Shown here: positions 1 to 64,000 of the stretch, one piece after another | Numbering within the stretch: the stretch's first letter is position 1 | Layout: the number at the start of each line of letters is the position of its first letter | NCBI GenBank assembly: GCA_964291265.2 | Contig: OZ219747.1 | Coordinates: forward strand, 3,168,001-3,232,000 | Length of the DNA stretch: 64,000 nt | Origin: Alphaproteobacteria bacterium | GTDB lineage: Bacteria; Pseudomonadota; Alphaproteobacteria; SP197 | Direction of reading: 5' to 3' | Made by a program: the position numbers and the translations under genes | The notes under the pieces: generated by a model | What the model saw: the letters and a program-made list of their open reading frames with translations, nothing else | Told to the model about the DNA's origin: nothing | The model's database searches: none

Positions 1-1490
1 AAGGGTCCCTGCGGGCCGTGGTGGCGACCTCGACACTCGATCTCGGCGTGGACTGGGGGGCAGTCGACCTTGTCGTCCAGATCGGCGCCCCAAAGGGTGT
101 GGTGCGCATGCTCCAGCGCATTGGTCGGGCCCGTCACCGCCTGGAAGAACCGTCCCGGGCGTTGCTGGTACCGGCCAACCGCTTCGAACTCCTGGAGTGC
201 CAGGCGGTTCTCGATGCCATGGGAGAGGGCATTCTGGACGGTGCCCCGCGAGAGCGGGGCGGCCTTGATGTGCTTGCCCAGCATGTCCTTGCAACCGCTG
301 CCAGCGGGCCCTTCGATCCCGACACCCTCTACTGTGACGTGATCAAGGCTCCCCCTTATGCGAACCTCGAACGCGGCCAGTTCGATCGCATCGTCGACTA
401 TGTCGCCACGGGCAGTTATGCCCTCGTTGCCTATGAACGCTTCCGGCGCCTTCTGGCATGTGACAATGGAATGCTGCGCATCGCCAACGAGGAGACGGCA
501 CGGCGCTTCCGCATGAACGCCGGCACCATCGTCGAGGAAGCCAGGCTGAAGGTGCGGATGAAGAACGGCAAGGAGATCGGCGAGGTCGAGGAGCACTTCG
601 TGCTCGGTCTATCTCCCGGCGAGACCTTCGCCTTTGCCGGGGAGGTGTGGGCGCTTGTCGGCATCAGGGAGACCGACGCGATCGTCACGAGGGCGCGCGG
701 TGGCGAGCCGCGCGTACCGGTCTACGGCGGCGGCTCCTTTCCTCCCACCACCAACGTGGCCGGATTTCTCAGAAGGATCCTGGCGGAGCCGGCTCGGCGC
801 GCCGTCCTCCCTGACGACGTGAGGGAGTGGCTGGGTGCTCAGGCGGAATGTTCGACCCTGCCCGGTGTCGATGATCTCCTCATCGAGGCCTTCCCCCGCG
901 CGGGCAAGGAGTTTATCGTTGCCTATCCATTCGAAGGGCGCCCGGCTCATCAGACACTGGGCATGCTGATGACAAGGCGCATGGAACGAATGGGCGTCGG
1001 TCCTCTGGGGTTCGTCGCCAATGACTATGCCCTTGCCATCTGGAGCCTCCGCCATGTCGGGGATGTCGCGACCCTCGTCGATGAGTCGCTCCTGCTGGAG
1101 GATCTCGACGACTGGCTCTCCGAGTCCAGCCTCCTGAAACGCTCCTTCCGGAAAGTGGCGACGGTAGCCGGCCTCATCGAGCGCCAGCACCCCGGCCATC
1201 GCAAGACCGGGCGCCAGGTCACGTTCTCCACCGACCTCATCTATGATGTGCTGCGTCGCCACGAGCCCGATCATGTCCTCCTCGAGGCGGCACGAAGGGA
1301 AGCCATGGAGACGCTTCTTGAAACCCACCGCCTTGAGGACATGCTGGCGAGGGTCAAGGGACGCATTGTCCAGCGTGATCTTGATGCGGTCTCGCCTCTT
1401 GCCCTCCCGGTCATGCTGGAGGTCGGACGCCAGATGGTGGCCTCATCCGCCCTAGACGATCTCATCGACGCATTCGGAGATGATTCATGA
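1..1490 (+). CDS. Lhr-like DEXH-box helicase (ligase-associated DNA damage response), 5'-truncated by window edge
   Basis: ATSTLDLGVDWG and QRIGRARH helicase motifs, Lhr C-terminal region; coupled to downstream metallophosphoesterase. Confidence 0.9.
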   Translation, partial: GSLRAVVATSTLDLGVDWGAVDLVVQIGAPKGVVRMLQRIGRARHRLEEPSRALLVPANRFELLECQAVLDAMGEGILDGAPRERGGLDVLAQHVLATAASGPFDPDTLYCDVIKAPPYANLERGQFDRIVDYVATGSYALVAYERFRRLLACDNGMLRIANEETARRFRMNAGTIVEEARLKVRMKNGKEIGEVEEHFVLGLSPGETFAFAGEVWALVGIRETDAIVTRARGGEPRVPVYGGGSFPPTTNVAGFLRRILAEPARRAVLPDDVREWLGAQAECSTLPGVDDLLIEAFPRAGKEFIVAYPFEGRPAHQTLGMLMTRRMERMGVGPLGFVANDYALAIWSLRHVGDVATLVDESLLLEDLDDWLSESSLLKRSFRKVATVAGLIERQHPGHRKTGRQVTFSTDLIYDVLRRHEPDHVLLEAARREAMETLLETHRLEDMLARVKGRIVQRDLDAVSPLALPVMLEVGRQMVASSALDDLIDAFGDDS

Positions 1491-2167
1491 TCGTCAACGG
1501 TGCGATGCTGCAGCCGGACCCGGCCGGAGTCCTCCACTGGGCTGACGCGAGCCTGCTTGCTGTCGCCGATCTTCATCTGGGCAAGGGGAAGGCCTTCGCC
1601 CGTCACGGATCATTGCTGCCACCGCATGACACGAACGCTACCATCCAGCGCCTGGCGGAAGCCATCGCCCGACTTGAACCGGAGTGCGTCGTCTGTCTCG
1701 GCGACAGCTTTCACGATCGCGAGGCTGTCGGCGGACTGGACCAGGTCTCTCTTGCGACGCTGGAGGATCTGGCATGTGGGCGTGACTGGATCTGGATTGC
1801 CGGCAACCACGACCCGGCGCCGCCCGCAATGCTCTCCGGGCGCGCCATGGAGACCTTCAGGAAGGGTGGTCTGACATTCCGCCACGAACCGTCGTGCGCC
1901 ATGGTGGCAGGCGAGGTCTCGGGTCACCTCCATCCTTCGGCCGTCATTGCCCCGAAGGGGACGAGAATTCGACGCCGCTGTTTCGCCGGCGACGAAAGAC
2001 GGGTCATCCTGCCGGCGTTTGGCGCCTATGCGGGCGGGCTCGATGTTCACGAAAGGGCGTTTTCCGGATTGTTTCCGACGGGTTTCGATGTCTGGCTTGT
2101 CGGGAGCAGGGAGATGCGACGCATCTCCGGTGAACGTCTGGTCCGGCCCGCATGGATTGAGTCGTGA
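1487..2167 (+). CDS. pdeM: Ligase-associated DNA damage response metallophosphoesterase/endonuclease (PdeM-like)
   Basis: ADLHLGK, LGDSFHD, GNHD, SGHLHP, LPAFGAYAGG motifs; ATGA overlap with lhr. Confidence 0.85.
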   Translation: MIVNGAMLQPDPAGVLHWADASLLAVADLHLGKGKAFARHGSLLPPHDTNATIQRLAEAIARLEPECVVCLGDSFHDREAVGGLDQVSLATLEDLACGRDWIWIAGNHDPAPPAMLSGRAMETFRKGGLTFRHEPSCAMVAGEVSGHLHPSAVIAPKGTRIRRRCFAGDERRVILPAFGAYAGGLDVHERAFSGLFPTGFDVWLVGSREMRRISGERLVRPAWIES

Positions 2168-2856
2168 CCGGCGAGGAGATGCAGCACATGACCGACGCGC
2201 AACCACATCCGCCCGACCACCCCAGACGCAGGATATGGGCGCGACTGCGAGCCTACTTCATCACCGGCATCATCGTCGTGGCGCCCCTGGCCCTGACGGT
2301 CTATCTCGTCACGTTCATCGTCGGCTTCATCGACGAGAATGTGCTGCCGCTGCTGGGCGAAACCTGGAATCCGGAGAACTACCTGCCCTTTGCCGTGCCT
2401 GGCATCGGGGTGGTCATCTTCGTGGTCGCCATCACCTTCACCGGCTGGCTGGCCACCGGACTGATCGGCCGCACCGTGGTCAGCATGGGAGAACGGCTGC
2501 TCGAACGCATGCCGGTGGTTCGTTCGGTCTATTCGGTGTTCAAGCAGATATTCGAGACCGTCTTTTCGCACGATTCCAGGGCCTTTCGCGACGTCGTGCT
2601 GATCTCGTGGCCACGCAAGGGATGCTGGGCCATCGGATTCGCCACGGGGTCTGCGAAAGGGGAGGTACGGGACGCCATCGGCGACGATGTGGTCAACATC
2701 TTCCTGCCGACAACGCCCAATCCGACATCGGGCTACCTGCTGTTCCTGCCCAGGAAGGACGTCGTCTTTCTCGACATGTCGGTCGAACAGGGCATCAAGC
2801 TGGTGATTTCCGGTGGCGTGGTGACGCCCGAGATGGTGGCCGCCAACACCCGTTGA
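2164..2856 (+). CDS. DUF502 family membrane protein
   Basis: Two TM segments and FLPTTPNPTSGYL signature. Confidence 0.9.
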   Translation: MTGEEMQHMTDAQPHPPDHPRRRIWARLRAYFITGIIVVAPLALTVYLVTFIVGFIDENVLPLLGETWNPENYLPFAVPGIGVVIFVVAITFTGWLATGLIGRTVVSMGERLLERMPVVRSVYSVFKQIFETVFSHDSRAFRDVVLISWPRKGCWAIGFATGSAKGEVRDAIGDDVVNIFLPTTPNPTSGYLLFLPRKDVVFLDMSVEQGIKLVISGGVVTPEMVAANTR

Positions 2857-3423
2857 TCGGGTCGCATTCCAGGGAACACGATCACATGGCGCCCATGGCA
2901 GGTCCCTGCCAAGCGCAGGTCATGGGGGTCGTCCTGGTTCGGGAACCGTCCGCGCGTGATTCGACGAGGAAGCAGCAGGCGAGAGGGGGTGGGCGACCGC
3001 AGGCAAGCGGACAAGGCTTGCCGTCATGTCGGTTATCCTGCTCGGGTATGCATTTTCGATTTCCAGTGCGACAGTCGAGTTTGCATGACCGGGTGAGTTT
3101 CCGTCCGGACGCTCTGATCCGGGGGAAACGGTGATGGCGGCATGGTACGGATCAAGGGCGACGACGGGCCTGGACTGTCTGTTCAGGCTGCGCCTGATCA
3201 GGGGCGCGCGGCGGCTTGCCGAGCGTCTGATGGGCCGGGAAGGCCGGCAGGATGCAGGCTGAGGCCCGGGAGGGGGCCGGGTTTCGCCTGCAGGGCTGGA
3301 GCCGGTCGTGCGGTTGCGACATGGAGAAGCTCAGGCCTCCGGCAGATGAGCAACTTGTTGTCCGAACCGCTTGATGGCGTCTCTCAATGTGTGCATATAT
3401 ATGCGCATCTTTCGAGTGGCGCG

Positions 3424-3612
3424 ATGGAAACCAACCGAAGCAAGATCAAGCGCAGGCTGGAAAGGGAAGGCTGGCAGCTGACCCGTCACGGCTCCAATCA
3501 CGACATCTACCGACACACTCGCAGAAGCGGCACCATCACGTTGCCCCGCCACCGGACCTTCAGCCCAATGGTCGCCCGCTCCATTGCCGCAAAGGCCGGC
3601 TGGACGGACTAG
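3424..3612 (+). CDS. hicA: HicA family toxin (mRNA interferase)
   Basis: METNRSKIKRRLEREGWQLTRHGSNHDIYRH...ITLPRH; 62 aa, directly upstream of HicB. Confidence 0.85.
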   Translation: METNRSKIKRRLEREGWQLTRHGSNHDIYRHTRRSGTITLPRHRTFSPMVARSIAAKAGWTD

Positions 3613-3624
3613 GAGGAAGCAGTC

Positions 3625-4011
3625 ATGACTCGATATCCCGCACTGATTGACGGAGAGACTGGAGCTTACGGCGTCACGTTCCCGGACCTGCCGGGTATCG
3701 TTGCCATGGGAAAGACACTCGATGACGCGCTCGTCAACGCCGAGGAAGCACTGCGCGACTGCGTGATCGAAGCGGAAAGGCACGGAGAAAGGGTTGCCGT
3801 CCCGACCGCCATTGAGAGTGTGGACACCCCGCATGGGTGTACACTCGTCTCCGTTCCACTGATTCAACCTTCGGGCCGCAGCGTCCGCGCCAATCTGTCC
3901 CTCGACGAGGGTGTCGCAGCCTTCATCGACGACGAGGCGAGACGGCGCGGAATGACGCGCACGGCCTACGTGGAATGGATGGCGCGGCGCGTTGCCCAGA
4001 TGGGGGGATAG
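3625..4011 (+). CDS. hicB: HicB family antitoxin
   Basis: YPALI...YGVTFPDLPG...GKTLDDALVNAEEAL plus C-terminal RHH-like segment; AGGAGG RBS. Confidence 0.9.
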   Translation: MTRYPALIDGETGAYGVTFPDLPGIVAMGKTLDDALVNAEEALRDCVIEAERHGERVAVPTAIESVDTPHGCTLVSVPLIQPSGRSVRANLSLDEGVAAFIDDEARRRGMTRTAYVEWMARRVAQMGG

Positions 4012-4439
4012 GTGATTCATGGCACGTGCACGTACACCCGTCGCGCTTCGCAACTCCGCGGCCAAGAGAGACCTCGCAAGAGTGAGCTGCTCTGGGAGAT
4101 GATCGTGCCCCCTTTGGCTCAAATCTCAAGGATGGCGCGGAGTCGCAAGGCGGCACAGGGCATCCGAAAGACGTCTGGATCTGGACCGGTTGCAGACCTG
4201 TTTCCGCGTTGAGGGCAAGGAGGTTGCTGTCGCGATCCAGATACTGATGATCTGCGAAAGCAGTCTCCTTGACTGCTTGATGTCCGCCTTCGGCAAGGTG
4301 CAGGCGTTGTCCAGACCGGCGAGTGGCATGAGTCCGGCATGGTCATGTCGGGCTCGTCTGCACCGTTCAATGCGGCGCGCATGGCGGAGGCAGCTGTTCT
4401 CCCTGGTGGTGATACCGACACCGCACACGAGGTTTGCCC

Positions 4440-4720
4440 AAGCGCGGCGGAAGCGTTCGGATCTTGATGAGAGCGTGGACGGTGAGGGAGAACTGTCCAC
4501 CGGCGATGCGCCATCGCATGCCGGATCGCTTCATTCTCTGTGTGACGAGCGTTTTTTGGTGGCTTCGGCGACAACACCCGAGCCGATGGCGGTGCTTCGG
4601 TCTCCGAGGTTGCGGTATCGCATGCGCTTGCGGAAGAAGGCGAGTTCGCGCTCGATGGCCGCGCGCGCAGCGCGGGTTCCTGGCGGGCTTGTCGCGGACG
4701 TAGCGCGGTGCCCTCATGGC
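4440..4720 (-). pseudogene. ISKra4-family transposase C-terminal remnant (frameshifted)
   Basis: ELAFFRKRMRY..AIGSGVV and KTLVTQRMKRSGMRWRIAGGQ in different frames; matches the C-terminus of 19675..21063. Confidence 0.8.
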
Positions 4721-4734
4721 CCCAGGCGCTGCCT

Positions 4735-4945
4735 TGGGATCTTGTCGCAGGATATGGCGGCAAGCCTCGAACTGGCGGGAATCGACGCCAAGGTCGGAGG
4801 CTGTGCGGAGATGCTCGCAGGCGTGCAGCGCGCGTTCCGGAACGCCAGGAGCCACCTCCGGATCCGCCCGGTCTGCGTCTCCTCGCCGGATTCCGTCCGT
4901 GCCCACGTGTTCCTGTGCATGCCGGCCCTGCACAGTCTTGGATAG
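4735..4945 (+). pseudogene. IS1634-family transposase remnant
   Basis: LAGVQRAFRNARSHLRIRPV...VRAHVFLCM resembles LSSVERAFRSLKTVDLKVRPV...VRAHVFLCM of the intact copies. Confidence 0.75.
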
Positions 4946-5099
4946 CGGGGTGATCCACCGTCGCAACAAGCCGCCGTTCCTATCGCGCTTCCGGCATGTC
5001 GCCACCTGAAGGAACGCGACGAAGCCCATCGTGTGCCGCCGCTGATGGGTCAGCGTGAGGGAGAGGCCTTGACTGTCGGGGCCTCGCGGTTGGTGAGCA

Positions 5100-7184
5100 T
5101 CAACCGGATGCGAGGAACCTGACGGCCTCCTGCCGCTCGAAGAGATGGAGGAGGACGGAAAGGGCACGACCTCGTTCGCCCTCGAGGCCGGGATCGCGGG
5201 CAAGAATGAGCCTGGCGTCGTCGTGGGCAGCCTGGAGAAGGCGCGTTGCGGCGCTTTGGTCTGCGAGACGGAATCTCGGCAGACCGCTTTGCCTTGCGCC
5301 GAGCAGTTCTCCCCCTCCTCTCAGGCGCAGATCCTCTTCGGCGATCTCGAAACCGTCATTGCTGTGCCTGAGGATCTCGAGACGCCTGCGTGCCGTGTCG
5401 TTGAGGGGAGGAACGTAGAGCAGCAGGCACGATGACGGGGTGCTGCCGCGCCCGACCCGGCCGCGGAGCTGGTGCAACTGGGCGAGACCGAAACGCTCGG
5501 CATGTTCGATGACCATGATGGTGGCCTGTGCCACGTCGAGACCAACCTCGACCGCCGTCGTCGCCACGAGGACGGCAATGGCGCCATTGGCGAATCCCGC
5601 AAGCACATCGTCCTTGTCAGCGGTGCTCATGCGTCCGTGTATGAGACCGACCCGTTCTCCGAAGACCCGCTTGAGATGGCGAAACCGGTCTTCGGCAGCG
5701 ACCATGTCGTGCGCTTCGTTCTGCTCGATGGCAGGGCAGATCCAGTAAGCCCGGTCGCCACGTCCGATGGCGCGGCCGAGGGCTGTCACCACTTCGTCGA
5801 GGCGTGCGGTCGGCATGGCGCGCGTGGTGATGTCCTGGCGTCCAGGCAGGCGTTCGTCAAGACGAGTCACGTCGAGACCGCCGTAACCCGTCATCTGCAG
5901 GGTTCGTGGTATGGGCGTGGCGGTCATCACAAGCGTGTCGACAGCGTGTCCCTTGGCTGCCAGGGCAATGCGCTGGTGCACGCCGAAACGATGCTGTTCA
6001 TCGACGACGATGAGCGCCAGGTCATGGAATTCGGTGCCTCCGGACAACAGGGCATGGGTTCCGACAGCCAGATGCGACATTCCGTTGGCGATTCCCCGAA
6101 GACCGGCGTCGCGCTTCGCTCTCCGGTCACGTCCGGTCACGAGAACAATGTCGATGCCGGTGCCGCATGTGAGATCGACGATGGTGCGATAGTGCTGTCG
6201 GGCGAGGATTTCCGTGGGCGCCAGCAACGCAGCCTGATGACCGGCCTCCACCGCCGCCAGCATGGCCTGCACGGCCACCAGTGTCTTGCCGCTTCCCACG
6301 TCACCCTGCAGGAGACGCAGCATGGGAAAGGGGGCCTCCATGTCGAGAATGATGTCGCGGACCGCGCCGTTCTGTGCCTGCGTCATGCGGAAGGGAAGCG
6401 AACGCTCAACTCGTGTGCGCAGGCTGCCGTCGCCTCTGAGCGAGCGGCCAGACGTTGACCGCCGTCCGGCTTTCACCAGAGCCAGAGCGAGCTGGTTGCC
6501 AAGGAGTTCGTCGAAGGCGAGGCGATCACGCGCCTCGGGGTCTCCAGAGAGTTCATCCAGGTCCCGGGGCCGGTGAATGCGCCTGATCGCGTCGGACCAC
6601 GATGGCCAGCCGTTCTGCTTCAGCCATGCCCGGTCCTGCCACTCGGGCAGTTCCGGGGTGCGTTCCAGTGCCAGCGCGATGAGTCGTCGCATGGTTGGCG
6701 CGCCGAGACCCCCCACAAGGGAATAGACCGGTTCCAGGTGTGCCAGGCAGTCGCTGCCACCCGGCTCCGCAACGTGGTCGGGGTGGACCATCTTCAGGCG
6801 GTCGGCGAATTGTTCAATCCGGCCGCTTACGAGTTTCCTCGAACCGATGGGGAGAAGTTTCGTGAGCCACGACTCGCTGGCACGGAAGTAGACGAGATCG
6901 AGTTTCCGGCCGGTATCGTCTGTCGTCACGATTCGCCAGGGATGACGCGGCGTTCCCGGGCGCCTGTGGCTTTCCACAGTCACGTGAACACTGACCAGGG
7001 TCCCCGGAGCGGCCCCCTCGAGATCAGGAACTTGCCGGCGATTGATGATGGAGGTTGGCAGGTGCCAGAGGAGATCCACGATTCTGGGGCCGGCCAGGCC
7101 AGAAATCAGCGAGGCGGTCCTGTTGCCGACTCGCGGAAGCGCCGTCACCGGTTCAAACAGGGGGAAGAGAATCGCCGGTCTCAT
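5100..7184 (-). CDS. recG: ATP-dependent DNA helicase RecG
   Basis: QGDVGSGKT, DEQHRFG, TATPIPRT, QLRGRVGR, DLRLRGGGELLG. Confidence 0.97.
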   Translation of the reverse strand: MRPAILFPLFEPVTALPRVGNRTASLISGLAGPRIVDLLWHLPTSIINRRQVPDLEGAAPGTLVSVHVTVESHRRPGTPRHPWRIVTTDDTGRKLDLVYFRASESWLTKLLPIGSRKLVSGRIEQFADRLKMVHPDHVAEPGGSDCLAHLEPVYSLVGGLGAPTMRRLIALALERTPELPEWQDRAWLKQNGWPSWSDAIRRIHRPRDLDELSGDPEARDRLAFDELLGNQLALALVKAGRRSTSGRSLRGDGSLRTRVERSLPFRMTQAQNGAVRDIILDMEAPFPMLRLLQGDVGSGKTLVAVQAMLAAVEAGHQAALLAPTEILARQHYRTIVDLTCGTGIDIVLVTGRDRRAKRDAGLRGIANGMSHLAVGTHALLSGGTEFHDLALIVVDEQHRFGVHQRIALAAKGHAVDTLVMTATPIPRTLQMTGYGGLDVTRLDERLPGRQDITTRAMPTARLDEVVTALGRAIGRGDRAYWICPAIEQNEAHDMVAAEDRFRHLKRVFGERVGLIHGRMSTADKDDVLAGFANGAIAVLVATTAVEVGLDVAQATIMVIEHAERFGLAQLHQLRGRVGRGSTPSSCLLLYVPPLNDTARRRLEILRHSNDGFEIAEEDLRLRGGGELLGARQSGLPRFRLADQSAATRLLQAAHDDARLILARDPGLEGERGRALSVLLHLFERQEAVRFLASG

Positions 7185-7257
7185 GGGCGACGAGCATACA
7201 CCGGCACTGGAGTGTCCGTGACATCGCCTGGATCACGCTTTAGATGGAGCCTTCCCT

Positions 7258-7533
7258 GTGCTGGCGCGGCGCATGACAGAAGACGACAACGCACACCTGC
7301 AACGGCTTCGCTACCGGGCATCGCGTCGCGGTTCCCGTGAGCTTGACCTGTTGCTCGGGAGATATGCCGAACATGCGCTTGAAGCGATGAACGAGGACGA
7401 GCTTGAAGAGTTCGCCGCGTTTCTCAGGTGCCCGGATCCCCTCATTCAAGCGTGGATCATGAACGGTGACGAGGCTGCCGCAGGGGAGTTTGGAGAACTT
7501 GTAAAGCGGATTCAATTATTTCATGCACATTGA
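7258..7533 (+). CDS. sdhE: Succinate dehydrogenase flavinylation factor SdhE/Sdh5
   Basis: RLRYRASRRGSRELDLLLG motif; typical position between recG and mfd; start may be 7273. Confidence 0.88.
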   Translation: MLARRMTEDDNAHLQRLRYRASRRGSRELDLLLGRYAEHALEAMNEDELEEFAAFLRCPDPLIQAWIMNGDEAAAGEFGELVKRIQLFHAH

Positions 7534-10500
7534 TACATTACCGGCCCATGTCATTGATTCACTGAGATCTGGTGTTCTGAACACGGTATCGGGCGTACCG
7601 GAAGGGGTGGACGCCGTTCTGCTCGCAGGACTGCTTCAGCGCCATCCGGCACGCGATATCCTGATGGTTCTTCACGATGAGGAGCGGGCGCGGCGGCTGG
7701 CAGGCGCCCTCTCGTTTCTTGGAATCGGCGATTGCACACGGCTCTTTCCGGCCTGGGACTGTCTTCCCTATGACAGGGTGTCGCCGCATCCCGCCGTGGC
7801 GGGAGTGCGCCTCGCCCTCATGGGAGACCTGTGCGAACGACCCCCGGGCTCCGGTGGTCTTGTCGTGCTCACCACGGCACGGGCGATGCTGCAACGGGTC
7901 CCGCCGCCTACGTCGTGGCATGGCCGGCGCAAGCTCCTGCACAAGGGTGACAAGACGGATCCGGCCGCGCTCTTTCGCGATCTTCTCGCCATGGGTTACT
8001 CTAGGACAAGCGTGGTCATGGAGCAGGGAGACTGTGCGGCGCGGGGTGATATTCTCGATGTCTTTCCGCCCGCCCTGGCAGAACCCGCTCGTCTCGATTT
8101 TTTCGGAGACGAGGTCACCGGCATCCGTGCCTTTGATCCGCTGACCCAGCGTTCGACGGGACTCCTGGAGAGTCTCTCAATCGACCCGGCGAGCGAGGTG
8201 GCGCTCGACCCTGCCTCGATCAGGCTGTTCCGGGATCACTGGCGCGAACTCTTCGGCATGAACGCTCTTGCTGATCCCATCTATGAATCAGCTGTCGAGG
8301 GTGTGCGCACACCGGGAATGGAACACTGGCTCAGCCTCTTCTACCCGACCCTCGGCGCCTTTCCGGACTATCTCGGCGAGGACTGGATCCTGGTCTTCAC
8401 CGGAGATGTCGAGAACGCGTTGCGCGTCCACCTCGACACCGTCGAGGACCATTACGAGCACCGCGCGTCCGGGGATGCGGATGACGGTGTCGCCTATCAC
8501 GCCCCACCTCCCGAGGGTCTCTACCTCTCGATCGATGACTGGGCGACGATGGCGGGGAAGCGCACGGCCGTCAGACTGCTGGCCGAGACCCCTGATGCGG
8601 CCTCCGAAGAGGCGGTTGATGCCGGAGGACTGCGATCTCGGGACTTCCGCCTCGAGCGCATGAACGTTCGCATGCAACTCTTCGATTCCGTTGCCCGTCA
8701 CATTGCAGACGAGCAGGAAAAGGGCCGCCGGGTGATTGTTGCGGCGCTGGGAGAAGCGAGTCAGGGCAATCTTGCGACCATGCTGGAGAGTCACGGCGTC
8801 AAGGAAGTGGCGAAGGCAGGGGAGGACGACTGGCCTCAGGTGCCGGACACATGCGTTCCCGTCGTCGTTCTGCCGCTCGAGCATGGATTCGTGACAGGGG
8901 ATCTCAGTATTGTTGCCGAGCAGGACATTATCGGCGACCGAATCATGACACCGCGCCGGCGGCGCACGAAGCGTGATGCCGAGCGGTTTCTTCTGGAGGT
9001 GTCGCAGCTCGCCGAGGGCGACCATGTCGTTCACATCGACCACGGTATCGGTGTGTTCGAGGGCCTTCACACTGTCACGCTCGGCGGTGCGCCTCATGAC
9101 TGCCTGCGCATTCACTATGCGGGTGACGACGCCCTGCTCGTGCCGGTCGAGAACATCGAAACCCTGTCCCGCTACGGTTCGCACGATGTGCGTGTCCAGC
9201 TGGACCGTCTTGGCAGCGCCGCCTGGCAGGCACGTCAGGCGCGTCTTGCCAACCGCATCGAGGAGATGGCGGGAGACCTCCTCAAGACGGCCTCCGAGAG
9301 GCTCTTGCAGCCGGGACCCGTCATTCGCGTCGAAGAAGGGGCCTACACCGAATTCTGCTCACGCTTTTGCTTCCAGGAGACCGAGGATCAGGCGAAGGCC
9401 ATTGACGAGGTGTTCGATGACATGGCCTCGGGCCGCGCCATGGACAGGCTGGTGTGTGGCGACGTCGGTTTCGGCAAGACCGAGGTGGCCCTGCGCGCCG
9501 CGCTCGCCGCCGTTCTTGAAGGATACCAGGTGGCGGTGGTGGCTCCGACGACGCTGCTCGCCCGGCAGCACCACGAGACCTTTGTCGAACGGTTCCGGCA
9601 CCTGCCCGTCAACATTGCCCTGCTGTCCCGTCTCGTGACTTCCGGTGACGCATCGAGGACAAGGAAGGGAGTTGCGGCCGGGACCGTCGATATCGTGATC
9701 GGCACCCACGCCCTGCTGTCCCGCTCCATGTCCTTCGCCAACCTGGGTCTTCTCGTGATTGACGAGGAACAGCAATTCGGTGTGACCCACAAGGAGAGAC
9801 TCAAGCAGATCAAGGCCAATGTCCATGTCCTGACCCTGACCGCGACACCGATACCACGGACCCTGCAGATGGCGCTGAGCGGGGTGCGTGATCTCAGTCT
9901 CATCGTCACGCCGCCCGTCGATCGGCTCGCCATCAGGACGTTTGTCGGCACCTACGATTCGGTCACCATTCGCGAGGCGATCAGGCGCGAGCGCATGCGG
10001 GGCGGCCAGATCTATGTCGTGTGTCCCAGGGTGGCGGACCTCGGACGCATGCGCAAGGATCTGCAGAAGCTGGTCCCGGAAGCGCGGATCGCCGCTGCGC
10101 ACGGCAAACTGGATCCGGACAATCTCGAGAGCATCATGACGGCCTTCTACGAAGGCCGGATCGACATCCTGGTCTCCACCACGATCATCCAGTCCGGCCT
10201 CGACATTCCCAATGCCAACACGATGATCATTCACCGTTGCGATCGCTTCGGCCTGGGGCAGCTCTACCAGTTGCGCGGACGCATCGGCCGCTCCAGGGTG
10301 CGCGCCTATGCCTACATCACCCTGCCGCCCGGCATGAAACCCGGCAGGGACGCGATGCGGCGCCTCAAGGCTCTTTCTCAGATGGATTCGCTCGGCGCAG
10401 GGTTCTCCCTGGCAAGCCGCGACCTCGAGATTCGCGGCGCCGGCAATCTTCTTGGCCGGGAGCAGTCAGGTCACATCCGCGAAGTCGGGGTGGAACTCTA

Positions 10501-11053
10501 TCAGCAGATGGTCGAGGAAGCCGTCGAGAAGGTCCGTGCGGAACAGGAAGGACGGTCGCGGGCATCGCGGCATTCCTGGTCACCTGAAGTCAGTGTCGGC
10601 TCGGCTGTCCTGATACCGGACACGTGGGTTCGAGACCTTGACGTGAGACTCGTGCTCTACAGGCGTATTGCCGCGCTCGAGGATCGTGCCGGGATCGATG
10701 ACCTCAGAGAGGAACTGGTCGATCGTTTTGGCGAGCTTCCCGAAGAGGCCGACAATCTTCTGCGGATCATCGCCATCAAGGGCGACTGTCGACGCGCCGG
10801 AATTGCCCGGCTCGATGCCGGACCGCTCGGGGCCGTGGTGGCCTTTCATCAGCAGACATTCGCCGAACCGGAACGCCTGATCGATTGGATCACCGAGCAG
10901 AACGGACAAGCAAGGATGCGCCCCGACCAGACGCTGGTCGTGACAGGTTCGTGGGAACGGGTGAGGGATCGCCTCGACGGTGCCGAGATCCTGGCCTCGG
11001 ATCTTTCCGCCATCGCCCTTCGTGGTCACGAGACGGTGCAGCACCTCGGCTGA
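7523..11053 (+). CDS. mfd: Transcription-repair coupling factor
   Basis: FPAWDCLPYDRVSP, VVHIDHGIG RID domain, CGDVGFGKT, DEEQQFG, TRCF C-terminus. Confidence 0.97.
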   Translation: MHIDTLPAHVIDSLRSGVLNTVSGVPEGVDAVLLAGLLQRHPARDILMVLHDEERARRLAGALSFLGIGDCTRLFPAWDCLPYDRVSPHPAVAGVRLALMGDLCERPPGSGGLVVLTTARAMLQRVPPPTSWHGRRKLLHKGDKTDPAALFRDLLAMGYSRTSVVMEQGDCAARGDILDVFPPALAEPARLDFFGDEVTGIRAFDPLTQRSTGLLESLSIDPASEVALDPASIRLFRDHWRELFGMNALADPIYESAVEGVRTPGMEHWLSLFYPTLGAFPDYLGEDWILVFTGDVENALRVHLDTVEDHYEHRASGDADDGVAYHAPPPEGLYLSIDDWATMAGKRTAVRLLAETPDAASEEAVDAGGLRSRDFRLERMNVRMQLFDSVARHIADEQEKGRRVIVAALGEASQGNLATMLESHGVKEVAKAGEDDWPQVPDTCVPVVVLPLEHGFVTGDLSIVAEQDIIGDRIMTPRRRRTKRDAERFLLEVSQLAEGDHVVHIDHGIGVFEGLHTVTLGGAPHDCLRIHYAGDDALLVPVENIETLSRYGSHDVRVQLDRLGSAAWQARQARLANRIEEMAGDLLKTASERLLQPGPVIRVEEGAYTEFCSRFCFQETEDQAKAIDEVFDDMASGRAMDRLVCGDVGFGKTEVALRAALAAVLEGYQVAVVAPTTLLARQHHETFVERFRHLPVNIALLSRLVTSGDASRTRKGVAAGTVDIVIGTHALLSRSMSFANLGLLVIDEEQQFGVTHKERLKQIKANVHVLTLTATPIPRTLQMALSGVRDLSLIVTPPVDRLAIRTFVGTYDSVTIREAIRRERMRGGQIYVVCPRVADLGRMRKDLQKLVPEARIAAAHGKLDPDNLESIMTAFYEGRIDILVSTTIIQSGLDIPNANTMIIHRCDRFGLGQLYQLRGRIGRSRVRAYAYITLPPGMKPGRDAMRRLKALSQMDSLGAGFSLASRDLEIRGAGNLLGREQSGHIREVGVELYQQMVEEAVEKVRAEQEGRSRASRHSWSPEVSVGSAVLIPDTWVRDLDVRLVLYRRIAALEDRAGIDDLREELVDRFGELPEEADNLLRIIAIKGDCRRAGIARLDAGPLGAVVAFHQQTFAEPERLIDWITEQNGQARMRPDQTLVVTGSWERVRDRLDGAEILASDLSAIALRGHETVQHLG

Positions 11054-11612
11054 CCGGGCGCCGCCAACAGCAAGGCGACGGTTGAAGACAGGGAAGGGAA
11101 CATTCCCGATGCCCGTCGCGCCCCTTCCTGGCATCATGGAGAAGGCGCCTTGTCAGGGAGGTGCTGTCAATCGAGATCAGGGCATCGACGCCATTGAAAC
11201 CGGGGCTTCCGGCCATGGACAATGTGATTCCCTGATATGCCGTTGATCACATTCATCTGTCGGCCACTGTCATGGACTCCCAGGATGAGGGTCTGCGCTC
11301 TCAGGGGGTGAGGGTGTCTGCGAAGTGGCGCTGAAGGCGAAGGGATTGCATCCGCAGGGCCGTGCCGCGTGATGCGGTCAAGCGTCGTTTCGGCCAGCCG
11401 GGTGTTGCCGCAGGCACGTGTCAGCCAGGCACTGTGTTCCATGCCGCCGGCCGGCACCGCCGGATTCAGCAGGCACGCCCGCCACGCGATCCGCGGGCGG
11501 TGGTGCCAGCAGAGACCGACGAGAGCCTTCCTCGACCGTTGATAGTCGATGCAGCACCATGGACAGGTCCGGTTCCCAGAGCGGTTCGTCGGTCCGTTTG
11601 CCGGCTCCTTGT

Positions 11613-12368
11613 TCAAGGCTGGGGAGCCCGGGCAGTGAGTCCGCCATCGCACACGAAGAGCTGACCGGTGGTGAAGGCGGCTTCGTCACTGGCGAGGAAC
11701 AGGGCAAGGGCGGCGATATCACGGGGTTGACCTATGCGTCCAACGGGCTGATTGGCGTCGAGCGAGCGGGCTGCTTCCTCGGGATCAGGCACGCTCGCGA
11801 GATACGCGTCCATCATGTCGGTGCGGATCCAGCCCGGGCATATGACGTTGCAGCGGATGCCGTCCGCGCCATGGTCGACGGCAATGGCGCGCGACAGTGC
11901 ATGAACGGCTCCCTTGGTGGCGCAGTAGGCGGCGAGACCCGGGTCCGCCACGAATCCGTCGTAACTGCCAACGTTGATGATGGCGCCGCCACCCTGGCGC
12001 GTCATGACGGGAATGGACTCCCGGCAGAACAGGAATACGCTGCCGACATTCACCCGCAAGATGGTGTTCCACTCGTCTTCGCTGGTTTCGGTGATGGTCT
12101 TCTCGATCTGCATGGCCGCGTTGTTGACGAGGACGTCGACCCCGCCGAGGCGGTCCCTTGCAGTCTTCACGACGTTTGAGACGTGCTCTGCGCAGGAGAC
12201 ATCGCCCGCGACCCAGATCACGGAATCACCGTTCCCGGTCGCTGGTGGTCGACGCGCCGTGGCGACGACCCGCGCCCCCTCCCGGACAAGGCTTTCCGCG
12301 ATCGCCCGGCCAATCCCTCTTGATGCGCCGGTGACTATGGCGCGCTTGCCTTCCACTCTGCCGCCCAT
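11613..12368 (-). CDS. SDR family oxidoreductase
   Basis: TGASRGIG, NNAA, YCATK; start moved to ATG 12368 (GGAGG upstream). Confidence 0.9.
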   Translation of the reverse strand: MGGRVEGKRAIVTGASRGIGRAIAESLVREGARVVATARRPPATGNGDSVIWVAGDVSCAEHVSNVVKTARDRLGGVDVLVNNAAMQIEKTITETSEDEWNTILRVNVGSVFLFCRESIPVMTRQGGGAIINVGSYDGFVADPGLAAYCATKGAVHALSRAIAVDHGADGIRCNVICPGWIRTDMMDAYLASVPDPEEAARSLDANQPVGRIGQPRDIAALALFLASDEAAFTTGQLFVCDGGLTARAPQP

Positions 12369-12573
12369 GCCGGCCTCCACTCGTCTGATATGTGGCAGGA
12401 TATCGCGCTTCCGCCACCGGATCACAAGGAAGACCGCCGGGGCATCCTGCGTCGTCTCGTGACGATTGGAGTTCAGGGCGTCAATGGTCCTCTCGGAGGT
12501 GATCCCCGATCGCGTCACCGCTGCAATCGGCCCTGGTTCCGACCCCTGACCCGTCAACCTGACAGCAACTGGA

Positions 12574-13194
12574 TCAGCCCTGGCCGATGAGTTCGATGGA
12601 GGCTCCCCGAGGTGTTCCGAGGCTGATGTCGTTCACGGTCGAAGGGCAGGCAGAACAGACGAGAACGAGAGCCGTCTCCGCGCGTAACTCGACGTAGTCG
12701 CCGGCCGCCGCAGAAGCCGGCTCGTCCATCAGTGAACCATCGGACTTGACAATGGCATGCTCGAACAGGTTCCAGGGGCAGGGAATTGGTCCGAGGCGAA
12801 CCCCGCGCTCCGCCATGACCTCCTTCAGGTTTTCCTCGCAGTTGGGACGGATCGCTGCCATGCCGAAGAACCGGTTGCTTTCTGCGCTGCATGCCGCATG
12901 GAGCGTATCGTGAATCCCCGGAGAGGTATCGGCCAGGATCGTCAGCATGGGCCGGAACCGGACGCTCACCAGCGTGTCACCGGGTCTGAACAGGATCCGG
13001 TATGTCGCGGACCTGCTGTGCTCCATTGAAAGAAACTCGAAGGGGTCCGCCGTGCAGGAGGCCCAGGTGTCGACGACCTGATGGCCCTCCGTGTTGACGA
13101 TTCGCACGATGTCACCTGCTTCGACAGTGACCCCGCGCGCTTCGCCCGGCGGAATTCGCTCCAGACGGTTCACGAAGCCTCCTCCATGCTGCAA
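12574..13194 (-). CDS. DUF1989 / urea-carboxylase-associated family protein
   Basis: IVNTEGHQVVDTW, HDTLHAACS, NCEENL, WNLF, GDYVELRAE, SACP; start uncertain. Confidence 0.85.
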   Translation of the reverse strand: MQHGGGFVNRLERIPPGEARGVTVEAGDIVRIVNTEGHQVVDTWASCTADPFEFLSMEHSRSATYRILFRPGDTLVSVRFRPMLTILADTSPGIHDTLHAACSAESNRFFGMAAIRPNCEENLKEVMAERGVRLGPIPCPWNLFEHAIVKSDGSLMDEPASAAAGDYVELRAETALVLVCSACPSTVNDISLGTPRGASIELIGQG

Positions 13195-14911
13195 GCAGAC
13201 GTGACATCCCGCAGATGTGACCGGCCGACACTCAATGCCTGACCGGTTGGAGATGTCCGACGAATGGCAAGCCCGCTTCTGCCACCAAGACCGTCCGAGT
13301 CGGTGAGTTGTGTGAAAGGCCCTGTGACAGGCGCTACTCTGGACCCGAGTTGCAGCACGCCGCCGATCACCGGGATCACACCCCGGTCGAGAGCGTCTCC
13401 TTCGGGGATACGTTCCCCGGCGCTTGCCACTTCGACTTGTCCCAAGACAGTCCTCTCCTCCTGTCAGGATAGAGTGGCGAGTTCCTCCGGGCCACCTCCG
13501 TTGCCAGAACCATTCTGTTGTCGCGATCGGCAGTGGACAACCGCGTCAGTGACCGTTCCTGAAGTGGGTGGCACCTTCTCGAGGTCGAAACCGGCATATC
13601 GACAACGAAATCCGGTCCCGAATGGACCTCCAGATCTGCCCGGAACGCCCCCTCGTCGGACGAAACCGGACAAGGGAAAAGTCCTGCCTCCGTTGCGTGG
13701 CGCATCCCCGAGTTGAGGGCGCATGCAAACAGTTCCATCCGGACATTCAGACAGGGGTGACGTGACACGGTTGCCCGGGCTGACAAAATCACCTGTTGTC
13801 GTCCGTTCCCATGACACATCACCCGTCGTGCCTGGACCGCTGCAGGCGGCCTCGGGGCGACTTGTCGGCGCGATGGCAAGGACACGCACACCTGCACCCG
13901 GTGGTTCGGCGCCTACCTGCTTACGATGGCAGGCGTTCACCTGTGCGGCGCTGTCATCAACTCTGCGGGTGGTGGCGCACGCCGAACGGTCGGCCATGTC
14001 AACGCCGCCCAGGCGCCACGACATGGCGATGCCGGAGCGTTCTGACTCGATGGTCACCTGCTGGTTGCCCTTCATCGGGGGGGTGGCTCTCGCATTGGGC
14101 CCTGGTACCGGGCGCCGGATGTCTTGCTGACGCGCCTGACGCCCGCCTGTATCGGCTTCCTTGTTCCCACCACTGTCGGTCATTTCGAGGAATGTGCGGA
14201 ATTTTCCAGGTTCGAGGGGTATCCGTTTCGTCCGGAGAGACTCTGACTGTCGTGTGCACTTGTGTGTTCGACAGCGCTCATGCACCGGATGTGGCATCAC
14301 TGTCGAGTCCGGTGCTGGAATGGCCGGTGTGCACCCGCTGGCCTGGGTCATCTGCGCTCATCGCCGTCCCCTCCACTGCAGCGCCCGATCCAATGCTACC
14401 TGCCGCGGTCTGCGTGGCGGGGTGGGGCATCGGCTGGGACAGGAGACCGTACTCCGGAGTTGACCTCGTCCGCGCGATCCGCTGCGGGGTCTCGAACTGA
14501 TCGTTTCCTCGCTGGAATGCACTTGTTGCACGACCCCGGTCCTCACGGCTGGATCTGTGTTTGCGGACTGCGTTGCACTGGTGGGGGATCACCGAAGGAT
14601 TCAGGAGGAGGTCATGCGGGCACGGTGGTTGGAGCCGCGGTGGAATGGGTCTATTCTCCGCGCTATCGCGAGTCGTGTTGGGGAGAAGGACGGGACATGT
14701 CTGGCCTTCACCGTATACCGCGTCATGAGCCCGATCGACGAGATCATGGTCCTTGACCTCCACGGACCCGGCCGACAGCGCCTGGCGCGTGGACTTCCCG
14801 ATCCCGAACCAACCGTCGAAGCCTTCGCCATCGAGGTCTTAACGCTTGGCGGACCCCCCGGGTCAGGCGCCGCGATTGCCGACACGGTGCTGTTCGGAGT
14901 AGGGTGCCGCC

Positions 14912-16017
14912 ATGTCGACCACCTTGTCTCTTCCGGCCCGCGAACGCCTGGCTCGGTACGGCACCCATGCCATGCTCGACATGACGCACAGTGACGGCAG
15001 CCTGCCGACCCGCAGCGAACGCGACGTGACCTTCGAGGGCCCCAACGGCACCCTCAACCTGATCACCTACAAGGCCTGTTTCGTCTGTACCTTTGCCAGC
15101 GGCCGCATCGCCTCGATCGATCCGGATCACTTGTCGGTAAAGGGCCGCCCGCAGCGTCAGACCGCGTCGGGCCGACTGGAGTACGAGAGTGTCTTTGCGC
15201 TGGGCGCCATGGCGGGAGTGGATGACATCGATGCCGTGACCTTTGCCGATTTCCTGTGCAACGAGCACGGAATGGACACGATTACCTTCGGCGGAGCCCT
15301 CGCGGCGGCCATGGAGCTCTTCGAGACAGGGGTCGTGACGATGCACGAGAGACAGGCGTCGATCTCTCGTTCGGGGCAGCCGAGGGACTCGTCGCCATGG
15401 TCGTGGCCTGCACTCGGGGAGAAGGAGTCGGGGCCGACATCGGGCTTGGAGCAGCAAGGTTGTGAGACAGGTACGCGAGATCGGAGTTCTCGATGAGCGT
15501 CAAGGGACGGGAGTTTCCCGGATACGTTCCGCGCGCCATGCAGGGCATGGCGCTCGCCTATGCCATGTCCAACCGGGGCGCCTGTCACCTGCGTGCCAGT
15601 CCCTTCGCCACGACCGAGCTTGATGGCAAGGCCGATTTCGTGCGTTCGACCCGGGACGAACGGGCTGCCATGTTGGACTCATCGGGATTGTGCGCCTTCA
15701 CGGCGGCCGCCGTCTCCATCGAGAAGACTGCGGCCATGCTGGAGGGCGCCCTGCCAACCTCGTCGACCGCCGAACGCCTTCACGAGACGGGTGAGAGAAT
15801 CTGGAGTCTCGAGAGACTCTTCAACATCGTTGCCGGTCTCGGGCGAAGCGACGACACGCTGCTGCATCGCATGTCGTACGTCCCGGCGCCGGGCGGAACG
15901 GCGAAGGGCATGGTGGCGAGGCCCGGCGGCATGCTGGACGATGACTCCGAGTTGAGCGGCCGGGACCAGGAGGGAGCGCCACGGGGCCAGGCCCTCCATC
16001 GCCTCGCACTGTCATGA
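14912..16017 (+). pseudogene. Aldehyde:ferredoxin oxidoreductase paralog, N-terminally truncated and frameshifted
   Basis: Fragments (LPTR..DVTFEG, ACFVC, LEYESVFALG; MSVKGREFPGY..SNRGACHL) align with 40602..42449; N-terminal domain absent, internal deletions, frameshift near 15340-15495. Confidence 0.85.
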
Positions 16018-16265
16018 GGGTGTCGGTCAAGAGCGCCGCCTGTGCGGGCGAAATCGTTCCCCACATCGGTGCTGACGGCAGGAGCGAGTGGGGCCTGGAG
16101 GATGACGCCACACTTGCCGGCGCCCTCGCCCGGCTCGGAGCCTTGCGGGAGCGACCGGCGCTGATACTGGTCAATGATCGAGTTGTCAGGGAGGCACAGC
16201 GGTCGGACCTCGGGCCCGCTGACGGCGATCGCCTGATCGTCATGCCTTCGATCGATGGAGGGTAG
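16014..16265 (+). CDS. MoaD/ThiS family sulfur carrier
   Basis: 83 aa, ILVND, ends PSIDGG; follows AOR pseudogene. Confidence 0.75.
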   Translation: MRVSVKSAACAGEIVPHIGADGRSEWGLEDDATLAGALARLGALRERPALILVNDRVVREAQRSDLGPADGDRLIVMPSIDGG

Positions 16266-16271
16266 GGGGCC

Positions 16272-17171
16272 ATGGACCAGGCGCGCCTGACCTGTTGTCT
16301 GACTTTTGATTTCGATGCCATGTCGGTGTGGATAGGCTCCTATCGGTCAAGCAATCCCGGCGAGATTTCCCGAGGCGAATTCGGTGCCGTTGCCATTCCC
16401 CGCATTCTCGACCTGCTTCGGCGTCGTTCGATCGTGGCGACCTTCTGCATACCCGGGCACACGGCTCTTGCCTGGCCCGACCTGGTGAAGGCCATCCATG
16501 ACAGCGGTCACGAAATCGCCCACCATGGCTGGGTTCACGAAAACCCGGCGGACTTTGACGAAGCGGGGGAGCGGCGCAACCTAGAACGAGGATTCGAGGC
16601 TCTCGACAAGGCCTGCGGCGTGCGGCCCGTGGGTTACCGGTCACCGGCCTGGGACTTCAGTGAACGTACGGCGGACCTCCTTGAGGAATTCGGCTTTCTC
16701 TATGATTCGAGCCTCATGGGAGACGACTACACGCCCTACTACATGCGGACCGGGGACAAGGCCCCGGCCACGGAACCCTACGAGTTCGGCACTCATCTCG
16801 ACATCGTCGAACTGCCGGTCTCCTGGGGACTCGATGACTTTCCCTATTTCGAATTCGACAGCACCGGCGGTGGTCTCAAGCCCGCCTCTCATGTCGAGGA
16901 GATCTGGCGCCAGGAATTCACATGGGCGCACACCCATGTGCCAGGCGGCATCTACAATCTCACCATGCATCCGCAGGTGATTGGACGCGGTCATCGGTTG
17001 ATGATGCTGGAGCGTCTGATCGACTTCTTCCGAGAACACGTTGACGTCGCGTTCGACACTCTGGCCGGGTACTCCGGCCGCTGGGCCAGGCGCAATCCAC
17101 TCGCGGACTGGGTCTCTGGCGGTTCCCTGCACGCTCGTGGACCTCTGCGAGACCGGCAGACCTCCATATGA
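16272..17171 (+). CDS. Polysaccharide deacetylase family (CE4, PuuE/PgdA-like) hydrolase
   Basis: LTFDFD, GHEIAHHGWVH, GYRSP, YDSS, TMHPQVIGR. Confidence 0.88.
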   Translation: MDQARLTCCLTFDFDAMSVWIGSYRSSNPGEISRGEFGAVAIPRILDLLRRRSIVATFCIPGHTALAWPDLVKAIHDSGHEIAHHGWVHENPADFDEAGERRNLERGFEALDKACGVRPVGYRSPAWDFSERTADLLEEFGFLYDSSLMGDDYTPYYMRTGDKAPATEPYEFGTHLDIVELPVSWGLDDFPYFEFDSTGGGLKPASHVEEIWRQEFTWAHTHVPGGIYNLTMHPQVIGRGHRLMMLERLIDFFREHVDVAFDTLAGYSGRWARRNPLADWVSGGSLHARGPLRDRQTSI

Positions 17172-17923
17172 GCGTCTGGGGCAAGATCATCGGCGGCACG
17201 GTCGGCTTCATCGCGCTGGGAGGTCCTCTTGGCGCCCTCATGGGTCTTGCCGCCGGACACCTTGTTGATCAGACCCTGAAGGGAAGGCGACCCGCGGTCA
17301 CACATCAGGGCCCGTCGACGGACGAACTTCAGGTTGCCTTCACCTTGGCCGTGATCGCCCTGGTCGCCAAGCTGGCCAAGGCAGATGGTCGCGTCACCCG
17401 GGACGAGATTCAGGCGCTCAAGCGCATTCTCCCCATTCCGGAATCGGCTTCGGGCGATGTCGGTCGCATTTTCAATGCCGCCAAGGAAAGCGCTGACGGC
17501 TACGAGTCCTATGCCCGCCAGATCGCGTCCCTGCTTGGCCACTCGCGGGCCGTCAGGGAAGATCTCCTCGGCGCTCTGCTGATGGTCGCCCACGTGGATG
17601 GCCACTATCACGCAGCCGAACGCGCCATCATCAACGATGTCGGACGCATATTCGGGTTCTCGTTTGCCGACATGAGGCGTCTCGAAGGCATGTTCGCGGC
17701 GACCAGCGAAACCACAGGCGACCCTTACGAAACTCTGGGTGTGTCGGCCGAGGCGAGCGATCGAGACGTGAAGGCGACCTACCGCAAGCTGCTTCGGGAA
17801 AATCACCCCGATCGCATCACCGCCCAGGGGTTGCCCGAGGAATTCATAGAGGTCGCCAACCGCAAGATGGCCGAAATCAATGCCGCCTGGGACCGTATCA
17901 AGAAGGAACGCGGACTGAACTGA
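17168..17923 (+). CDS. djlA: DjlA-like co-chaperone (TerB-like plus J domain)
   Basis: N-terminal WGKIIGG TM anchor, AKADGRV, C-terminal J domain with HPD. Confidence 0.88.
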   Translation: MSVWGKIIGGTVGFIALGGPLGALMGLAAGHLVDQTLKGRRPAVTHQGPSTDELQVAFTLAVIALVAKLAKADGRVTRDEIQALKRILPIPESASGDVGRIFNAAKESADGYESYARQIASLLGHSRAVREDLLGALLMVAHVDGHYHAAERAIINDVGRIFGFSFADMRRLEGMFAATSETTGDPYETLGVSAEASDRDVKATYRKLLRENHPDRITAQGLPEEFIEVANRKMAEINAAWDRIKKERGLN

Positions 17924-17998
17924 CGAGGCCTGTCGGCAGGGACGATGTGACGGCCCGGGTTGCATGGTGAAGGGCTGTCGGATATCAAGTCGCCGATG

Positions 17999-18073
17999 GG
18001 GCGCGTAGCTCAGCGGGAGAGCACTACGTTGACATCGTAGGGGTCGCTGGTTCAATCCCAGCCGCGCCCACCA
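17999..18073 (+). tRNA. tRNA-Val(GAC)
   Basis: GGGCGCG/CGCGCCC acceptor stem, anticodon arm CTACG-TTGACAT-CGTAG, GGTTCAATCC T-arm, encoded CCA. Confidence 0.97.
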
Positions 18074-18138
18074 TCCCATGTTGATTGATGCCCCCTGCTC
18101 CGGCACTATCGCCCCGGCAAAACCCGGAGAATCGGCAC

Positions 18139-19323
18139 GTGGCAGACAGGGGTGACCAGGCCTTCAGGGGCACACGCAATCTCCATCGCCTGGCGCGTAC
18201 ATCTCAGACCCGGCAGGAAGAGGAGATCCGGCGAGGGCTGGAACTCGGCCTCGAAGCGGCTAACTCCATCAACGACAGGACCATCTCGCTGTTCAGCCGC
18301 GGCCATCTTCCGGCCTTTGCCGGCATCAACACGTTCATGAAGGCGCCCTACTGCGAGGACATCCGTAGGATCGGCGACTACGAAGCGGCATTTGTCGGCA
18401 TCCCCTTCGACACCGGGACGACTTACCGTCCCGGAACCCGTTTCGGCCCTCAGGCGGTGCGGCGAATCTCGGCTGTGTATGACGGTTACAGCGTTGATGG
18501 CGGCATCGATCTTCCCGAGGAACTCGATCTTGCCGATGCCGGAGATGTCTTCGTCATTCCGGGCAACATCGAGAAGACCTTCGACCAGGTCTCGAAGGCG
18601 GTGTCGCACGTCTACACCTCGGGCGCCTTTCCCATCCTCGTGGGCGGAGATCACAGCCTCGGCTATCCCAACGTCCGTGGCATCGCGCCCCACATCGACG
18701 GCAATGTCGGCATCATTCACTTCGACCGGCATATCGACATGGCTGACATGGACATGGACGAACGCATGCACACGACACCCTGGTACTGGACATCGAACGA
18801 TCACGAGAGTGTCCATCGGGCGGAGTCCCACCATGCCCACACGCACATGCACGATGTCGGTCTCGCCAATTGTCCGCCGAAGAACCTGGTGCAGATCGGC
18901 ATTGGTGGCTGGTACGGCTCGAGGCGTGGTTCCGAGATTGCCCGCGAACGCGGCACCAGCGTGCTGACCATGACCGATGTCGAGGAACTCGGCACCAGGA
19001 AGACAGCGGAAGTCGCCCTCGAACTCGCCTGGAAGGACGCGAAGGCTGTCTATCTTTCGTTCGACATCGATTCCATCGATCCCGGCTTCGCACCCGGAAC
19101 CGGGACCCCCGAACCCGGCGGTTTCACGCCGCGCGAGGCACTCGAGATGGTACGCCTGATCGCCCGTGAAGGCTTGTGCGGCATGGAAGTCGTCGAAGTC
19201 TCGCCGCCTTACGACGTCAACGACAACACCTCCCAACTGGCCTGCCGGGTTATCCTCGACGCCATCGGCACCATGGTGGTGGAAGGCAGGCTCGGCCACC
19301 GCGACCGCGTCATGATGGACTGA
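18139..19323 (+). CDS. Ureohydrolase (agmatinase/arginase family), guanidinase GdmH-like clade
   Basis: GGDHS, FDRHID, SFDIDSID, EVSP; N-terminal GLEAANSINDRTISLFSRGHLPAFAGINTFMKAPY resembles guanidine hydrolase as recalled; start uncertain (GTG 18139). Confidence 0.85.
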   Translation: MADRGDQAFRGTRNLHRLARTSQTRQEEEIRRGLELGLEAANSINDRTISLFSRGHLPAFAGINTFMKAPYCEDIRRIGDYEAAFVGIPFDTGTTYRPGTRFGPQAVRRISAVYDGYSVDGGIDLPEELDLADAGDVFVIPGNIEKTFDQVSKAVSHVYTSGAFPILVGGDHSLGYPNVRGIAPHIDGNVGIIHFDRHIDMADMDMDERMHTTPWYWTSNDHESVHRAESHHAHTHMHDVGLANCPPKNLVQIGIGGWYGSRRGSEIARERGTSVLTMTDVEELGTRKTAEVALELAWKDAKAVYLSFDIDSIDPGFAPGTGTPEPGGFTPREALEMVRLIAREGLCGMEVVEVSPPYDVNDNTSQLACRVILDAIGTMVVEGRLGHRDRVMMD

Positions 19324-19460
19324 TTCCGGGGTCAGGACGTCTGAACCCAGCCCGGTGCCGATCGGTCGTCGCACCCTCATCCAAGACAACAGGTCAGGCA
19401 GTACGGGTGTAAGCGTTCGGCCGTGCGGTGTTTGGGTCTTGCTGACTATCGTCTGAGAAA

Positions 19461-21112
19461 GGGTGTAGTTCTCGTATGGCGAAGCCAAGTCAATGATTTA
19501 TCACGGTCGTACGGTCGCGATGGAGCGGCAAATACGGGGTTTCGTGACAATTGCCCGTTGGACGAAGGCCGGATTTTGTCACGGTGGCAGGGCTTGGCGG
19601 TGGATGCGGGAACGCTCCGCACCGCAAGATGCGATATGATGCTGGCTTGAAACCACAACATCAGGAGCGCTCCCATGTCAGTGTCACAGCTTCGGCCTTC
19701 CGCGTCCATCGATCTTCTCGGCTTGCCGCCTCGGGTTGTCGAAGCGGTCACGCAAGTGACCGCGGTGTGTCATCGACAGCTTGGTTCAGAGCGCTCTGCC
19801 GAGGCCTTCGAGGAAGCGGAGCGGCGGGTGCTTGAGAGCGTGCACGCGCTTGGCTGCGAGATCCTGGGTGCCTGTGCCGAGGCCCGGGACGACGGTGCGC
19901 CCCGGATCGAACGGGACGGGCAGAACTGGTTCCGTGTGGCGCCGACGCCGAAGACGATCATGACCTCGCTCGGCCCGGTGACCTTTCGGCGTGCGCGCTA
20001 TCGCACCGGCGGGCACTGCCGGTCGCTGATGCCGGTGGACGAAAGCCTGGGCCTCGTCGACGACTACCTGACACGGCCGGCGGCTCAGCTTGGGCTGATG
20101 ATGATGGTCCACTGCACGGCGCGGGAAGCGGAGGCGTTCTTCGGCAAGCTCGGCGCCATGACGCCGTCTGTGAGCACCTTGCAGCGCTTGAGCCTGACCA
20201 TGCAGGAGCGTTGGGAACGTCTCGGCCCGCAGGCCCTGGATGGTATCCGGGAAGCCGAGGACATCCCGCAGGACGCGGTCACCGCCTCGGTCTCGCTCGA
20301 CGGCGTCATGGTGGCGCTGCGGGCCGGCGAGGACGGCCGTAGCGAGGCCTGCTGGCGCGAGGCGGCCTGTGGCACAGTCTCCTTCCACGACGCCGACGGT
20401 GAGCGCCTGAAGACCGTCTATCTCGGCCGCATGCCCGAGCGCGGCAAGTGCACGCTGAAGGCGCAGCTGGCAAGCGAGGTCGCGCATATCAGGCGCAAGC
20501 GTCCCGAGATCAGGATCAGCGCCATCGCCGACGCCGCCGCCGACAACTGGACCTTCCTCTCTGGTCTTGAACCCGAAACCGAGGTGATCGACTTCTGGCA
20601 TGCCTGCGAGCATCTGCGCGTGGTGGCCGACCATGCAGCGGCGCCCCACTGGTTCGAGAAGTACCGCGAGATCCTGCGTCACGACCCCCGCGGCATCGAC
20701 AAGGTGATCCGGGCGCTGCGCCACCTTCGCGACACCGCCAAGCCGGCGGGCCGAGCCGACATCGACAGGGAACTGGCCTTCTTCCGCAAGCATCGCCACC
20801 GCATGCGCTACCACGCACTGAAGCAACAGGGGATCGCCATCGGCTCGGGACTTGTCGAGGCAGCCAACAAGACCCTCGTCACACAGCGCATGAAGCGCTC
20901 CGGCATGCGCTGGCGCATCGTCGGCGGACAAGCCGTTCTCACCTTCCGCGCCCTGCTCAAATCAGGCCGCTTCGAGAGCGCGTGGACCGCCATGATCGAG
21001 GGCGACGACGCACCAGCCAACGACAACATCAACCCACATCACACCCCGGCGCCGGCCGCATGAGATGAAACAGTGGAACTGATTTTCAAATAGACATATA
21101 AAACTCACACCC
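19461..21112 (+). mobile_element. ISKra4-family insertion sequence
   Basis: Imperfect IRs gggtgtagttctcgtatg (19461) and revcomp gggtgtgagttttatatg (ending 21112); no TSD seen. Confidence 0.7.
19675..21063 (+). CDS. ISKra4-family transposase
   Basis: SLDGVMV, ADAAADNW, IDFWHACEHL, IGSGLVEAANKTLVTQRMKRSGMRW. Confidence 0.88.
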   Translation: MSVSQLRPSASIDLLGLPPRVVEAVTQVTAVCHRQLGSERSAEAFEEAERRVLESVHALGCEILGACAEARDDGAPRIERDGQNWFRVAPTPKTIMTSLGPVTFRRARYRTGGHCRSLMPVDESLGLVDDYLTRPAAQLGLMMMVHCTAREAEAFFGKLGAMTPSVSTLQRLSLTMQERWERLGPQALDGIREAEDIPQDAVTASVSLDGVMVALRAGEDGRSEACWREAACGTVSFHDADGERLKTVYLGRMPERGKCTLKAQLASEVAHIRRKRPEIRISAIADAAADNWTFLSGLEPETEVIDFWHACEHLRVVADHAAAPHWFEKYREILRHDPRGIDKVIRALRHLRDTAKPAGRADIDRELAFFRKHRHRMRYHALKQQGIAIGSGLVEAANKTLVTQRMKRSGMRWRIVGGQAVLTFRALLKSGRFESAWTAMIEGDDAPANDNINPHHTPAPAA

Positions 21113-21160
21113 TCCGTCATCAGAGGGGGTGAGTAGATACCACCGGGCAGTGATATCTCC

Positions 21161-21946
21161 ATGCCTTCCAAGGCGGACGAAATCCGGGCCTACGCCCTAG
21201 AGCGATACGTGCGGCCTTGGCGGGGCTCCGACGAAAACCGCCTCGTTATTCGTGCGGGCGACATCGTCAAAGGTATGCGGTTGCACAACGCCACGCCGAA
21301 CGTATGCAGTTCCCTTGCGAGCCGTAAGTTCCAGCACGATGCCGGTATCGTCCTCGTTCGTCGTGAGGGTCCGCATCAAAGCACGACCACAACGTTTCAC
21401 TATGAGCCCGTCCGATCGACCCTTGATCCTCCAACGCGCCCCGGAAATACTCCACCTCCCGCCCGAATCGTCGGCAATCGCGTAGCCACCGTCTGGGTCT
21501 CCGTCCCCGACGACTGCTGGCGGAGTGCCGATCTGTGTCTGGTTTCCTGTGTCAGCGTGAAGCAATCCGCCGCGGCACCGGCCAGGGACCTGTACGTTTC
21601 TCCCTGGTTTCAGAAAGCTCGCGCTTGCGTCGAAGCACTTGGTTGCCCGTGGTACATCCTGTCCGTGAAGCATGGGCTCCTTGATCCGGGATCGACGATC
21701 GAACCTTATGACGAGACGCTGAAGGCCATGCCGGTGTACCGGCGACGTACCTGGGCACGCGGTGTGATTGGGGACCTCGCTCCGCGCTTGGCGAGTGTCG
21801 ACACCGTGACCCTCTTCGCGGGAACGGCATATCGCGAGTTCCTTGAACCGGAATTGCGTGGTCAGGGGCTCAAGCTCTATGTACCGATGCAGGGAATGCG
21901 CATCGGCCAGCAGCTCTCATGGCTGTCCGGCCAGGACCGTTCGTGA
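21161..21946 (+). CDS. Two-domain protein: small N-terminal putative DNA-binding domain plus DUF6884-like domain
   Basis: N-term ADEIRAYALERYV..IRAGDI..PNVCSSL; Pro-rich linker; C-term LVSCVSVK..ARDLYVSPWF..ILSVKHGLL..IEPYDETL..PMQGMRIGQQLSWL. Confidence 0.7.
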   Translation: MPSKADEIRAYALERYVRPWRGSDENRLVIRAGDIVKGMRLHNATPNVCSSLASRKFQHDAGIVLVRREGPHQSTTTTFHYEPVRSTLDPPTRPGNTPPPARIVGNRVATVWVSVPDDCWRSADLCLVSCVSVKQSAAAPARDLYVSPWFQKARACVEALGCPWYILSVKHGLLDPGSTIEPYDETLKAMPVYRRRTWARGVIGDLAPRLASVDTVTLFAGTAYREFLEPELRGQGLKLYVPMQGMRIGQQLSWLSGQDRS

Positions 21947-22692
21947 ACGCCACTGAGCTGACGCCCGGCCGCATCGCCGATTCCCTTCGCTTCTACGCGC
22001 TTCTTTCACGCATCTCAGAGCGAACCGGTGGATATAGATATCTCGCGACCTGCGACGGGCGCATGGAGTGGCCTCGCCGCGGCGTGTACTTCTTCTTCGA
22101 GCCAGACGAGCCCCGAATCGATCCTGGCCTTGGTCTACGTGTGGTACGGATCGGCACCCATGCGCTGAAGCCGGCGTCCCGAACGTCGTTATGGAATCGA
22201 CTCTCGCAGCATCGGGGCAGCTCACGATCCGGCATGGGCAATCACCGTGGGTCGATATTTCGGCTGATCGTTGGCGCGGCGCTCGCGCGCCGTGCCGTTA
22301 CATCGTTACCGTCGAGTTGGGGAGTCGGCTCGGACACAAGCGCCGCCGCTCGTAAGCTCGGCTTGGACCGCTCGACCGTGCAGTGCGAAGAGGCCGATCT
22401 CGAGCGGCGGGTCAGCGAGTATATTGGCCAAATGCCGTTCCTGTGGCTCGGCGTCGACGACCCGCCGGGCCCGGCCAGCCTGCGCGGTGTGATCGAGCGA
22501 AACACCATCGCTTTGCTCAGCCACGCCCAAACTCCTGCCGTTGATACCCCGTCAGACCGGTGGCTCGGCGGGTTCAGTGATCGAGAGATGGTGCGCGCAT
22601 CCGGACTGTGGAACAATCATCACGTCGCAGAACCACACGATCCTTCATTTCTCGACGAGATGGACACGCTCGTAGCCCGCTTCTGCGAGTGA
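21943..22692 (+). CDS. Putative GIY-YIG-like nuclease
   Basis: RGVYFFF..RVVRIGTH..LWNRLSQH and a later IERNTI Glu; GTGA overlap with upstream gene. Confidence 0.6.
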   Translation: MNATELTPGRIADSLRFYALLSRISERTGGYRYLATCDGRMEWPRRGVYFFFEPDEPRIDPGLGLRVVRIGTHALKPASRTSLWNRLSQHRGSSRSGMGNHRGSIFRLIVGAALARRAVTSLPSSWGVGSDTSAAARKLGLDRSTVQCEEADLERRVSEYIGQMPFLWLGVDDPPGPASLRGVIERNTIALLSHAQTPAVDTPSDRWLGGFSDREMVRASGLWNNHHVAEPHDPSFLDEMDTLVARFCE

Positions 22693-22799
22693 ATTCCAGC
22701 GCTGCAATTCGCAGGCCTCGACTACCTGCCCGGTTACGTGCTCCGCTGCGTGAGCAGTACAGAGTCCGGGATCCATCTCCATCGAATTCTGCTTCGGTT

Positions 22800-23865
22800 C
22801 TCACGCCTTATCCGGGTCGGGCTGGAGTTTGCGGCCTTTGCCTTGCGCCTCGTCCCGGGTTCCGGCGGGCCCGCTCCGGCATTGCCTCAGGGTCTCGTGG
22901 AGCGTCTTCGCATCGTCCGTGACCAGTTCGACTCTGTGGCGCGCGGGCGGCTGATCTCGACGTAGAAGCTCTTCTGCGTCGACAGTTTCGGGGGTTTCGC
23001 CTCCATCACCGCGATCACCTTGTCGACGGTGCGCCCCTGAAAGGGATGCACGGTCGAGGCCCAAGCATGGCCGAGATGGCGCAACTGCGGGTCACTCTTG
23101 CCGAATTCGAGCATCCGGCCGTCGCCGAGCCGGAAGGCGACAACTTCGTCCGGCGAATAGTTCACCGCGACCGCTTTCTCGGCACTCGCATGGCCATGGT
23201 AGACCAGCCGCTCGGCCTGAAGACGAGGCTGCGCATGACGCCGTCGCGGGCGAGGCGTTGAGCGGATGTGGCCGTTGATCCCGATGCGGAGCGCATGGCT
23301 CGGCGTCACCGGCCCGGTGTTCTCGCGTTCGTGGGCGGAGAGCTTCAACAACCAGGGCGCGGCGGCCGCGCCAGCGAGGTTATCGGGTTTGACCTCCGCC
23401 CCCGGTCGCCGAGCTTTCCGAAGACCCTGCAGACCTCGTCGGCGAGGCTCGCCCGCACTGCCTCTTGCAGGTTGGTGTCCTCCTGGCGCAGAATCTCGTC
23501 CCTTGCCGCCGTTTTCATGCCGGCGGCCTGGAGCTGGGCGAAGGACTTATCGGCATCCACCGCGTCAAGCTGCTTCTCAACAGCCCACCGGCACCACGCG
23601 GGGTATGCGGATGGCGGCGGCGATCCGGAGCAGGTCGCGGGTCTGGACGGTCGAGGCAAGCGAGCCCTCGTCGACCCCCAGCATGGTCTTGCGGAACGCC
23701 GCGCGCATTTCCCTGGCGCCCTTCCGGGTCAGCCGGCCCTCGGCGACGCCGGCATTGCGGGCGAGGAAGCGCCGCAGGGTCTCGGTCTCGATCCAGGCTT
23801 CAGGCCGCCGACACGAGAGCCGCCCTTCGCGGCAAGCTGCCGGTCGAGGTTGAGCACCCATGGCT
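22800..23865 (-). pseudogene. TrwC/TraI (MOBF) relaxase-helicase C-terminal remnant
   Basis: Fragments in several frames: VDEGSLAST..DLLRIA, KQLDAVDA..FAQLQAAGMKTA..DEILRQ, HAWASTVHPFQGRTVDKVIAVM..QKSFYVEISR. Confidence 0.8.
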
Positions 23866-24134
23866 ATGCCGAGCGGAACGACGATCAGGCAGGCCGTGAA
23901 AGGGGGGCGAAGATGCGGAAACAGCTCTCGAGAACGTCGGCGATGTAGTTTTTTTCCACGATCAGGGTGATGAGGGCGCCAAAGATCTCCTGGGGCGCCG
24001 GGAGGAATCGCTGACTCTCTTCAGGGATGATGTGGTGACCGCGTGAGCGCCTTCAGGCAGATTGATGATGCGTTGATCGGGCAATTTAGTGGACATGAGC
24101 TTTCGCGCTGCGCTTGGTTTGCGGTTCTTGAAGG

Positions 24135-24998
24135 CTACTTGGAAGGGAAGGCTGGTGTTCGTGCCTTGAGGACGTCGTTCCAGTCTTTGTGTCCGTCTGG
24201 GGGTCTCATGCGGAGAGCTCTTGGGTCTTGGCTGACGAGGCGCTCGGCGGCCTGTTCTCCGACGGGATCGGCGTCGAAGGCGACGAGGATGCGCTTTGGC
24301 GTCCAGGCTTCGGCCCATGTTGGGAGACGGTAGGCGATGCCGGCGGTTGACAGGATCACGGTAGCGGATTGCCGACATTCCTTGAGGCACCATGCGGAGA
24401 GGGCGTCGATGGCGCTTTCGGTGATGATGATGGTGCGTGGCATGGAGCGGTCCACGGGGATCCAGAAGCTGCCGGCGGCCTTGCGTGATCCACGCGCCAT
24501 GGCTCTGTACTGCTTTCCGTCTGCGTTGGGGACGGTACCGACGATCTCGGCGCCGGAGAGGTCTCTTTGTGCGTTGGTGCATGTGAAGACGGCGTTTCTG
24601 CGTTCGTCGGCGGCGACGAGGCCGTGCTGTCGGCAAGCGTCCAGGCAACGGTCTGGCAGGCGGCGTTCATGGGCGAGGTAGTGGCGTACGACGTGCCAGG
24701 CTTCCTCGCAGTGCGTTGGTGTTCTCGGCCCCTTGCCGCCGGAGCGTGCGGTGAGGAGTGCGACGGCGTCGTTGAAGCTGCAGCGGTGTGCATGCATGAC
24801 GAGATCGATGGCGCCGCCACCGCCGGACTGGGTGATGTGGTCGAACCAGCGTTGTTGGTTGACGCTGATGACGGATCCGTGGCGCTTGAAGCGTCGCGGG
24901 TCGCGCGGGTCTCTTCGGTAGCCGAGCCGCAGGGCGAGTGGTTCGAGGGGCTGGTTGCGGATGTCATCGAGATGCTGATTGTCCCAGGACCGGATCAT
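24135..24998 (-). CDS. DUF3991/toprim-domain primase-like protein
   Basis: From ATG 24998: WFDH..GGGGAIDLVMH..FNDAV, ITESAIDALS, VAFDADPVGE, HKDWND. Confidence 0.85.
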   Translation of the reverse strand: MIRSWDNQHLDDIRNQPLEPLALRLGYRRDPRDPRRFKRHGSVISVNQQRWFDHITQSGGGGAIDLVMHAHRCSFNDAVALLTARSGGKGPRTPTHCEEAWHVVRHYLAHERRLPDRCLDACRQHGLVAADERRNAVFTCTNAQRDLSGAEIVGTVPNADGKQYRAMARGSRKAAGSFWIPVDRSMPRTIIITESAIDALSAWCLKECRQSATVILSTAGIAYRLPTWAEAWTPKRILVAFDADPVGEQAAERLVSQDPRALRMRPPDGHKDWNDVLKARTPAFPSK

Positions 24999-25033
24999 GG
25001 TCTGTCGAGCCTCCTGCGTGGTGGACGGGGGGT

Positions 25034-25098
25034 GGTTCCCGTTGGCGGTTCCCACCTGAACTCCCAGGGTGAACGGGAACCGGGAACCGGGAACCGCC
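25034..25098. repeat. GGGAACC heptamer cluster (iteron-like): 2 inverted plus 3 tandem copies
   Basis: ggttccc at 25034 and 25047; gggaacc at 25075, 25082, 25089; 10-bp IR ggcggttccc/gggaaccgcc. Confidence 0.8.
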
Positions 25099-25132
25099 TG
25101 GCGTCGGGGCGTTTTGCGCCTGGTTGTTGCGG

Positions 25133-26080
25133 TCAGGCTTTGGCGACGCGATAGGCACCGGGACCGTCCTGCGCGACACGTCCTTCCTGGACGAGCTTGG
25201 CCAGAAGCGTGGCGACGGTCGTGTTCCGTGTTGGGACGCGGTCCCGGACCTGGCGCAGCGAGAGCGGGGCATCGGCGTCGGCGAGGACCTGGACGATGCG
25301 CTGTTCGGGGGTTGGCGGCTGCGGCCTGGCGCCGTCTGGTTCCTGTTGCCGCAGCTGCAGGGCGGCTCCGTTGCCGCTGTCGGTGAGTTCGATGTCGAGA
25401 TCGGCGAGTCCGGGTGCGGCGCGGTGTTCGACGGTCATGAGGATGGTTTCGTGGCGGCGCCGCAGGTAGAGGTTGCTGTCGCCCCATGCGTGCAGCTCGC
25501 TGCTTCCGCGCAAGGCCTGTCCGGGCCGGCTGGCGGCGCTCTTGCGTGCGTGGTGGACGAGCAGCACGGCGGCGCCGGAGTGTCGCTGCACGTCGCGCAG
25601 GAAGCCGAGGATCGGCGCGATCTCGGCGACGGCGTTTTCGTCGACGCCGTGCAGGCGGACGAGGGGGTCGAGGATGAGCAGGCGGGAGCCGTGACGCTCG
25701 ACGGTCTCGAGCAGGCTCTGGCGGTCGGTTGGGTGGTCGAGGCGCAGTGCGGGGACGTCGATGACGGCGATGTCGAGGGTGTCGAAGTCGGCGCCGGCTG
25801 CGGCGGCGATGCCCTGGAGGCGGCGTCGCACGATGTGGCCGGCGTCCTCGGCGGCGAACATGAGCACCGGTCCGGGGTGCACGGCCGGGAAGCGGCGCAG
25901 ACAGGGGACGCCGGCGGCGACGGCGACGGCGAGATCGAGGGCGAGGAAGGACTTTCCGCACTTGGGTTCGCCGCCGATGATGCCGACGGCCTCGCGGCCC
26001 CACAGGCCGTCGACGAGCCACTGCCCCTCGGTTGGCCGGTCCTCGAGTTCGGCCGGGCTGCGGGTTGGCAGGCCGATCAT
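25133..26080 (-). CDS. RepA-like AAA (RecA-fold) helicase with C-terminal winged helix
   Basis: WLVDGLW, GEPKCGKS Walker A, AAED, LILDPL, LVHHARK, LRGSS; C-terminal wHTH-like segment. Confidence 0.85.
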   Translation of the reverse strand: MIGLPTRSPAELEDRPTEGQWLVDGLWGREAVGIIGGEPKCGKSFLALDLAVAVAAGVPCLRRFPAVHPGPVLMFAAEDAGHIVRRRLQGIAAAAGADFDTLDIAVIDVPALRLDHPTDRQSLLETVERHGSRLLILDPLVRLHGVDENAVAEIAPILGFLRDVQRHSGAAVLLVHHARKSAASRPGQALRGSSELHAWGDSNLYLRRRHETILMTVEHRAAPGLADLDIELTDSGNGAALQLRQQEPDGARPQPPTPEQRIVQVLADADAPLSLRQVRDRVPTRNTTVATLLAKLVQEGRVAQDGPGAYRVAKA

Positions 26081-26907
26081 CGTGTGCGCCTCGGCGGGAT
26101 GGGTTCGCCCCAGGTTTCGAGGAAGAGCTTTTCGTCGAGCACCTCGCGGTCGGTGTCGAGGGCGACAGCGAGGAGGTTGTCGGCGAGGATGGTCAGGGAG
26201 CGCGGATTGCCGTCTGCATGGACGACGAGGGTCTCCTTGAGGCCGGGGGTCATGAGGCCTGGATTGCCGGCGGCGTCGAGCAGGTGGTCGAGCAGGCGGA
26301 GCAGTTCGTCGGGTTCGCAGCGCGTCATGACGAGGCGTTGACGGACCCGCGAGGCGACGGCTTGCAGGTCGGGGCTGTGCAGCTTGGCGAGCAGGCGGCT
26401 GTCGCCGGCCAGGACGACGCTGAGGATGGCGCGCGAGTCGAACTCCGTGGAGGCGAGCAGGCGCAGTTCGGTGAGCACGGCCTGCGGCATCTCCTGGGCC
26501 TCGTCGACGAGCAGGACCGGGCGCATGCGGGTGTCCTCGAGATGGGTGAGCCAGCACTCGCGCAAGGCCTTGAAGCCGGCCCAGAGGTTCCGGCGCAGGG
26601 TCGTGATGCCGAAGAGGTCGGTCATCTCGCGGTAGAAGTCTGCGGTGCTCGACGAGGGATGGGCGAGAAGGGCGACGTCGAGGCCCTCCGCGGTCTCGAG
26701 ACGCTCGTCGAGCAGGCGCAGGGCGACGCTCTTGCCGGTGCCATGCTCGCCGGCCACCACGGCGAAGCCGCCCTGGCGCACGAGCTGACGCTCGATCCTG
26801 CGGCAGAAGCTGTCGATCGCGGGCGTTGCGAGAAGGCCCTCGACCGGCAGGTCGGCGGCGAAGGGGTTCCACTTGAGGCCGTAATGGGTGAGGTGTTGGC
26901 GGTTCAT
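26077..26907 (-). CDS. ExeA-family AAA+ ATPase (TnsC/MuB-like transposition helper)
   Basis: YGLKWNPF, GEHGTGKS, LLVDEAQEM, VLAG, GNPR. Confidence 0.88.
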   Translation of the reverse strand: MNRQHLTHYGLKWNPFAADLPVEGLLATPAIDSFCRRIERQLVRQGGFAVVAGEHGTGKSVALRLLDERLETAEGLDVALLAHPSSSTADFYREMTDLFGITTLRRNLWAGFKALRECWLTHLEDTRMRPVLLVDEAQEMPQAVLTELRLLASTEFDSRAILSVVLAGDSRLLAKLHSPDLQAVASRVRQRLVMTRCEPDELLRLLDHLLDAAGNPGLMTPGLKETLVVHADGNPRSLTILADNLLAVALDTDREVLDEKLFLETWGEPIPPRRTR

Positions 26908-28421
26908 GACATGTCTCCCTGATCGTTGTTGTCCTTGCCTTCGTCGTCCGGGCCGGCATCCTTGCCGAAGGGCAACCATGCCGGGGGCAGGCCGGTGGCG
27001 TCCTGCTCGTCGCGCAGGCGCTTGAGCAGCGGCGCCGGCCCGGTCTGTGGCTTCACCTCGTCGTCTTCTCTCCGGCGCCCGGTCCGGCGGCGGAGCCCCT
27101 CGGCGTTGCGAGACTTGTCCACCGGACGCAGGGTCGAGATGCGGTCCCCGGTGCGGCCGTCGACCATGTCGATGCCGGAGAGGTCCCAGCGGGCGACGCG
27201 CAGGTCGATCTCGCGCAGGTGGCGCCACGGCGCCGGCAGTTGATAGCGGACACTCGCCACCGTCACCGTGGCGTCGGAGCGTCGCACCTTGCGACGCACC
27301 TTGATGCGGAAGGCGGCCCGGAGTTCGCTGCTGTCCGGGCATGTCCGCGAGGCGTCCTCGCTGTCGATCACGCGCCTGAGCGGCGTGACCCCCGTCTCGC
27401 GGTGTACGCGGCGGTGATACTCGCGCTCGACCCAGATGACGGTGGCGTCGTTCAGGTCCTGCAGGGTCAGGGTCTCGACGTTCTCGAGCATCGCCATCAG
27501 GCGGCCCTCGACCTGGGCGAACAGCACCTCCTGCTTGCCGTTCTGGTACGGGCTGCGGACAAGCGTGTGGTGGTGCAGCACGCCGAGGGCGTGCAGTCCC
27601 TCCTGCACCTCCCCGGCCGTCATCGCCGATCCGTTGTCGGTCAGAAGGGACCGCGGCAGCCCTCGCTTCATGAAGGCCTGGCTGATGCCGTGAACGAAGA
27701 TCTCCGTGGTCTCCCCGAGATACCACTGCATGTGGCAGACGAGACGCGAATGGTCGTCGATGAAGCTGAGCAGGATCGGCGTCCTCCACTCCCCGGACGG
27801 CGTCAGCACGCGACAGGTCCGCGCATGGTGGAAGTCGGCGTGCCACAGGGCATGGCTGCGCGAGACCTCGTAGCTCAGCACCTCGCGCCCCTCGACCGCA
27901 GGCCGCTCCGCTTCACCACCGAACTTCCGCTGCCGCCGCCGCCGCTCCAGGCCCGCCGAACGCATGACCCGGGTCAGCGTCGCATAGGACGGCATCGGCC
28001 CGAGCGAAGGGTCGGCCTCGACCAGCGCGCAAAGGTTGTCGTGGTGGAGCTGAACCGACCACGTGGGGTGCGCCCTGTACTGGTCGCGCAAGGCCGCCAT
28101 CAGCAGGGGTGAGACGCTCCGCGCACGACCGGCGTCGCAGCGCACCCGACGGCGCAGCGCCCGCACCGGATCCCGGTCGGCCGACCGCGCCTTGTAGTAC
28201 CAGCGCTCGATCGTCGACACCGAGAAGCGGATCGTGCCGCCCCTGACGGGATGCTCCCAGTCCCGCCGCGACAGCCGTTGAAGCTCGGCCCGCAGACCCC
28301 CCTTCGGCGGCGGCGACGCCAGCAGCGGGCCAACCACCGCAAAGCGCAGCCGCGTCCAGGCGTCCCCGGCGTCCGCTTCGTCCTTCGTCACCACGACGGC
28401 CTTCCTCCCTCGTCGTCCCAT
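26904..28421 (-). CDS. DDE-type integrase/transposase (rve core, Mu-like C-terminus)
   Basis: N-terminal HTH (STIERW), LWHADFH, IDDHSR, TDNGSAM, PYQNGKQE, RKVRRSDATVTV. Confidence 0.9.
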   Translation of the reverse strand: MGRRGRKAVVVTKDEADAGDAWTRLRFAVVGPLLASPPPKGGLRAELQRLSRRDWEHPVRGGTIRFSVSTIERWYYKARSADRDPVRALRRRVRCDAGRARSVSPLLMAALRDQYRAHPTWSVQLHHDNLCALVEADPSLGPMPSYATLTRVMRSAGLERRRRQRKFGGEAERPAVEGREVLSYEVSRSHALWHADFHHARTCRVLTPSGEWRTPILLSFIDDHSRLVCHMQWYLGETTEIFVHGISQAFMKRGLPRSLLTDNGSAMTAGEVQEGLHALGVLHHHTLVRSPYQNGKQEVLFAQVEGRLMAMLENVETLTLQDLNDATVIWVEREYHRRVHRETGVTPLRRVIDSEDASRTCPDSSELRAAFRIKVRRKVRRSDATVTVASVRYQLPAPWRHLREIDLRVARWDLSGIDMVDGRTGDRISTLRPVDKSRNAEGLRRRTGRRREDDEVKPQTGPAPLLKRLRDEQDATGLPPAWLPFGKDAGPDDEGKDNNDQGDMS

Positions 28422-28443
28422 GGGAGGAAGGCCCTATACGGTC

Positions 28444-29058
28444 CTATGTCATCGCACTACAGGCACTCTCTGCGGGCGGCGACAGACCCTCGACGATCCT
28501 GCAGAAGCCGGTCCACGGCATGAGCCAGACCAGGCTCCGCAGAAGGCGCGATCGAAACGATCCGCCGCGCATCAAGCGCACCAGGGCCACAAGCGGAGGC
28601 TCGTCCGCCTCCACCGCCAGATCGCCACGTTTCCAGCGCCACGCCGCCGTCGCCGGGAACCTCTCCCGCCACCATCGACGCCACCGGCCAAGCGTCCTCT
28701 CCGGGATGCCAGACATGCGGCTCGCCTTCGCCAGGGGAACACTGCCGCACAGAACCAGGAGGCTCGCAGCCAGGTACACCGGCGCCGCACGGAACCTCCG
28801 GCCGAAGAAGCGCACCGAGGGCGGAGTCGTCCGGCTCCTGCACTCAGCACAGCAGAAGCTGAAGCGGCGGTTGTCGCCGCGAAGAGCAGGCGCAAGCGCG
28901 TGCGGCTTGCGCGGATACCGCGCACTGTGAAGGCGACCGCCGCAATGCGGGCATCCCTCCAGGCGGCAGCGCTCCGCCTCGGCCGCATCAATCCTCTCAA
29001 GGAGAGGCCAGACATGAGCGCAGGAAAGTATGGGACCCGGGAAGGAAACGTGCGACAT
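28444..29058 (-). CDS. Zn-finger/HTH protein (DUF6431-like) of DDE-ExeA elements
   Basis: CPHCGGRLH..YPRKP, FSFCCAECRSRTTPPSVRF, RTLGRWRRWW. Confidence 0.7.
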   Translation of the reverse strand: MSHVSFPGPILSCAHVWPLLERIDAAEAERCRLEGCPHCGGRLHSARYPRKPHALAPALRGDNRRFSFCCAECRSRTTPPSVRFFGRRFRAAPVYLAASLLVLCGSVPLAKASRMSGIPERTLGRWRRWWRERFPATAAWRWKRGDLAVEADEPPLVALVRLMRGGSFRSRLLRSLVWLMPWTGFCRIVEGLSPPAESACSAMT

Positions 29059-29095
29059 TGACTGGCCTCCGGTGATCTCACCGTCACGGAGACAA

Positions 29096-29132
29096 GCCCC
29101 TCGGCCGACTTCTTGCAAGTCGGTCGAGGGGC
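29096..29132. other. 16-bp stem hairpin upstream of the element's first gene
   Basis: gcccctcggccgactt-cttgc-aagtcggtcgaggggc, one G-T pair. Confidence 0.75.
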
Positions 29133-29526
29133 AAACACACCAGACCAGCAGACAATTCAAGCAGAAACGACGGAATCCACGTCAAAAATCGCGCAAACGC
29201 TTACCGCGTTCCTCGATGATGAAGGTTCCGGTTGCTCCAGCGAGACCGGGGACGAGGGCGGTTCTGTCCAATGGCACGGTGCGCGATTCGAAGAGCGATG
29301 CACTGCGCCTGGCGATCCGATTCATATCCTTGCCTCGGCGCTTTCGTAGTCTGACCACGCCGGATTCCGATCGTCCGGGCCCTTGCCACTCATGGATGGA
29401 ACCTCTCCACGGCGGTGACGATATCAACGGTCGCACATGCCGATCAAGGAGCCGCGGCGACACCTTGAATTGAGAGGGTCGATATGCGGAAATGGCCTCT
29501 CTGCAACCGAATCCGGGAGAGACCCG

Positions 29527-30408
29527 GTGATCAGACAGTTCGACTACCTGCGCCCCGACAGCATTGATGCGGCAATCGCCATGAAGGTCCGTCACGGGGA
29601 GCGCGCCCGCTACTGGGCCGGTGGTACGGACCTGATGCTGCAGTGGCGTCGAGGTGAGGTGGTGATCGAACACTGCATCGATCTGACACACCTCACCGGG
29701 CTTGACGGCATCGAAGCGGTGTCTGGAGAAATCAGGATCGGGGCGATGGCCACCCTCGACGATCTCCACAGTGCCGCCTTCATGCATCCTGTCATGAAGG
29801 CACTTGGTGACACCGCTCGGCTGATGTGCACGAAACAGACCCGCACCCTTGCCACGGTTGGCGGCAACATGTGCAATGCCTCGCCGGGAGCGGATCTTTC
29901 ACCGCTCTTCGTGGCGCTTGAAGCCCGCTGTCTGATTCGGGGGCCGAAGGGGCGGCGCGAAGTTTCGATGGAGGATTTCCTCACCGGTGTGAACAGGACT
30001 GATCTCGGTGAGGAAGAGTTGCTGTGCGCCATTGTCGTGCCGGTACCGCAGGGGGAGCGCGAAGCAAGCTATCGCAGAGTTGCCCGCACGGTGGTCGACA
30101 TTGCCCTGGTGAGCGCGGCAGTGTCGTTGACCGCCGATGGCGGCGCCATCACGGACGCGCGCATTGCACTGGGTTCCGTGGCGCCGGTTCCGGTTCGCGT
30201 GACGGAAGGTGAGAAGGTTCTTTCCGGCAGGCTTCTGGATGACATTGACGCGGCTCGCCTCGAAGAAGCTGCCGATCATGCCGCGACGGTCGCGCGACCG
30301 ATTTCGGATATTCGTGCCGGTGCCGGCTACCGTACGCGGATGTGCCCGGTGCTCGTCCGTCGTGCCCTTGCTGATGCACTGGGGCGGCTCGGAGGAGACG
30401 AAGGATGA
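29527..30408 (+). CDS. Xanthine dehydrogenase family FAD-binding subunit (CoxM/XdhB-like)
   Basis: AGGTDL, ATVGGNMCNASP, PISDIRA; GTG start. Confidence 0.9.
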   Translation: MIRQFDYLRPDSIDAAIAMKVRHGERARYWAGGTDLMLQWRRGEVVIEHCIDLTHLTGLDGIEAVSGEIRIGAMATLDDLHSAAFMHPVMKALGDTARLMCTKQTRTLATVGGNMCNASPGADLSPLFVALEARCLIRGPKGRREVSMEDFLTGVNRTDLGEEELLCAIVVPVPQGEREASYRRVARTVVDIALVSAAVSLTADGGAITDARIALGSVAPVPVRVTEGEKVLSGRLLDDIDAARLEEAADHAATVARPISDIRAGAGYRTRMCPVLVRRALADALGRLGGDEG

Positions 30409-30872
30409 TTCGCATGACCGTCAACGGCCGGGCCTTCGATCTCGATGCGAGACCGCACGAGCGCCTTTGTGATCTCCTGAGACGGGCCCTGGGACTCCAT
30501 GGAGTGCGTGTATCGTGCAGCGAAGGAGAATGCGGTTCCTGCACGGTGATCATGGATGGCGAACCCGTCACGTCCTGCCTTGTCCTCGCCATGCAGGCGG
30601 AAGGCCGCGAGATCGTGACTATCGAGGGGCTTGGCAACGAGGATGACCTCCACCCGATCCAAGAGGCGTTCATCGAGGAACAGGGGTTCCAGTGTGCATT
30701 CTGCACACCGGGTTTCATCATGGCGGCGAAAGCCTTCCTTGACGAAAACTCCGATCCGACGGAAGCAGAGGCCGCCATGGCCATGAGCGGAAACATCTGC
30801 CGCTGCGGCGCTTATCCTTACATCGTGAAGTCCGTTATGAATGCGGCGGCGCGGCTGAGGGAAGGGGAGTAG
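30405..30872 (+). CDS. (2Fe-2S) subunit (CoxS/XdhC-like)
   Basis: CSEGECGSC, QCAFCTPG, GNICRC. Confidence 0.93.
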   Translation: MIRMTVNGRAFDLDARPHERLCDLLRRALGLHGVRVSCSEGECGSCTVIMDGEPVTSCLVLAMQAEGREIVTIEGLGNEDDLHPIQEAFIEEQGFQCAFCTPGFIMAAKAFLDENSDPTEAEAAMAMSGNICRCGAYPYIVKSVMNAAARLREGE

Positions 30873-30906
30873 GGTTCGAACACCGGTTGACCAAGGGAGA
30901 AGAACG

Positions 30907-33261
30907 ATGGCAGCAGCAGGACACCGGTCTGCCTGGAGGATTGCCGGCAAGGGCATTCCCGTGAAGGATGCCCGGGAAAAGGTCACGGGTTCACTGAAGT
31001 ACGCGGTCGACCTCGAAGTCCAGGGCATGGTGCATGGCAAGATCCTGCGCAGTCCCCATGCTCATGCGCGCATCGTCTCCATCGACACCACGAGGGCCGA
31101 GGCGCTTCCCGGCGTACTCGGCGTTATCACCCATCACGACACGCCCCAGAATGTCTGGGAGAACGCTTGGTTCAACTATCGCGGCAAGATTCTGGACGGC
31201 ATCGCCCGCTTTCACGGTGACGACATGGCGGCGGTCGCTGCTGTCAGTGAGGAGGTCGCCGAAGCGGCGCTCGAACTCATCGATGTCGAATACGAGATCC
31301 TCAACGCGGTCTTTGATCCGGAAGAGGCGATGCAACCCGACGCCCCTCAGATACGCGAGGAAGGCAACCTACGTGAACCCTATGTCGTCAAGTGGGGCGA
31401 TGTCGCAAAGGGAGCCGACGAGGCGGATTTCATCGTCGAGACCGAGGTCCGTTTCGCCAGCCAGCAAATGGCGCCGTTGGGTCGCAATGCCTGCATTGCA
31501 GAATGGAACGGTGATCGTGTGACCCTCTGGACCTCGTCGCAGACGCCGTCGGAACTGCGTGACGGCATCCACGAGGCCTTCGGTGTCCCGCTCAGCCGGG
31601 TCCGTGTCATCGCACTGCCGTCGGGAAGCTCCTTCGGCAACTGGTGGAGCGCCAACTTCATGCTCATCACGGCGCTGCTCGCCCGCAAGGTGCGCAAGCC
31701 GGTCAAGATCGAGCTTTCCAACGAGGAGTGCATGGCGACGGTCAAGCGCCGGCACATGGAGATTTCCCGGGGCCGTATGGGATGCCGCAACGACGGCACC
31801 CTGACCCTGGCGGAATTTGATCACATCATCGACAACGGTGGTTATGGCTTCAAGGATGACGTTGGCTTCTTCTGTGTCGACAACTGGGGCCGCGCGGAAC
31901 ACGGGCACTACGCCATTCACGGGGTCAACACGAACCTCCTGACCGCAGGCTGCATGCGTGCGGTCGGTGACGTGACGCTGGGCTCGGTCGTGGAAAAGCT
32001 GGCCGACATGTGCGCTATCCGCCTTGGCATGGATCCGGTGGAATTCCGTCTGAAGAACCAGATCAAGCCTGGCGAACGCCTGCGCATGCAGCACAGCCGG
32101 CAGTACATGAAGGGATCGCTTGAGCAGTATCTGGAGGGTATTTCCGAGGAGCAAAGGCAGGAGTGGCCGAAGCTCTTTCACCTGTCGAGCGGATCTACCG
32201 ATGAAATCCTGCGCAAGGGCGTCAATGCCTTCGACTGGTCGTCGAAATGGAAGGGCTGGGGTGTGCCCTATGCTGTGGACGGACCCAGGCGCAGGGCGGT
32301 GGGTGTTGGCACTGGAGCCCACGTCTGCGGCGTCGAGTTCGAGGGCAATGTCTCCGCCGTGGTGCGCATCAATCCGGATGGAAGCGCCAAGGTTCACTGC
32401 GCTGTCGGCCGACAGGGGCAGGGGAGCGAGACAACCCAGGCCCAGGTGGCGGCGGAAGAACTGGGCATTCCGTTCGACAAGGTGGAGATCGAGACCGGTG
32501 ACACCGATTCCTGCCCTTGGAGTCACGGTTCGCTGGCCAGCAACACCATGTACCGCGTTGGTTGGGCGACACGCGCTGCAGCCAATGACGCCAAGCGCCA
32601 GTTGCTGGACATTGCGAGCCGGGAATTCTTCGACTCACCCCCTCACGAACTCGATGTGGTCGATGGTGTCATCTGCTCCAAGGACCCCAGCAAGCGGAAC
32701 ATCCGCATCACGGTGGAGGAGGCGCTCAATCACTTCCGGGGTACCGACGCGCTTGGTCAGGCATCGTCGATCACCGGCAGGCCGCAAGGCCCCATGCCGC
32801 CGGCCAGCACATTTGCCAGGCACTTCGCGGCGCACTTCGTGGATGTCGAGGTCGACATCGAGACCGGCGAGATCAGGTTGCTGGACTTCCTGGCGACGCA
32901 GGACAGCGGCACGGTCATGAACCCCCAGGTCATGAAGAACCAGATGATCGGTGGGGCCATCTGCGGAGCCGGGTTCGCCATCTATGAGGCGCTGTCCTTC
33001 GACGATGACGGCCGGATCCTCAATGCCAACCTTCTCGACTACAAACTCCTGCGGGCAGCCGATTTTCCGCTGCGCGGCGATGTCATCTACGGGGATTCCT
33101 ACGACCCGGTGGGCCCCTTTGGCGCCCGCAGTGCCGGGGAGGCGCCGGCAGCTGCATCTGGTCCGGCCATCGCTCAGGCTGTCTACAATGCAGTCGGCAC
33201 CTGGGTCGACATGCCCATGACCCCCGAAAATGTAGTCGCCGCACTCGACGCCCTGCACTGA
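30907..33261 (+). CDS. Xanthine dehydrogenase family molybdopterin-binding large subunit
   Basis: KVTGSLKYAVD, RSPHAHA, GMDPVEFRLKN, GQG, SAGEAP. Confidence 0.92.
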   Translation: MAAAGHRSAWRIAGKGIPVKDAREKVTGSLKYAVDLEVQGMVHGKILRSPHAHARIVSIDTTRAEALPGVLGVITHHDTPQNVWENAWFNYRGKILDGIARFHGDDMAAVAAVSEEVAEAALELIDVEYEILNAVFDPEEAMQPDAPQIREEGNLREPYVVKWGDVAKGADEADFIVETEVRFASQQMAPLGRNACIAEWNGDRVTLWTSSQTPSELRDGIHEAFGVPLSRVRVIALPSGSSFGNWWSANFMLITALLARKVRKPVKIELSNEECMATVKRRHMEISRGRMGCRNDGTLTLAEFDHIIDNGGYGFKDDVGFFCVDNWGRAEHGHYAIHGVNTNLLTAGCMRAVGDVTLGSVVEKLADMCAIRLGMDPVEFRLKNQIKPGERLRMQHSRQYMKGSLEQYLEGISEEQRQEWPKLFHLSSGSTDEILRKGVNAFDWSSKWKGWGVPYAVDGPRRRAVGVGTGAHVCGVEFEGNVSAVVRINPDGSAKVHCAVGRQGQGSETTQAQVAAEELGIPFDKVEIETGDTDSCPWSHGSLASNTMYRVGWATRAAANDAKRQLLDIASREFFDSPPHELDVVDGVICSKDPSKRNIRITVEEALNHFRGTDALGQASSITGRPQGPMPPASTFARHFAAHFVDVEVDIETGEIRLLDFLATQDSGTVMNPQVMKNQMIGGAICGAGFAIYEALSFDDDGRILNANLLDYKLLRAADFPLRGDVIYGDSYDPVGPFGARSAGEAPAAASGPAIAQAVYNAVGTWVDMPMTPENVVAALDALH

Positions 33262-33431
33262 GACACGGGACAGGACACCGGAGATCGCGGTGGCCGGGGT
33301 ATCCGGGTTGCCGACGTGCCTCCCGGATGACATGAAGGCACCGGTGGTCTCACCTGCTGCCACGTCTCATGCCAAGGGCGCCCGTGTCGAACGATGAGCG
33401 CGAGAAACCAATCGTTGTCCGAGATCCTAGG

Positions 33432-35385
33432 CCGAAGTTCCAGCGTCGATCAAGTGCAACTGCTTGATATAAATGGCATTCGATGGATCTCAGAGGCGTC
33501 TGACTGGGTACATCACGGCTTCACGCCCAGGAGCTTGAGTGCTTTTCTCTGGAGCGGCGTGGGCCGCGTGGTGACCTGGAAGGGTTGGGCGCCCGCAAGG
33601 CGGGGCGCCACGGTGTTGCGGGTGATGGTCGCGAGATCATCGAGGAGAGTGCGGAAGCTGTGCACCGGATCACCCCCGGGTGTCCTCTTGGTTGCCGCCT
33701 TGGCCCGGGCGCTCGCCGAGACTTCTGCCGGCGCCACGACGGACGGCCGCCGGGCCTCGGCGCCTTCGGCATCCTCGTCGTCGAACAGCATGGGCTTCAG
33801 TTTCTGGCGCATGTGCCATTCGATGTAGTAGGCGAGCATGCACAGGAAGACATGGGCGCGGACCCGGGGTTCGGTGCGGTGGTAGACGGGGCGGACCTTC
33901 AGATCCACGGTCTTCAGGCTGCGGAAGGCCCGTTCCACCGAACTCAGCCGCTTGTAGGCGCGCACTGTGCCGGGACCGTCGAGCTCGCTCTGCGGCAGGC
34001 TGGTGCGGATCACGTAGAGGCCGTCGAGCCTGGCCTCGGCGGCGATGGCAGCCTCATCGCGCCCATAGGTGAAGACACCCTCGTCGTCGATGGACCACGT
34101 GAAGTGCTTCGCCATCTTGTACTTGCCGATGACCTTGCCGACCCTCTCCCCGATCTTGTCGGCACCCTTGAGACGGCGCTTGTCGCGCCGTGTCGCTGCG
34201 GCGATCGGTTCAAGCAGGGCCTCGGTGGCCTCGAGCAGTTCCTGGCGCTTGCGGGCCCGGTCCTCGGCCAGCAGGGGGTTGCGGCAGACCATGAGGCGTT
34301 CGCCGGGATACGCATCGCTGGTGATCTCCACCAGGTCCCTCTCGTCGAAGAGCGACATCTCGACGTCACCCGCCTCCACCAGTGAACGGATGGCCGGTCC
34401 CCTCAAGGCGCTGATCCAGTCCAGGCCTGCGGGCTTCACCTCCTCGCGTATGCGCGCCTCGGTCAGCATCCCCCGGTCTCCCACCAGCACCACCTTCGCC
34501 AGGGAGAAGCGCTCCTGCAGCGTGGTGATCTGTGAGGCAACCGTCCCGGGGTCCGCCGTGTTGCCGGGGAACACTTCCACCGACACTGGACAGCCGTCCC
34601 GATCGCACAGAAGGCCGAACTCGATCTGCAGCTTGCCCTTCTTGCCATCCCGGGAATGACCCCTCCTTGCCAGGGGACACGCTCTCCCCTCCATCCATAC
34701 CGAGGTCAGGTCATAGAGCACCAGGCAGCCTTCTTTGAGGCGCTGCTTCGCCAGGGACCGCTCGATCCTCTCCTGACGCTCCAGGAGCCAGTCCATGGCG
34801 CCATAGAGGGCGTCCTCGTCCATCTCCGCATCGAGGACCTCGCCCAGGGTGCTGACCGCCGTGGCCTCGGCCAGCCCCCTGGCCGTGGCCAGCTTCGAGG
34901 CGGGCTCGAGGATGCGTGCCACGATCATGGCCAGGACCTGATCGCGCTCAGGCGAGGGCTTCGGGTCGATCAACCTGTCCAGTCCCAGCTTCTTCAGGGT
35001 TCCCAGCACCGCGGCGACATGCCCATGGGGGAGGGAGCGGACGATGTCGAAGGCATCGTCGAGATGTCGGACTGCTGTTCCTCCCTTGAGGAGGATGCGC
35101 AATCCCTCGACGAGAGTGGGGGACCACTTGGAGAGGTTGGCGATGGTGCGCTTCTTGACCTTTCCGTTTTCGCGATAGGACTCGCGGAGCAGGATGGCGG
35201 GCGGCGAGGAGCGGTTGGGGACGGCTTCGATGTACATGGCTACTGTACATAGGCACGGCACTGCCGTGTGTCAAGCACAAAATGCATCCGTACATGGGTA
35301 CATTGTGAAGTCCGTCAAACCCGATAAACCGCGCAAGATCAACGACTTGACGCGACTTCCAGCTGGAAAACGTCCGGAACTTCGG
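33432..35385 (-). mobile_element. IS1634-family element copy 1, 6-bp TSD CCTAGG
   Basis: IRs ccgaagttcc/ggaacttcgg; cctagg at 33426-33431 and 35386-35391. Confidence 0.93.
33513..35237 (-). CDS. IS1634-family transposase
   Basis: LYDLTS, GHSRD, GNTAD, VGDRGM, VERAFRSLK, VRAHVFLCMLAY. Confidence 0.93.
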   Translation of the reverse strand: MYIEAVPNRSSPPAILLRESYRENGKVKKRTIANLSKWSPTLVEGLRILLKGGTAVRHLDDAFDIVRSLPHGHVAAVLGTLKKLGLDRLIDPKPSPERDQVLAMIVARILEPASKLATARGLAEATAVSTLGEVLDAEMDEDALYGAMDWLLERQERIERSLAKQRLKEGCLVLYDLTSVWMEGRACPLARRGHSRDGKKGKLQIEFGLLCDRDGCPVSVEVFPGNTADPGTVASQITTLQERFSLAKVVLVGDRGMLTEARIREEVKPAGLDWISALRGPAIRSLVEAGDVEMSLFDERDLVEITSDAYPGERLMVCRNPLLAEDRARKRQELLEATEALLEPIAAATRRDKRRLKGADKIGERVGKVIGKYKMAKHFTWSIDDEGVFTYGRDEAAIAAEARLDGLYVIRTSLPQSELDGPGTVRAYKRLSSVERAFRSLKTVDLKVRPVYHRTEPRVRAHVFLCMLAYYIEWHMRQKLKPMLFDDEDAEGAEARRPSVVAPAEVSASARAKAATKRTPGGDPVHSFRTLLDDLATITRNTVAPRLAGAQPFQVTTRPTPLQRKALKLLGVKP

Positions 35386-35654
35386 CCTAGGGGACAATGT
35401 GGACGATCAGGTCGCTGCATGCGACCACCGCATGCTGGGTGCCTGCGCCCGCGAACTCGGTCGCAACGGACAGGGACTGTCTGCCAACGCGCAGTCTGCT
35501 TCTCGAAGGTAGCGGCATCGGAACATGCTGACGAGGGCTGTCTCGATGGTCTTCGCAGCCGGGGTCATGAAGCCGGTCGGCGGGCGGAGGCGATTGTATC
35601 CGCGGAGAACGCGGCGGATAATGGCCCGATGTATGCGGAGTGCGGAACGCTAGA

Positions 35655-37608
35655 CCGAAGTTCCAGCGCCGATCAAGTGCAAGTGCTTGATATAAATGGC
35701 ATTCGATGGATCTCAGGGGCGTCTGACTGGGTACATTACGGCTTCACGCCCAGGAGCTTGAGTGCTCTTCTCTGGAGCGGCGTGGGCCGCGTGGTGACCT
35801 GGAAGGGTTGGGCGCCCGCAAGGCGGGGCGCCACGGTGTTGCGGGTGATGGTCGCGAGATCATCGAGGAGAGTGCGGAAGCTGTGCACCGGATCACCCCC
35901 GGGCGTCCTCTTGGTTGCCGCCTTGGCCCGGGCGCTCGCCGAGACTTCTGCCGGCGCCACGACGGACGGCCGCCGGGCCTCGGCGCCTTCGGCATCCTCG
36001 TCGTCGAACAGCATGGGCTTCAGTTTCTGGCGCATGTGCCATTCCACGTAGTAGGCGAGCATGCACAGGAAGACATGGGCGCGGACCCGGGGTTCGGTGC
36101 GGTGGTAGACGGGGCGGACCTTCAGATCCACGGTCTTCAGGCTGCGGAAGGCCCGTTCCACCGAACTCAGCCGCTTGTAGGCGCGCACTGTGCCGGGACC
36201 GTCGAGCTCGCTCTGCGGCAGGCTGGTGCGGATCACGTAGAGGCCGTCGAGCCTGGCCTCGGCGGCGATGGCAGCCTCATCGCGCCCATAGGTGAAGACA
36301 CCCTCGTCGTCGATGGACCACGTGAAGTGCTTCGCCATCTTGTACTTGCCGATGACCTTGCCGACCCGCTCCCCGATCTTGTCGGCACCCTTGAGACGGC
36401 GCTTGTCGCGCCGTGTCGCTGCGGCGATCGGTTCAAGCAGGGCCTCGGTGGCCTCGAGCAGTTCCTGGCGCTTGCGGGCCCGGTCCTCGGCCAGCAGGGG
36501 GTTGCGGCAGACCATGAGGCGTTCGCCGGGATACGCATCGCTGGCGATCTCCACCAGGTCCTTCTCGCCGAAGAGCGACATCCCGACGTCACCCGCCTCC
36601 ACCAGTGAACGGATGGCCGGTCCCCTCAAGGCGCTGATCCAGTCCAGGCCTGCGGGCTTCACCTCCTCGCGTATCCGCGCCTCGGTCAGCATCCCCCGGT
36701 CTCCCACCAGCACCACCTTCGCCAGGGAGAAGCGCTCCTGCAACGTGGTGATCTGTGATGCCACCGTCCCGGGGTCCGCCGTGTTGCCGGGGAACACTTC
36801 CACCGACACTGGACAGCCGTCCCGATCGCACAGAAGGCCGAACTCGATCTGCAGCTTGCCCTTCTTGCCGTCCCGGGAATGACCCCTCCTGGCCAGGGGG
36901 CACGCTCTCCCCTCCATCCATACCGAGGTCAGGTCATAGAGCACCAGGCAGCCCTCTTCGAGGCGCCGCTTCGCCAGGGACCGCTCGATCCTCTCCTGAC
37001 GCTCCAGGAGCCAGTCCATGGCGCCGTAGAGGGCGTCCTCGTCCATCTCCGCATCGAGGACCTCGCCCAGGGTGGAGACCGCCGTGGCCTCGGCCAGCCC
37101 CCTGGCCGTGGCCAGCTTCGAGGCGGGCTCGAGGATGCGTGCCACGATCATGGCCAGGACCTGATCGCGCTCATGCGAGGACTTCGGGTCGATCAGCCTG
37201 TCCAGTCCCAGCTTCTTCAGGCCTCCCAGCACCGCGGCGACATGCCCGTGGGGTAGGGAGCGGACGATGTCGAAGGCATCGTCGAGATGTCGGACTGCTG
37301 TTCCTCCCTTGAGGAGGATGCGCAATCCCTCGACGAGGGTGGGGGACCACTTGGAGAGGTTGGCGATGGTACGCTTCTTGACCTTTTCGTCTTCGCGATA
37401 GGACTCGCGGAGCAGGATGGCGGGCGGCGAGGAGCGGTTGGGGACGGCTTCGATGTACATGGCTACCGTACATAGGCACAGCACTGCCGTGTGTCAAGCA
37501 CAAAATGCATCCGTACATGGGTACACTGTGAAGTCCGTCAAACCCGATAAACCACGCAATATCAACGACTTGACGCGATTTCCAGCTGGAAAACGTCCGG
37601 AACTTCGG
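35655..37608 (-). mobile_element. IS1634-family element copy 2, 6-bp TSD GCTAGA
   Basis: Same IRs; gctaga at 35649-35654 and 37609-37614. Confidence 0.93.
35736..37460 (-). CDS. IS1634-family transposase
   Basis: Near-identical to 33513..35237 with scattered substitutions. Confidence 0.93.
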   Translation of the reverse strand: MYIEAVPNRSSPPAILLRESYREDEKVKKRTIANLSKWSPTLVEGLRILLKGGTAVRHLDDAFDIVRSLPHGHVAAVLGGLKKLGLDRLIDPKSSHERDQVLAMIVARILEPASKLATARGLAEATAVSTLGEVLDAEMDEDALYGAMDWLLERQERIERSLAKRRLEEGCLVLYDLTSVWMEGRACPLARRGHSRDGKKGKLQIEFGLLCDRDGCPVSVEVFPGNTADPGTVASQITTLQERFSLAKVVLVGDRGMLTEARIREEVKPAGLDWISALRGPAIRSLVEAGDVGMSLFGEKDLVEIASDAYPGERLMVCRNPLLAEDRARKRQELLEATEALLEPIAAATRRDKRRLKGADKIGERVGKVIGKYKMAKHFTWSIDDEGVFTYGRDEAAIAAEARLDGLYVIRTSLPQSELDGPGTVRAYKRLSSVERAFRSLKTVDLKVRPVYHRTEPRVRAHVFLCMLAYYVEWHMRQKLKPMLFDDEDAEGAEARRPSVVAPAEVSASARAKAATKRTPGGDPVHSFRTLLDDLATITRNTVAPRLAGAQPFQVTTRPTPLQRRALKLLGVKP

Positions 37609-38006
37609 GCTAGACGCCACCTCGCGTCTGTCGTAGGCGATGTTCAAGTGCGTGGCGTGTGGCCATGCGGACCTGAATGCGGCCCGCAACGACAGGCGTC
37701 GGGGACAGGTCACCTGCACGGGGAGGGCGTTTCGCCGTCAGGCGCTCCGATGATCCGTAAAACGGATCGGAGACTGGTGACGTGAGCCTTTCAGCCAAGG
37801 ATGCAAGTCCCCGTGCAGAGCCGGTTGTTCTTCGCTAACAGTCGCAGTGTGACATCGACGATGCAATCGACGCCATCCGATTGAAGCAAGCTAGCCGGTT
37901 GCGCACGCCTTCGTCGATGCGCTTGAGGGGTTCACCACAGATCGCTGTACGGCCGAAGAGTCGCTCGCCGCGTTACGCTCATGATCTGGGCATGTCCGCC
38001 ACCCGG

Positions 38007-39509
38007 TCAGGCGTAGTTGGGCCGTTCCGGGCAGTCGGGATCGAGGGGGAAGATGGGGCGGCGCACCTTGCGGAAGGTGAAGAGACCGTTGTCGCTGCTC
38101 GTCACACCGACGCCGTTGCAGGGCACTTCGGCGGTAGCGATGTCGCTGAACCCTGCCCGGAAGTGAATGCGCGACTTGAGGATGATGTAGCGCTTGTGGA
38201 GGGGCTCGATGCCGACGCTGCGCAGGCATCCCGGGTCATAGGGCTCGGTCTGGCGCGAGACGACGACGATCTCGACGTTGCCGGTCCGGAGAACGCCGGA
38301 TCGTCCCATGGACATCCTCGTTCCCCGGCCCATCGGCACCGTGACGGTGAAATCGCCGTCGGTGAGGGAACGGACCTTCCCCGTCACGACAAGCGGCTCT
38401 CCCTCTCTGCCGATTTCGGGCATGTCGACCTTGCCGCCCAGATTGATCGTGATCTCGTTGCCGATGCCGGCGGCTGTCATGGCATCGACGGCCTCCTCGT
38501 CGCAGATACCGAACATGGCGACGTTCTCAAGCCCCTGGCGCATGACCTCCCGCAAGACGGCGACCGTATCCTGCGTTCCCCCGGAGGCGGCATTGTCGGC
38601 ATGATCGAGGAGTATGACCGGGCCTTCCTCCATCTGTCGGGCGCGGGCTACGGTGTGTTCCAGTGGCTCGGCCTCGAAGAGCCACTCGTCGCGACGCCGC
38701 CACGCTTCACCGAGCAGGCGTTCGGCGGTTGCCTCGGCCGCGCTGCGGTCACCGTCGGCCACCGCGACGACGGAGAGCCCGGCGTTGCGGAAGTCGGCCA
38801 GGGGGAAGCCGCCGAAGACGCTCACGGCAAGCAGTCCGGCCTCTTCGGCCTGGCGGGCCATGGCGATCATCGGTCCCATGGGTTCGTCGTCGTGCCCCAT
38901 GCGCAGGGTCTGAGCGAGGATGGGGCGCTGTCCCCATGCCATCACCGGCGTCACCCTTCCGTCGAGGGCGTTCACCATGATGCGCCCGGAGTGAAGGCCC
39001 GCCTCGTACATGTCGAGATGCGGATAGGTCTTGTAGCCGACAATCACGTCCGTGTTCTCGACGATCTCCGGCGTGATGTTGGCGTGAAGGTCGAGACTGA
39101 TGGCGATGGGAAGATCCGGAGCGATGTCACGGATGCGTTTCAGAAGACCGCCTTCACCATCGCCGGTCGTTTCGGTGACCATGGCTCCGTGGAGGTCGAG
39201 GAAGCAGACGTCGCAACCGGCCTGAACGGATTCCAGGATGGCATCGCACATGACGCTGTAGGCATGACGCTCGACCGGGCCCGAAGGGGCGGCGTTGCCG
39301 GCGATCGGTGTGACGACCTCCATGCCGGCCTCATCGGCGACATCGAGGAAGGCGCCAATTCCAGTCCCGGTCCCCTTGAAACGCCGATAGACCTCCGGAC
39401 CCGTCGGAACGTCAGGTGAGCCGAAGCGGGAAAGCGGCGTCGGCACCGGTGAGAAGGTGTTGGTTTCGTGTTCCATCATGGCGACGACAGCACGCCTGAT
39501 CATGGGCAT
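38007..39509 (-). CDS. M81 family metallopeptidase (MlrC-like)
   Basis: HETNTFS, LDLHGAM, LDLHAN, YKTYPHLD, DNAASGG, KSRIHFRA. Confidence 0.92.
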   Translation of the reverse strand: MPMIRRAVVAMMEHETNTFSPVPTPLSRFGSPDVPTGPEVYRRFKGTGTGIGAFLDVADEAGMEVVTPIAGNAAPSGPVERHAYSVMCDAILESVQAGCDVCFLDLHGAMVTETTGDGEGGLLKRIRDIAPDLPIAISLDLHANITPEIVENTDVIVGYKTYPHLDMYEAGLHSGRIMVNALDGRVTPVMAWGQRPILAQTLRMGHDDEPMGPMIAMARQAEEAGLLAVSVFGGFPLADFRNAGLSVVAVADGDRSAAEATAERLLGEAWRRRDEWLFEAEPLEHTVARARQMEEGPVILLDHADNAASGGTQDTVAVLREVMRQGLENVAMFGICDEEAVDAMTAAGIGNEITINLGGKVDMPEIGREGEPLVVTGKVRSLTDGDFTVTVPMGRGTRMSMGRSGVLRTGNVEIVVVSRQTEPYDPGCLRSVGIEPLHKRYIILKSRIHFRAGFSDIATAEVPCNGVGVTSSDNGLFTFRKVRRPIFPLDPDCPERPNYA

Positions 39510-39592
39510 CTCCCTCTTGCTGTCTCAACTATCGCAGCGCGGCGGACTGTGTCAAAACCGCGCCCGATGACGGCCATGCGGAGACTGACAAC

Positions 39593-39982
39593 ATGCGCAA
39601 ACGTGGATCCAGAGGTGTCCGGGCGGCGAGCTTGCGCATCTGCGTGACCTGCCGCTGGAGAGCGTTCGATGCCATGCCCGACGGTGACGACCTTCCAGGA
39701 AAGCGACTCCATGACATTGTCCGCGCCATGGCCTCGCCCGGGGAAAGGGAACGCATTCATCCGATCGTGTGCCTCACCCACTGTCCCGATGCCTGCAATG
39801 CGGTGGCGATGCAACGTGGCAAGCCGCCGCTGCTGGCAACCAGGATGTCTCCCGATCACGAAACCGCAAGGGCGCTCCTCGAGTTGCTCCATGCCTACGA
39901 CCAGTCGTCCGATGGGGTCGTCGCGGGCAGTGCTGTCGAGACGCGTCCCCTGGTTCCGGGCGCAGCACGCCGCCGCAGATGA
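39593..39982 (+). CDS. DUF1636-like small metal-binding protein
   Basis: ICVTCR ... VCLTHCPDACNAVA ... DGVV. Confidence 0.6.
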   Translation: MRKRGSRGVRAASLRICVTCRWRAFDAMPDGDDLPGKRLHDIVRAMASPGERERIHPIVCLTHCPDACNAVAMQRGKPPLLATRMSPDHETARALLELLHAYDQSSDGVVAGSAVETRPLVPGAARRRR

Positions 39983-40112
39983 CACGGTCGAACTCCGGGA
40001 TTTCAGTTAGGAATGGTTCCGAGTTGCAAGTGGATGATTGCATTTGCAGTTTCCCTGCCGAGGCGCTAACGTTCCCCGGTGTTTCGGTGTCGGCTCAAGG
40101 GAGGCTCAATTG

Positions 40113-40586
40113 ATGCAGAAATCTCTGTCCATCGATCCGAACAAGTGCACAGGCTGCCTGCAGTGCGAACTGGCCTGTTCACTTGACAAAGAAGGGGCGT
40201 TCAACCCCTCCAAGTCGAGGATCAAGGTCTTCAACTTCGAAGGGAAGGGACGCTTCGTTCCCTATACCTGTACACAATGTGACGAGGCATGGTGCGCTGA
40301 GGCCTGTCCGACGAACGCCATTTCGGTTGACCGCGATACCGGAGCCAAGGTGGTGAGCGACGCCCTGTGCGTCGGCTGCAAGGTATGCACCATTGCATGT
40401 CCGTTCGGTACCATCAACTACAACCAGTCGACCGGCAAGGTGATCAAGTGCGATCTGTGTGGTGGCGATCCGGAATGCGCCAAGGCGTGTCCGACCGAGG
40501 CCATCACCTATGTTGATGCCAACTGGACCGGTCTTGACAAGATGCGCGCCTCGGCCGCCGTGGCCGACGCTGCAGCGCAGGCATAA
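40113..40586 (+). CDS. aorA: 4Fe-4S dicluster electron-transfer subunit (AorA-like)
   Basis: Four Cys clusters (CTGCLQC, CTQC, CVGCKVC, KCDLC); precedes AOR. Confidence 0.88.
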   Translation: MQKSLSIDPNKCTGCLQCELACSLDKEGAFNPSKSRIKVFNFEGKGRFVPYTCTQCDEAWCAEACPTNAISVDRDTGAKVVSDALCVGCKVCTIACPFGTINYNQSTGKVIKCDLCGGDPECAKACPTEAITYVDANWTGLDKMRASAAVADAAAQA

Positions 40587-40601
40587 GGGAGGGACGCACA
40601 A

Positions 40602-42449
40602 ATGGCATGGACTGGAAAGTTGCTGCGGGTCAACCTTTCCGAAGGCACCTGCGAGAGTGAGCCTCTCAACATGGAGTGGGCGCAGGCCTACCTCGGTCAG
40701 CGCGGTCTTGCGACCAAGTATCTCTGCGAGGAGATCGATCCCAAGGTCGATCCCCTGTCGCCGGAGAACAAGCTCATCATGACGACAGGCCCCCTGACCG
40801 GAACCTGCGCGTCGACGGCGGGCCGCTATTCCGTGGTGACCAAGGGCGCCCTGACGGGCGCCATCGCCTGCTCCAATTCCGGTGGTTTCTTCGGCAACGA
40901 GATGAAGAACGCCGGCTGGGACATGATCATTTTCGAGGGCAGGTCGCCGTCACCGGTCTACCTCCTGGTGCTTGATGGGGATGCCCGTCTCGTCGATGCC
41001 TCGAAACACTGGGGGACCTCGGTCTGGGATACCGAAGAAACCATCAAGCACGACCATAGCGATCCATTGATCCGGGTCGCCTCGATCGGTGTCTCGGGCG
41101 AAAAGGGCATCAAGTACGCCTGCATCGTGAACGACATGCACCGGGCGGCAGGACGTTCGGGCGTGGGTACGGTGATGGGTTCCAAGAACCTCAAGGCGGT
41201 TGCCATCCGCGGCACGCTGGGCGTCAGCGTCAAGGATCCCCGGCGCTTCATGGAAGCGACCGCTGCGGCCAAGAAAGTCCTTGCCGACAATCCGGTCACC
41301 GGGCAGGGGCTTCCTGCCATGGGAACCCAGGTTCTCATGAACGTCATCAACGAGACCGGAGCCCTGCCGACACGCAATCACCGTGATGTCCAGTTCGAGG
41401 GCGCCAACAGCATCTCGGCGGAGGCCATGGCCGAAGTGCGGGAGACGGATGGCAAGAAGAACCTCGTCACCAACGCGGCCTGCTTCGGCTGCACCATTGC
41501 CTGCGGCCGGGTCTCCGAGATCGACCGGACTCATTTTTCGGTGGCCGAGCGGCCCGAGTACCAGATCATCTCAGGCGGTCTCGAGTATGAGGCTGCCTGG
41601 GCGCTTGGTGCAGCCACCGGCGTTGACGATCTGGAAGCACTGACATTCGCCAACTTCATCTGCAACGAGCAGGGGCTTGACCCCATTTCGTTCGGCGCCA
41701 CGGTCGGCTCCGCCATGGAGCTGTTTGAGGAAGGTCTGATCACCACCGACGACACCGATGGGATCGAACTCAACTTCGGCAATGCCGCGGCACTGTGCAA
41801 GGTGGCGGAACTGACCGGCAAGGGTGAGGGCTTTGGCGCCGAGATCGGCCTGGGCTCGAAGTTGCTGTGCGAGAAACACGGCAGGCCCGAACTCTCGATG
41901 TCCGTCAAGGGCCAGGAGTTCCCGGCCTATGACAGCCGCGGAATTCAGGGCATGGGACTGACCTATGCCACCTCCAACCGCGGCGCCTGCCATCTCAGGA
42001 GCTACACGGTGGCCTCGGAGATCCTCGGCATCCCCGAGAAGACCGATCCCCTGGTGCCCGATGGCAAGGCGGGTCTGGTGCGTGCCTTCCAGGACGCCAC
42101 GGCGGCGGTCGACTCGACCGGCATGTGTGTCTTCACGACATTCGCCTGGACCCTCGAAGACTTCGCACCACAGGTGGATGCGGCCTGCGAGGGAGAGTGG
42201 ACCGCAGAACGCCTTCTTGAGACAGGTGAGAGGATCTGGAACCTTGAGCGGCGGTTCAACATCGCCGCCGGCTTTACCGGTGACGATGACAATCTTCCGC
42301 CGCGTCTCCTCAAGGATGCGGCGAAGACCGGTCCCGCCGAAGGGAAGGTCAACGGTCTCGAGACCATGCTGCCGGAGTACTACGAGGTTCGCGGCTGGAC
42401 GCCGGACGGCGTTCCGAGCAACGAGACCATTGCGCGCCTCGGCTTGTAG
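40602..42449 (+). CDS. aorB: Tungsten-type aldehyde:ferredoxin oxidoreductase catalytic subunit
   Basis: TGPLTG, AAGRSGVGTVMGSKNLKA, CFGCTIAC, LEYE, SNRGACH, YYEVRGW. Confidence 0.93.
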   Translation: MAWTGKLLRVNLSEGTCESEPLNMEWAQAYLGQRGLATKYLCEEIDPKVDPLSPENKLIMTTGPLTGTCASTAGRYSVVTKGALTGAIACSNSGGFFGNEMKNAGWDMIIFEGRSPSPVYLLVLDGDARLVDASKHWGTSVWDTEETIKHDHSDPLIRVASIGVSGEKGIKYACIVNDMHRAAGRSGVGTVMGSKNLKAVAIRGTLGVSVKDPRRFMEATAAAKKVLADNPVTGQGLPAMGTQVLMNVINETGALPTRNHRDVQFEGANSISAEAMAEVRETDGKKNLVTNAACFGCTIACGRVSEIDRTHFSVAERPEYQIISGGLEYEAAWALGAATGVDDLEALTFANFICNEQGLDPISFGATVGSAMELFEEGLITTDDTDGIELNFGNAAALCKVAELTGKGEGFGAEIGLGSKLLCEKHGRPELSMSVKGQEFPAYDSRGIQGMGLTYATSNRGACHLRSYTVASEILGIPEKTDPLVPDGKAGLVRAFQDATAAVDSTGMCVFTTFAWTLEDFAPQVDAACEGEWTAERLLETGERIWNLERRFNIAAGFTGDDDNLPPRLLKDAAKTGPAEGKVNGLETMLPEYYEVRGWTPDGVPSNETIARLGL

Positions 42450-42472
42450 ACTGCCGACAATCGGCTGATCCG

Positions 42473-42511
42473 GGCGGCCCCTTCCTGAAGCCGGGAAGGG
42501 GCCGCCTTATT
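42473..42511 (+). terminator. Intrinsic terminator after aorB
   Basis: Perfect 13-bp stem ggcggccccttcc/ggaaggggccgcc followed by ttatt. Confidence 0.75.
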
Positions 42512-42849
42512 CCTGGAGCTACTGTTCCGGGACCTGCTGTTCCAGGGCCTGCATGCCCCGTTTCTGGCGAACATTGGCGGCGCCCGACACGACTTACGCG
42601 TATCTGGCGGACCTCATGCCGGCATGGGCCGGATCGGTTCACCGCGATCTTCCAGGCCATTCGGCTGATGAAGGAAACGCCGTGACATGCCGTATCGAAG
42701 GTCTTCCGTGACACGAGTCGGAGACTTGCGGGGGGAAGTGCCGATGCTCCCACTCGAGAGCGAGTTTCCTTGACGATTTGCCTGCTGGCAATGCTGAGCC
42801 AGAGAGCTGTATCGCCGTGACTGTCACAAGACTTGCGCCATCGCACCCG

Positions 42850-43340
42850 AGGAGGGAGCGCAGCACACTCCAGGGAAGCGCCATGAACAAGACCCTCGCG
42901 CCGTTGAGGCGGTTCGGTTTCAATGGGTTTGTCGTTGTGGGTGATGTCGTCGCCGACCCAGTGAGTCGCGGGCGCACGGCGACAGCTTGCGGAGGGGAGG
43001 TTGCCGGTCGCGCAGTGGTTGATCCTGGCGTGAAGGACGAGGCAGTCACCGGAACCCATGGAATCATGACGATTTCGTGGTCATCGTCGATAGAGACCAG
43101 CCGGGCGGCAAGGGGCAGGTCTTCAAGTCGGCATGGCTGTCTTTCGGATCGAAGTGAAGCGATCGGCAGCGTTGGTCGCGCATCAGGTGGGAACCGCGCA
43201 CGTACCGCAACGCAGGCTCGACCGGAACCGGGGCGCCTGCGACATGACGGCCGACAAGGTCTGGGTCAGCATCGGGGATCGACCACGACACCGCGTCGAC
43301 CGCCGTGGGGAGCGTGCTGCGGTGGTGGTGGAGCATGGGC
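42850..43340 (-). pseudogene. Phytanoyl-CoA dioxygenase (PhyH)-like remnant
   Basis: VSWSIPD..LRYVRGSH and GDCLVLHARINHCATGN..RRAPATHWVGDD in different frames. Confidence 0.55.
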
Positions 43341-43688
43341 CGCTCCCTGTACCGGGTGTTGATGGCTGCACCTGATCACGGCCGACGGCGGAGGCTCCTG
43401 ACAGCAGCTGCAACCGGCTGTGGAATGTCGAGCTGCAGCGCCTGGCCGACGAACCCGGCCTGAAGCGCCGGTCGGGGATCGAACGACCATCCTCTCGGCG
43501 TTGAGGTCTGGACGAAGCAGATGAGGGCCCTGGACCGGCGTGGCGACGACTCTCCCACGGCGCATGGAACGACATCCTGATCAATGTGCTTTGACGAGAC
43601 GCCTTGCCGTCACCGCCGAAGGGATGCCGGGTAGATCAGGGAGTCGATCGAGGATGATTCAGCAGGGCAATCGTTCCCATGTCACTGA

Positions 43689-43778
43689 TGGCGGATGGGG
43701 TGGGATTCGAACCCACGAGACGCTGTGACGCCTGCCGGTTTTCAAGACCGGTGCCTTCAACCGCTCGGCCACCCATCC
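43689..43778 (-). tRNA. tRNA-Ser(TGA)
   Basis: GGATGGGTGGCCGAGCGGTTGAAGGC..CCGGT-CTTGAAA-ACCGG, long variable arm, GGTTCGAATCC, CCA; 90 nt. Confidence 0.96.
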
Positions 43779-43814
43779 GGAGAGCTGTTCCTTAAGGGGC
43801 GTGTGGCGCCGGGG

Positions 43815-44666
43815 TCAAGGTGAACGTCGCAGAAAGGCGATGAACAGCAGTGAGGTCGCGAACATGACGAGGCTGTAGGTCGCCGCCGGGATGACGACGG
43901 GACCCGCACCGAACAGAAGCACGGCAACAGCGATGGCAAGCGTGCCGTTCTGCAGGCCACACTCGATCGAAATGGCGATCCTCTGCGGTTTTCCCGATGC
44001 CAGGATTCCGGCAAGGCCCCAGGCGAGCGCCATCATGACGACGTTGAGCACGAGCGTGACGAGACCGGCGTCCGCGAAATAGGGAACGATGTTGTCACGC
44101 TCCTGGAAGATGGCTCCGACGAGGACCAGAACAAAGAGCACCGTCGCGATGCGTCGCGACCACGGTTCCACGGCCCGTGCCAGACCCTCGACGTAGCGGC
44201 GCAAGACAACACCGGCCAGGACGGGCAAGGTGACGATGACGAACACACTGACGGCCGTTTCGGTGACCGAGATGTCATCAGCTTCCATGGAGCCGATGAG
44301 ATGCCGATAGGACATGACCACCACCAGCGGAATGGTGATCACGCTGACGAGGCTGATGATGGCTGTCAGTGAAATCGACAGGGCCACGTCGCCACGGGCA
44401 AAGGAAGTCAGGAGATTGGACGTGACCCCGCCGGGAGCTGCGGCGATGATCATGACGCCAAGCGCGAGTTCAGGCGAAAGCGGCCACAGGCTGACCAGGA
44501 TCAGGGCAACAAGCGGCAGGAGAATGATCTGCGAGAAGGCGCCTGCCAAGAACTCCTTGGGTCGCTTCGCCACCCGTGCGAAGTCGTCGAAGGCAAGGCC
44601 CAGGCCCAGCGAGAACATGATGAACGCCAGGGCAATCGGAAGAATGATGTCAGTGACGATCCCCAT
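43815..44666 (-). CDS. Bile acid:sodium symporter (BASS) family transporter
   Basis: PGGVTSN, GDVALSISLT, IECGLQNGTLA. Confidence 0.92.
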   Translation of the reverse strand: MGIVTDIILPIALAFIMFSLGLGLAFDDFARVAKRPKEFLAGAFSQIILLPLVALILVSLWPLSPELALGVMIIAAAPGGVTSNLLTSFARGDVALSISLTAIISLVSVITIPLVVVMSYRHLIGSMEADDISVTETAVSVFVIVTLPVLAGVVLRRYVEGLARAVEPWSRRIATVLFVLVLVGAIFQERDNIVPYFADAGLVTLVLNVVMMALAWGLAGILASGKPQRIAISIECGLQNGTLAIAVAVLLFGAGPVVIPAATYSLVMFATSLLFIAFLRRSP

Positions 44667-44797
44667 GGCGCCCTCCGTCCTGCTGGTCGGATGCTAATGG
44701 AATGACAGTCTGTGGGCAACGCGTCGCTGTCATGAGCTTGTCGAAACGCCCGAGAACCGGCACACTCGCTCGCCGTCGCCGGCCTGACAGGAAAAGC

Positions 44798-45049
44798 ATG
44801 CGGATCACCTTCAAGCTCTTTGCCTCGTTGGCGCCCTATCTGCCCGACGACGCGTACAGGAATGCGGTTGCACTCGAAGTGGAAGAGGGCGCCACAATCG
44901 GTGCGGTCCTTGATCGTTGCGCCGTTCCACGTCAGATGTGCCATCTCGTGCTTGTCAACGGATTCTTCGTGCCACCCTCAGCACGCGACACACGGGTCCT
45001 CTCGGACGGTGATACCCTGGCCGCCTGGCCGCCCGTCGCCGGTGGGTGA
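44798..45049 (+). CDS. MoaD/ThiS family protein (AorD-like)
   Basis: MRITFKLFASL..HLVLVNG..DGDTLAAWPPVAGG. Confidence 0.88.
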   Translation: MRITFKLFASLAPYLPDDAYRNAVALEVEEGATIGAVLDRCAVPRQMCHLVLVNGFFVPPSARDTRVLSDGDTLAAWPPVAGG

Positions 45050-45341
45050 TGCCACGTCGCACGTGGTCGCAAAGGACATGGCGACCACTCCCGGAGAGTT
45101 CCATCGCCTGATTCCACGACTTGCCCAGGACATGGCGTGCGTTGCGAAAGAAGGACATGTGCGGATCGGAGGGGCCGGAAAGGGTGTCATGATCACCACC
45201 ACGGTTCTGGAGCCGCGCCGCATCGCCGGCCTTGTCCTTGAGCGGTGCCGTGTGGAATTGGCGTTCACGGGCATGGATGGCGGCGAGGTCGCCGAGTTCA
45301 TGGCGCGCTTCGACCGCGTCTACCACAAGGGGGGAGGATGA
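45042..45341 (+). CDS. Small AOR-associated protein ending in GGG (possibly AorE-like)
   Basis: [31 protein letters not shown]; overlaps MoaD stop; start uncertain (45042/45063/45078). Confidence 0.6.
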   Translation: MGDATSHVVAKDMATTPGEFHRLIPRLAQDMACVAKEGHVRIGGAGKGVMITTTVLEPRRIAGLVLERCRVELAFTGMDGGEVAEFMARFDRVYHKGGG

Positions 45342-46303
45342 GCCTGGACGAGTCGGCCGAGCCGCACGGCTGTCTTGCCGGGCATGGGTTCGCGGGCCGG
45401 CATCACCAGAACGCAATCAGGGTAGGGGGTGCGAACGGGGTGGTCGCCGTCATGGGCAATCAGCGTTGACTCTTCGGCGATGGTCTCGAATCCCTGGAAC
45501 GAGCGCACGAACCGGAATTCGTCAGTCTTGATGGTGACAGGATGGGTCACCTCGACAAAGACCTGCGGTTCATCATCTCCCCGAGACAGGTGGGTGTCGG
45601 CAAAACTGCCTGAGACAACGCCAAGGTGCCGGAGAAAGCGCAGTGACGTCTCAATGGCGATATCCGTCGCCTCGGTGTGGAAATGATAGCCGCACTCCAC
45701 AAGGCAGGCGCTTCTGGGGCTTTCGGGATCGTCGAATGCGGCAAAGTCCCGCACCCTCCTTCCGGCGTCGTGTCCACGATCCATGACGACATGGCGCGGC
45801 TTGCCGATGGCCGCCGCCAGGGCGCGGCCCTTCGCTCTCTGGCCGGCCAGCAGCATGGCGGGTTGCGGCAGATCAACCGAATGGATATCGAGGAGATGAT
45901 CGGCGGCTCCGAACACCGCGCGCATGGCCCGGGCACGGACGAGTTCCTGGCTCGTTCGCGGACCATCCAGAGTGCTCTGATCCCACAGTCGGTTGAAATC
46001 CTCGTCGACAAAGCGGGACGCATAGGGATTGGCGGCATCGAATGCCTCGTAGGCCGCGACATTCGCAAAGCTCAGGGTGAGCCGGCCACGGACCGGACGT
46101 ACCTCGTTCTCGAACAGGTATGCCAATGCGTGGGCGCCACACAGTTCATTGCCGTGTGTGAGTGCATTCACCATCACGTGGGGGCCGGGGAGACCGCTGT
46201 CGAAGGTGGTGATGTAATCGATGCCGGTGTTACCCTTGCGGTAAGCCGAGATGTCACAGGGCAGCAGACGCACATCGGGATGGGTCTCAATGCCGTTGCT
46301 CAT
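45320..46303 (-). CDS. Succinylglutamate desuccinylase/aspartoacylase (M14) family hydrolase
   Basis: [23 protein letters not shown]. Confidence 0.88.
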
Positions 46304-47067
46304 GTGATGAACTGCTCCTTGAGAATACGTTCCTCGAGATCGTGTTCGGGGTCGAACAGCAACCGCACGGAACGATTCCCGTCCGGCGCCACGTCAACCC
46401 TCACGACATCGCGCACCTCGGTGGAATCCGCAACCGCGCTGACAGGCCGCTTGACGTGATCGAGCACCTCGAAACCGACACCGGAATTGTCCGGCAGGAT
46501 GGCGCCCCTCCAACGACGAGGCCGGAAGGCACTGATCGGAGTCAGGGCCAGCGCGTGAGATCCGATAGGGAGGATGGGCCCGTGGGCGGAGAGATTGTAG
46601 GCGGTGCTGCCGGCGGCGGTGGCGACCATGACGCCATCGCACATCAGTTCGTCCATGCGCACGATTTCATCGATGCGGATCCGTATCTTCGCCGTCTGGC
46701 TTGTTTCGCGGAACAGCGACACCTCATTGATGGCCACGGCCTCGTGGCGAACTCCTCCGACGTCGATGGCGGTCATGGACAGGGGTTTCAGGACCGTCAT
46801 CCGGGCGGCGTCGAGTCGTTCGATCAGATCATGAGTCGCGAAGGTGTTCATCAGGAAGCCGATGGAACCACGATTCATGCCGTAGACCCCGACATCCCTG
46901 TCGAGATGGCGGTGCAGGGTCTCGAGCATGAAACCATCGCCACCCAGGGCAACGATGACCCTGGCATCATTGACGCTCGAGCAACCGTAGCGCGCGGCAA
47001 GCTCGTCACGTGCTTGCTGTGCCCTGACATCTGTTGATGCAACGAAGGCGATGTCCGGCCTTTCCAA
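46300..47067 (-). CDS. nadK: NAD kinase
   Basis: [30 protein letters not shown]; TTG start with GGGAGG RBS. Confidence 0.93.
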
Positions 47068-47238
47068 GACCCTGCCTCCCCGATGTCGTGAATGGCATCG
47101 ACCTGATGCCGGGGCAAGCGTTACAGGATGGCCCCGAGCGTGTCCATCGAAACAACGCGCCGGAAGAATTCGTCCTGCTTCCCAACGAGGCTCCGGCACC
47201 ATAGGTTCCGGTTGCTGCCGCCTCCGGAGCCCATCACC

Positions 47239-48021
47239 ATGCCGCGATTTGCTGCCAATCTCTCCACCATGTTCACGGAAGTTCCTCTTCGGGAACGGTT
47301 TGCCCTCGCTGCGGACGCGGGGTTCGAGGCCGTCGAGATCCAGGAGCCCTATGAACTGCCGGCCGAGACAGTTGTCAGGGAACTGAAGGAATGTGGTCTT
47401 GACCTGGTGCTGGTCAACTCGCCGGGCGGCGAGGCGGGACTGGCCGGCATTCCGGGTGTCGAGGGCGAGTTTGACGACTGTCTCAAGGTGGCGCTCGACT
47501 ATGCAGCCGTCACCGGTACCGGCCTTGTCCACGTTCTTTCCGGAATTCTCCCTCCGGCGACTGCCCTTGAAGCCTGCGAAGAGGCGCTCGTCGACAACCT
47601 CCGCCGAGCATCCGCCGAGGCATCCTCCCGGGGCATCACGCTTCTCGTCGAACCGATCAACGAGCGCGACCTTCCCGGGTACATCCTGACACGCCAGAAT
47701 CAGGCGAGACGCGTGGTCGAGGCCGTGGATCGGGCGAATGTCAGAATCCAGTTCGACTTCTACCACTGTCAGGTCAGTGAGGGAGACCTCTCCCGCCACT
47801 TCACGGAACAGATGCCGTTGCTCGGACATGTCCAGATCTCGGACAACCCGGGCCGTCATGAACCGGGCACCGGTGAAATCAATCACGACTGGATCTTCGA
47901 CCTGATCGACCGCAGCGGATACAGGGGCTGGGTGGGGGCGGAGTACGTTCCCGCCGGCGCCACGCTGGAGGGCCTCGGCTGGTTTGCGCCATGGCGCCGC
48001 CGCAGGCCCCTGTATCCCTAA
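47239..48021 (+). CDS. hyi: Hydroxypyruvate isomerase family protein
   Basis: [39 protein letters not shown]. Confidence 0.85.
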
Positions 48022-49976
48022 ACGGAACAGCCTGCCTTCATGCCCTCGAGGACCGCTTCCTCGCAGGTTCTGGGATTGAGGCAGTCGCCGATCTCAAGGC
48101 ATGTTCCAGGCCAGTCCGCCAGACCTTCTGCAAGCGTGGTGTCGGGTGCATGACCGACTGCCGCGACAATCGTGTCGACCGACTCGATGAGAATGATCTC
48201 GTCCGACGTGACGTGCTGCAGCCAAGCGCCCGAGGAGTCGGCGCCGACGAGACGTACGTAAGGGATGACTTCGACGCCAAGACGGTTGAGCTCACCTGCC
48301 CAGCGGTCGCGCACGTACATCTGGATCATCTGGCCCGGCATGGTGCCATTGACTGCCAGGGTCACCTGGCATCCCTCCCGGGCGAGCTTTTCGGCCAGGC
48401 CAAGGCCCGTCCAGTCGCAGCGCCAGTCGGCGACCACGACCCGGGAACCGACCGAGGCCTCGCGACGGATGACCTGCCAAGCGTCCACAAGCATGATATG
48501 ACCATCGGTCTCGATGTCGGGAACCAGCGGTCGTGCACCTGCTGCCACGATCACGGTGTCGGCTTCCCAGTCCTCCAGGGTCTGTCGTGTCACCCTGGTA
48601 CCCAGTTTCACCTCCACTGCGTGACGGGCCATCTCCCGCTGAAGATTGGTCACGATTCCACCGAATTCGGCGCGTCCGGGCAACTCCTGGGCCAGCAGGA
48701 CCTGGCCTCCGAGGCGAAGTGACTGTTCGGCAAGAATGACCCGGTGGCCGCGTTCCGCAGCCACGGCTGAAGCCTTCATGCCTGCCGGCCCGCCGCCCGC
48801 CACGACCACGGTCCGCGACACCCTGGCCGGAGGCTTGTCAGTGTACTCCACTTCACGGCCGGTTTCCGGGTGCTGGATGCAGGAGATGCCGTGGCCGATC
48901 TGCATGTGACCGATACAGGCCTGATTGCAGGCAATGCATGCGCGGATATCGTCGACGCGCCCCGTGCGCGCCTTGGCGGCCATTTCGGGGTCGGCAATCT
49001 GCGCCCGTGTCATCCCTGTCATGTCGGCCTGGCCGGTGGCGAGGATGGTCTCCGCATCCTGGGGTTGATTGATCCTGCCGGCGACAAACACCGGGATCGG
49101 CACCAGCTGCTTCACGGTGGCGGCAAGGGGGGCAAGGTAGGCGGCCTCGATGTTCATCGGCGGAACCACGTGAATCGACCCTCCGAGACCCATCATGGAG
49201 CCGGCGATGACACTGATGTAGTCGAGTCCTCCGGCGTTTCCGGTCTGCCGGCACACCTCGAGCAGTTCCTCGGGGTCGTTGCCACCGGTCTGCATCTCGT
49301 CGCCGGAAATCCGCATACCGACGACCATCGCCGGGCCTGCATGGTCACGCACACAGGCGATGATTTCTTCAAGGAACCGCATGCGGTTCGTCAACGATCC
49401 GCCATAGGCATCCTGGCGCCTGTTCATGGCCGGATTGAGGAATTGCGCTGGAAGCAGGCTGTGGCTGGCGAGGATCTCGACCCCGTCCAGTCCCGCCTTC
49501 CTCATGCGTCCGGCAGCGGCGCCGTAGGCGTTGACGAGCTCGCCGATCATGGCGAGTGGCAGGGCGCGAGAGATGGTGTGGGAGCGCTGTGCCTTCACCT
49601 GGGAGGGGCCGAACGCGATGCCGTGACTGCCGTCGGGGGTCGTCACGCCATAGGCCCCGGAATGACCGAGCTGGCCAAAGATCATGCACTCGTGGCGATG
49701 CACGGCATCGGCGGTACGCCGGTAGGGAGGGATGCAGGCGTCACCGGAAGCATCGAGATTGCGCCACCCGCCGCTGGGATGGACCCTTGCCGACTCGGTG
49801 ATGATCAGGCCCGCTCCACCCCGTGCACGGGCCTCGTGATAGGCGGCAAAGCGATCGTCAGGCAACATGTCCGCGTCGAGCAGACAGGTCATGTGACCGG
49901 TCGAGAAGATGCGGTTGCGGAACGTGCACGGTCCGACGGCAAGGGGAGAAAAGAGAGTCGGGAAGCGCTCCGCCAT
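48018..49976 (-). CDS. NADH:flavin oxidoreductase (OYE-like TIM barrel plus FAD domain)
   Basis: [34 protein letters not shown]. Confidence 0.88.
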
Positions 49977-49999
49977 GATGGCGCCGCTTCGCTCGCTGT

Positions 50000-50611
50000 T
50001 CAGGCGGCCTCGCGTTGACGCGTCCGGAAGGCGGCCACCACATCGTGACTGCTGCACCTTGCACCGTGCTGGAGATACTCCATCGCATTGAGAGAGGCAT
50101 CGTGGGCCTCGAAGCTGGATCCACCCACGCAGTCCTCGATGACATGGGCGTGATAGTCGTGCTGGTGCGCATCGACGAAGGTGTAGTGAACACAGACATC
50201 GGTCAGGCCGCCGCACAGGAACAGCGTATCGACCTTCAGTCCCTTCAGCAGGATTTCGAAGTCGGTCCCGAAGAAGGCGGAGTAGCGGCGTTTAGGGATC
50301 AGGTAGTCCACACCCTCGCGATAGGGTAGGCGGACGTGGATGCGCGTGCCCGGATGTCCCTCGACGCAGTGCACTCCCTCGTCACCGTCGAGTTCGCGTC
50401 CGAAATCCACGTGATCGGGCCGGTGCACCTCGATGATGTAGATGACAGGTACGTGGCTGGCACGCGCCGCCTCGACAAGCGGGATCACGCGGTCGATGCG
50501 CTCTTCCTCGCCTCCCATGCTGGGAATGCCGCCGTCATCGTCCTCCGGACGCCCGGTTCCCATGATGTCGACGATGACGAGGGCGGGGTTGCCTTCGCTC
50601 AGAGCTGCCAT
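50000..50611 (-). CDS. Isochorismatase-family cysteine hydrolase
   Basis: ALVIVD, KRRYSAFFGT, GGLTDVCV. Confidence 0.9.
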   Translation of the reverse strand: MAALSEGNPALVIVDIMGTGRPEDDDGGIPSMGGEEERIDRVIPLVEAARASHVPVIYIIEVHRPDHVDFGRELDGDEGVHCVEGHPGTRIHVRLPYREGVDYLIPKRRYSAFFGTDFEILLKGLKVDTLFLCGGLTDVCVHYTFVDAHQHDYHAHVIEDCVGGSSFEAHDASLNAMEYLQHGARCSSHDVVAAFRTRQREAA

Positions 50612-50640
50612 GCCGTCCTCCCCGGTGTCCTTGAGTGAAC

Positions 50641-51081
50641 TCACGATGCAAGTTCTACCCTGTCGCCAATGCTGATGGAACCGGACTTGAGAACCCGGCA
50701 GGTCACGCCGCCGCGCCAGTCGACGGCAAGGGCCTGACGCAAGCCTGTGGCCTGTTCTTCCATGCGAGCGCACGGATCGGTTTCACCCGTGACGGCGAGT
50801 TCGACATCACCGATACGGACGGTTCGGCCAAGCTGGCCCTCGACACGAAGACCGGCGATGAGAATGTTGGACCGTCGCGTTGTCCACGGCAGGCGTAGTC
50901 CCAATTCGGTGCATGCCGCATCCCAGCTTTCCCGGGTGAGGATGGTGACCTGCCGGTCGCCCGGTTCGCCGCGCAGATCGCCCTCGACCCCGGAATCGAC
51001 ACTGATCGTCGTTGTCTCGAGTTCCTCCATGGGCGCTCTCGATGCGCTACGCCGTGCCATGGCAAGTATGGTTCCAGGCAT
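50641..51081 (-). CDS. MOSC domain protein
   Basis: RQVT, RRSNI, TDPCARM, RGGVTCRVL..GSISIGD. Confidence 0.88.
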   Translation of the reverse strand: MPGTILAMARRSASRAPMEELETTTISVDSGVEGDLRGEPGDRQVTILTRESWDAACTELGLRLPWTTRRSNILIAGLRVEGQLGRTVRIGDVELAVTGETDPCARMEEQATGLRQALAVDWRGGVTCRVLKSGSISIGDRVELAS

Positions 51082-51171
51082 GTGTGCTCACTCTCCAGGA
51101 TGGGTGTTTTCTTGTGGCACGGACGAAGGCGGACGACAAGGAATCACGACTCAAGCGGGCCGGGATGGGCT

Positions 51172-52196
51172 ATGATGGACATGTCGGGGAAGGGCAAGCT
51201 GGTCATGGGGCGGTGCCCCCGTGGATTGCCGGAGGCGGACGATTTCAGGATTGTCGAGGAGCGTTCCGGCGACCCGGGTCCAGGCGATGTGCTGTCCCGC
51301 ACCGTCTACCTCTCCCTCGATCCCTACATGAGGGGCATGATGAACGATGCCGAGTCCTACGCAGGCCCGATGCAGATCGGGGACGTCATGATCGGCGGCA
51401 CGGTTGGCGTGGTGCTGGATTCCCGTCACAAGGCATTCAGCGCCGGTGACATGGTCGAAACCCAGGGCGGATGGCAGTCCCACGTCCTGGCGCACGGCCA
51501 CACGCTGCGGAAGGTTGATCCTTCCCTGGCGCCCGTCAGCACGGCGCTCGGGGTGCTGGGCATGCCGGGCCTCACGGCCTATCACGGCCTTGTCGATGCC
51601 TGCCGCCCGGCGGCCGGGGAGACCGTCTTCGTGTCTGCCGCATCCGGCGCCGTCGGCGCCACCGTCGGACAGGTTGCGAAGATTCTCCCCGTGTGACCGG
51701 ATGTGCGGGATCCGATGACAAGGTCGATTGGTGCCTCCAGGCTTGCGGATTTGATGCCTGCTTCAACCACCGGAATGTCACCGACCCGCAACGGGCCATC
51801 TCCGCCATGAATCCCGCAGGGATCGACATCAACTTCGAGAATGTCGGCGGCCCGATCGCGCGGGCGGCGATCATGAACCTCAACGAGCATGGTCGCATGG
51901 CGGTCTGCGGCACGATCTCGAACTACAATGCGAACGGCCAGGGCATGGTGGAGGACCATCTCTGGTGGCTCATTGTACGCCGCATCCGCATGGAGGGATT
52001 CCTGGTGACGGATTTCGCCAGGAAGCACGACGAAGCACGACGCAGACTGGCTGGCTGGATTGCCGAAGGCCGCTTGACGTGGCGCGAGGACATCGTGCAG
52101 GGGCTGGAGAATGCACCGGCGGCGTTCAATCGACTGTTCGACGGCAGCAATTTCGGCAAGCTGCTCGTCCAGGTGAGCGACAACCCGGTGGCTTGA
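51172..52196 (+). pseudogene. NADP-dependent oxidoreductase (CurA/YncB-like), split by one frameshift near 51685
   Basis: LSLDPYMRG..LGMPGLTAY..SAASGAVG continues in another frame as GCAGSDDKV..FENVGG..NFGKLLV. Confidence 0.8.
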
Positions 52197-52415
52197 CCTG
52201 ACACGGTGGTCGTCAGCCTTGCTCTGACTTACCCGACGGGCGCCGTCATGGTCCCGGACCCTCGACCACGCCCATGGCGCTGGACCACCGGACTGTCGTC
52301 AACGTGACTGCATGCCGACACGGTGGCGCAAGGGCTCATGCCCAGCTTGTGCGGTTGCGCCGGAGCCGCGCCGACTGCATGGTGGGATGGTCTGTTGACC
52401 TGGAGTTCTCCCGCC

Positions 52416-64000: not shown

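Follow-up and report, generated by a model that had tools for sequence, protein, structure and literature searches.

Within the 64,000-nucleotide window analysed here (the whole stretch of DNA, to which all coordinates refer), two forward-strand genes joined by a four-base overlap (gene 1, 21161..21946; gene 2, 21943..22692) are, judged from profile matches, a further copy of the catalogued phage-defence candidate PDC-M57, in a form that bears a winged helix. We put the probability that the pair constitutes a two-part modification-dependent restriction system at roughly one half; on this reading the product of gene 1 would detect an abnormal base in phage or plasmid DNA entering the cell, and that of gene 2 would cut close to it. 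Both proteins match the PADLOC models over nearly their full length, gene 1 to PDC-M57A (E 3.2e-34, profile positions 4-135 of 138) and gene 2 to PDC-M57B (E 2.7e-78, positions 3-232 of 238), and, as in PDC-M57, the two genes are adjacent (4-bp overlap) and co-oriented. With these matches the reading of the pair as a new system is rejected. The earlier note had proposed an uncharacterised defence system, a description that holds for the function but not for the system itself, which is already in the catalogue. The PDCs are 145 predicted systems, chosen for lying inside BREX, DISARM or type I RM loci and put forward for later tests, according to the available portion of the preprint by Payne et al. 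(10.1101/2024.01.29.577857), the main text of which, as far as it was available, does not contain the name PDC-M57. Unlike the RM-embedded cassettes from which the PDCs were chosen, the pair described here does not lie inside an RM system. No paper with a functional test of any PDC-M57 member was found in the literature searched, which was thin on subscription papers, and we count this against the restriction reading; the same literature yielded the Pfam paper only for PF26468, PF21818 and GIY_YIG_3.

Gene 1 encodes a 261-residue PDC-M57A homologue with an extra N-terminal domain. Its structural model (pLDDT 88.6) is folded over residues 1-85 and 120-258 and falls below 50 in a Pro-rich, low-confidence linker (residues 88-115; 21422..21505, forward strand), which bears out the layout read earlier from the letters, namely an approximately 80-residue N-terminal domain, a linker and an SCxxxK domain. 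The last of these is a DUF6884 domain (residues 126-256; 21536..21928, forward strand) that scores 151 bits against PF21818, the Pfam gathering cut-off being 30, and that has the YaaA fold, so that the resemblance to YaaA proposed in the earlier note is upheld. In structure comparison the DUF6884 part of the model aligns with YaaA at Z 9.4 (136 residues aligned, rmsd 3.5), and the C-terminal part aligns with AF0587 at Z 8.3 (118 aligned). C130 and K134 of the CxxxK motif are present in 80 of 80 sequences; in the LSAxxG motif the Leu, Ser and Gly are kept and the Ala is replaced by Val in this allele only (position 169). The unnamed N-terminal domain (about 84 residues; 21161..21412, forward strand) is a predicted winged helix. 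Residues 1-85 resemble the winged helices of Stn1, CtsR, GntR and RPA at Z 5.3-6.1, which is a generic level, and the fold is shared at that generic level with the DpnI-type winged-helix readers of 6mA; it is absent from the 138-position M57A model. NCBIfam holds no family for gene 1 or gene 2, neither model matched the PDB by Foldseek at E<=0.001, and profile searches of PDB sequences, run for gene 1, for gene 2 and for the N-terminal domain, gave no significant match.

Gene 2 encodes 249 residues from a GTG start, with an in-frame ATG at 21919 as an alternative, and carries a precomputed Pfam assignment to PF26468, named GIY_YIG_3 (score 0.97). The GVYFF, RIG and NRLSQH motifs and the later glutamate (E185), from which a GIY-YIG pattern had been proposed, are present and conserved. 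When the model (pLDDT 95.8) was searched against 48,161 chains, the top six matches were all GIY-YIG proteins, at Z 3.5-5.2, and the next, unrelated, chain scored 2.5; the six were T4 EndoII (5.2), UvrC (4.9), a plant Grx domain (4.7), I-TevI (4.3), PD-T4-3 (4.1, with 90 residues aligned and rmsd 2.9) and Eco29kI (3.5). Each score is low singly, and it is because six matches agree that we assign the GIY-YIG fold. Y49, R86, H90, E185 and N224, kept in 79-82 of 82 sequences, form a putative catalytic site on the basis of motif spacing; they would include the counterparts of the canonical GIY tyrosine (Y49, 80/82), catalytic arginine (R86, 82/82) and metal-binding glutamate (E185, 79/82). The tyrosine of the YIG motif is replaced by Arg69 in 78 of 82 sequences, for which reason gene 2 is filed under a divergent GIY_YIG_3 branch and not with the canonical enzymes of the UvrC or I-TevI type; together with the low Z scores, this replacement counts against the restriction reading. 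A predicted complex between gene 2 and the DUF6884 domain scored 0.01, which weighs neither way, and gene 2 had no match in 50,697 phage records.

Both genes are evidently real and under selection, not chance frames, since homologues run into thousands (5576 for gene 2 at 90% clustering, and 176 for gene 1 within the lengths searched) and dN/dS values are 0.21-0.29 in three of three pairwise comparisons per gene against three collinear homologues. The interval 21040-22976 is identical in one public contig, which may be the source sample. At the junction (21943..21946, forward strand) the stop of gene 1 doubles as the GTG start of gene 2, and this arrangement is kept in the three close homologues inspected; among 45 loci with unfused genes, 15 have a start/stop overlap of this kind. 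Translational coupling within mobile elements is typical of toxin-antitoxin or self-marking pairs, and the present pair could be of this kind, with DUF6884 either modifying host DNA (as a DpdC-like writer) or restraining the nuclease, which would cut unmarked DNA or kill the cell when released. The invariant Cys and Lys suggest catalysis, and the available text on DpdC describes an enzyme that converts preQ0-DNA into ADG-DNA (PMC10164549). Against this reading, partner-less nuclease genes exist, one of them in this genome, single-chain fusions are common in both orders, and no dpdA/dpdB-type gene was found among the neighbours examined. We consider this alternative quite improbable.

The nuclease is almost always accompanied by a YaaA-fold protein. 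Among the at least 600 pattern matches listed, 519 loci were confirmed and the best 80 were kept; a DUF6884-type partner lies within 1.5 kb on the same strand in 69 of these best 80, of which 50 have a DUF6884 partner (5 fused) and 19 a divergent DUF6884 relative with CxxxK and LSAGWG (Pfam DUF6884 E ~1e-5, below the cut-off). Five more of the 80 have a weaker YaaA-like partner, and the two genes are thus conserved together. Six of the 80 have no partner, two of them at contig ends, and these count against the restriction reading. Fusions were counted in the 68 sequences of at least 300 aa among the 150 best 50%-identity representatives of gene 2; the nuclease is fused to DUF6884 in 29 (25 N-terminal and 4 C-terminal, hence in both orders) and to other YaaA-like domains in 9. 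The 30 long representatives that have no YaaA-type domain again weigh against restriction. Two of these sequences bear the ScoMcrA N-terminal domain (PDB 5zmm; E 2e-9 and 3e-11), and three more are linked to those two by BLAST. We know of no function for this domain, and the fusion therefore demonstrates parts shared with a type IV enzyme and not a reader.

A number of variant arrangements were also seen. This genome holds a solo, distant GIY_YIG_3/PDC-M57B-like gene (L086; G000 C2:974863-975507), for which profiles found no YaaA-fold partner genome-wide, and a partner-less gene 2 homologue elsewhere (L017:8873-9948) follows two DUF488 genes that match PDC-M45B and C. In L008, L010, L022, L030 and L091 the pair is followed by another, longer gene of the YaaA family, so that some loci have two YaaA-fold proteins. 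L016, L018, L022 and L054 share an upstream gene (family 17, about 240 aa) that has no Pfam or PADLOC match and may resemble helix-hairpin-helix glycosylases. On two haloarchaeal plasmids (L114, L116) gene 2 homologues adjoin DUF6610 genes, and in L116 DUF6884 lies four genes further; the DUF6610 gene searched had no PDB or PADLOC match. Two proteins (P0145, P0202) have GIY_YIG_3 fused to a common C-terminal region of about 480 aa with no Pfam match. The C-terminal domain of P0167 looked to us, from a motif, like a phosphorothioate-binding domain; it had no PDB match and was not counted.

We favour the restriction reading because YaaA-fold relatives point to abnormal DNA bases and because enzymes that join a reader to a GIY-YIG nuclease have been proven on modified DNA, as the available text of two reports states (PMC12923530, PMC11037411). 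Of the relatives, YfjM, a member of the DUF6884 family, was enriched on abasic and ribonucleotide lesions in a pull-down (PMC10220248, in the part available) and has been modelled flipping a base (PMC11701544, likewise). These are the only DUF6884 binding data, and they concern damage, not phage modifications; in that respect they count against restriction. YfjM, YaaA (PF03883) and DpdC have the same fold and CxxxK motif as the DUF6884 domain of gene 1; in the available descriptions YaaA and YfjM have no partner nuclease, unlike gene 1, and DpdC works within a large Dpd modification cluster of a kind not present here, dpdA/dpdB and dpdD-K genes being absent from the cassette and its flanks. 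As regards the nuclease, CMoRE/PD-T4-3, a 5hmC-dependent enzyme (PMC12923530, in the text available), and the wH-GIY-YIG type IV enzymes resemble the pair in having a GIY-YIG nuclease with a separate DNA-reading module (PMC12923530, PMC11037411). They differ from it, so far as the available text describes them, in being single chains with tested readers of 5hmC or 6mA, whereas here there are two genes and a putative YaaA-fold reader, and gene 2, from a larger and divergent branch, has Arg where the YIG motif has Tyr. In keeping with type IV restriction, the two-gene unit between the insertion sequence and the relaxase remnant contains no cognate methyltransferase.

It is reasonable to postulate that DUF6884 flips a non-canonical base into a pocket formed by its Cys and Lys, perhaps altering it, that the winged helix strengthens the hold on DNA or provides a second reading, and that GIY_YIG_3 then nicks or cuts through Y49, R86, H90, E185 and N224. 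By analogy, our leading guess for the target would be 7-deazaguanine derivatives, because DpdC is a DUF6884 relative: it is annotated with DUF6884 in the available portion of one preprint (10.1101/2025.02.24.639861), it acts on preQ0-modified DNA, as mentioned above, and its profile matches gene 1 weakly (E 5.6e-5). No TGT/DpdA-type Pfam match occurred among 262 neighbouring proteins, so that nothing here points directly to deazaguanine, and this too counts against the restriction reading. Dag glycosylases, which are unrelated, act against deazaguanine phages in a report whose available text does not mention YaaA, DpdC or GIY (10.1101/2025.10.29.685425). A still wider proposal, which we hold unlikely, is that GIY_YIG_3 with a YaaA-fold partner forms a widespread class of modification-dependent restriction system. 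Its sensor would be a base-flipping and possibly catalytic domain of the YaaA/DpdC type, directed at phage DNA that contains 7-deazaguanine or is hypermodified in a similar way; the nuclease would have been paired with several different YaaA-fold subfamilies, and the winged helix would be a swappable extra reader, shared with McrB. If the pair does restrict modified phage DNA, a listed candidate would be validated, the YaaA fold would join the known readers of DNA modification, and there would be a handle on the long-unexplained chemistry of YaaA, DUF6884 and DpdC proteins.

The enrichment of YfjM on DNA lesions would fit a role in accessory DNA repair, wherein DUF6884 would find abasic sites, ribonucleotides or oxidised bases in host DNA and the GIY-YIG protein would incise in the manner of UvrC. 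YaaA is tied to oxidative stress (PMC11701544, in the part available), UvrC is the second-best fold match of gene 2, gene 1 is weakly like the uracil-DNA glycosylase family by Foldseek (E 0.02-0.1), and the surroundings of many loci are housekeeping genes, with genes for Fpg, MutS or a 5'-3' exonuclease adjoining a few. The patchy presence of the pair at variable positions (gene 2 occurs in 4 of 22 congeners) and its carriage on conjugative elements nevertheless fit conflict systems better, as do domains shared with McrB, ScoMcrA, HNH and HEPN proteins, and we regard repair as unlikely.

Those shared domains include, in particular, the winged helix, which stands in the same open reading frame as DUF6884 in 16 of the best 80 loci and is fused elsewhere to HEPN_Swt1, HNH and MIT_C (PLD-like) proteins, an HNH protein among them matching a type IV REase model. 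The earlier note stated that this domain is also fused to McrB-like proteins. Such a fusion was absent from the top 120 of 410 matches to the domain and was then found in plasmid records (92, two of them inspected), where the domain lies inside McrB-type ATPases and the next gene encodes McrC or a restriction endonuclease; in a 718-aa McrB it spans residues 108-187 with a probability of 98.9%, and the statement is thereby confirmed. The McrBC-type systems concerned, on plasmids of Raoultella, Klebsiella and Caulobacter, share the domain of about 80 aa with gene 1 and differ from the pair in their NTPase and McrC, both absent here.

The expectation that the pair would be enriched near known defence genes was answered in part. 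Genes were called with a crude script, and the near set took at most two per side of the best 80 loci, with a single member per family, each trimmed to 430 aa (262 proteins); the far set was a sample of 140 out of 250 genes lying 7 kb or more from the loci, and the background comprised 148 genes of 10 genomes from the genus and class of the host, taken from 20 arbitrarily chosen 10-kb stretches. PADLOC matches at E<=1e-20 numbered 24/262 near, 11/140 far and 6/148 in the background, a raw comparison that gave P=0.07 for near against background and no difference between near and far, which we count against restriction. A post-hoc filter that demanded a match over at least 60% of the protein and dropped transposon genes removed 7, 3 and 4 rows respectively and left 17/262, 8/140 and 2/148, with P=0.025 for near against background; a near-versus-far gradient was not found after the filter (P=0.83), and all these P values are subject to dependence among the genes and to a control that was not matched by taxon. 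Among the neighbours that could be named are Kiwa, Wadjet, Avs2, Uzume, type I and II methyltransferases and pAgo; most neighbours are housekeeping genes, which again counts against the restriction reading. There is thus a modest excess over background without a local gradient, and it lends modest support, in line with the lesser association of PDCs with other defence systems that is described in the available text of the preprint (10.1101/2024.01.29.577857).

The locus itself confirms the earlier placement of the GTGA-joined pair between an ISKra4 element and a relaxase remnant. The flanking ureohydrolase and dehydrogenase genes, 3.3-5.1 kb apart in 12 of 22 congeners, are 10.2 kb apart here, and homology to two aligned congeners breaks off at 19323, returns at 23857-24044 and picks up once more at 29204, so that 19324-23856 is foreign. 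The right edge is marked by the remnant (23857..24043, reverse strand) of a transporter operon that fills the interval in congeners; in one of these (G019) the interval holds transporter-like ORFs, judged by eye, with no BLAST match in this genome. None of the four congeners with gene 2 carries it at this site, and two of the four have it beside RM genes (one a type III RM pair, one two methyltransferases); its spread is horizontal as well as patchy. The closest relative (L001, 84% over 21141-22888) has the order Kiwa, pair, intact 993-aa TrwC, and the pair here lies beside C-terminal helicase pieces only of a TrwC relaxase gene (22762..23809, reverse strand), with deletions and frameshifts. 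The suggestion that the pair is cargo of a decayed conjugative element is thereby borne out.

Upstream, an ISKra4-like insertion sequence (19460..21112, forward strand; transposase 19675-21063, which scores 156 bits where NCBIfam requires 205) stops 48 bp short of gene 1; it has 10 other full-length copies in the genome, and no target duplication was seen at this one. Homology to the upstream DNA of L001 begins only at 21141, leaving about 20 bp of native upstream sequence, and the element has replaced the upstream DNA of the pair. Whatever the mechanism, this copy might accordingly be a silent, decaying remnant, a prospect that we hold possible if doubtful. No sigma-70-like site was found in 20900-22900 (0.4 expected by chance), Val occupies position 169, at which Ala is found in 75 of 80 homologues and in a near-identical strain, and the adjoining relaxase is wrecked; yet both frames are intact, all invariant columns are kept, each gene deviates at only one column conserved at 85% or more, and IS ends can supply promoters to downstream genes. 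This copy adds little beyond its winged-helix variant and the Kiwa-plus-relaxase context of its closest relative, and cleaner copies would be better test subjects.

Other mobile DNA is plentiful in this genome. At least five near-full-length TrwC-like relaxase genes, 41-44% identical to the L001 protein, occur at several sites of G000 C2, so that the genome holds many conjugative or mobilisable elements. Immediately to the right of the foreign segment, at a point that is continuous in congeners, a 5.16-kb transposon (24044-29203) has inserted, which encodes an rve transposase, an ExeA-like AAA_22 ATPase, an AAA_25 helicase and a Toprim/DUF3991 primase-like protein. Five more copies at 99.3-99.5% identity, with 5-bp target duplications in four of the four copies inspected, mark this transposon with its own primase and helicase genes as recently active. 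Further along, two adjacent and near-identical transposase-like ORFs of 574 aa occupy 33516-35237 and 35739-37460.

Follow-up and report, generated by a model that had tools for sequence, protein, structure and literature searches.

A six-copy transposon of the Tn6049 group that carries helicase-like and primase-like genes and a candidate replication origin

The window analyzed here, a 64,000-nucleotide stretch of an alphaproteobacterial contig, contains five co-oriented genes on the minus strand that the initial annotation had taken for a compact transposon spanning positions 24135-29132. All five open reading frames lie where it had placed them, enclosed by a 5,160-bp transposon whose true ends fall slightly outside that span, at 24044 and 29203. 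Two observations fix these ends: the genome contains six near-identical copies, all flanked by a matched 5-bp duplication of their own (6/6), and contigs with the empty site, found in runs X2 and X3 from related samples, lack exactly 5,165 bases. The initial annotation had proposed a search for such copies. At the copy in the window the duplication is CCGCG on the plus strand and is identical on both sides (24039..24043, past the downstream end; 29204..29208, past the upstream end). The downstream, or right, end (24044..24073, minus strand) reads ...CATCAA-N11-CGCTCA-3', and the terminal inverted repeat is short and imperfect. The upstream, or left, end (29174..29203, minus strand) begins 5'-TAAGCG..., where relatives have 5'-TGAG(C/A)G; it is TA, not TG as in the Tn6049 group. 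The right ends of relatives and of Tn6049 share a terminal CA and a subterminal (C)CATCAA-like motif, a putative transposase-binding site.

Several features noted at the outset were borne out. The element block is richer in GC (68.1%) than its 5-kb flanks (64.1% and 62.7%), ATGA overlaps are present at 26904-26907 (transposase/ATPase) and 26077-26080 (ATPase/helicase), and no capsid or conjugation gene was detected between the ends, nor was a resolvase or TnsA gene. Domain and PHROG profile searches detected no DNA polymerase among the five proteins. A sigma-70 promoter scan returned 0 sites. Rfam gave 0 matches in 20 loci and 0 in positions 21000-31000 of the window, which leaves the idea of ribozymes in the downstream segments without support. 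The possibility that a transposon had merely landed in a plasmid remnant was rejected: the helicase and primase-like genes lie inside both ends and inside the target duplication, and relaxase-type helicase fragments (22801-23900) lie outside the end at 24044.

The first gene encodes a Cys-rich zinc-finger/HTH protein (28444..29058, minus strand; frame open from 29160) that resembles DUF6431. It reaches Atlas scores of 0.96-0.97 to clusters with DUF6431 in 32-64% of members, shares 46% identity across 137 aa with the first Tn6049 ORF and has no TniQ match in Pfam or NCBIfam; the zinc-finger ORFs of three transposon lineages showed no pairwise similarity. The second is an rve-type DDE transposase of 505 aa (26904..28421, minus strand; rve 40.9 bits), with D196, D262 and E298 invariant and 47.5% identity to the Tn6049 transposase. 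Its score against the IS481 model NF033577 (110.2 bits) is below the cut-off of 224, and the element has five genes, unlike the single-gene IS481. The third is an ExeA/TnsC/MuB-like AAA+ ATPase of 276 aa (26077..26907, minus strand; AAA_22 67 bits), which matches the DNA transposition protein family phrog_296 and is 53% identical to the Tn6049 ATPase. PDB sequence searches with the transposase and ATPase returned retroviral integrase cores and noise only. The transposase family comprises 7,078 homologues among 7,999 candidates scored; the transposase was present in 3/32 genomes of a family sample, in 0/300 other genomes from a random sample of the host's phylum at E 1e-60, and had no relative in the viral contigs searched.

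Judged by these identities (46-53%), the core belongs to the Tn6049 group, of which the element is a larger variant. Tn6049 (Cupriavidus metallidurans CH34; Pseudomonas aeruginosa plasmid pHS87a) has the same zinc-finger, transposase and ATPase order, is likewise multicopy, and shares TG...CA-type ends (apart from the TA of the left end here), a related subterminal motif and a short target duplication, given as 4 bp in PMC4739549 and seen as 5-6 bp in the two copies that we compared. It differs in its length of 3.5 kb, with a 71-aa ORF where the element carries helicase, array and primase. The Tn6049 transposase falls among relatives that bear the helicase (SH-aLRT 84, at an open fork), so Tn6049 may be a reduced form. 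IS21 also combines a DDE transposase with an AAA+ helper, but the ATPase of the element is of the AAA_22/ExeA type and has no IstB (PF01695) match.

The fourth gene encodes a RepA-like RecA-fold helicase of 315 aa with a C-terminal winged helix (25133..26080, minus strand; AAA_25 128.7 bits, beside a weak C-terminal HTH match). K43, E78, D138, R191 and R220 are invariant across 93 aligned rows, and the best solved relative is RSF1010 RepA (1g8y, E 2.1e-12); a first structure model was poor (pLDDT 55.9) and was kept out of fold searches. The helicase gene directly follows the ATPase gene in 80/80 transposase-anchored loci from 15 genomes. Conversely, a reverse search placed the ATPase directly upstream in 74/80 helicase loci, the other six having <150 bp of upstream sequence, and loci with enough sequence also contained the transposase (55/55) and the zinc finger (38/38). 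No helicase relative was found in a plasmid search at E 1e-15. Over 8 pairs, dN/dS was alike for the helicase (0.15-0.48), primase (0.30-0.41) and transposase (0.22-0.41). The helicase is a core gene of the family.

Just past the helicase stop lies an inverted iteron-like array (25034..25095, minus strand) composed of three GGTTCCC repeats, a 21-bp spacer and two GGGAACC repeats; because the arms are of unequal spacing, it makes no clean hairpin. Inverted hexamer arrays were found in 74/82 distinct helicase loci against 266/15,743 random 200-mers, scored with a regular expression that, like both hairpin models, was derived from the same sequences. The arms covary, their middle base being common to both in 71/82, and this base tracks a residue of the winged helix: P goes with A in 10/10 loci, N or H with C in 12/14 (2 uncalled) and T with T in 43/49, with T paired to A in 3 and to C in 2 as exceptions. 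A-type and C-type arrays are interleaved on the helicase tree. As the winged helix and array lie at most 150 bp apart, recombination that exchanged both together could look like co-evolution. The array is missing in 6/6 helicase-less elements tested. In phage loci whose helicase is 39-42% identical, GGTTCC/GGAACC-type repeats occur at the helicase 3' end, clear in 2/3, and no transposase match was found in these loci.

Covarying arms that follow one winged-helix residue are what a helicase-bound origin of the phage-satellite kind should show, and the array is likely the helicase's own replication origin. The part of the SaPI literature available to us (PMC9371898) describes the same layout, a winged-helix helicase with opposed iterons downstream, and at the sequence level the element shares with the SaPI/PICI pri-rep-ori module the C-terminal winged helix, the penta/hexanucleotide iterons just downstream and an adjacent primase. 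The two nevertheless differ. The helicase of the element is RecA-fold (RSF1010 RepA-like) and those of SaPIs are SF3/SF6, the primase lies downstream, and the spacer, at 57% GC (12/21 G+C), is not AT-rich like the SaPI melting region; moreover, the element moves by a DDE transposase, SaPIs by a site-specific integrase and a helper phage. In a non-replicative reading, the AAA_25 protein would be an ATPase for branch migration or for remodelling of the transpososome, or else an autoregulator, and the array would be its operator or a terminator. Such a role could draw on phage records in which AAA_25 RecA-fold proteins are annotated as RecA-like recombinases as well as helicases, and on the position of the array, which would suit an operator, between the genes for helicase and primase. 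This is the least probable reading that we considered: the array is kept even where no gene comes after it, no terminator-like site was called there, the best solved relative is a replicative helicase, and fusions to Prim-Pol, DnaB N-terminus and DnaA_N domains occur among its homologues (3/21 scanned).

The fifth gene encodes a primase-like toprim protein of 287 aa (24135..24998, minus strand) that matches DUF3991, Toprim_2 and Toprim_3, all above cut-off. E194, D198 and D242 are invariant and D244 nearly so, and the predicted structure (pLDDT 91.7) matches the folds of DnaG (2au3, E 4.6e-8) and T7 primase (1nui). The toprim acidic residues and RNA-polymerase-domain fold of DnaG-type primases are thus present, whereas the N-terminus has a zinc-binding-domain-like fold without the zinc cysteines (CHC2 ligands), and the primase role is a predicted one. 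The gene is optional (13/80 transposase-anchored loci) and occurs without the helicase in two other lineages, an IS21-like element and a second rve/ExeA lineage. The linkage of all five genes expected initially therefore held in both directions for the helicase and the DDE/ExeA genes, but not for the primase. Primase and a conserved hairpin segment, which takes the same position, never occur together: 27 near-clade elements comprise 10 with the primase, 12 with the hairpin segment and 5 with neither. Two-sided changes were seen in 5/46 hairpin pairs. Neither a toprim-type primase nor a hairpin was found in 21/82 elements, 3 of them phage, and one of these 21 (L156) has a CHC2-type primase instead.

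The closest plasmid relatives of the toprim protein are the C-terminal parts of MobV relaxases (up to 36.5%), which raises the possibility of a mobilisation aid, in which a captured MobV primase domain and a hairpin serving as transfer origin would let circles conjugate, with the helicase as a tolerated passenger. Close relatives of the element in records of five phyla, and modules swapped between transposase lineages that are just 26-29% alike, would also suit such a role. We consider it very improbable, since the element has no relaxase domain, the hairpin segments gave only short matches to plasmids (best E 0.05 and 1e-4 over 37 bp), and a helicase kept across transposases just 45-52% identical to the query, in an operon overlap and under purifying selection, is unlike ordinary cargo.

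The ends, 5-bp duplications, gene order, intact catalytic motifs, purifying selection and helicase-array linkage are established. The explanation that we favor, and to which we give about an even chance, is that this six-copy Tn6049-group transposon uses its built-in origin, initiator-helicase and primase for the replicative stage of copy-out transposition. As the helicase, array and primase all lie within the ends, the element probably copies its own DNA when moving, with the host not the sole agent. The built-in replication proposed in the initial annotation is strengthened by the origin-like iteron array that it had overlooked, but parts of that interpretation need correction. The transposase would nick one end and join it to the other end (figure-eight), as in copy-out elements. 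The winged helix of the helicase would then bind the inverted hexamers, and the helicase would load without a host loader and unwind the element. The displaced single-stranded circle would be primed by the element primase or, in primase-less relatives, by a host enzyme at the conserved hairpin segment. A host polymerase would finish the double-stranded circle, which the transposase and TnsC-like ATPase would insert with a 5-bp duplication, the donor staying in place. Given that it encodes no polymerase, the element is self-priming at most, not self-synthesizing. Casposons and Polintons are self-synthesizing transposons that carry replication genes including a DNA polymerase; the element has none and integrates by DDE/AAA+ machinery.

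We infer the circle pathway for this family; IS21 is reported to use circles (bioRxiv 2023.06.07.543989, as far as that source was available), and circle formation by copy-out-paste-in elements is described as needing a replication step (in the portion of PMC7780238 consulted). Tn6049, which has neither helicase nor primase, has multiplied to 12 copies (PMC2864759), so the core can move without these modules. The IS excision enhancer (IEE) is a primase-helicase known to act on copy-out elements and has an AEP PrimPol and a UvsW-like helicase domain; its gene lies outside the IS, whose loss it promotes, whereas the element carries a toprim primase and a RepA-like helicase inside. The accessible part of PMC10378824 describes for IncQ RSF1010 a strand-displacement logic with a plasmid primase and single-strand origins. 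Despite the similarity of RepA to its helicase, the element differs in its toprim primase and its integrated transposon lifestyle, and no separate RepC initiator was detected in it.

Matched duplications flank 66/76 copies (6/6 of its own, 60/70 of related elements), which suggests simple insertion from a free intermediate. Mu-like cointegrate transposition, as raised initially, fits poorly because of these duplications and the lack of a resolvase; we regard as improbable its present form, in which the element helicase and primase would replace the host restart primosome at strand-transfer forks. Intrachromosomal cointegrates should separate the duplications, and a Shapiro fork needs no internal iteron origin, although RecA-resolved sister-chromosome or plasmid cointegrates also leave matched duplications, so that this rival is weakened but keeps some probability. 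It draws on PHROG matches to phage transposase and transposition-protein families, and on features that match the TnsBC (Mu-like) class defined by Hsieh et al. (bioRxiv 2024.11.13.623437): a TnsB/TnsC-like pair with no TnsA, ends of the TG..CA type and duplications of 5 bp. The available portion of that source describes the class as replicative, with a cointegrate pathway and often a resolvase. Contrary to that class, the element has a replication module and an additional gene that resembles DUF6431, and the helicases mentioned in the same portion (TtrA; a gene beside sbcCD) are other proteins.

An excised or copied-out circle might also live transiently as a plasmid, replicating from the helicase-bound origin and amplifying before it re-inserts or spreads between cells. 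The array, winged-helix helicase and primase do correspond to the three parts of a SaPI-type replicon, several related genomes contain at least 6 to 24 copies, and the spread over five phyla would be in keeping with such transfer. We nonetheless think this unlikely. The depth of the element in run X1 (314-360 over a flank of ~55) equals six chromosomal copies with no excess, and the contigs of runs X1-X4 contained no end-to-end junction, which leaves the replication of an excised circle, as first suggested, without direct support; contigs drop rare forms, so the absence of a junction neither shows nor excludes circles. Terminal repeats were found in none of 80 metagenome contigs. In addition, primase-only elements, which have neither helicase nor array, have 15 to 34 copies, so high copy number needs no origin.

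Beyond the copy-out reading that we favor, we suggest, tentatively and with some doubt, that such elements may represent a widespread DDE/AAA+ class of replicon transposons with a self-loading helicase, a cognate origin and exchangeable priming, whose one-residue-specific circles would replicate plasmid-like before insertion. A single winged-helix residue would determine which origin is recognized, so that elements sharing a cell would not fire each other's origins. The initial annotation knew of no formal description of this architecture, and none was found in a literature search whose scope left ISfinder, TnCentral and the original Tn6049 description outside. Unnamed replication functions of the host are usually credited with turning the joined-end intermediate of copy-out transposition into a double-stranded circle; elements with their own helicase, origin and primase make this step testable by a small set of point mutants. 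Should the circles replicate as well, they would connect transposons with phage satellites and plasmids in bacteria, and would amount to a compact replicon whose specificity may be coded by one residue. The family is large, crosses phyla and is active in genomes with up to 24 sampled copies, so these elements may shape genome instability in uncultured bacteria.

The IS21-like element that carries the primase-like gene (L001), identified by its IstB-type ATPase and IstA-type transposase, likewise showed no circle junction in the contigs of runs X1-X3. It has 34 long copies in its genome, and its depth of ~2,050 against 44-55 (37-46-fold) is near that expected from these 34 long matches plus fragments.

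The five co-oriented genes described in the initial annotation lie on the minus strand and form a single 5,160-bp transposon (window 24044-29203). They encode a Cys-rich protein (28444-29058), a 505-aa transposase (26904-28421; Pfam rve), a 276-aa ATPase (26077-26907; AAA_22), a 315-aa helicase (25133-26080; AAA_25 plus a weak C-terminal HTH) and a 287-aa primase-like toprim protein (24135-24998; DUF3991 plus toprim). The ATGA overlaps joining transposase to ATPase and ATPase to helicase are present as described there, and the block is GC-rich (68.1% vs 64.1% and 62.7% in its flanks). No Pfam family matches the Cys-rich ORF above cut-off; Atlas clusters with DUF6431 in 32-64% of their members match it at scores of 0.96-0.97. 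A search for termini, duplications and further genomic copies, as the initial annotation had proposed, identified six copies in the window's genome (>99% identical), plus fragments. All six start with TAAGCGTT and end with GGCGCTCA, each with its own matched 5-bp duplication. Four are 5,160 bp long with 15-30 differing positions, and two are broken by a nested 5.3-kb element. Contigs from two sequencing runs (X2 and X3) contain the empty site, linking 24037 to 29203 with 5,165 bases skipped. The ends, matched duplications and empty site therefore place helicase and primase within the transposon. Landing of a transposon in a plasmid remnant is ruled out, since the ends and empty site enclose both genes; broken relaxase-type helicase pieces (AAA_30 and UvrD_C_2, 22801-23900) lie outside the transposon end. 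Decayed remnants of older relatives were seen at L004:4684-5520 (G000:C1) and at loci L003 and L005, one with most of its primase gene deleted.

Conservation of the proposed five-gene synteny held for the helicase and not for the primase. Among the best 80 of 563 transposase-relative loci (15 genomes, 16 element types), the helicase directly follows the ATPase in 80/80, and the primase comes next in 13/80, or 5/15 types with enough sequence. In the reverse direction, 490 helicase loci were found and the best 80 kept: 74 have the ATPase as immediate upstream neighbour and the remaining 6 have <150 bp upstream; where sequence sufficed, the transposase (55/55) and zinc finger (38/38) were always found. 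This reverse sample extends to a far clade, in which transposase identity falls to 45-52%. The two samples consist of top hits, and neither gives the rate of helicase absence across the family. Lengths are 4.35-4.43 kb for four-gene elements and 5.19 kb for the five-gene type compared, with TGAG(C/A)G...CTCA ends. Over 8 pairs, dN/dS was alike for helicase (0.15-0.48), primase (0.30-0.41) and transposase (0.22-0.41).

The helicase/array and primase modules are interchangeable between transposase lineages. A second rve/ExeA lineage, whose transposase and ATPase are 26-29% identical to those studied here, has members with the array and a helicase of 67-73% identity, members with the primase alone, and members with both. 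Its primase-only members (L203-L205 and L208-L210, in genomes G005, G013, G009 and G002) are 4.0 kb long with TGTT...AACA ends and lack helicase and array; G005 holds 15 full primase matches of this kind. Outside the window, elsewhere in its genome, an IS21-like element (L001:48-5373; G000:C2:2284347-2289672) of 5,326 bp with TG...CA ends encodes an upstream Cys-rich ORF, IstA, IstB and a downstream DUF3991-toprim protein (33% identical), again without helicase or array. It has 34 matches >4 kb in the same genome, is inserted in itself as well as in two of the transposon copies described above, and its mostly 5-bp duplications match in 27 of the 31 copies with both ends. It terminates in a duplicated block of about 350 bp with a short ORF. 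Similar elements occur in G004 and at locus L057. In one far-clade element (L156:4254-5189), a CHC2 zinc-finger DnaG-type primase follows the array where others have the DUF3991 toprim gene.

Primase-less elements can carry conserved non-coding segments after the array: a 140-nt hairpin segment (L014:12420-12560 and kin) or a second (L110, about 4950-5040, and kin), unrelated in sequence and both hairpin-rich. Across 82 distinct helicase loci, 10 carry the toprim gene, 12 the 140-nt segment, 39 the second segment, 21 neither and none both; the informative part of this count is the near clade (n=27; toprim 10, hairpin segment 12, neither 5). Neither segment type gave an Rfam hit. The 140-nt segment shows two-sided changes in 5/46 pairs (related rows, weak), and some copies present TAGCG(A/C) at the hairpin tip, near the CS-6 motif that PMC10378824 describes for single-strand origins. 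Both segments are candidate single-strand or transfer origins. A third conserved stretch, likewise located behind the array (L152, about 1900-1990, L158, L161 and L127), contains the words CTGAGGAG and CTGGATGAG...GAAAC, which by eye resemble a hammerhead core; none of the three tested matched Rfam at the gathering score. At L048 and L099 the array is followed by an additional short ORF, whose tested frame matched nothing in Pfam.

The best solved relative of the helicase is RSF1010 RepA (E 2.1e-12), and its tail weakly matches winged-helix domains. All 93 diverse rows keep K43, E78, D138, R191 and R220, and 21 longer homologues included one fusion each to Prim-Pol, DnaB-N and DnaA-N. The predicted fold of the toprim protein (pLDDT 91.7) matches DnaG and T7 primases; all 97 rows keep E194, D198 and D242, and zinc cysteines are absent. 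Its closest plasmid relatives are the C-terminal part of MobV relaxases, whose toprim domains prime transferred single strands; a mobilisation role here seems quite improbable.

Directly after the helicase stop lies an array overlooked in the initial annotation (25095-25034; three GGTTCCC, a 21-bp spacer and two GGGAACC). A pattern built from these same sequences occurs in 74 of the 82 distinct helicase loci (160 before near-duplicate removal), against 266/15,743 random 200-mers and 1/16,400 shuffles. The eight misses comprise four loci with similar repeats by eye, one with none and three phage loci. Three phage loci have 39-42% identical helicases and no transposase match; two of the three show clear GGTTCC/GGAACC repeats at the helicase end, and terminase-like ORFs lie nearby in both phage loci whose ORFs were listed. 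None of six helicase-less elements tested had the array. The two arms of the array share their middle base at 71/82 loci (T 41, C 18, A 12), and this base varies with the helicase residue following the recognition-helix arginine (P with A, 10/10; N or H with C, 12/14, 2 uncalled; T with T, 43/49), and A and C types interleave on the helicase-core tree (e.g., L085/L095 and L041/L090). This could reflect co-evolution, or joint recombination of helix and array, as the two lie within 150 bp. According to PMC9371898, SaPI Reps bind short, oppositely oriented iterons just downstream through a C-terminal winged helix. The element similarly has short inverted repeats just downstream of a winged-helix-tailed helicase gene, although its spacer is not AT-rich and its helicase belongs to another superfamily.

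The duplications still match in 60/70 related copies (5 bp in 40, 4 bp in 20) and in 6/6 own copies. Together with the lack of a resolvase or TnsA gene in the element, this favours simple insertion of a free intermediate, a copied circle being the likeliest form. The duplications and missing resolvase make Mu-like cointegrates improbable, although intermolecular cointegrates resolved by RecA would be compatible with matched duplications. In copy-out transposition, as described in PMC7780238, DNA replication turns a figure-eight into a double-stranded circle, and bioRxiv 2023.06.07.543989 counts IS21 among the circle-forming families. We consider the chances roughly even that the modules supply this replication step: the primase would prime the displaced single-stranded circle, which fits its presence in an IS21-like element without any helicase, and the helicase, with the array as its likely origin, would unwind the element without host loaders. 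That circles also replicate freely is unlikely. The junctions and raised coverage anticipated for circles did not appear: contigs of the four runs, which drop rare forms, contain no end-to-end junction, and element depth in run X1, possibly the sample of origin, is 5.7-6.5x that of the flank and matches six copies.

Against the copy-out reading of the modules, Tn6049 spreads without helicase, array or primase. A non-replicative role for them is highly unlikely. A plasmid search returned 22 records, 18 from Cupriavidus. The CH34 copies share the first three genes (46%, 47.5% and 53% identity) and have ends agreeing with those printed for Tn6049 in PMC4739549, but are 3.5 kb long with a 71-aa fourth ORF. 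PMC2864759 reports 12 copies in CH34. Tn6049 yielded no helicase or primase match, and on the transposase tree it sits amid rows that carry the helicase; support for this placement is modest (84, open fork). The core of zinc finger, transposase and ATPase is known, and the replicon-like module inside it appears new; paper searches, with subscription journals, ISfinder and TnCentral outside reach, found no published description of such an architecture.

The window's genome shows strong IS expansion. Further multicopy insertion sequences lie at 19453-21112, 33426-35395 and 35650-37617: one is of the UPF0236 type, with as many as 15 matches elsewhere, and two are DDE_Tnp_1 elements in tandem, with as many as 24. 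Adjoining the transposon, a two-gene unit (21161-22692) matches PDC-M57, a candidate defence system in PADLOC; gene A (DUF6884) matches at E 3e-34 and gene B at E 3e-78. The window also contains tRNA-Val (17999-18073), just downstream of which the mobile-element-rich stretch starts, and tRNA-Ser (43689-43778). Two neighbouring proteins with RTX calcium-binding repeats are encoded at 54963-57257, in the window's lowest-GC part, and at 57485-60085.

Follow-up and report, generated by a model that had tools for sequence, protein, structure and literature searches.

In SaPI origins, short iterons lie directly downstream of rep and face each other about a centre; the C-terminal winged helix of the Rep protein binds to them. 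Self-loading has been described for Reps of the SF3 and SF6 types (PMC9371898; 10.64898/2026.10.17.759575). The IncQ replicon of RSF1010 consists of the RepA helicase, the RepB primase, the iteron binder RepC and the sites ssiA and ssiB, together with oriV (PMC6925257), and mini-hairpins have been reported at priming sites including RSF1010 ssiA (PMC13037366). Among transposons, Tn6049 (3.5 kb) of Cupriavidus metallidurans CH34 reaches 12 copies in that strain (PMC2864759) and is reported to make a 4-bp target duplication (PMC2864759, PMC4739549). IS21, which encodes a DDE transposase and an AAA+ helper (IstA/IstB; PMC11208146), has been proposed to use copy-out/paste-in (PMC11208146; 10.1101/2023.06.07.543989). 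The IEE PrimPol-helicase and the casposons are cases in which a primase/helicase or a polymerase is tied to the synthesis of transposon DNA. The gene for IEE stands apart from the copy-out IS elements that it excises (10.1101/2023.06.07.543989), and casposons use Cas1, unlike the DDE transposon described here. No facing-repeat array was seen in either.

The locus lies in a window of 64,000 nucleotides, which is the whole stretch of DNA that was analysed. A gap of 134 bp between the stop codon of a helicase gene (25133) and the ATG of a primase gene (24998) holds two GGGAACC sites facing three others across 21 bp. A preliminary description had claimed this gap and, within it, two GGTTCCC heptamers facing three GGGAACC heptamers. 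Both claims hold exactly, with GGTTCCC at 25034 and 25047 and GGGAACC at 25075, 25082 and 25089. The single perfect 10-bp inverted repeat that it had noted is also present, but the number is two (25034-43/25072-81 and 25044-53/25089-98), and these cross and are not nested. The 13-bp spacing of the primase-side sites, with a decayed middle site, is also seen among the arrays of relatives.

The heptamer alone is not enriched across the window (16 copies observed, 11.2 expected), and five copies in the span of the array have a Poisson probability of ~2e-12. The 4.8-Mb genome was scanned with every 7-mer for five non-overlapping copies within ~60 bp, matches up to 100 bp apart being merged. Of the 14 regions found, six contain both orientations, and each of these is the GGGAACC array in one of six copies of the same element. 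The array is the only two-way 7-mer cluster of such density in the genome.

The resemblance to the SaPI Rep/PriRep origin extends to the short facing repeats directly downstream of the helicase gene, the C-terminal winged helix, the primase gene alongside and the lack of a separate initiator or loader. However, the SaPI helicase is of the SF3 or SF6 type, whereas that of the window has the RepA/DnaB fold (SF4 type). The SaPI origin has an AT-rich core and extends over ~300 bp, in which there are 6-12 iterons; here ~60 bp hold 4-6 sites and a GC-rich spacer. The primase gene here is downstream and optional, and the carriers are DDE transposons rather than a phage satellite.

The carrier in the window is a transposon filled by five genes, in the order orf1, rve/DDE transposase, ExeA-like ATPase, AAA_25 helicase, the gap and DUF3991-Toprim primase (Table 1). 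The genome contains six full copies with 99.3-99.5% identity, two of them interrupted by insertions, as well as fragments. All six full copies have matched 5-bp target duplications, and the empty site is present in runs X2 and X3 (joint 24037 to 29203). The array-bearing 5.2-kb element is an active transposon. Target duplications of 4-5 bp were matched in 62 of 70 related copies, four others being unmatched and four scored as 3 or 6 bp; the matched duplications indicate simple insertions.

Table 1. Features of the array-bearing transposon in the window, and of the folded segment found in relatives.
Feature	Position	Strand	Remarks
Whole transposon	24044..29203	-	5,160 bp; ends TAAGCG...CGCTCA; 5-bp duplication at 24039-43 and 29204-08
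orf1	28444..29058	-	small Cys-rich/HTH protein; 46% identity over residues 10-145 to Tn6049 orf1
rve/DDE transposase	26904..28421	-	IS481-like, below family cut-off; 47.5% identity to Tn6049 transposase
ExeA-like AAA_22 ATPase	26077..26907	-	53% identity to Tn6049 ATPase
RepA-like SF4-type helicase (AAA_25) with C-terminal winged helix	25133..26080	-	Pfam AAA_25, E 2.7e-37
Winged-helix domain	25145..25309	-	residues 257-311, numbered from the Ile after the start Met
Helicase-side arm	25075..25095	+	three tandem GGGAACC sites, 7-bp period
Spacer	25054..25074		21 bp, central CCCAGGG (25063-69)
Primase-side arm	25034..25053	-	two GGGAACC sites (25034-40, 25047-53), 13 bp apart
DUF3991 + Toprim primase	24135..24998	-	motifs E194 and D242-x-D244; optional among relatives
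Folded segment	L009:7075-7222		equivalents in L001, L006, L007, L039, L041, L068, L089, L090, L097, L101

Tn6049, located by its published ends (PMC2864759, PMC4739549), has orf1, the transposase and the ExeA ATPase in the same order (identities in Table 1). Its ends are related, with six extra outer bases, and its fourth slot is occupied by a 71-aa ORF; it has no helicase, array or primase. The array-bearing family makes duplications of 4-5 bp and has short imperfect terminal repeats. The transposase of the window scores 110 bits against the IS481 family model NF033577, under the cut-off of 224, and no protein of the window matched the IS21 family models (IstA/IstB). Like IS21, the element pairs a DDE transposase with an AAA+ protein, but this ATPase is of the ExeA type and is probably a TnsC/IstB-type helper.

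Beside the insertion, window positions 22890-23861 hold broken frames resembling a conjugative relaxase-helicase (weak AAA_30 match), which we take to be TrwC/TraI. A UPF0236 transposase-like gene, presumably ISKra4-like, is followed by a DUF6884 gene and an unannotated 257-aa gene (19675-22692) near a tRNA-Val gene (17999-18073); these are possibly defence or island cargo. Adjacent, near-identical genes for a 582-aa DDE_Tnp_1 transposase, assumed here to be IS1634-like, are situated at 33513-35261 and 35736-37484. Elsewhere in the genome, one-ended fragments of the element family, with the left or right end only, are found in G000:C2 near 1158810, 1866351, 2768324, 999023, 2434806, 456971 and 1626675. 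The small contig carries a decayed, frameshifted relative (G000:C1:266701-267600) from which the array and the greater part of the primase gene are missing; it is seen also as a joint 24200-25128 in runs X1-X3.

The best match of the helicase is RSF1010 RepA, both by sequence (E 3e-13) and by Foldseek. The structure model was built from an alignment of 89 sequences (pLDDT 94.3) and replaced a poor model from 14 sequences (pLDDT 57.5). RSF1010 RepA (1g8y) is also the closest solved structure, with a VIA-align Z of 24.3 and an rmsd of 2.4 for 215 aligned residues. The RecA/RepA/DnaB fold tops both structure searches with the model, the next closest folds being RadA and Twinkle (Z ~21). Residues K42, E77, D137, H175 and R219, which we take to be those of the catalytic motifs, are nearly or fully invariant in the 89 relatives. 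In spite of the likeness to IncQ, none of the five genes of the transposon matches RepC or RepB'. The winged helix is instead fused to the helicase, and the primase is of the Toprim/DUF3991 kind. The helicase family differs from IncQ RepA also in its whereabouts: among 72,556 plasmid records no close relative was found, the best match having 30-34% identity.

The C-terminal segment of the helicase that was earlier quoted as winged-helix-like is present and is modelled as three helices and a wing, with a pLDDT of 91-97 per block and a weak HTH_IclR match (E 7.5e-5). In the model, R284 and N285 (25223-25228) sit at the start of the third helix (285-297), which by winged-helix convention is probably the recognition helix. 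R284 is invariant in all 51 scored elements among the matches listed. Fold searches with the whole helicase model were filled by matches to the ATPase domain, and no winged-helix match to a solved structure was seen there. By sequence, the winged helix has only weak matches, to Z-DNA-binding winged helices (E ~0.06-0.1).

The question raised at the outset, whether homologous elements keep repeats at the same position, can be answered from 99 loci. Besides the window, these comprise 13 distinct elements (78 genome loci), 80 metagenome loci, three viral loci and two loci taken from a phylum sample. Because the scans of genomes and of metagenomes supplied their best 80 matches each, the counts are those of a biased sample. 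Clustering at 90% identity gave 71 clusters, of which 69 were kept (L095 and L153 had too little downstream DNA). Facing arrays of the GGNAAC type are present directly behind the winged helix in 54 of the 69 clusters among the matches listed, as against 5 of 1,380 dinucleotide shuffles; the search pattern was tuned after viewing the same data, and a few of the misses show decayed arrays by eye. The repeats are thus kept, although the conserved unit is GGNAAC/GNAAC (N = A, G or T) and not the GGGAACC heptamer. Among the same matches, the inner gap is 19-23 bp, about two helical turns, in 38 of the 54 arrays. The spacer core is usually CCYTA(G), and in 32 of these 38 arrays the TA lies within 1.5 bp of the dyad centre, where the window has TG. 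The AT content of the spacer is 43% in the window and averages 36% across the arrays of relatives among the matches listed.

The distribution of the array follows that of the helicase gene. Among the matches listed, it is found in 42 of 54 clusters with a Tn6049-like backbone and in seven of eight with a distant ATPase, mostly with TGTTGT ends. It is also found in all four clusters without ExeA; IS21 IstB is above the NCBIfam cut-off in the three of these with enough upstream DNA, and IstA in the two scanned. Both proteins exceed their cut-offs in L112 and L143, as does IstB in L126. No array was found in the helicase-less Tn6049 or its Paraburkholderia relative. In the sequences compared, the array travels with the helicase and not with the transposase.

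It is very improbable that the repeats arose by chance slippage or serve as end sites of the transposase. Tandem 7-mers can come from slippage, but facing arrays are as rare in the shuffled sequences as stated above. The array is frequently near the right end of the element, as an end site would be; nevertheless, it stays behind the helicase gene in three transposase families whose ends differ, is lacking in Tn6049 in spite of the 47.5% identical transposase, and is 1 kb from the end in the window. A transposase end site was rejected on this distribution.

Of three phage-like relatives at 39-42% identity, two have a GGAACC array after the gene (one scored, one by eye), and terminase genes are present in the phage-like loci L079 and L081. 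Eight distant relatives were inspected. Three of them (L210, L211 and L213), which are AAA_25 relatives with long N-terminal extensions, have dense two-way arrays of their own, different sequences at the gene end, found de novo; in L209 and L215 such repeats were recognized by eye. At the gene ends of lytic phage relatives at 26-30% identity (L217-L219) and of viral contigs L171-L175 there is no clear array. The scored array is absent from 15 of the 69 clusters among the matches listed, including the L083/L084/L212 lineage, where the helicase gene (L083:1477-3416, L084, L212) lacks an array at its end and continues straight into the gene of a Toprim primase with a CHC2 zinc finger. The same helicase and array are present in the true IS21 elements of L112:1011-4402, L126 and L143. 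In the L108-L112 group, the helicase gene is directly preceded by a small ORF that resembles the fourth gene (71 aa) of Tn6049. Upstream of the ATPase in L039, the contig edge (1-103) has an Rfam match to group II intron D1-D4-6.

GGNAAC varies at its third base (A, G or T), and the two arms of an array agree in 41 of 47 elements among the matches listed. Whether the repeats co-vary with the winged helix, as the preliminary description had asked, was examined after omitting the three viral loci and L083, and then 14 of the remaining 65 elements, in which fewer than three perfect sites shared one majority type. Among the 51 elements of clear type in the matches listed, Asn, His or Lys at residue 285 goes with G (14/14) and Pro with T (7/7); any other residue goes with A in 24 of 30, with G in five and with T in one. 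Residue 285 is first of 311 columns in leave-one-out prediction of the repeat variant (43/51), and first also for changes shared with the repeat on the ATPase-domain tree (8/10). Out of 54 similarly variable columns, one reached eight shared changes, and that column is in the wing. Five same-genus elements (L180, L181, L183, L185 and L186) all fit the pattern and belong to the same clades as the earlier set; L191 and L195, lacking an intact gene end, and L182, identical to L066, were left out.

However, a nearest-neighbour baseline predicts the variant in 41-43 of the 51 elements, the neighbour by winged-helix domain giving 43. Independent pairs number three on supported branches and eight on all branches, with none discordant (median p 0.25), and significance was not reached on either the ATPase tree or the winged-helix tree, which has 51 columns and is poorly resolved. 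Thus residue 285 is the best of the 311 columns, but its association with the repeat is not significant when kinship is allowed for. A one-residue recognition code relating residue 285 to the third base of GGNAAC is no more than suggestive, because the baseline is equally good, independent pairs are few, and the adjacent domain and array could be swapped together.

If the array were an RNA or DNA hairpin serving as a terminator or cruciform, the two arms would likewise be expected to change together, since the stem is then preserved. As DNA, the window segment folds somewhat better than its shuffles (z -2.3 to -2.4), and, among the matches listed, 14 of 38 spacers have a short palindrome at the centre where 6.1 were expected. 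As RNA, however, the z is only -1.3. The spacer flanks are unpaired (63/228, with 69.6 by chance, among the matches listed), and pairing drops to about one third between the sites and returns at the outer site. There is no terminator- or promoter-like match and no Rfam match at the array, and its left arm is inside the helicase ORF in 14 of 38 cases among the matches listed. A continuous stem with a U tract, an intrinsic terminator and a structured RNA were considered and found unsupported by folding, Rfam, the terminator scan and the pairing counts.

The other regulatory possibility is an operator of the primase gene. A Rep operator formed half of the inference drawn earlier, the element's origin being the other half, and the operator reading is disfavoured by the slot that follows the array. 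A primase gene is present in four of the 54 array-bearing clusters, some loci ending too early to tell, and the array is kept in 14 clusters in which the element ends within 300 bp and no ORF of more than 75 aa follows (both counts among the matches listed). The unpaired spacer flanks and the persistence of the array without a following gene argue against the hairpin and the operator, and a regulatory array of either kind appears quite unlikely.

In 11 clusters of the close clade, the place of the primase gene is taken by a segment of ~150 nt with CCCGAAGGG and loops of the GCGAAGC type; a CCGAAGG mini-hairpin resembling the one in IncQ ssiA is found in primase-less relatives. In L009 the segment folds strongly in the gene-sense orientation (z -4.3) but not in the opposite one (z -0.5). 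No Rfam match was found in the 16 loci scanned, and the plasmid records gave four short matches only. The segment is a candidate single-strand priming signal. This is a lead only, since the mini-hairpin motif class is common in the background: as a marker of priming signals it is uninformative across the family, with 23 of 42 primase-less segments having one compared with 101 of 213 coding windows. More distant elements have two recurring non-coding motifs 50-250 bp after the array, one with TGTGGGCATCGC and the other with GTGAAACGGAG (L130, L151, L155 and L166; L138, L156 and L163). These are possibly further signals or small passengers.

The rarity of the primase gene would also suit a helicase that lands on the array without starting replication, and unwinds or strips the right end or a strand-transfer intermediate, for example by removing the transposase, with the primase as a passenger. 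The array is often 40-300 bp from the right end, and the RadA and Twinkle folds are the next closest to that of the helicase. On the other hand, the close clade has a primase gene or a strand-specific folded segment directly after the array, and the symmetric facing arms would suit loading of two rings at an origin better than one-way tracking. We consider such stripping improbable.

The facing array is a real, conserved feature of the transposon. Conserved facing repeats that change in step with the tip of the winged helix suggest a likely landing site for the element's own helicase. The array is accordingly described here as a putative compact origin, where the RepA-like helicase would bind and be loaded and would help to copy the element; on the comparative evidence and the SaPI analogy, we hold this to be somewhat probable. 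Covariation and the analogy with SaPI Rep suggest that the winged helices of the helicase rings would recognize the GGNAAC sites of both arms, and that R284 and residue 285, where the recognition helix begins, would contact the variable base. The rings might then load themselves at the array and melt the central pyrimidine-TA-purine step. The Toprim primase would lay the primer, a role that in primase-less relatives may fall to the folded single-strand signal or to a host primase. Least certain is the last step, in which the local fork would serve the replication (copy-out) stage of transposition. A copy-out role is favoured because the carriers include IS21, for which copy-out/paste-in has been proposed, and the second step of that route is replication of the element. 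With a fork of its own, the element might depend less on host fork-restart proteins. The fork would be accessory and not essential, as Tn6049 moves without carrying the module. Against an origin, the spacer is not AT-rich, and the site is ~60 bp long as opposed to ~300 bp with an AT-rich core in SaPIs.

The same binding site might instead support autonomous, plasmid-like replication of an excised circle. A helicase, an origin-like array and a primase make a near-minimal replicon, comparable to repA, repB, repC and oriV of IncQ (PMC6925257), and the same module occurs on phage-like contigs. However, no end-to-end (circle) junction was found in the contigs of the five runs (X1-X5), the fetched loci or the genome, a weak argument since contigs drop rare forms. 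In run X1 the contig depth of the element is 314-359 and that of the flank 54-56; the ratio of about six matches the six chromosomal copies, although depth is a weak measure. The plasmid records, with no close helicase relative, point weakly the same way. An autonomous circle is unlikely.

Beyond the loading site, a wider origin for the module can be put forward tentatively, as possible but rather doubtful. Several unrelated ATPase-using DDE transposon families, namely Tn6049-like elements, the TGTTGT-ended group and IS21, may have captured a phage-derived, self-loading SF4 cassette of helicase, origin and priming function, which would fire an internal fork independent of host restart proteins. 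The cassette would be swappable; its origin would be recognized by a one-residue code, and priming would fall to a primase in some elements and to a single-strand signal in others. In the main texts of the open-access papers searched, no element of the Tn6049 or IS21 type was described as carrying a RepA helicase together with an origin.

The replication step in the transposition of insertion sequences is usually left to host proteins. To our knowledge, this step of copy-out or replicative transposition is poorly resolved. The main interest of the array is that its carrier is a multicopy DDE transposon, which was not noticed at first from the sequence alone. If the module turned out to be a mere passenger, what has been found here would amount to no more than an unusual cargo. 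A helicase-loading origin is, however, the likely role suggested by comparison, and it would give a self-loading SF4 helicase with a 60-bp site. The natural specificity variants (G, T and A) would then provide a swap experiment and possibly orthogonal mini-origins, and the arrays of L210, L211 and L213 form a set for a wider analysis of the code between winged helix and repeat. An element that brings its own helicase, matching site and primase makes the replication step directly testable with five small genes.
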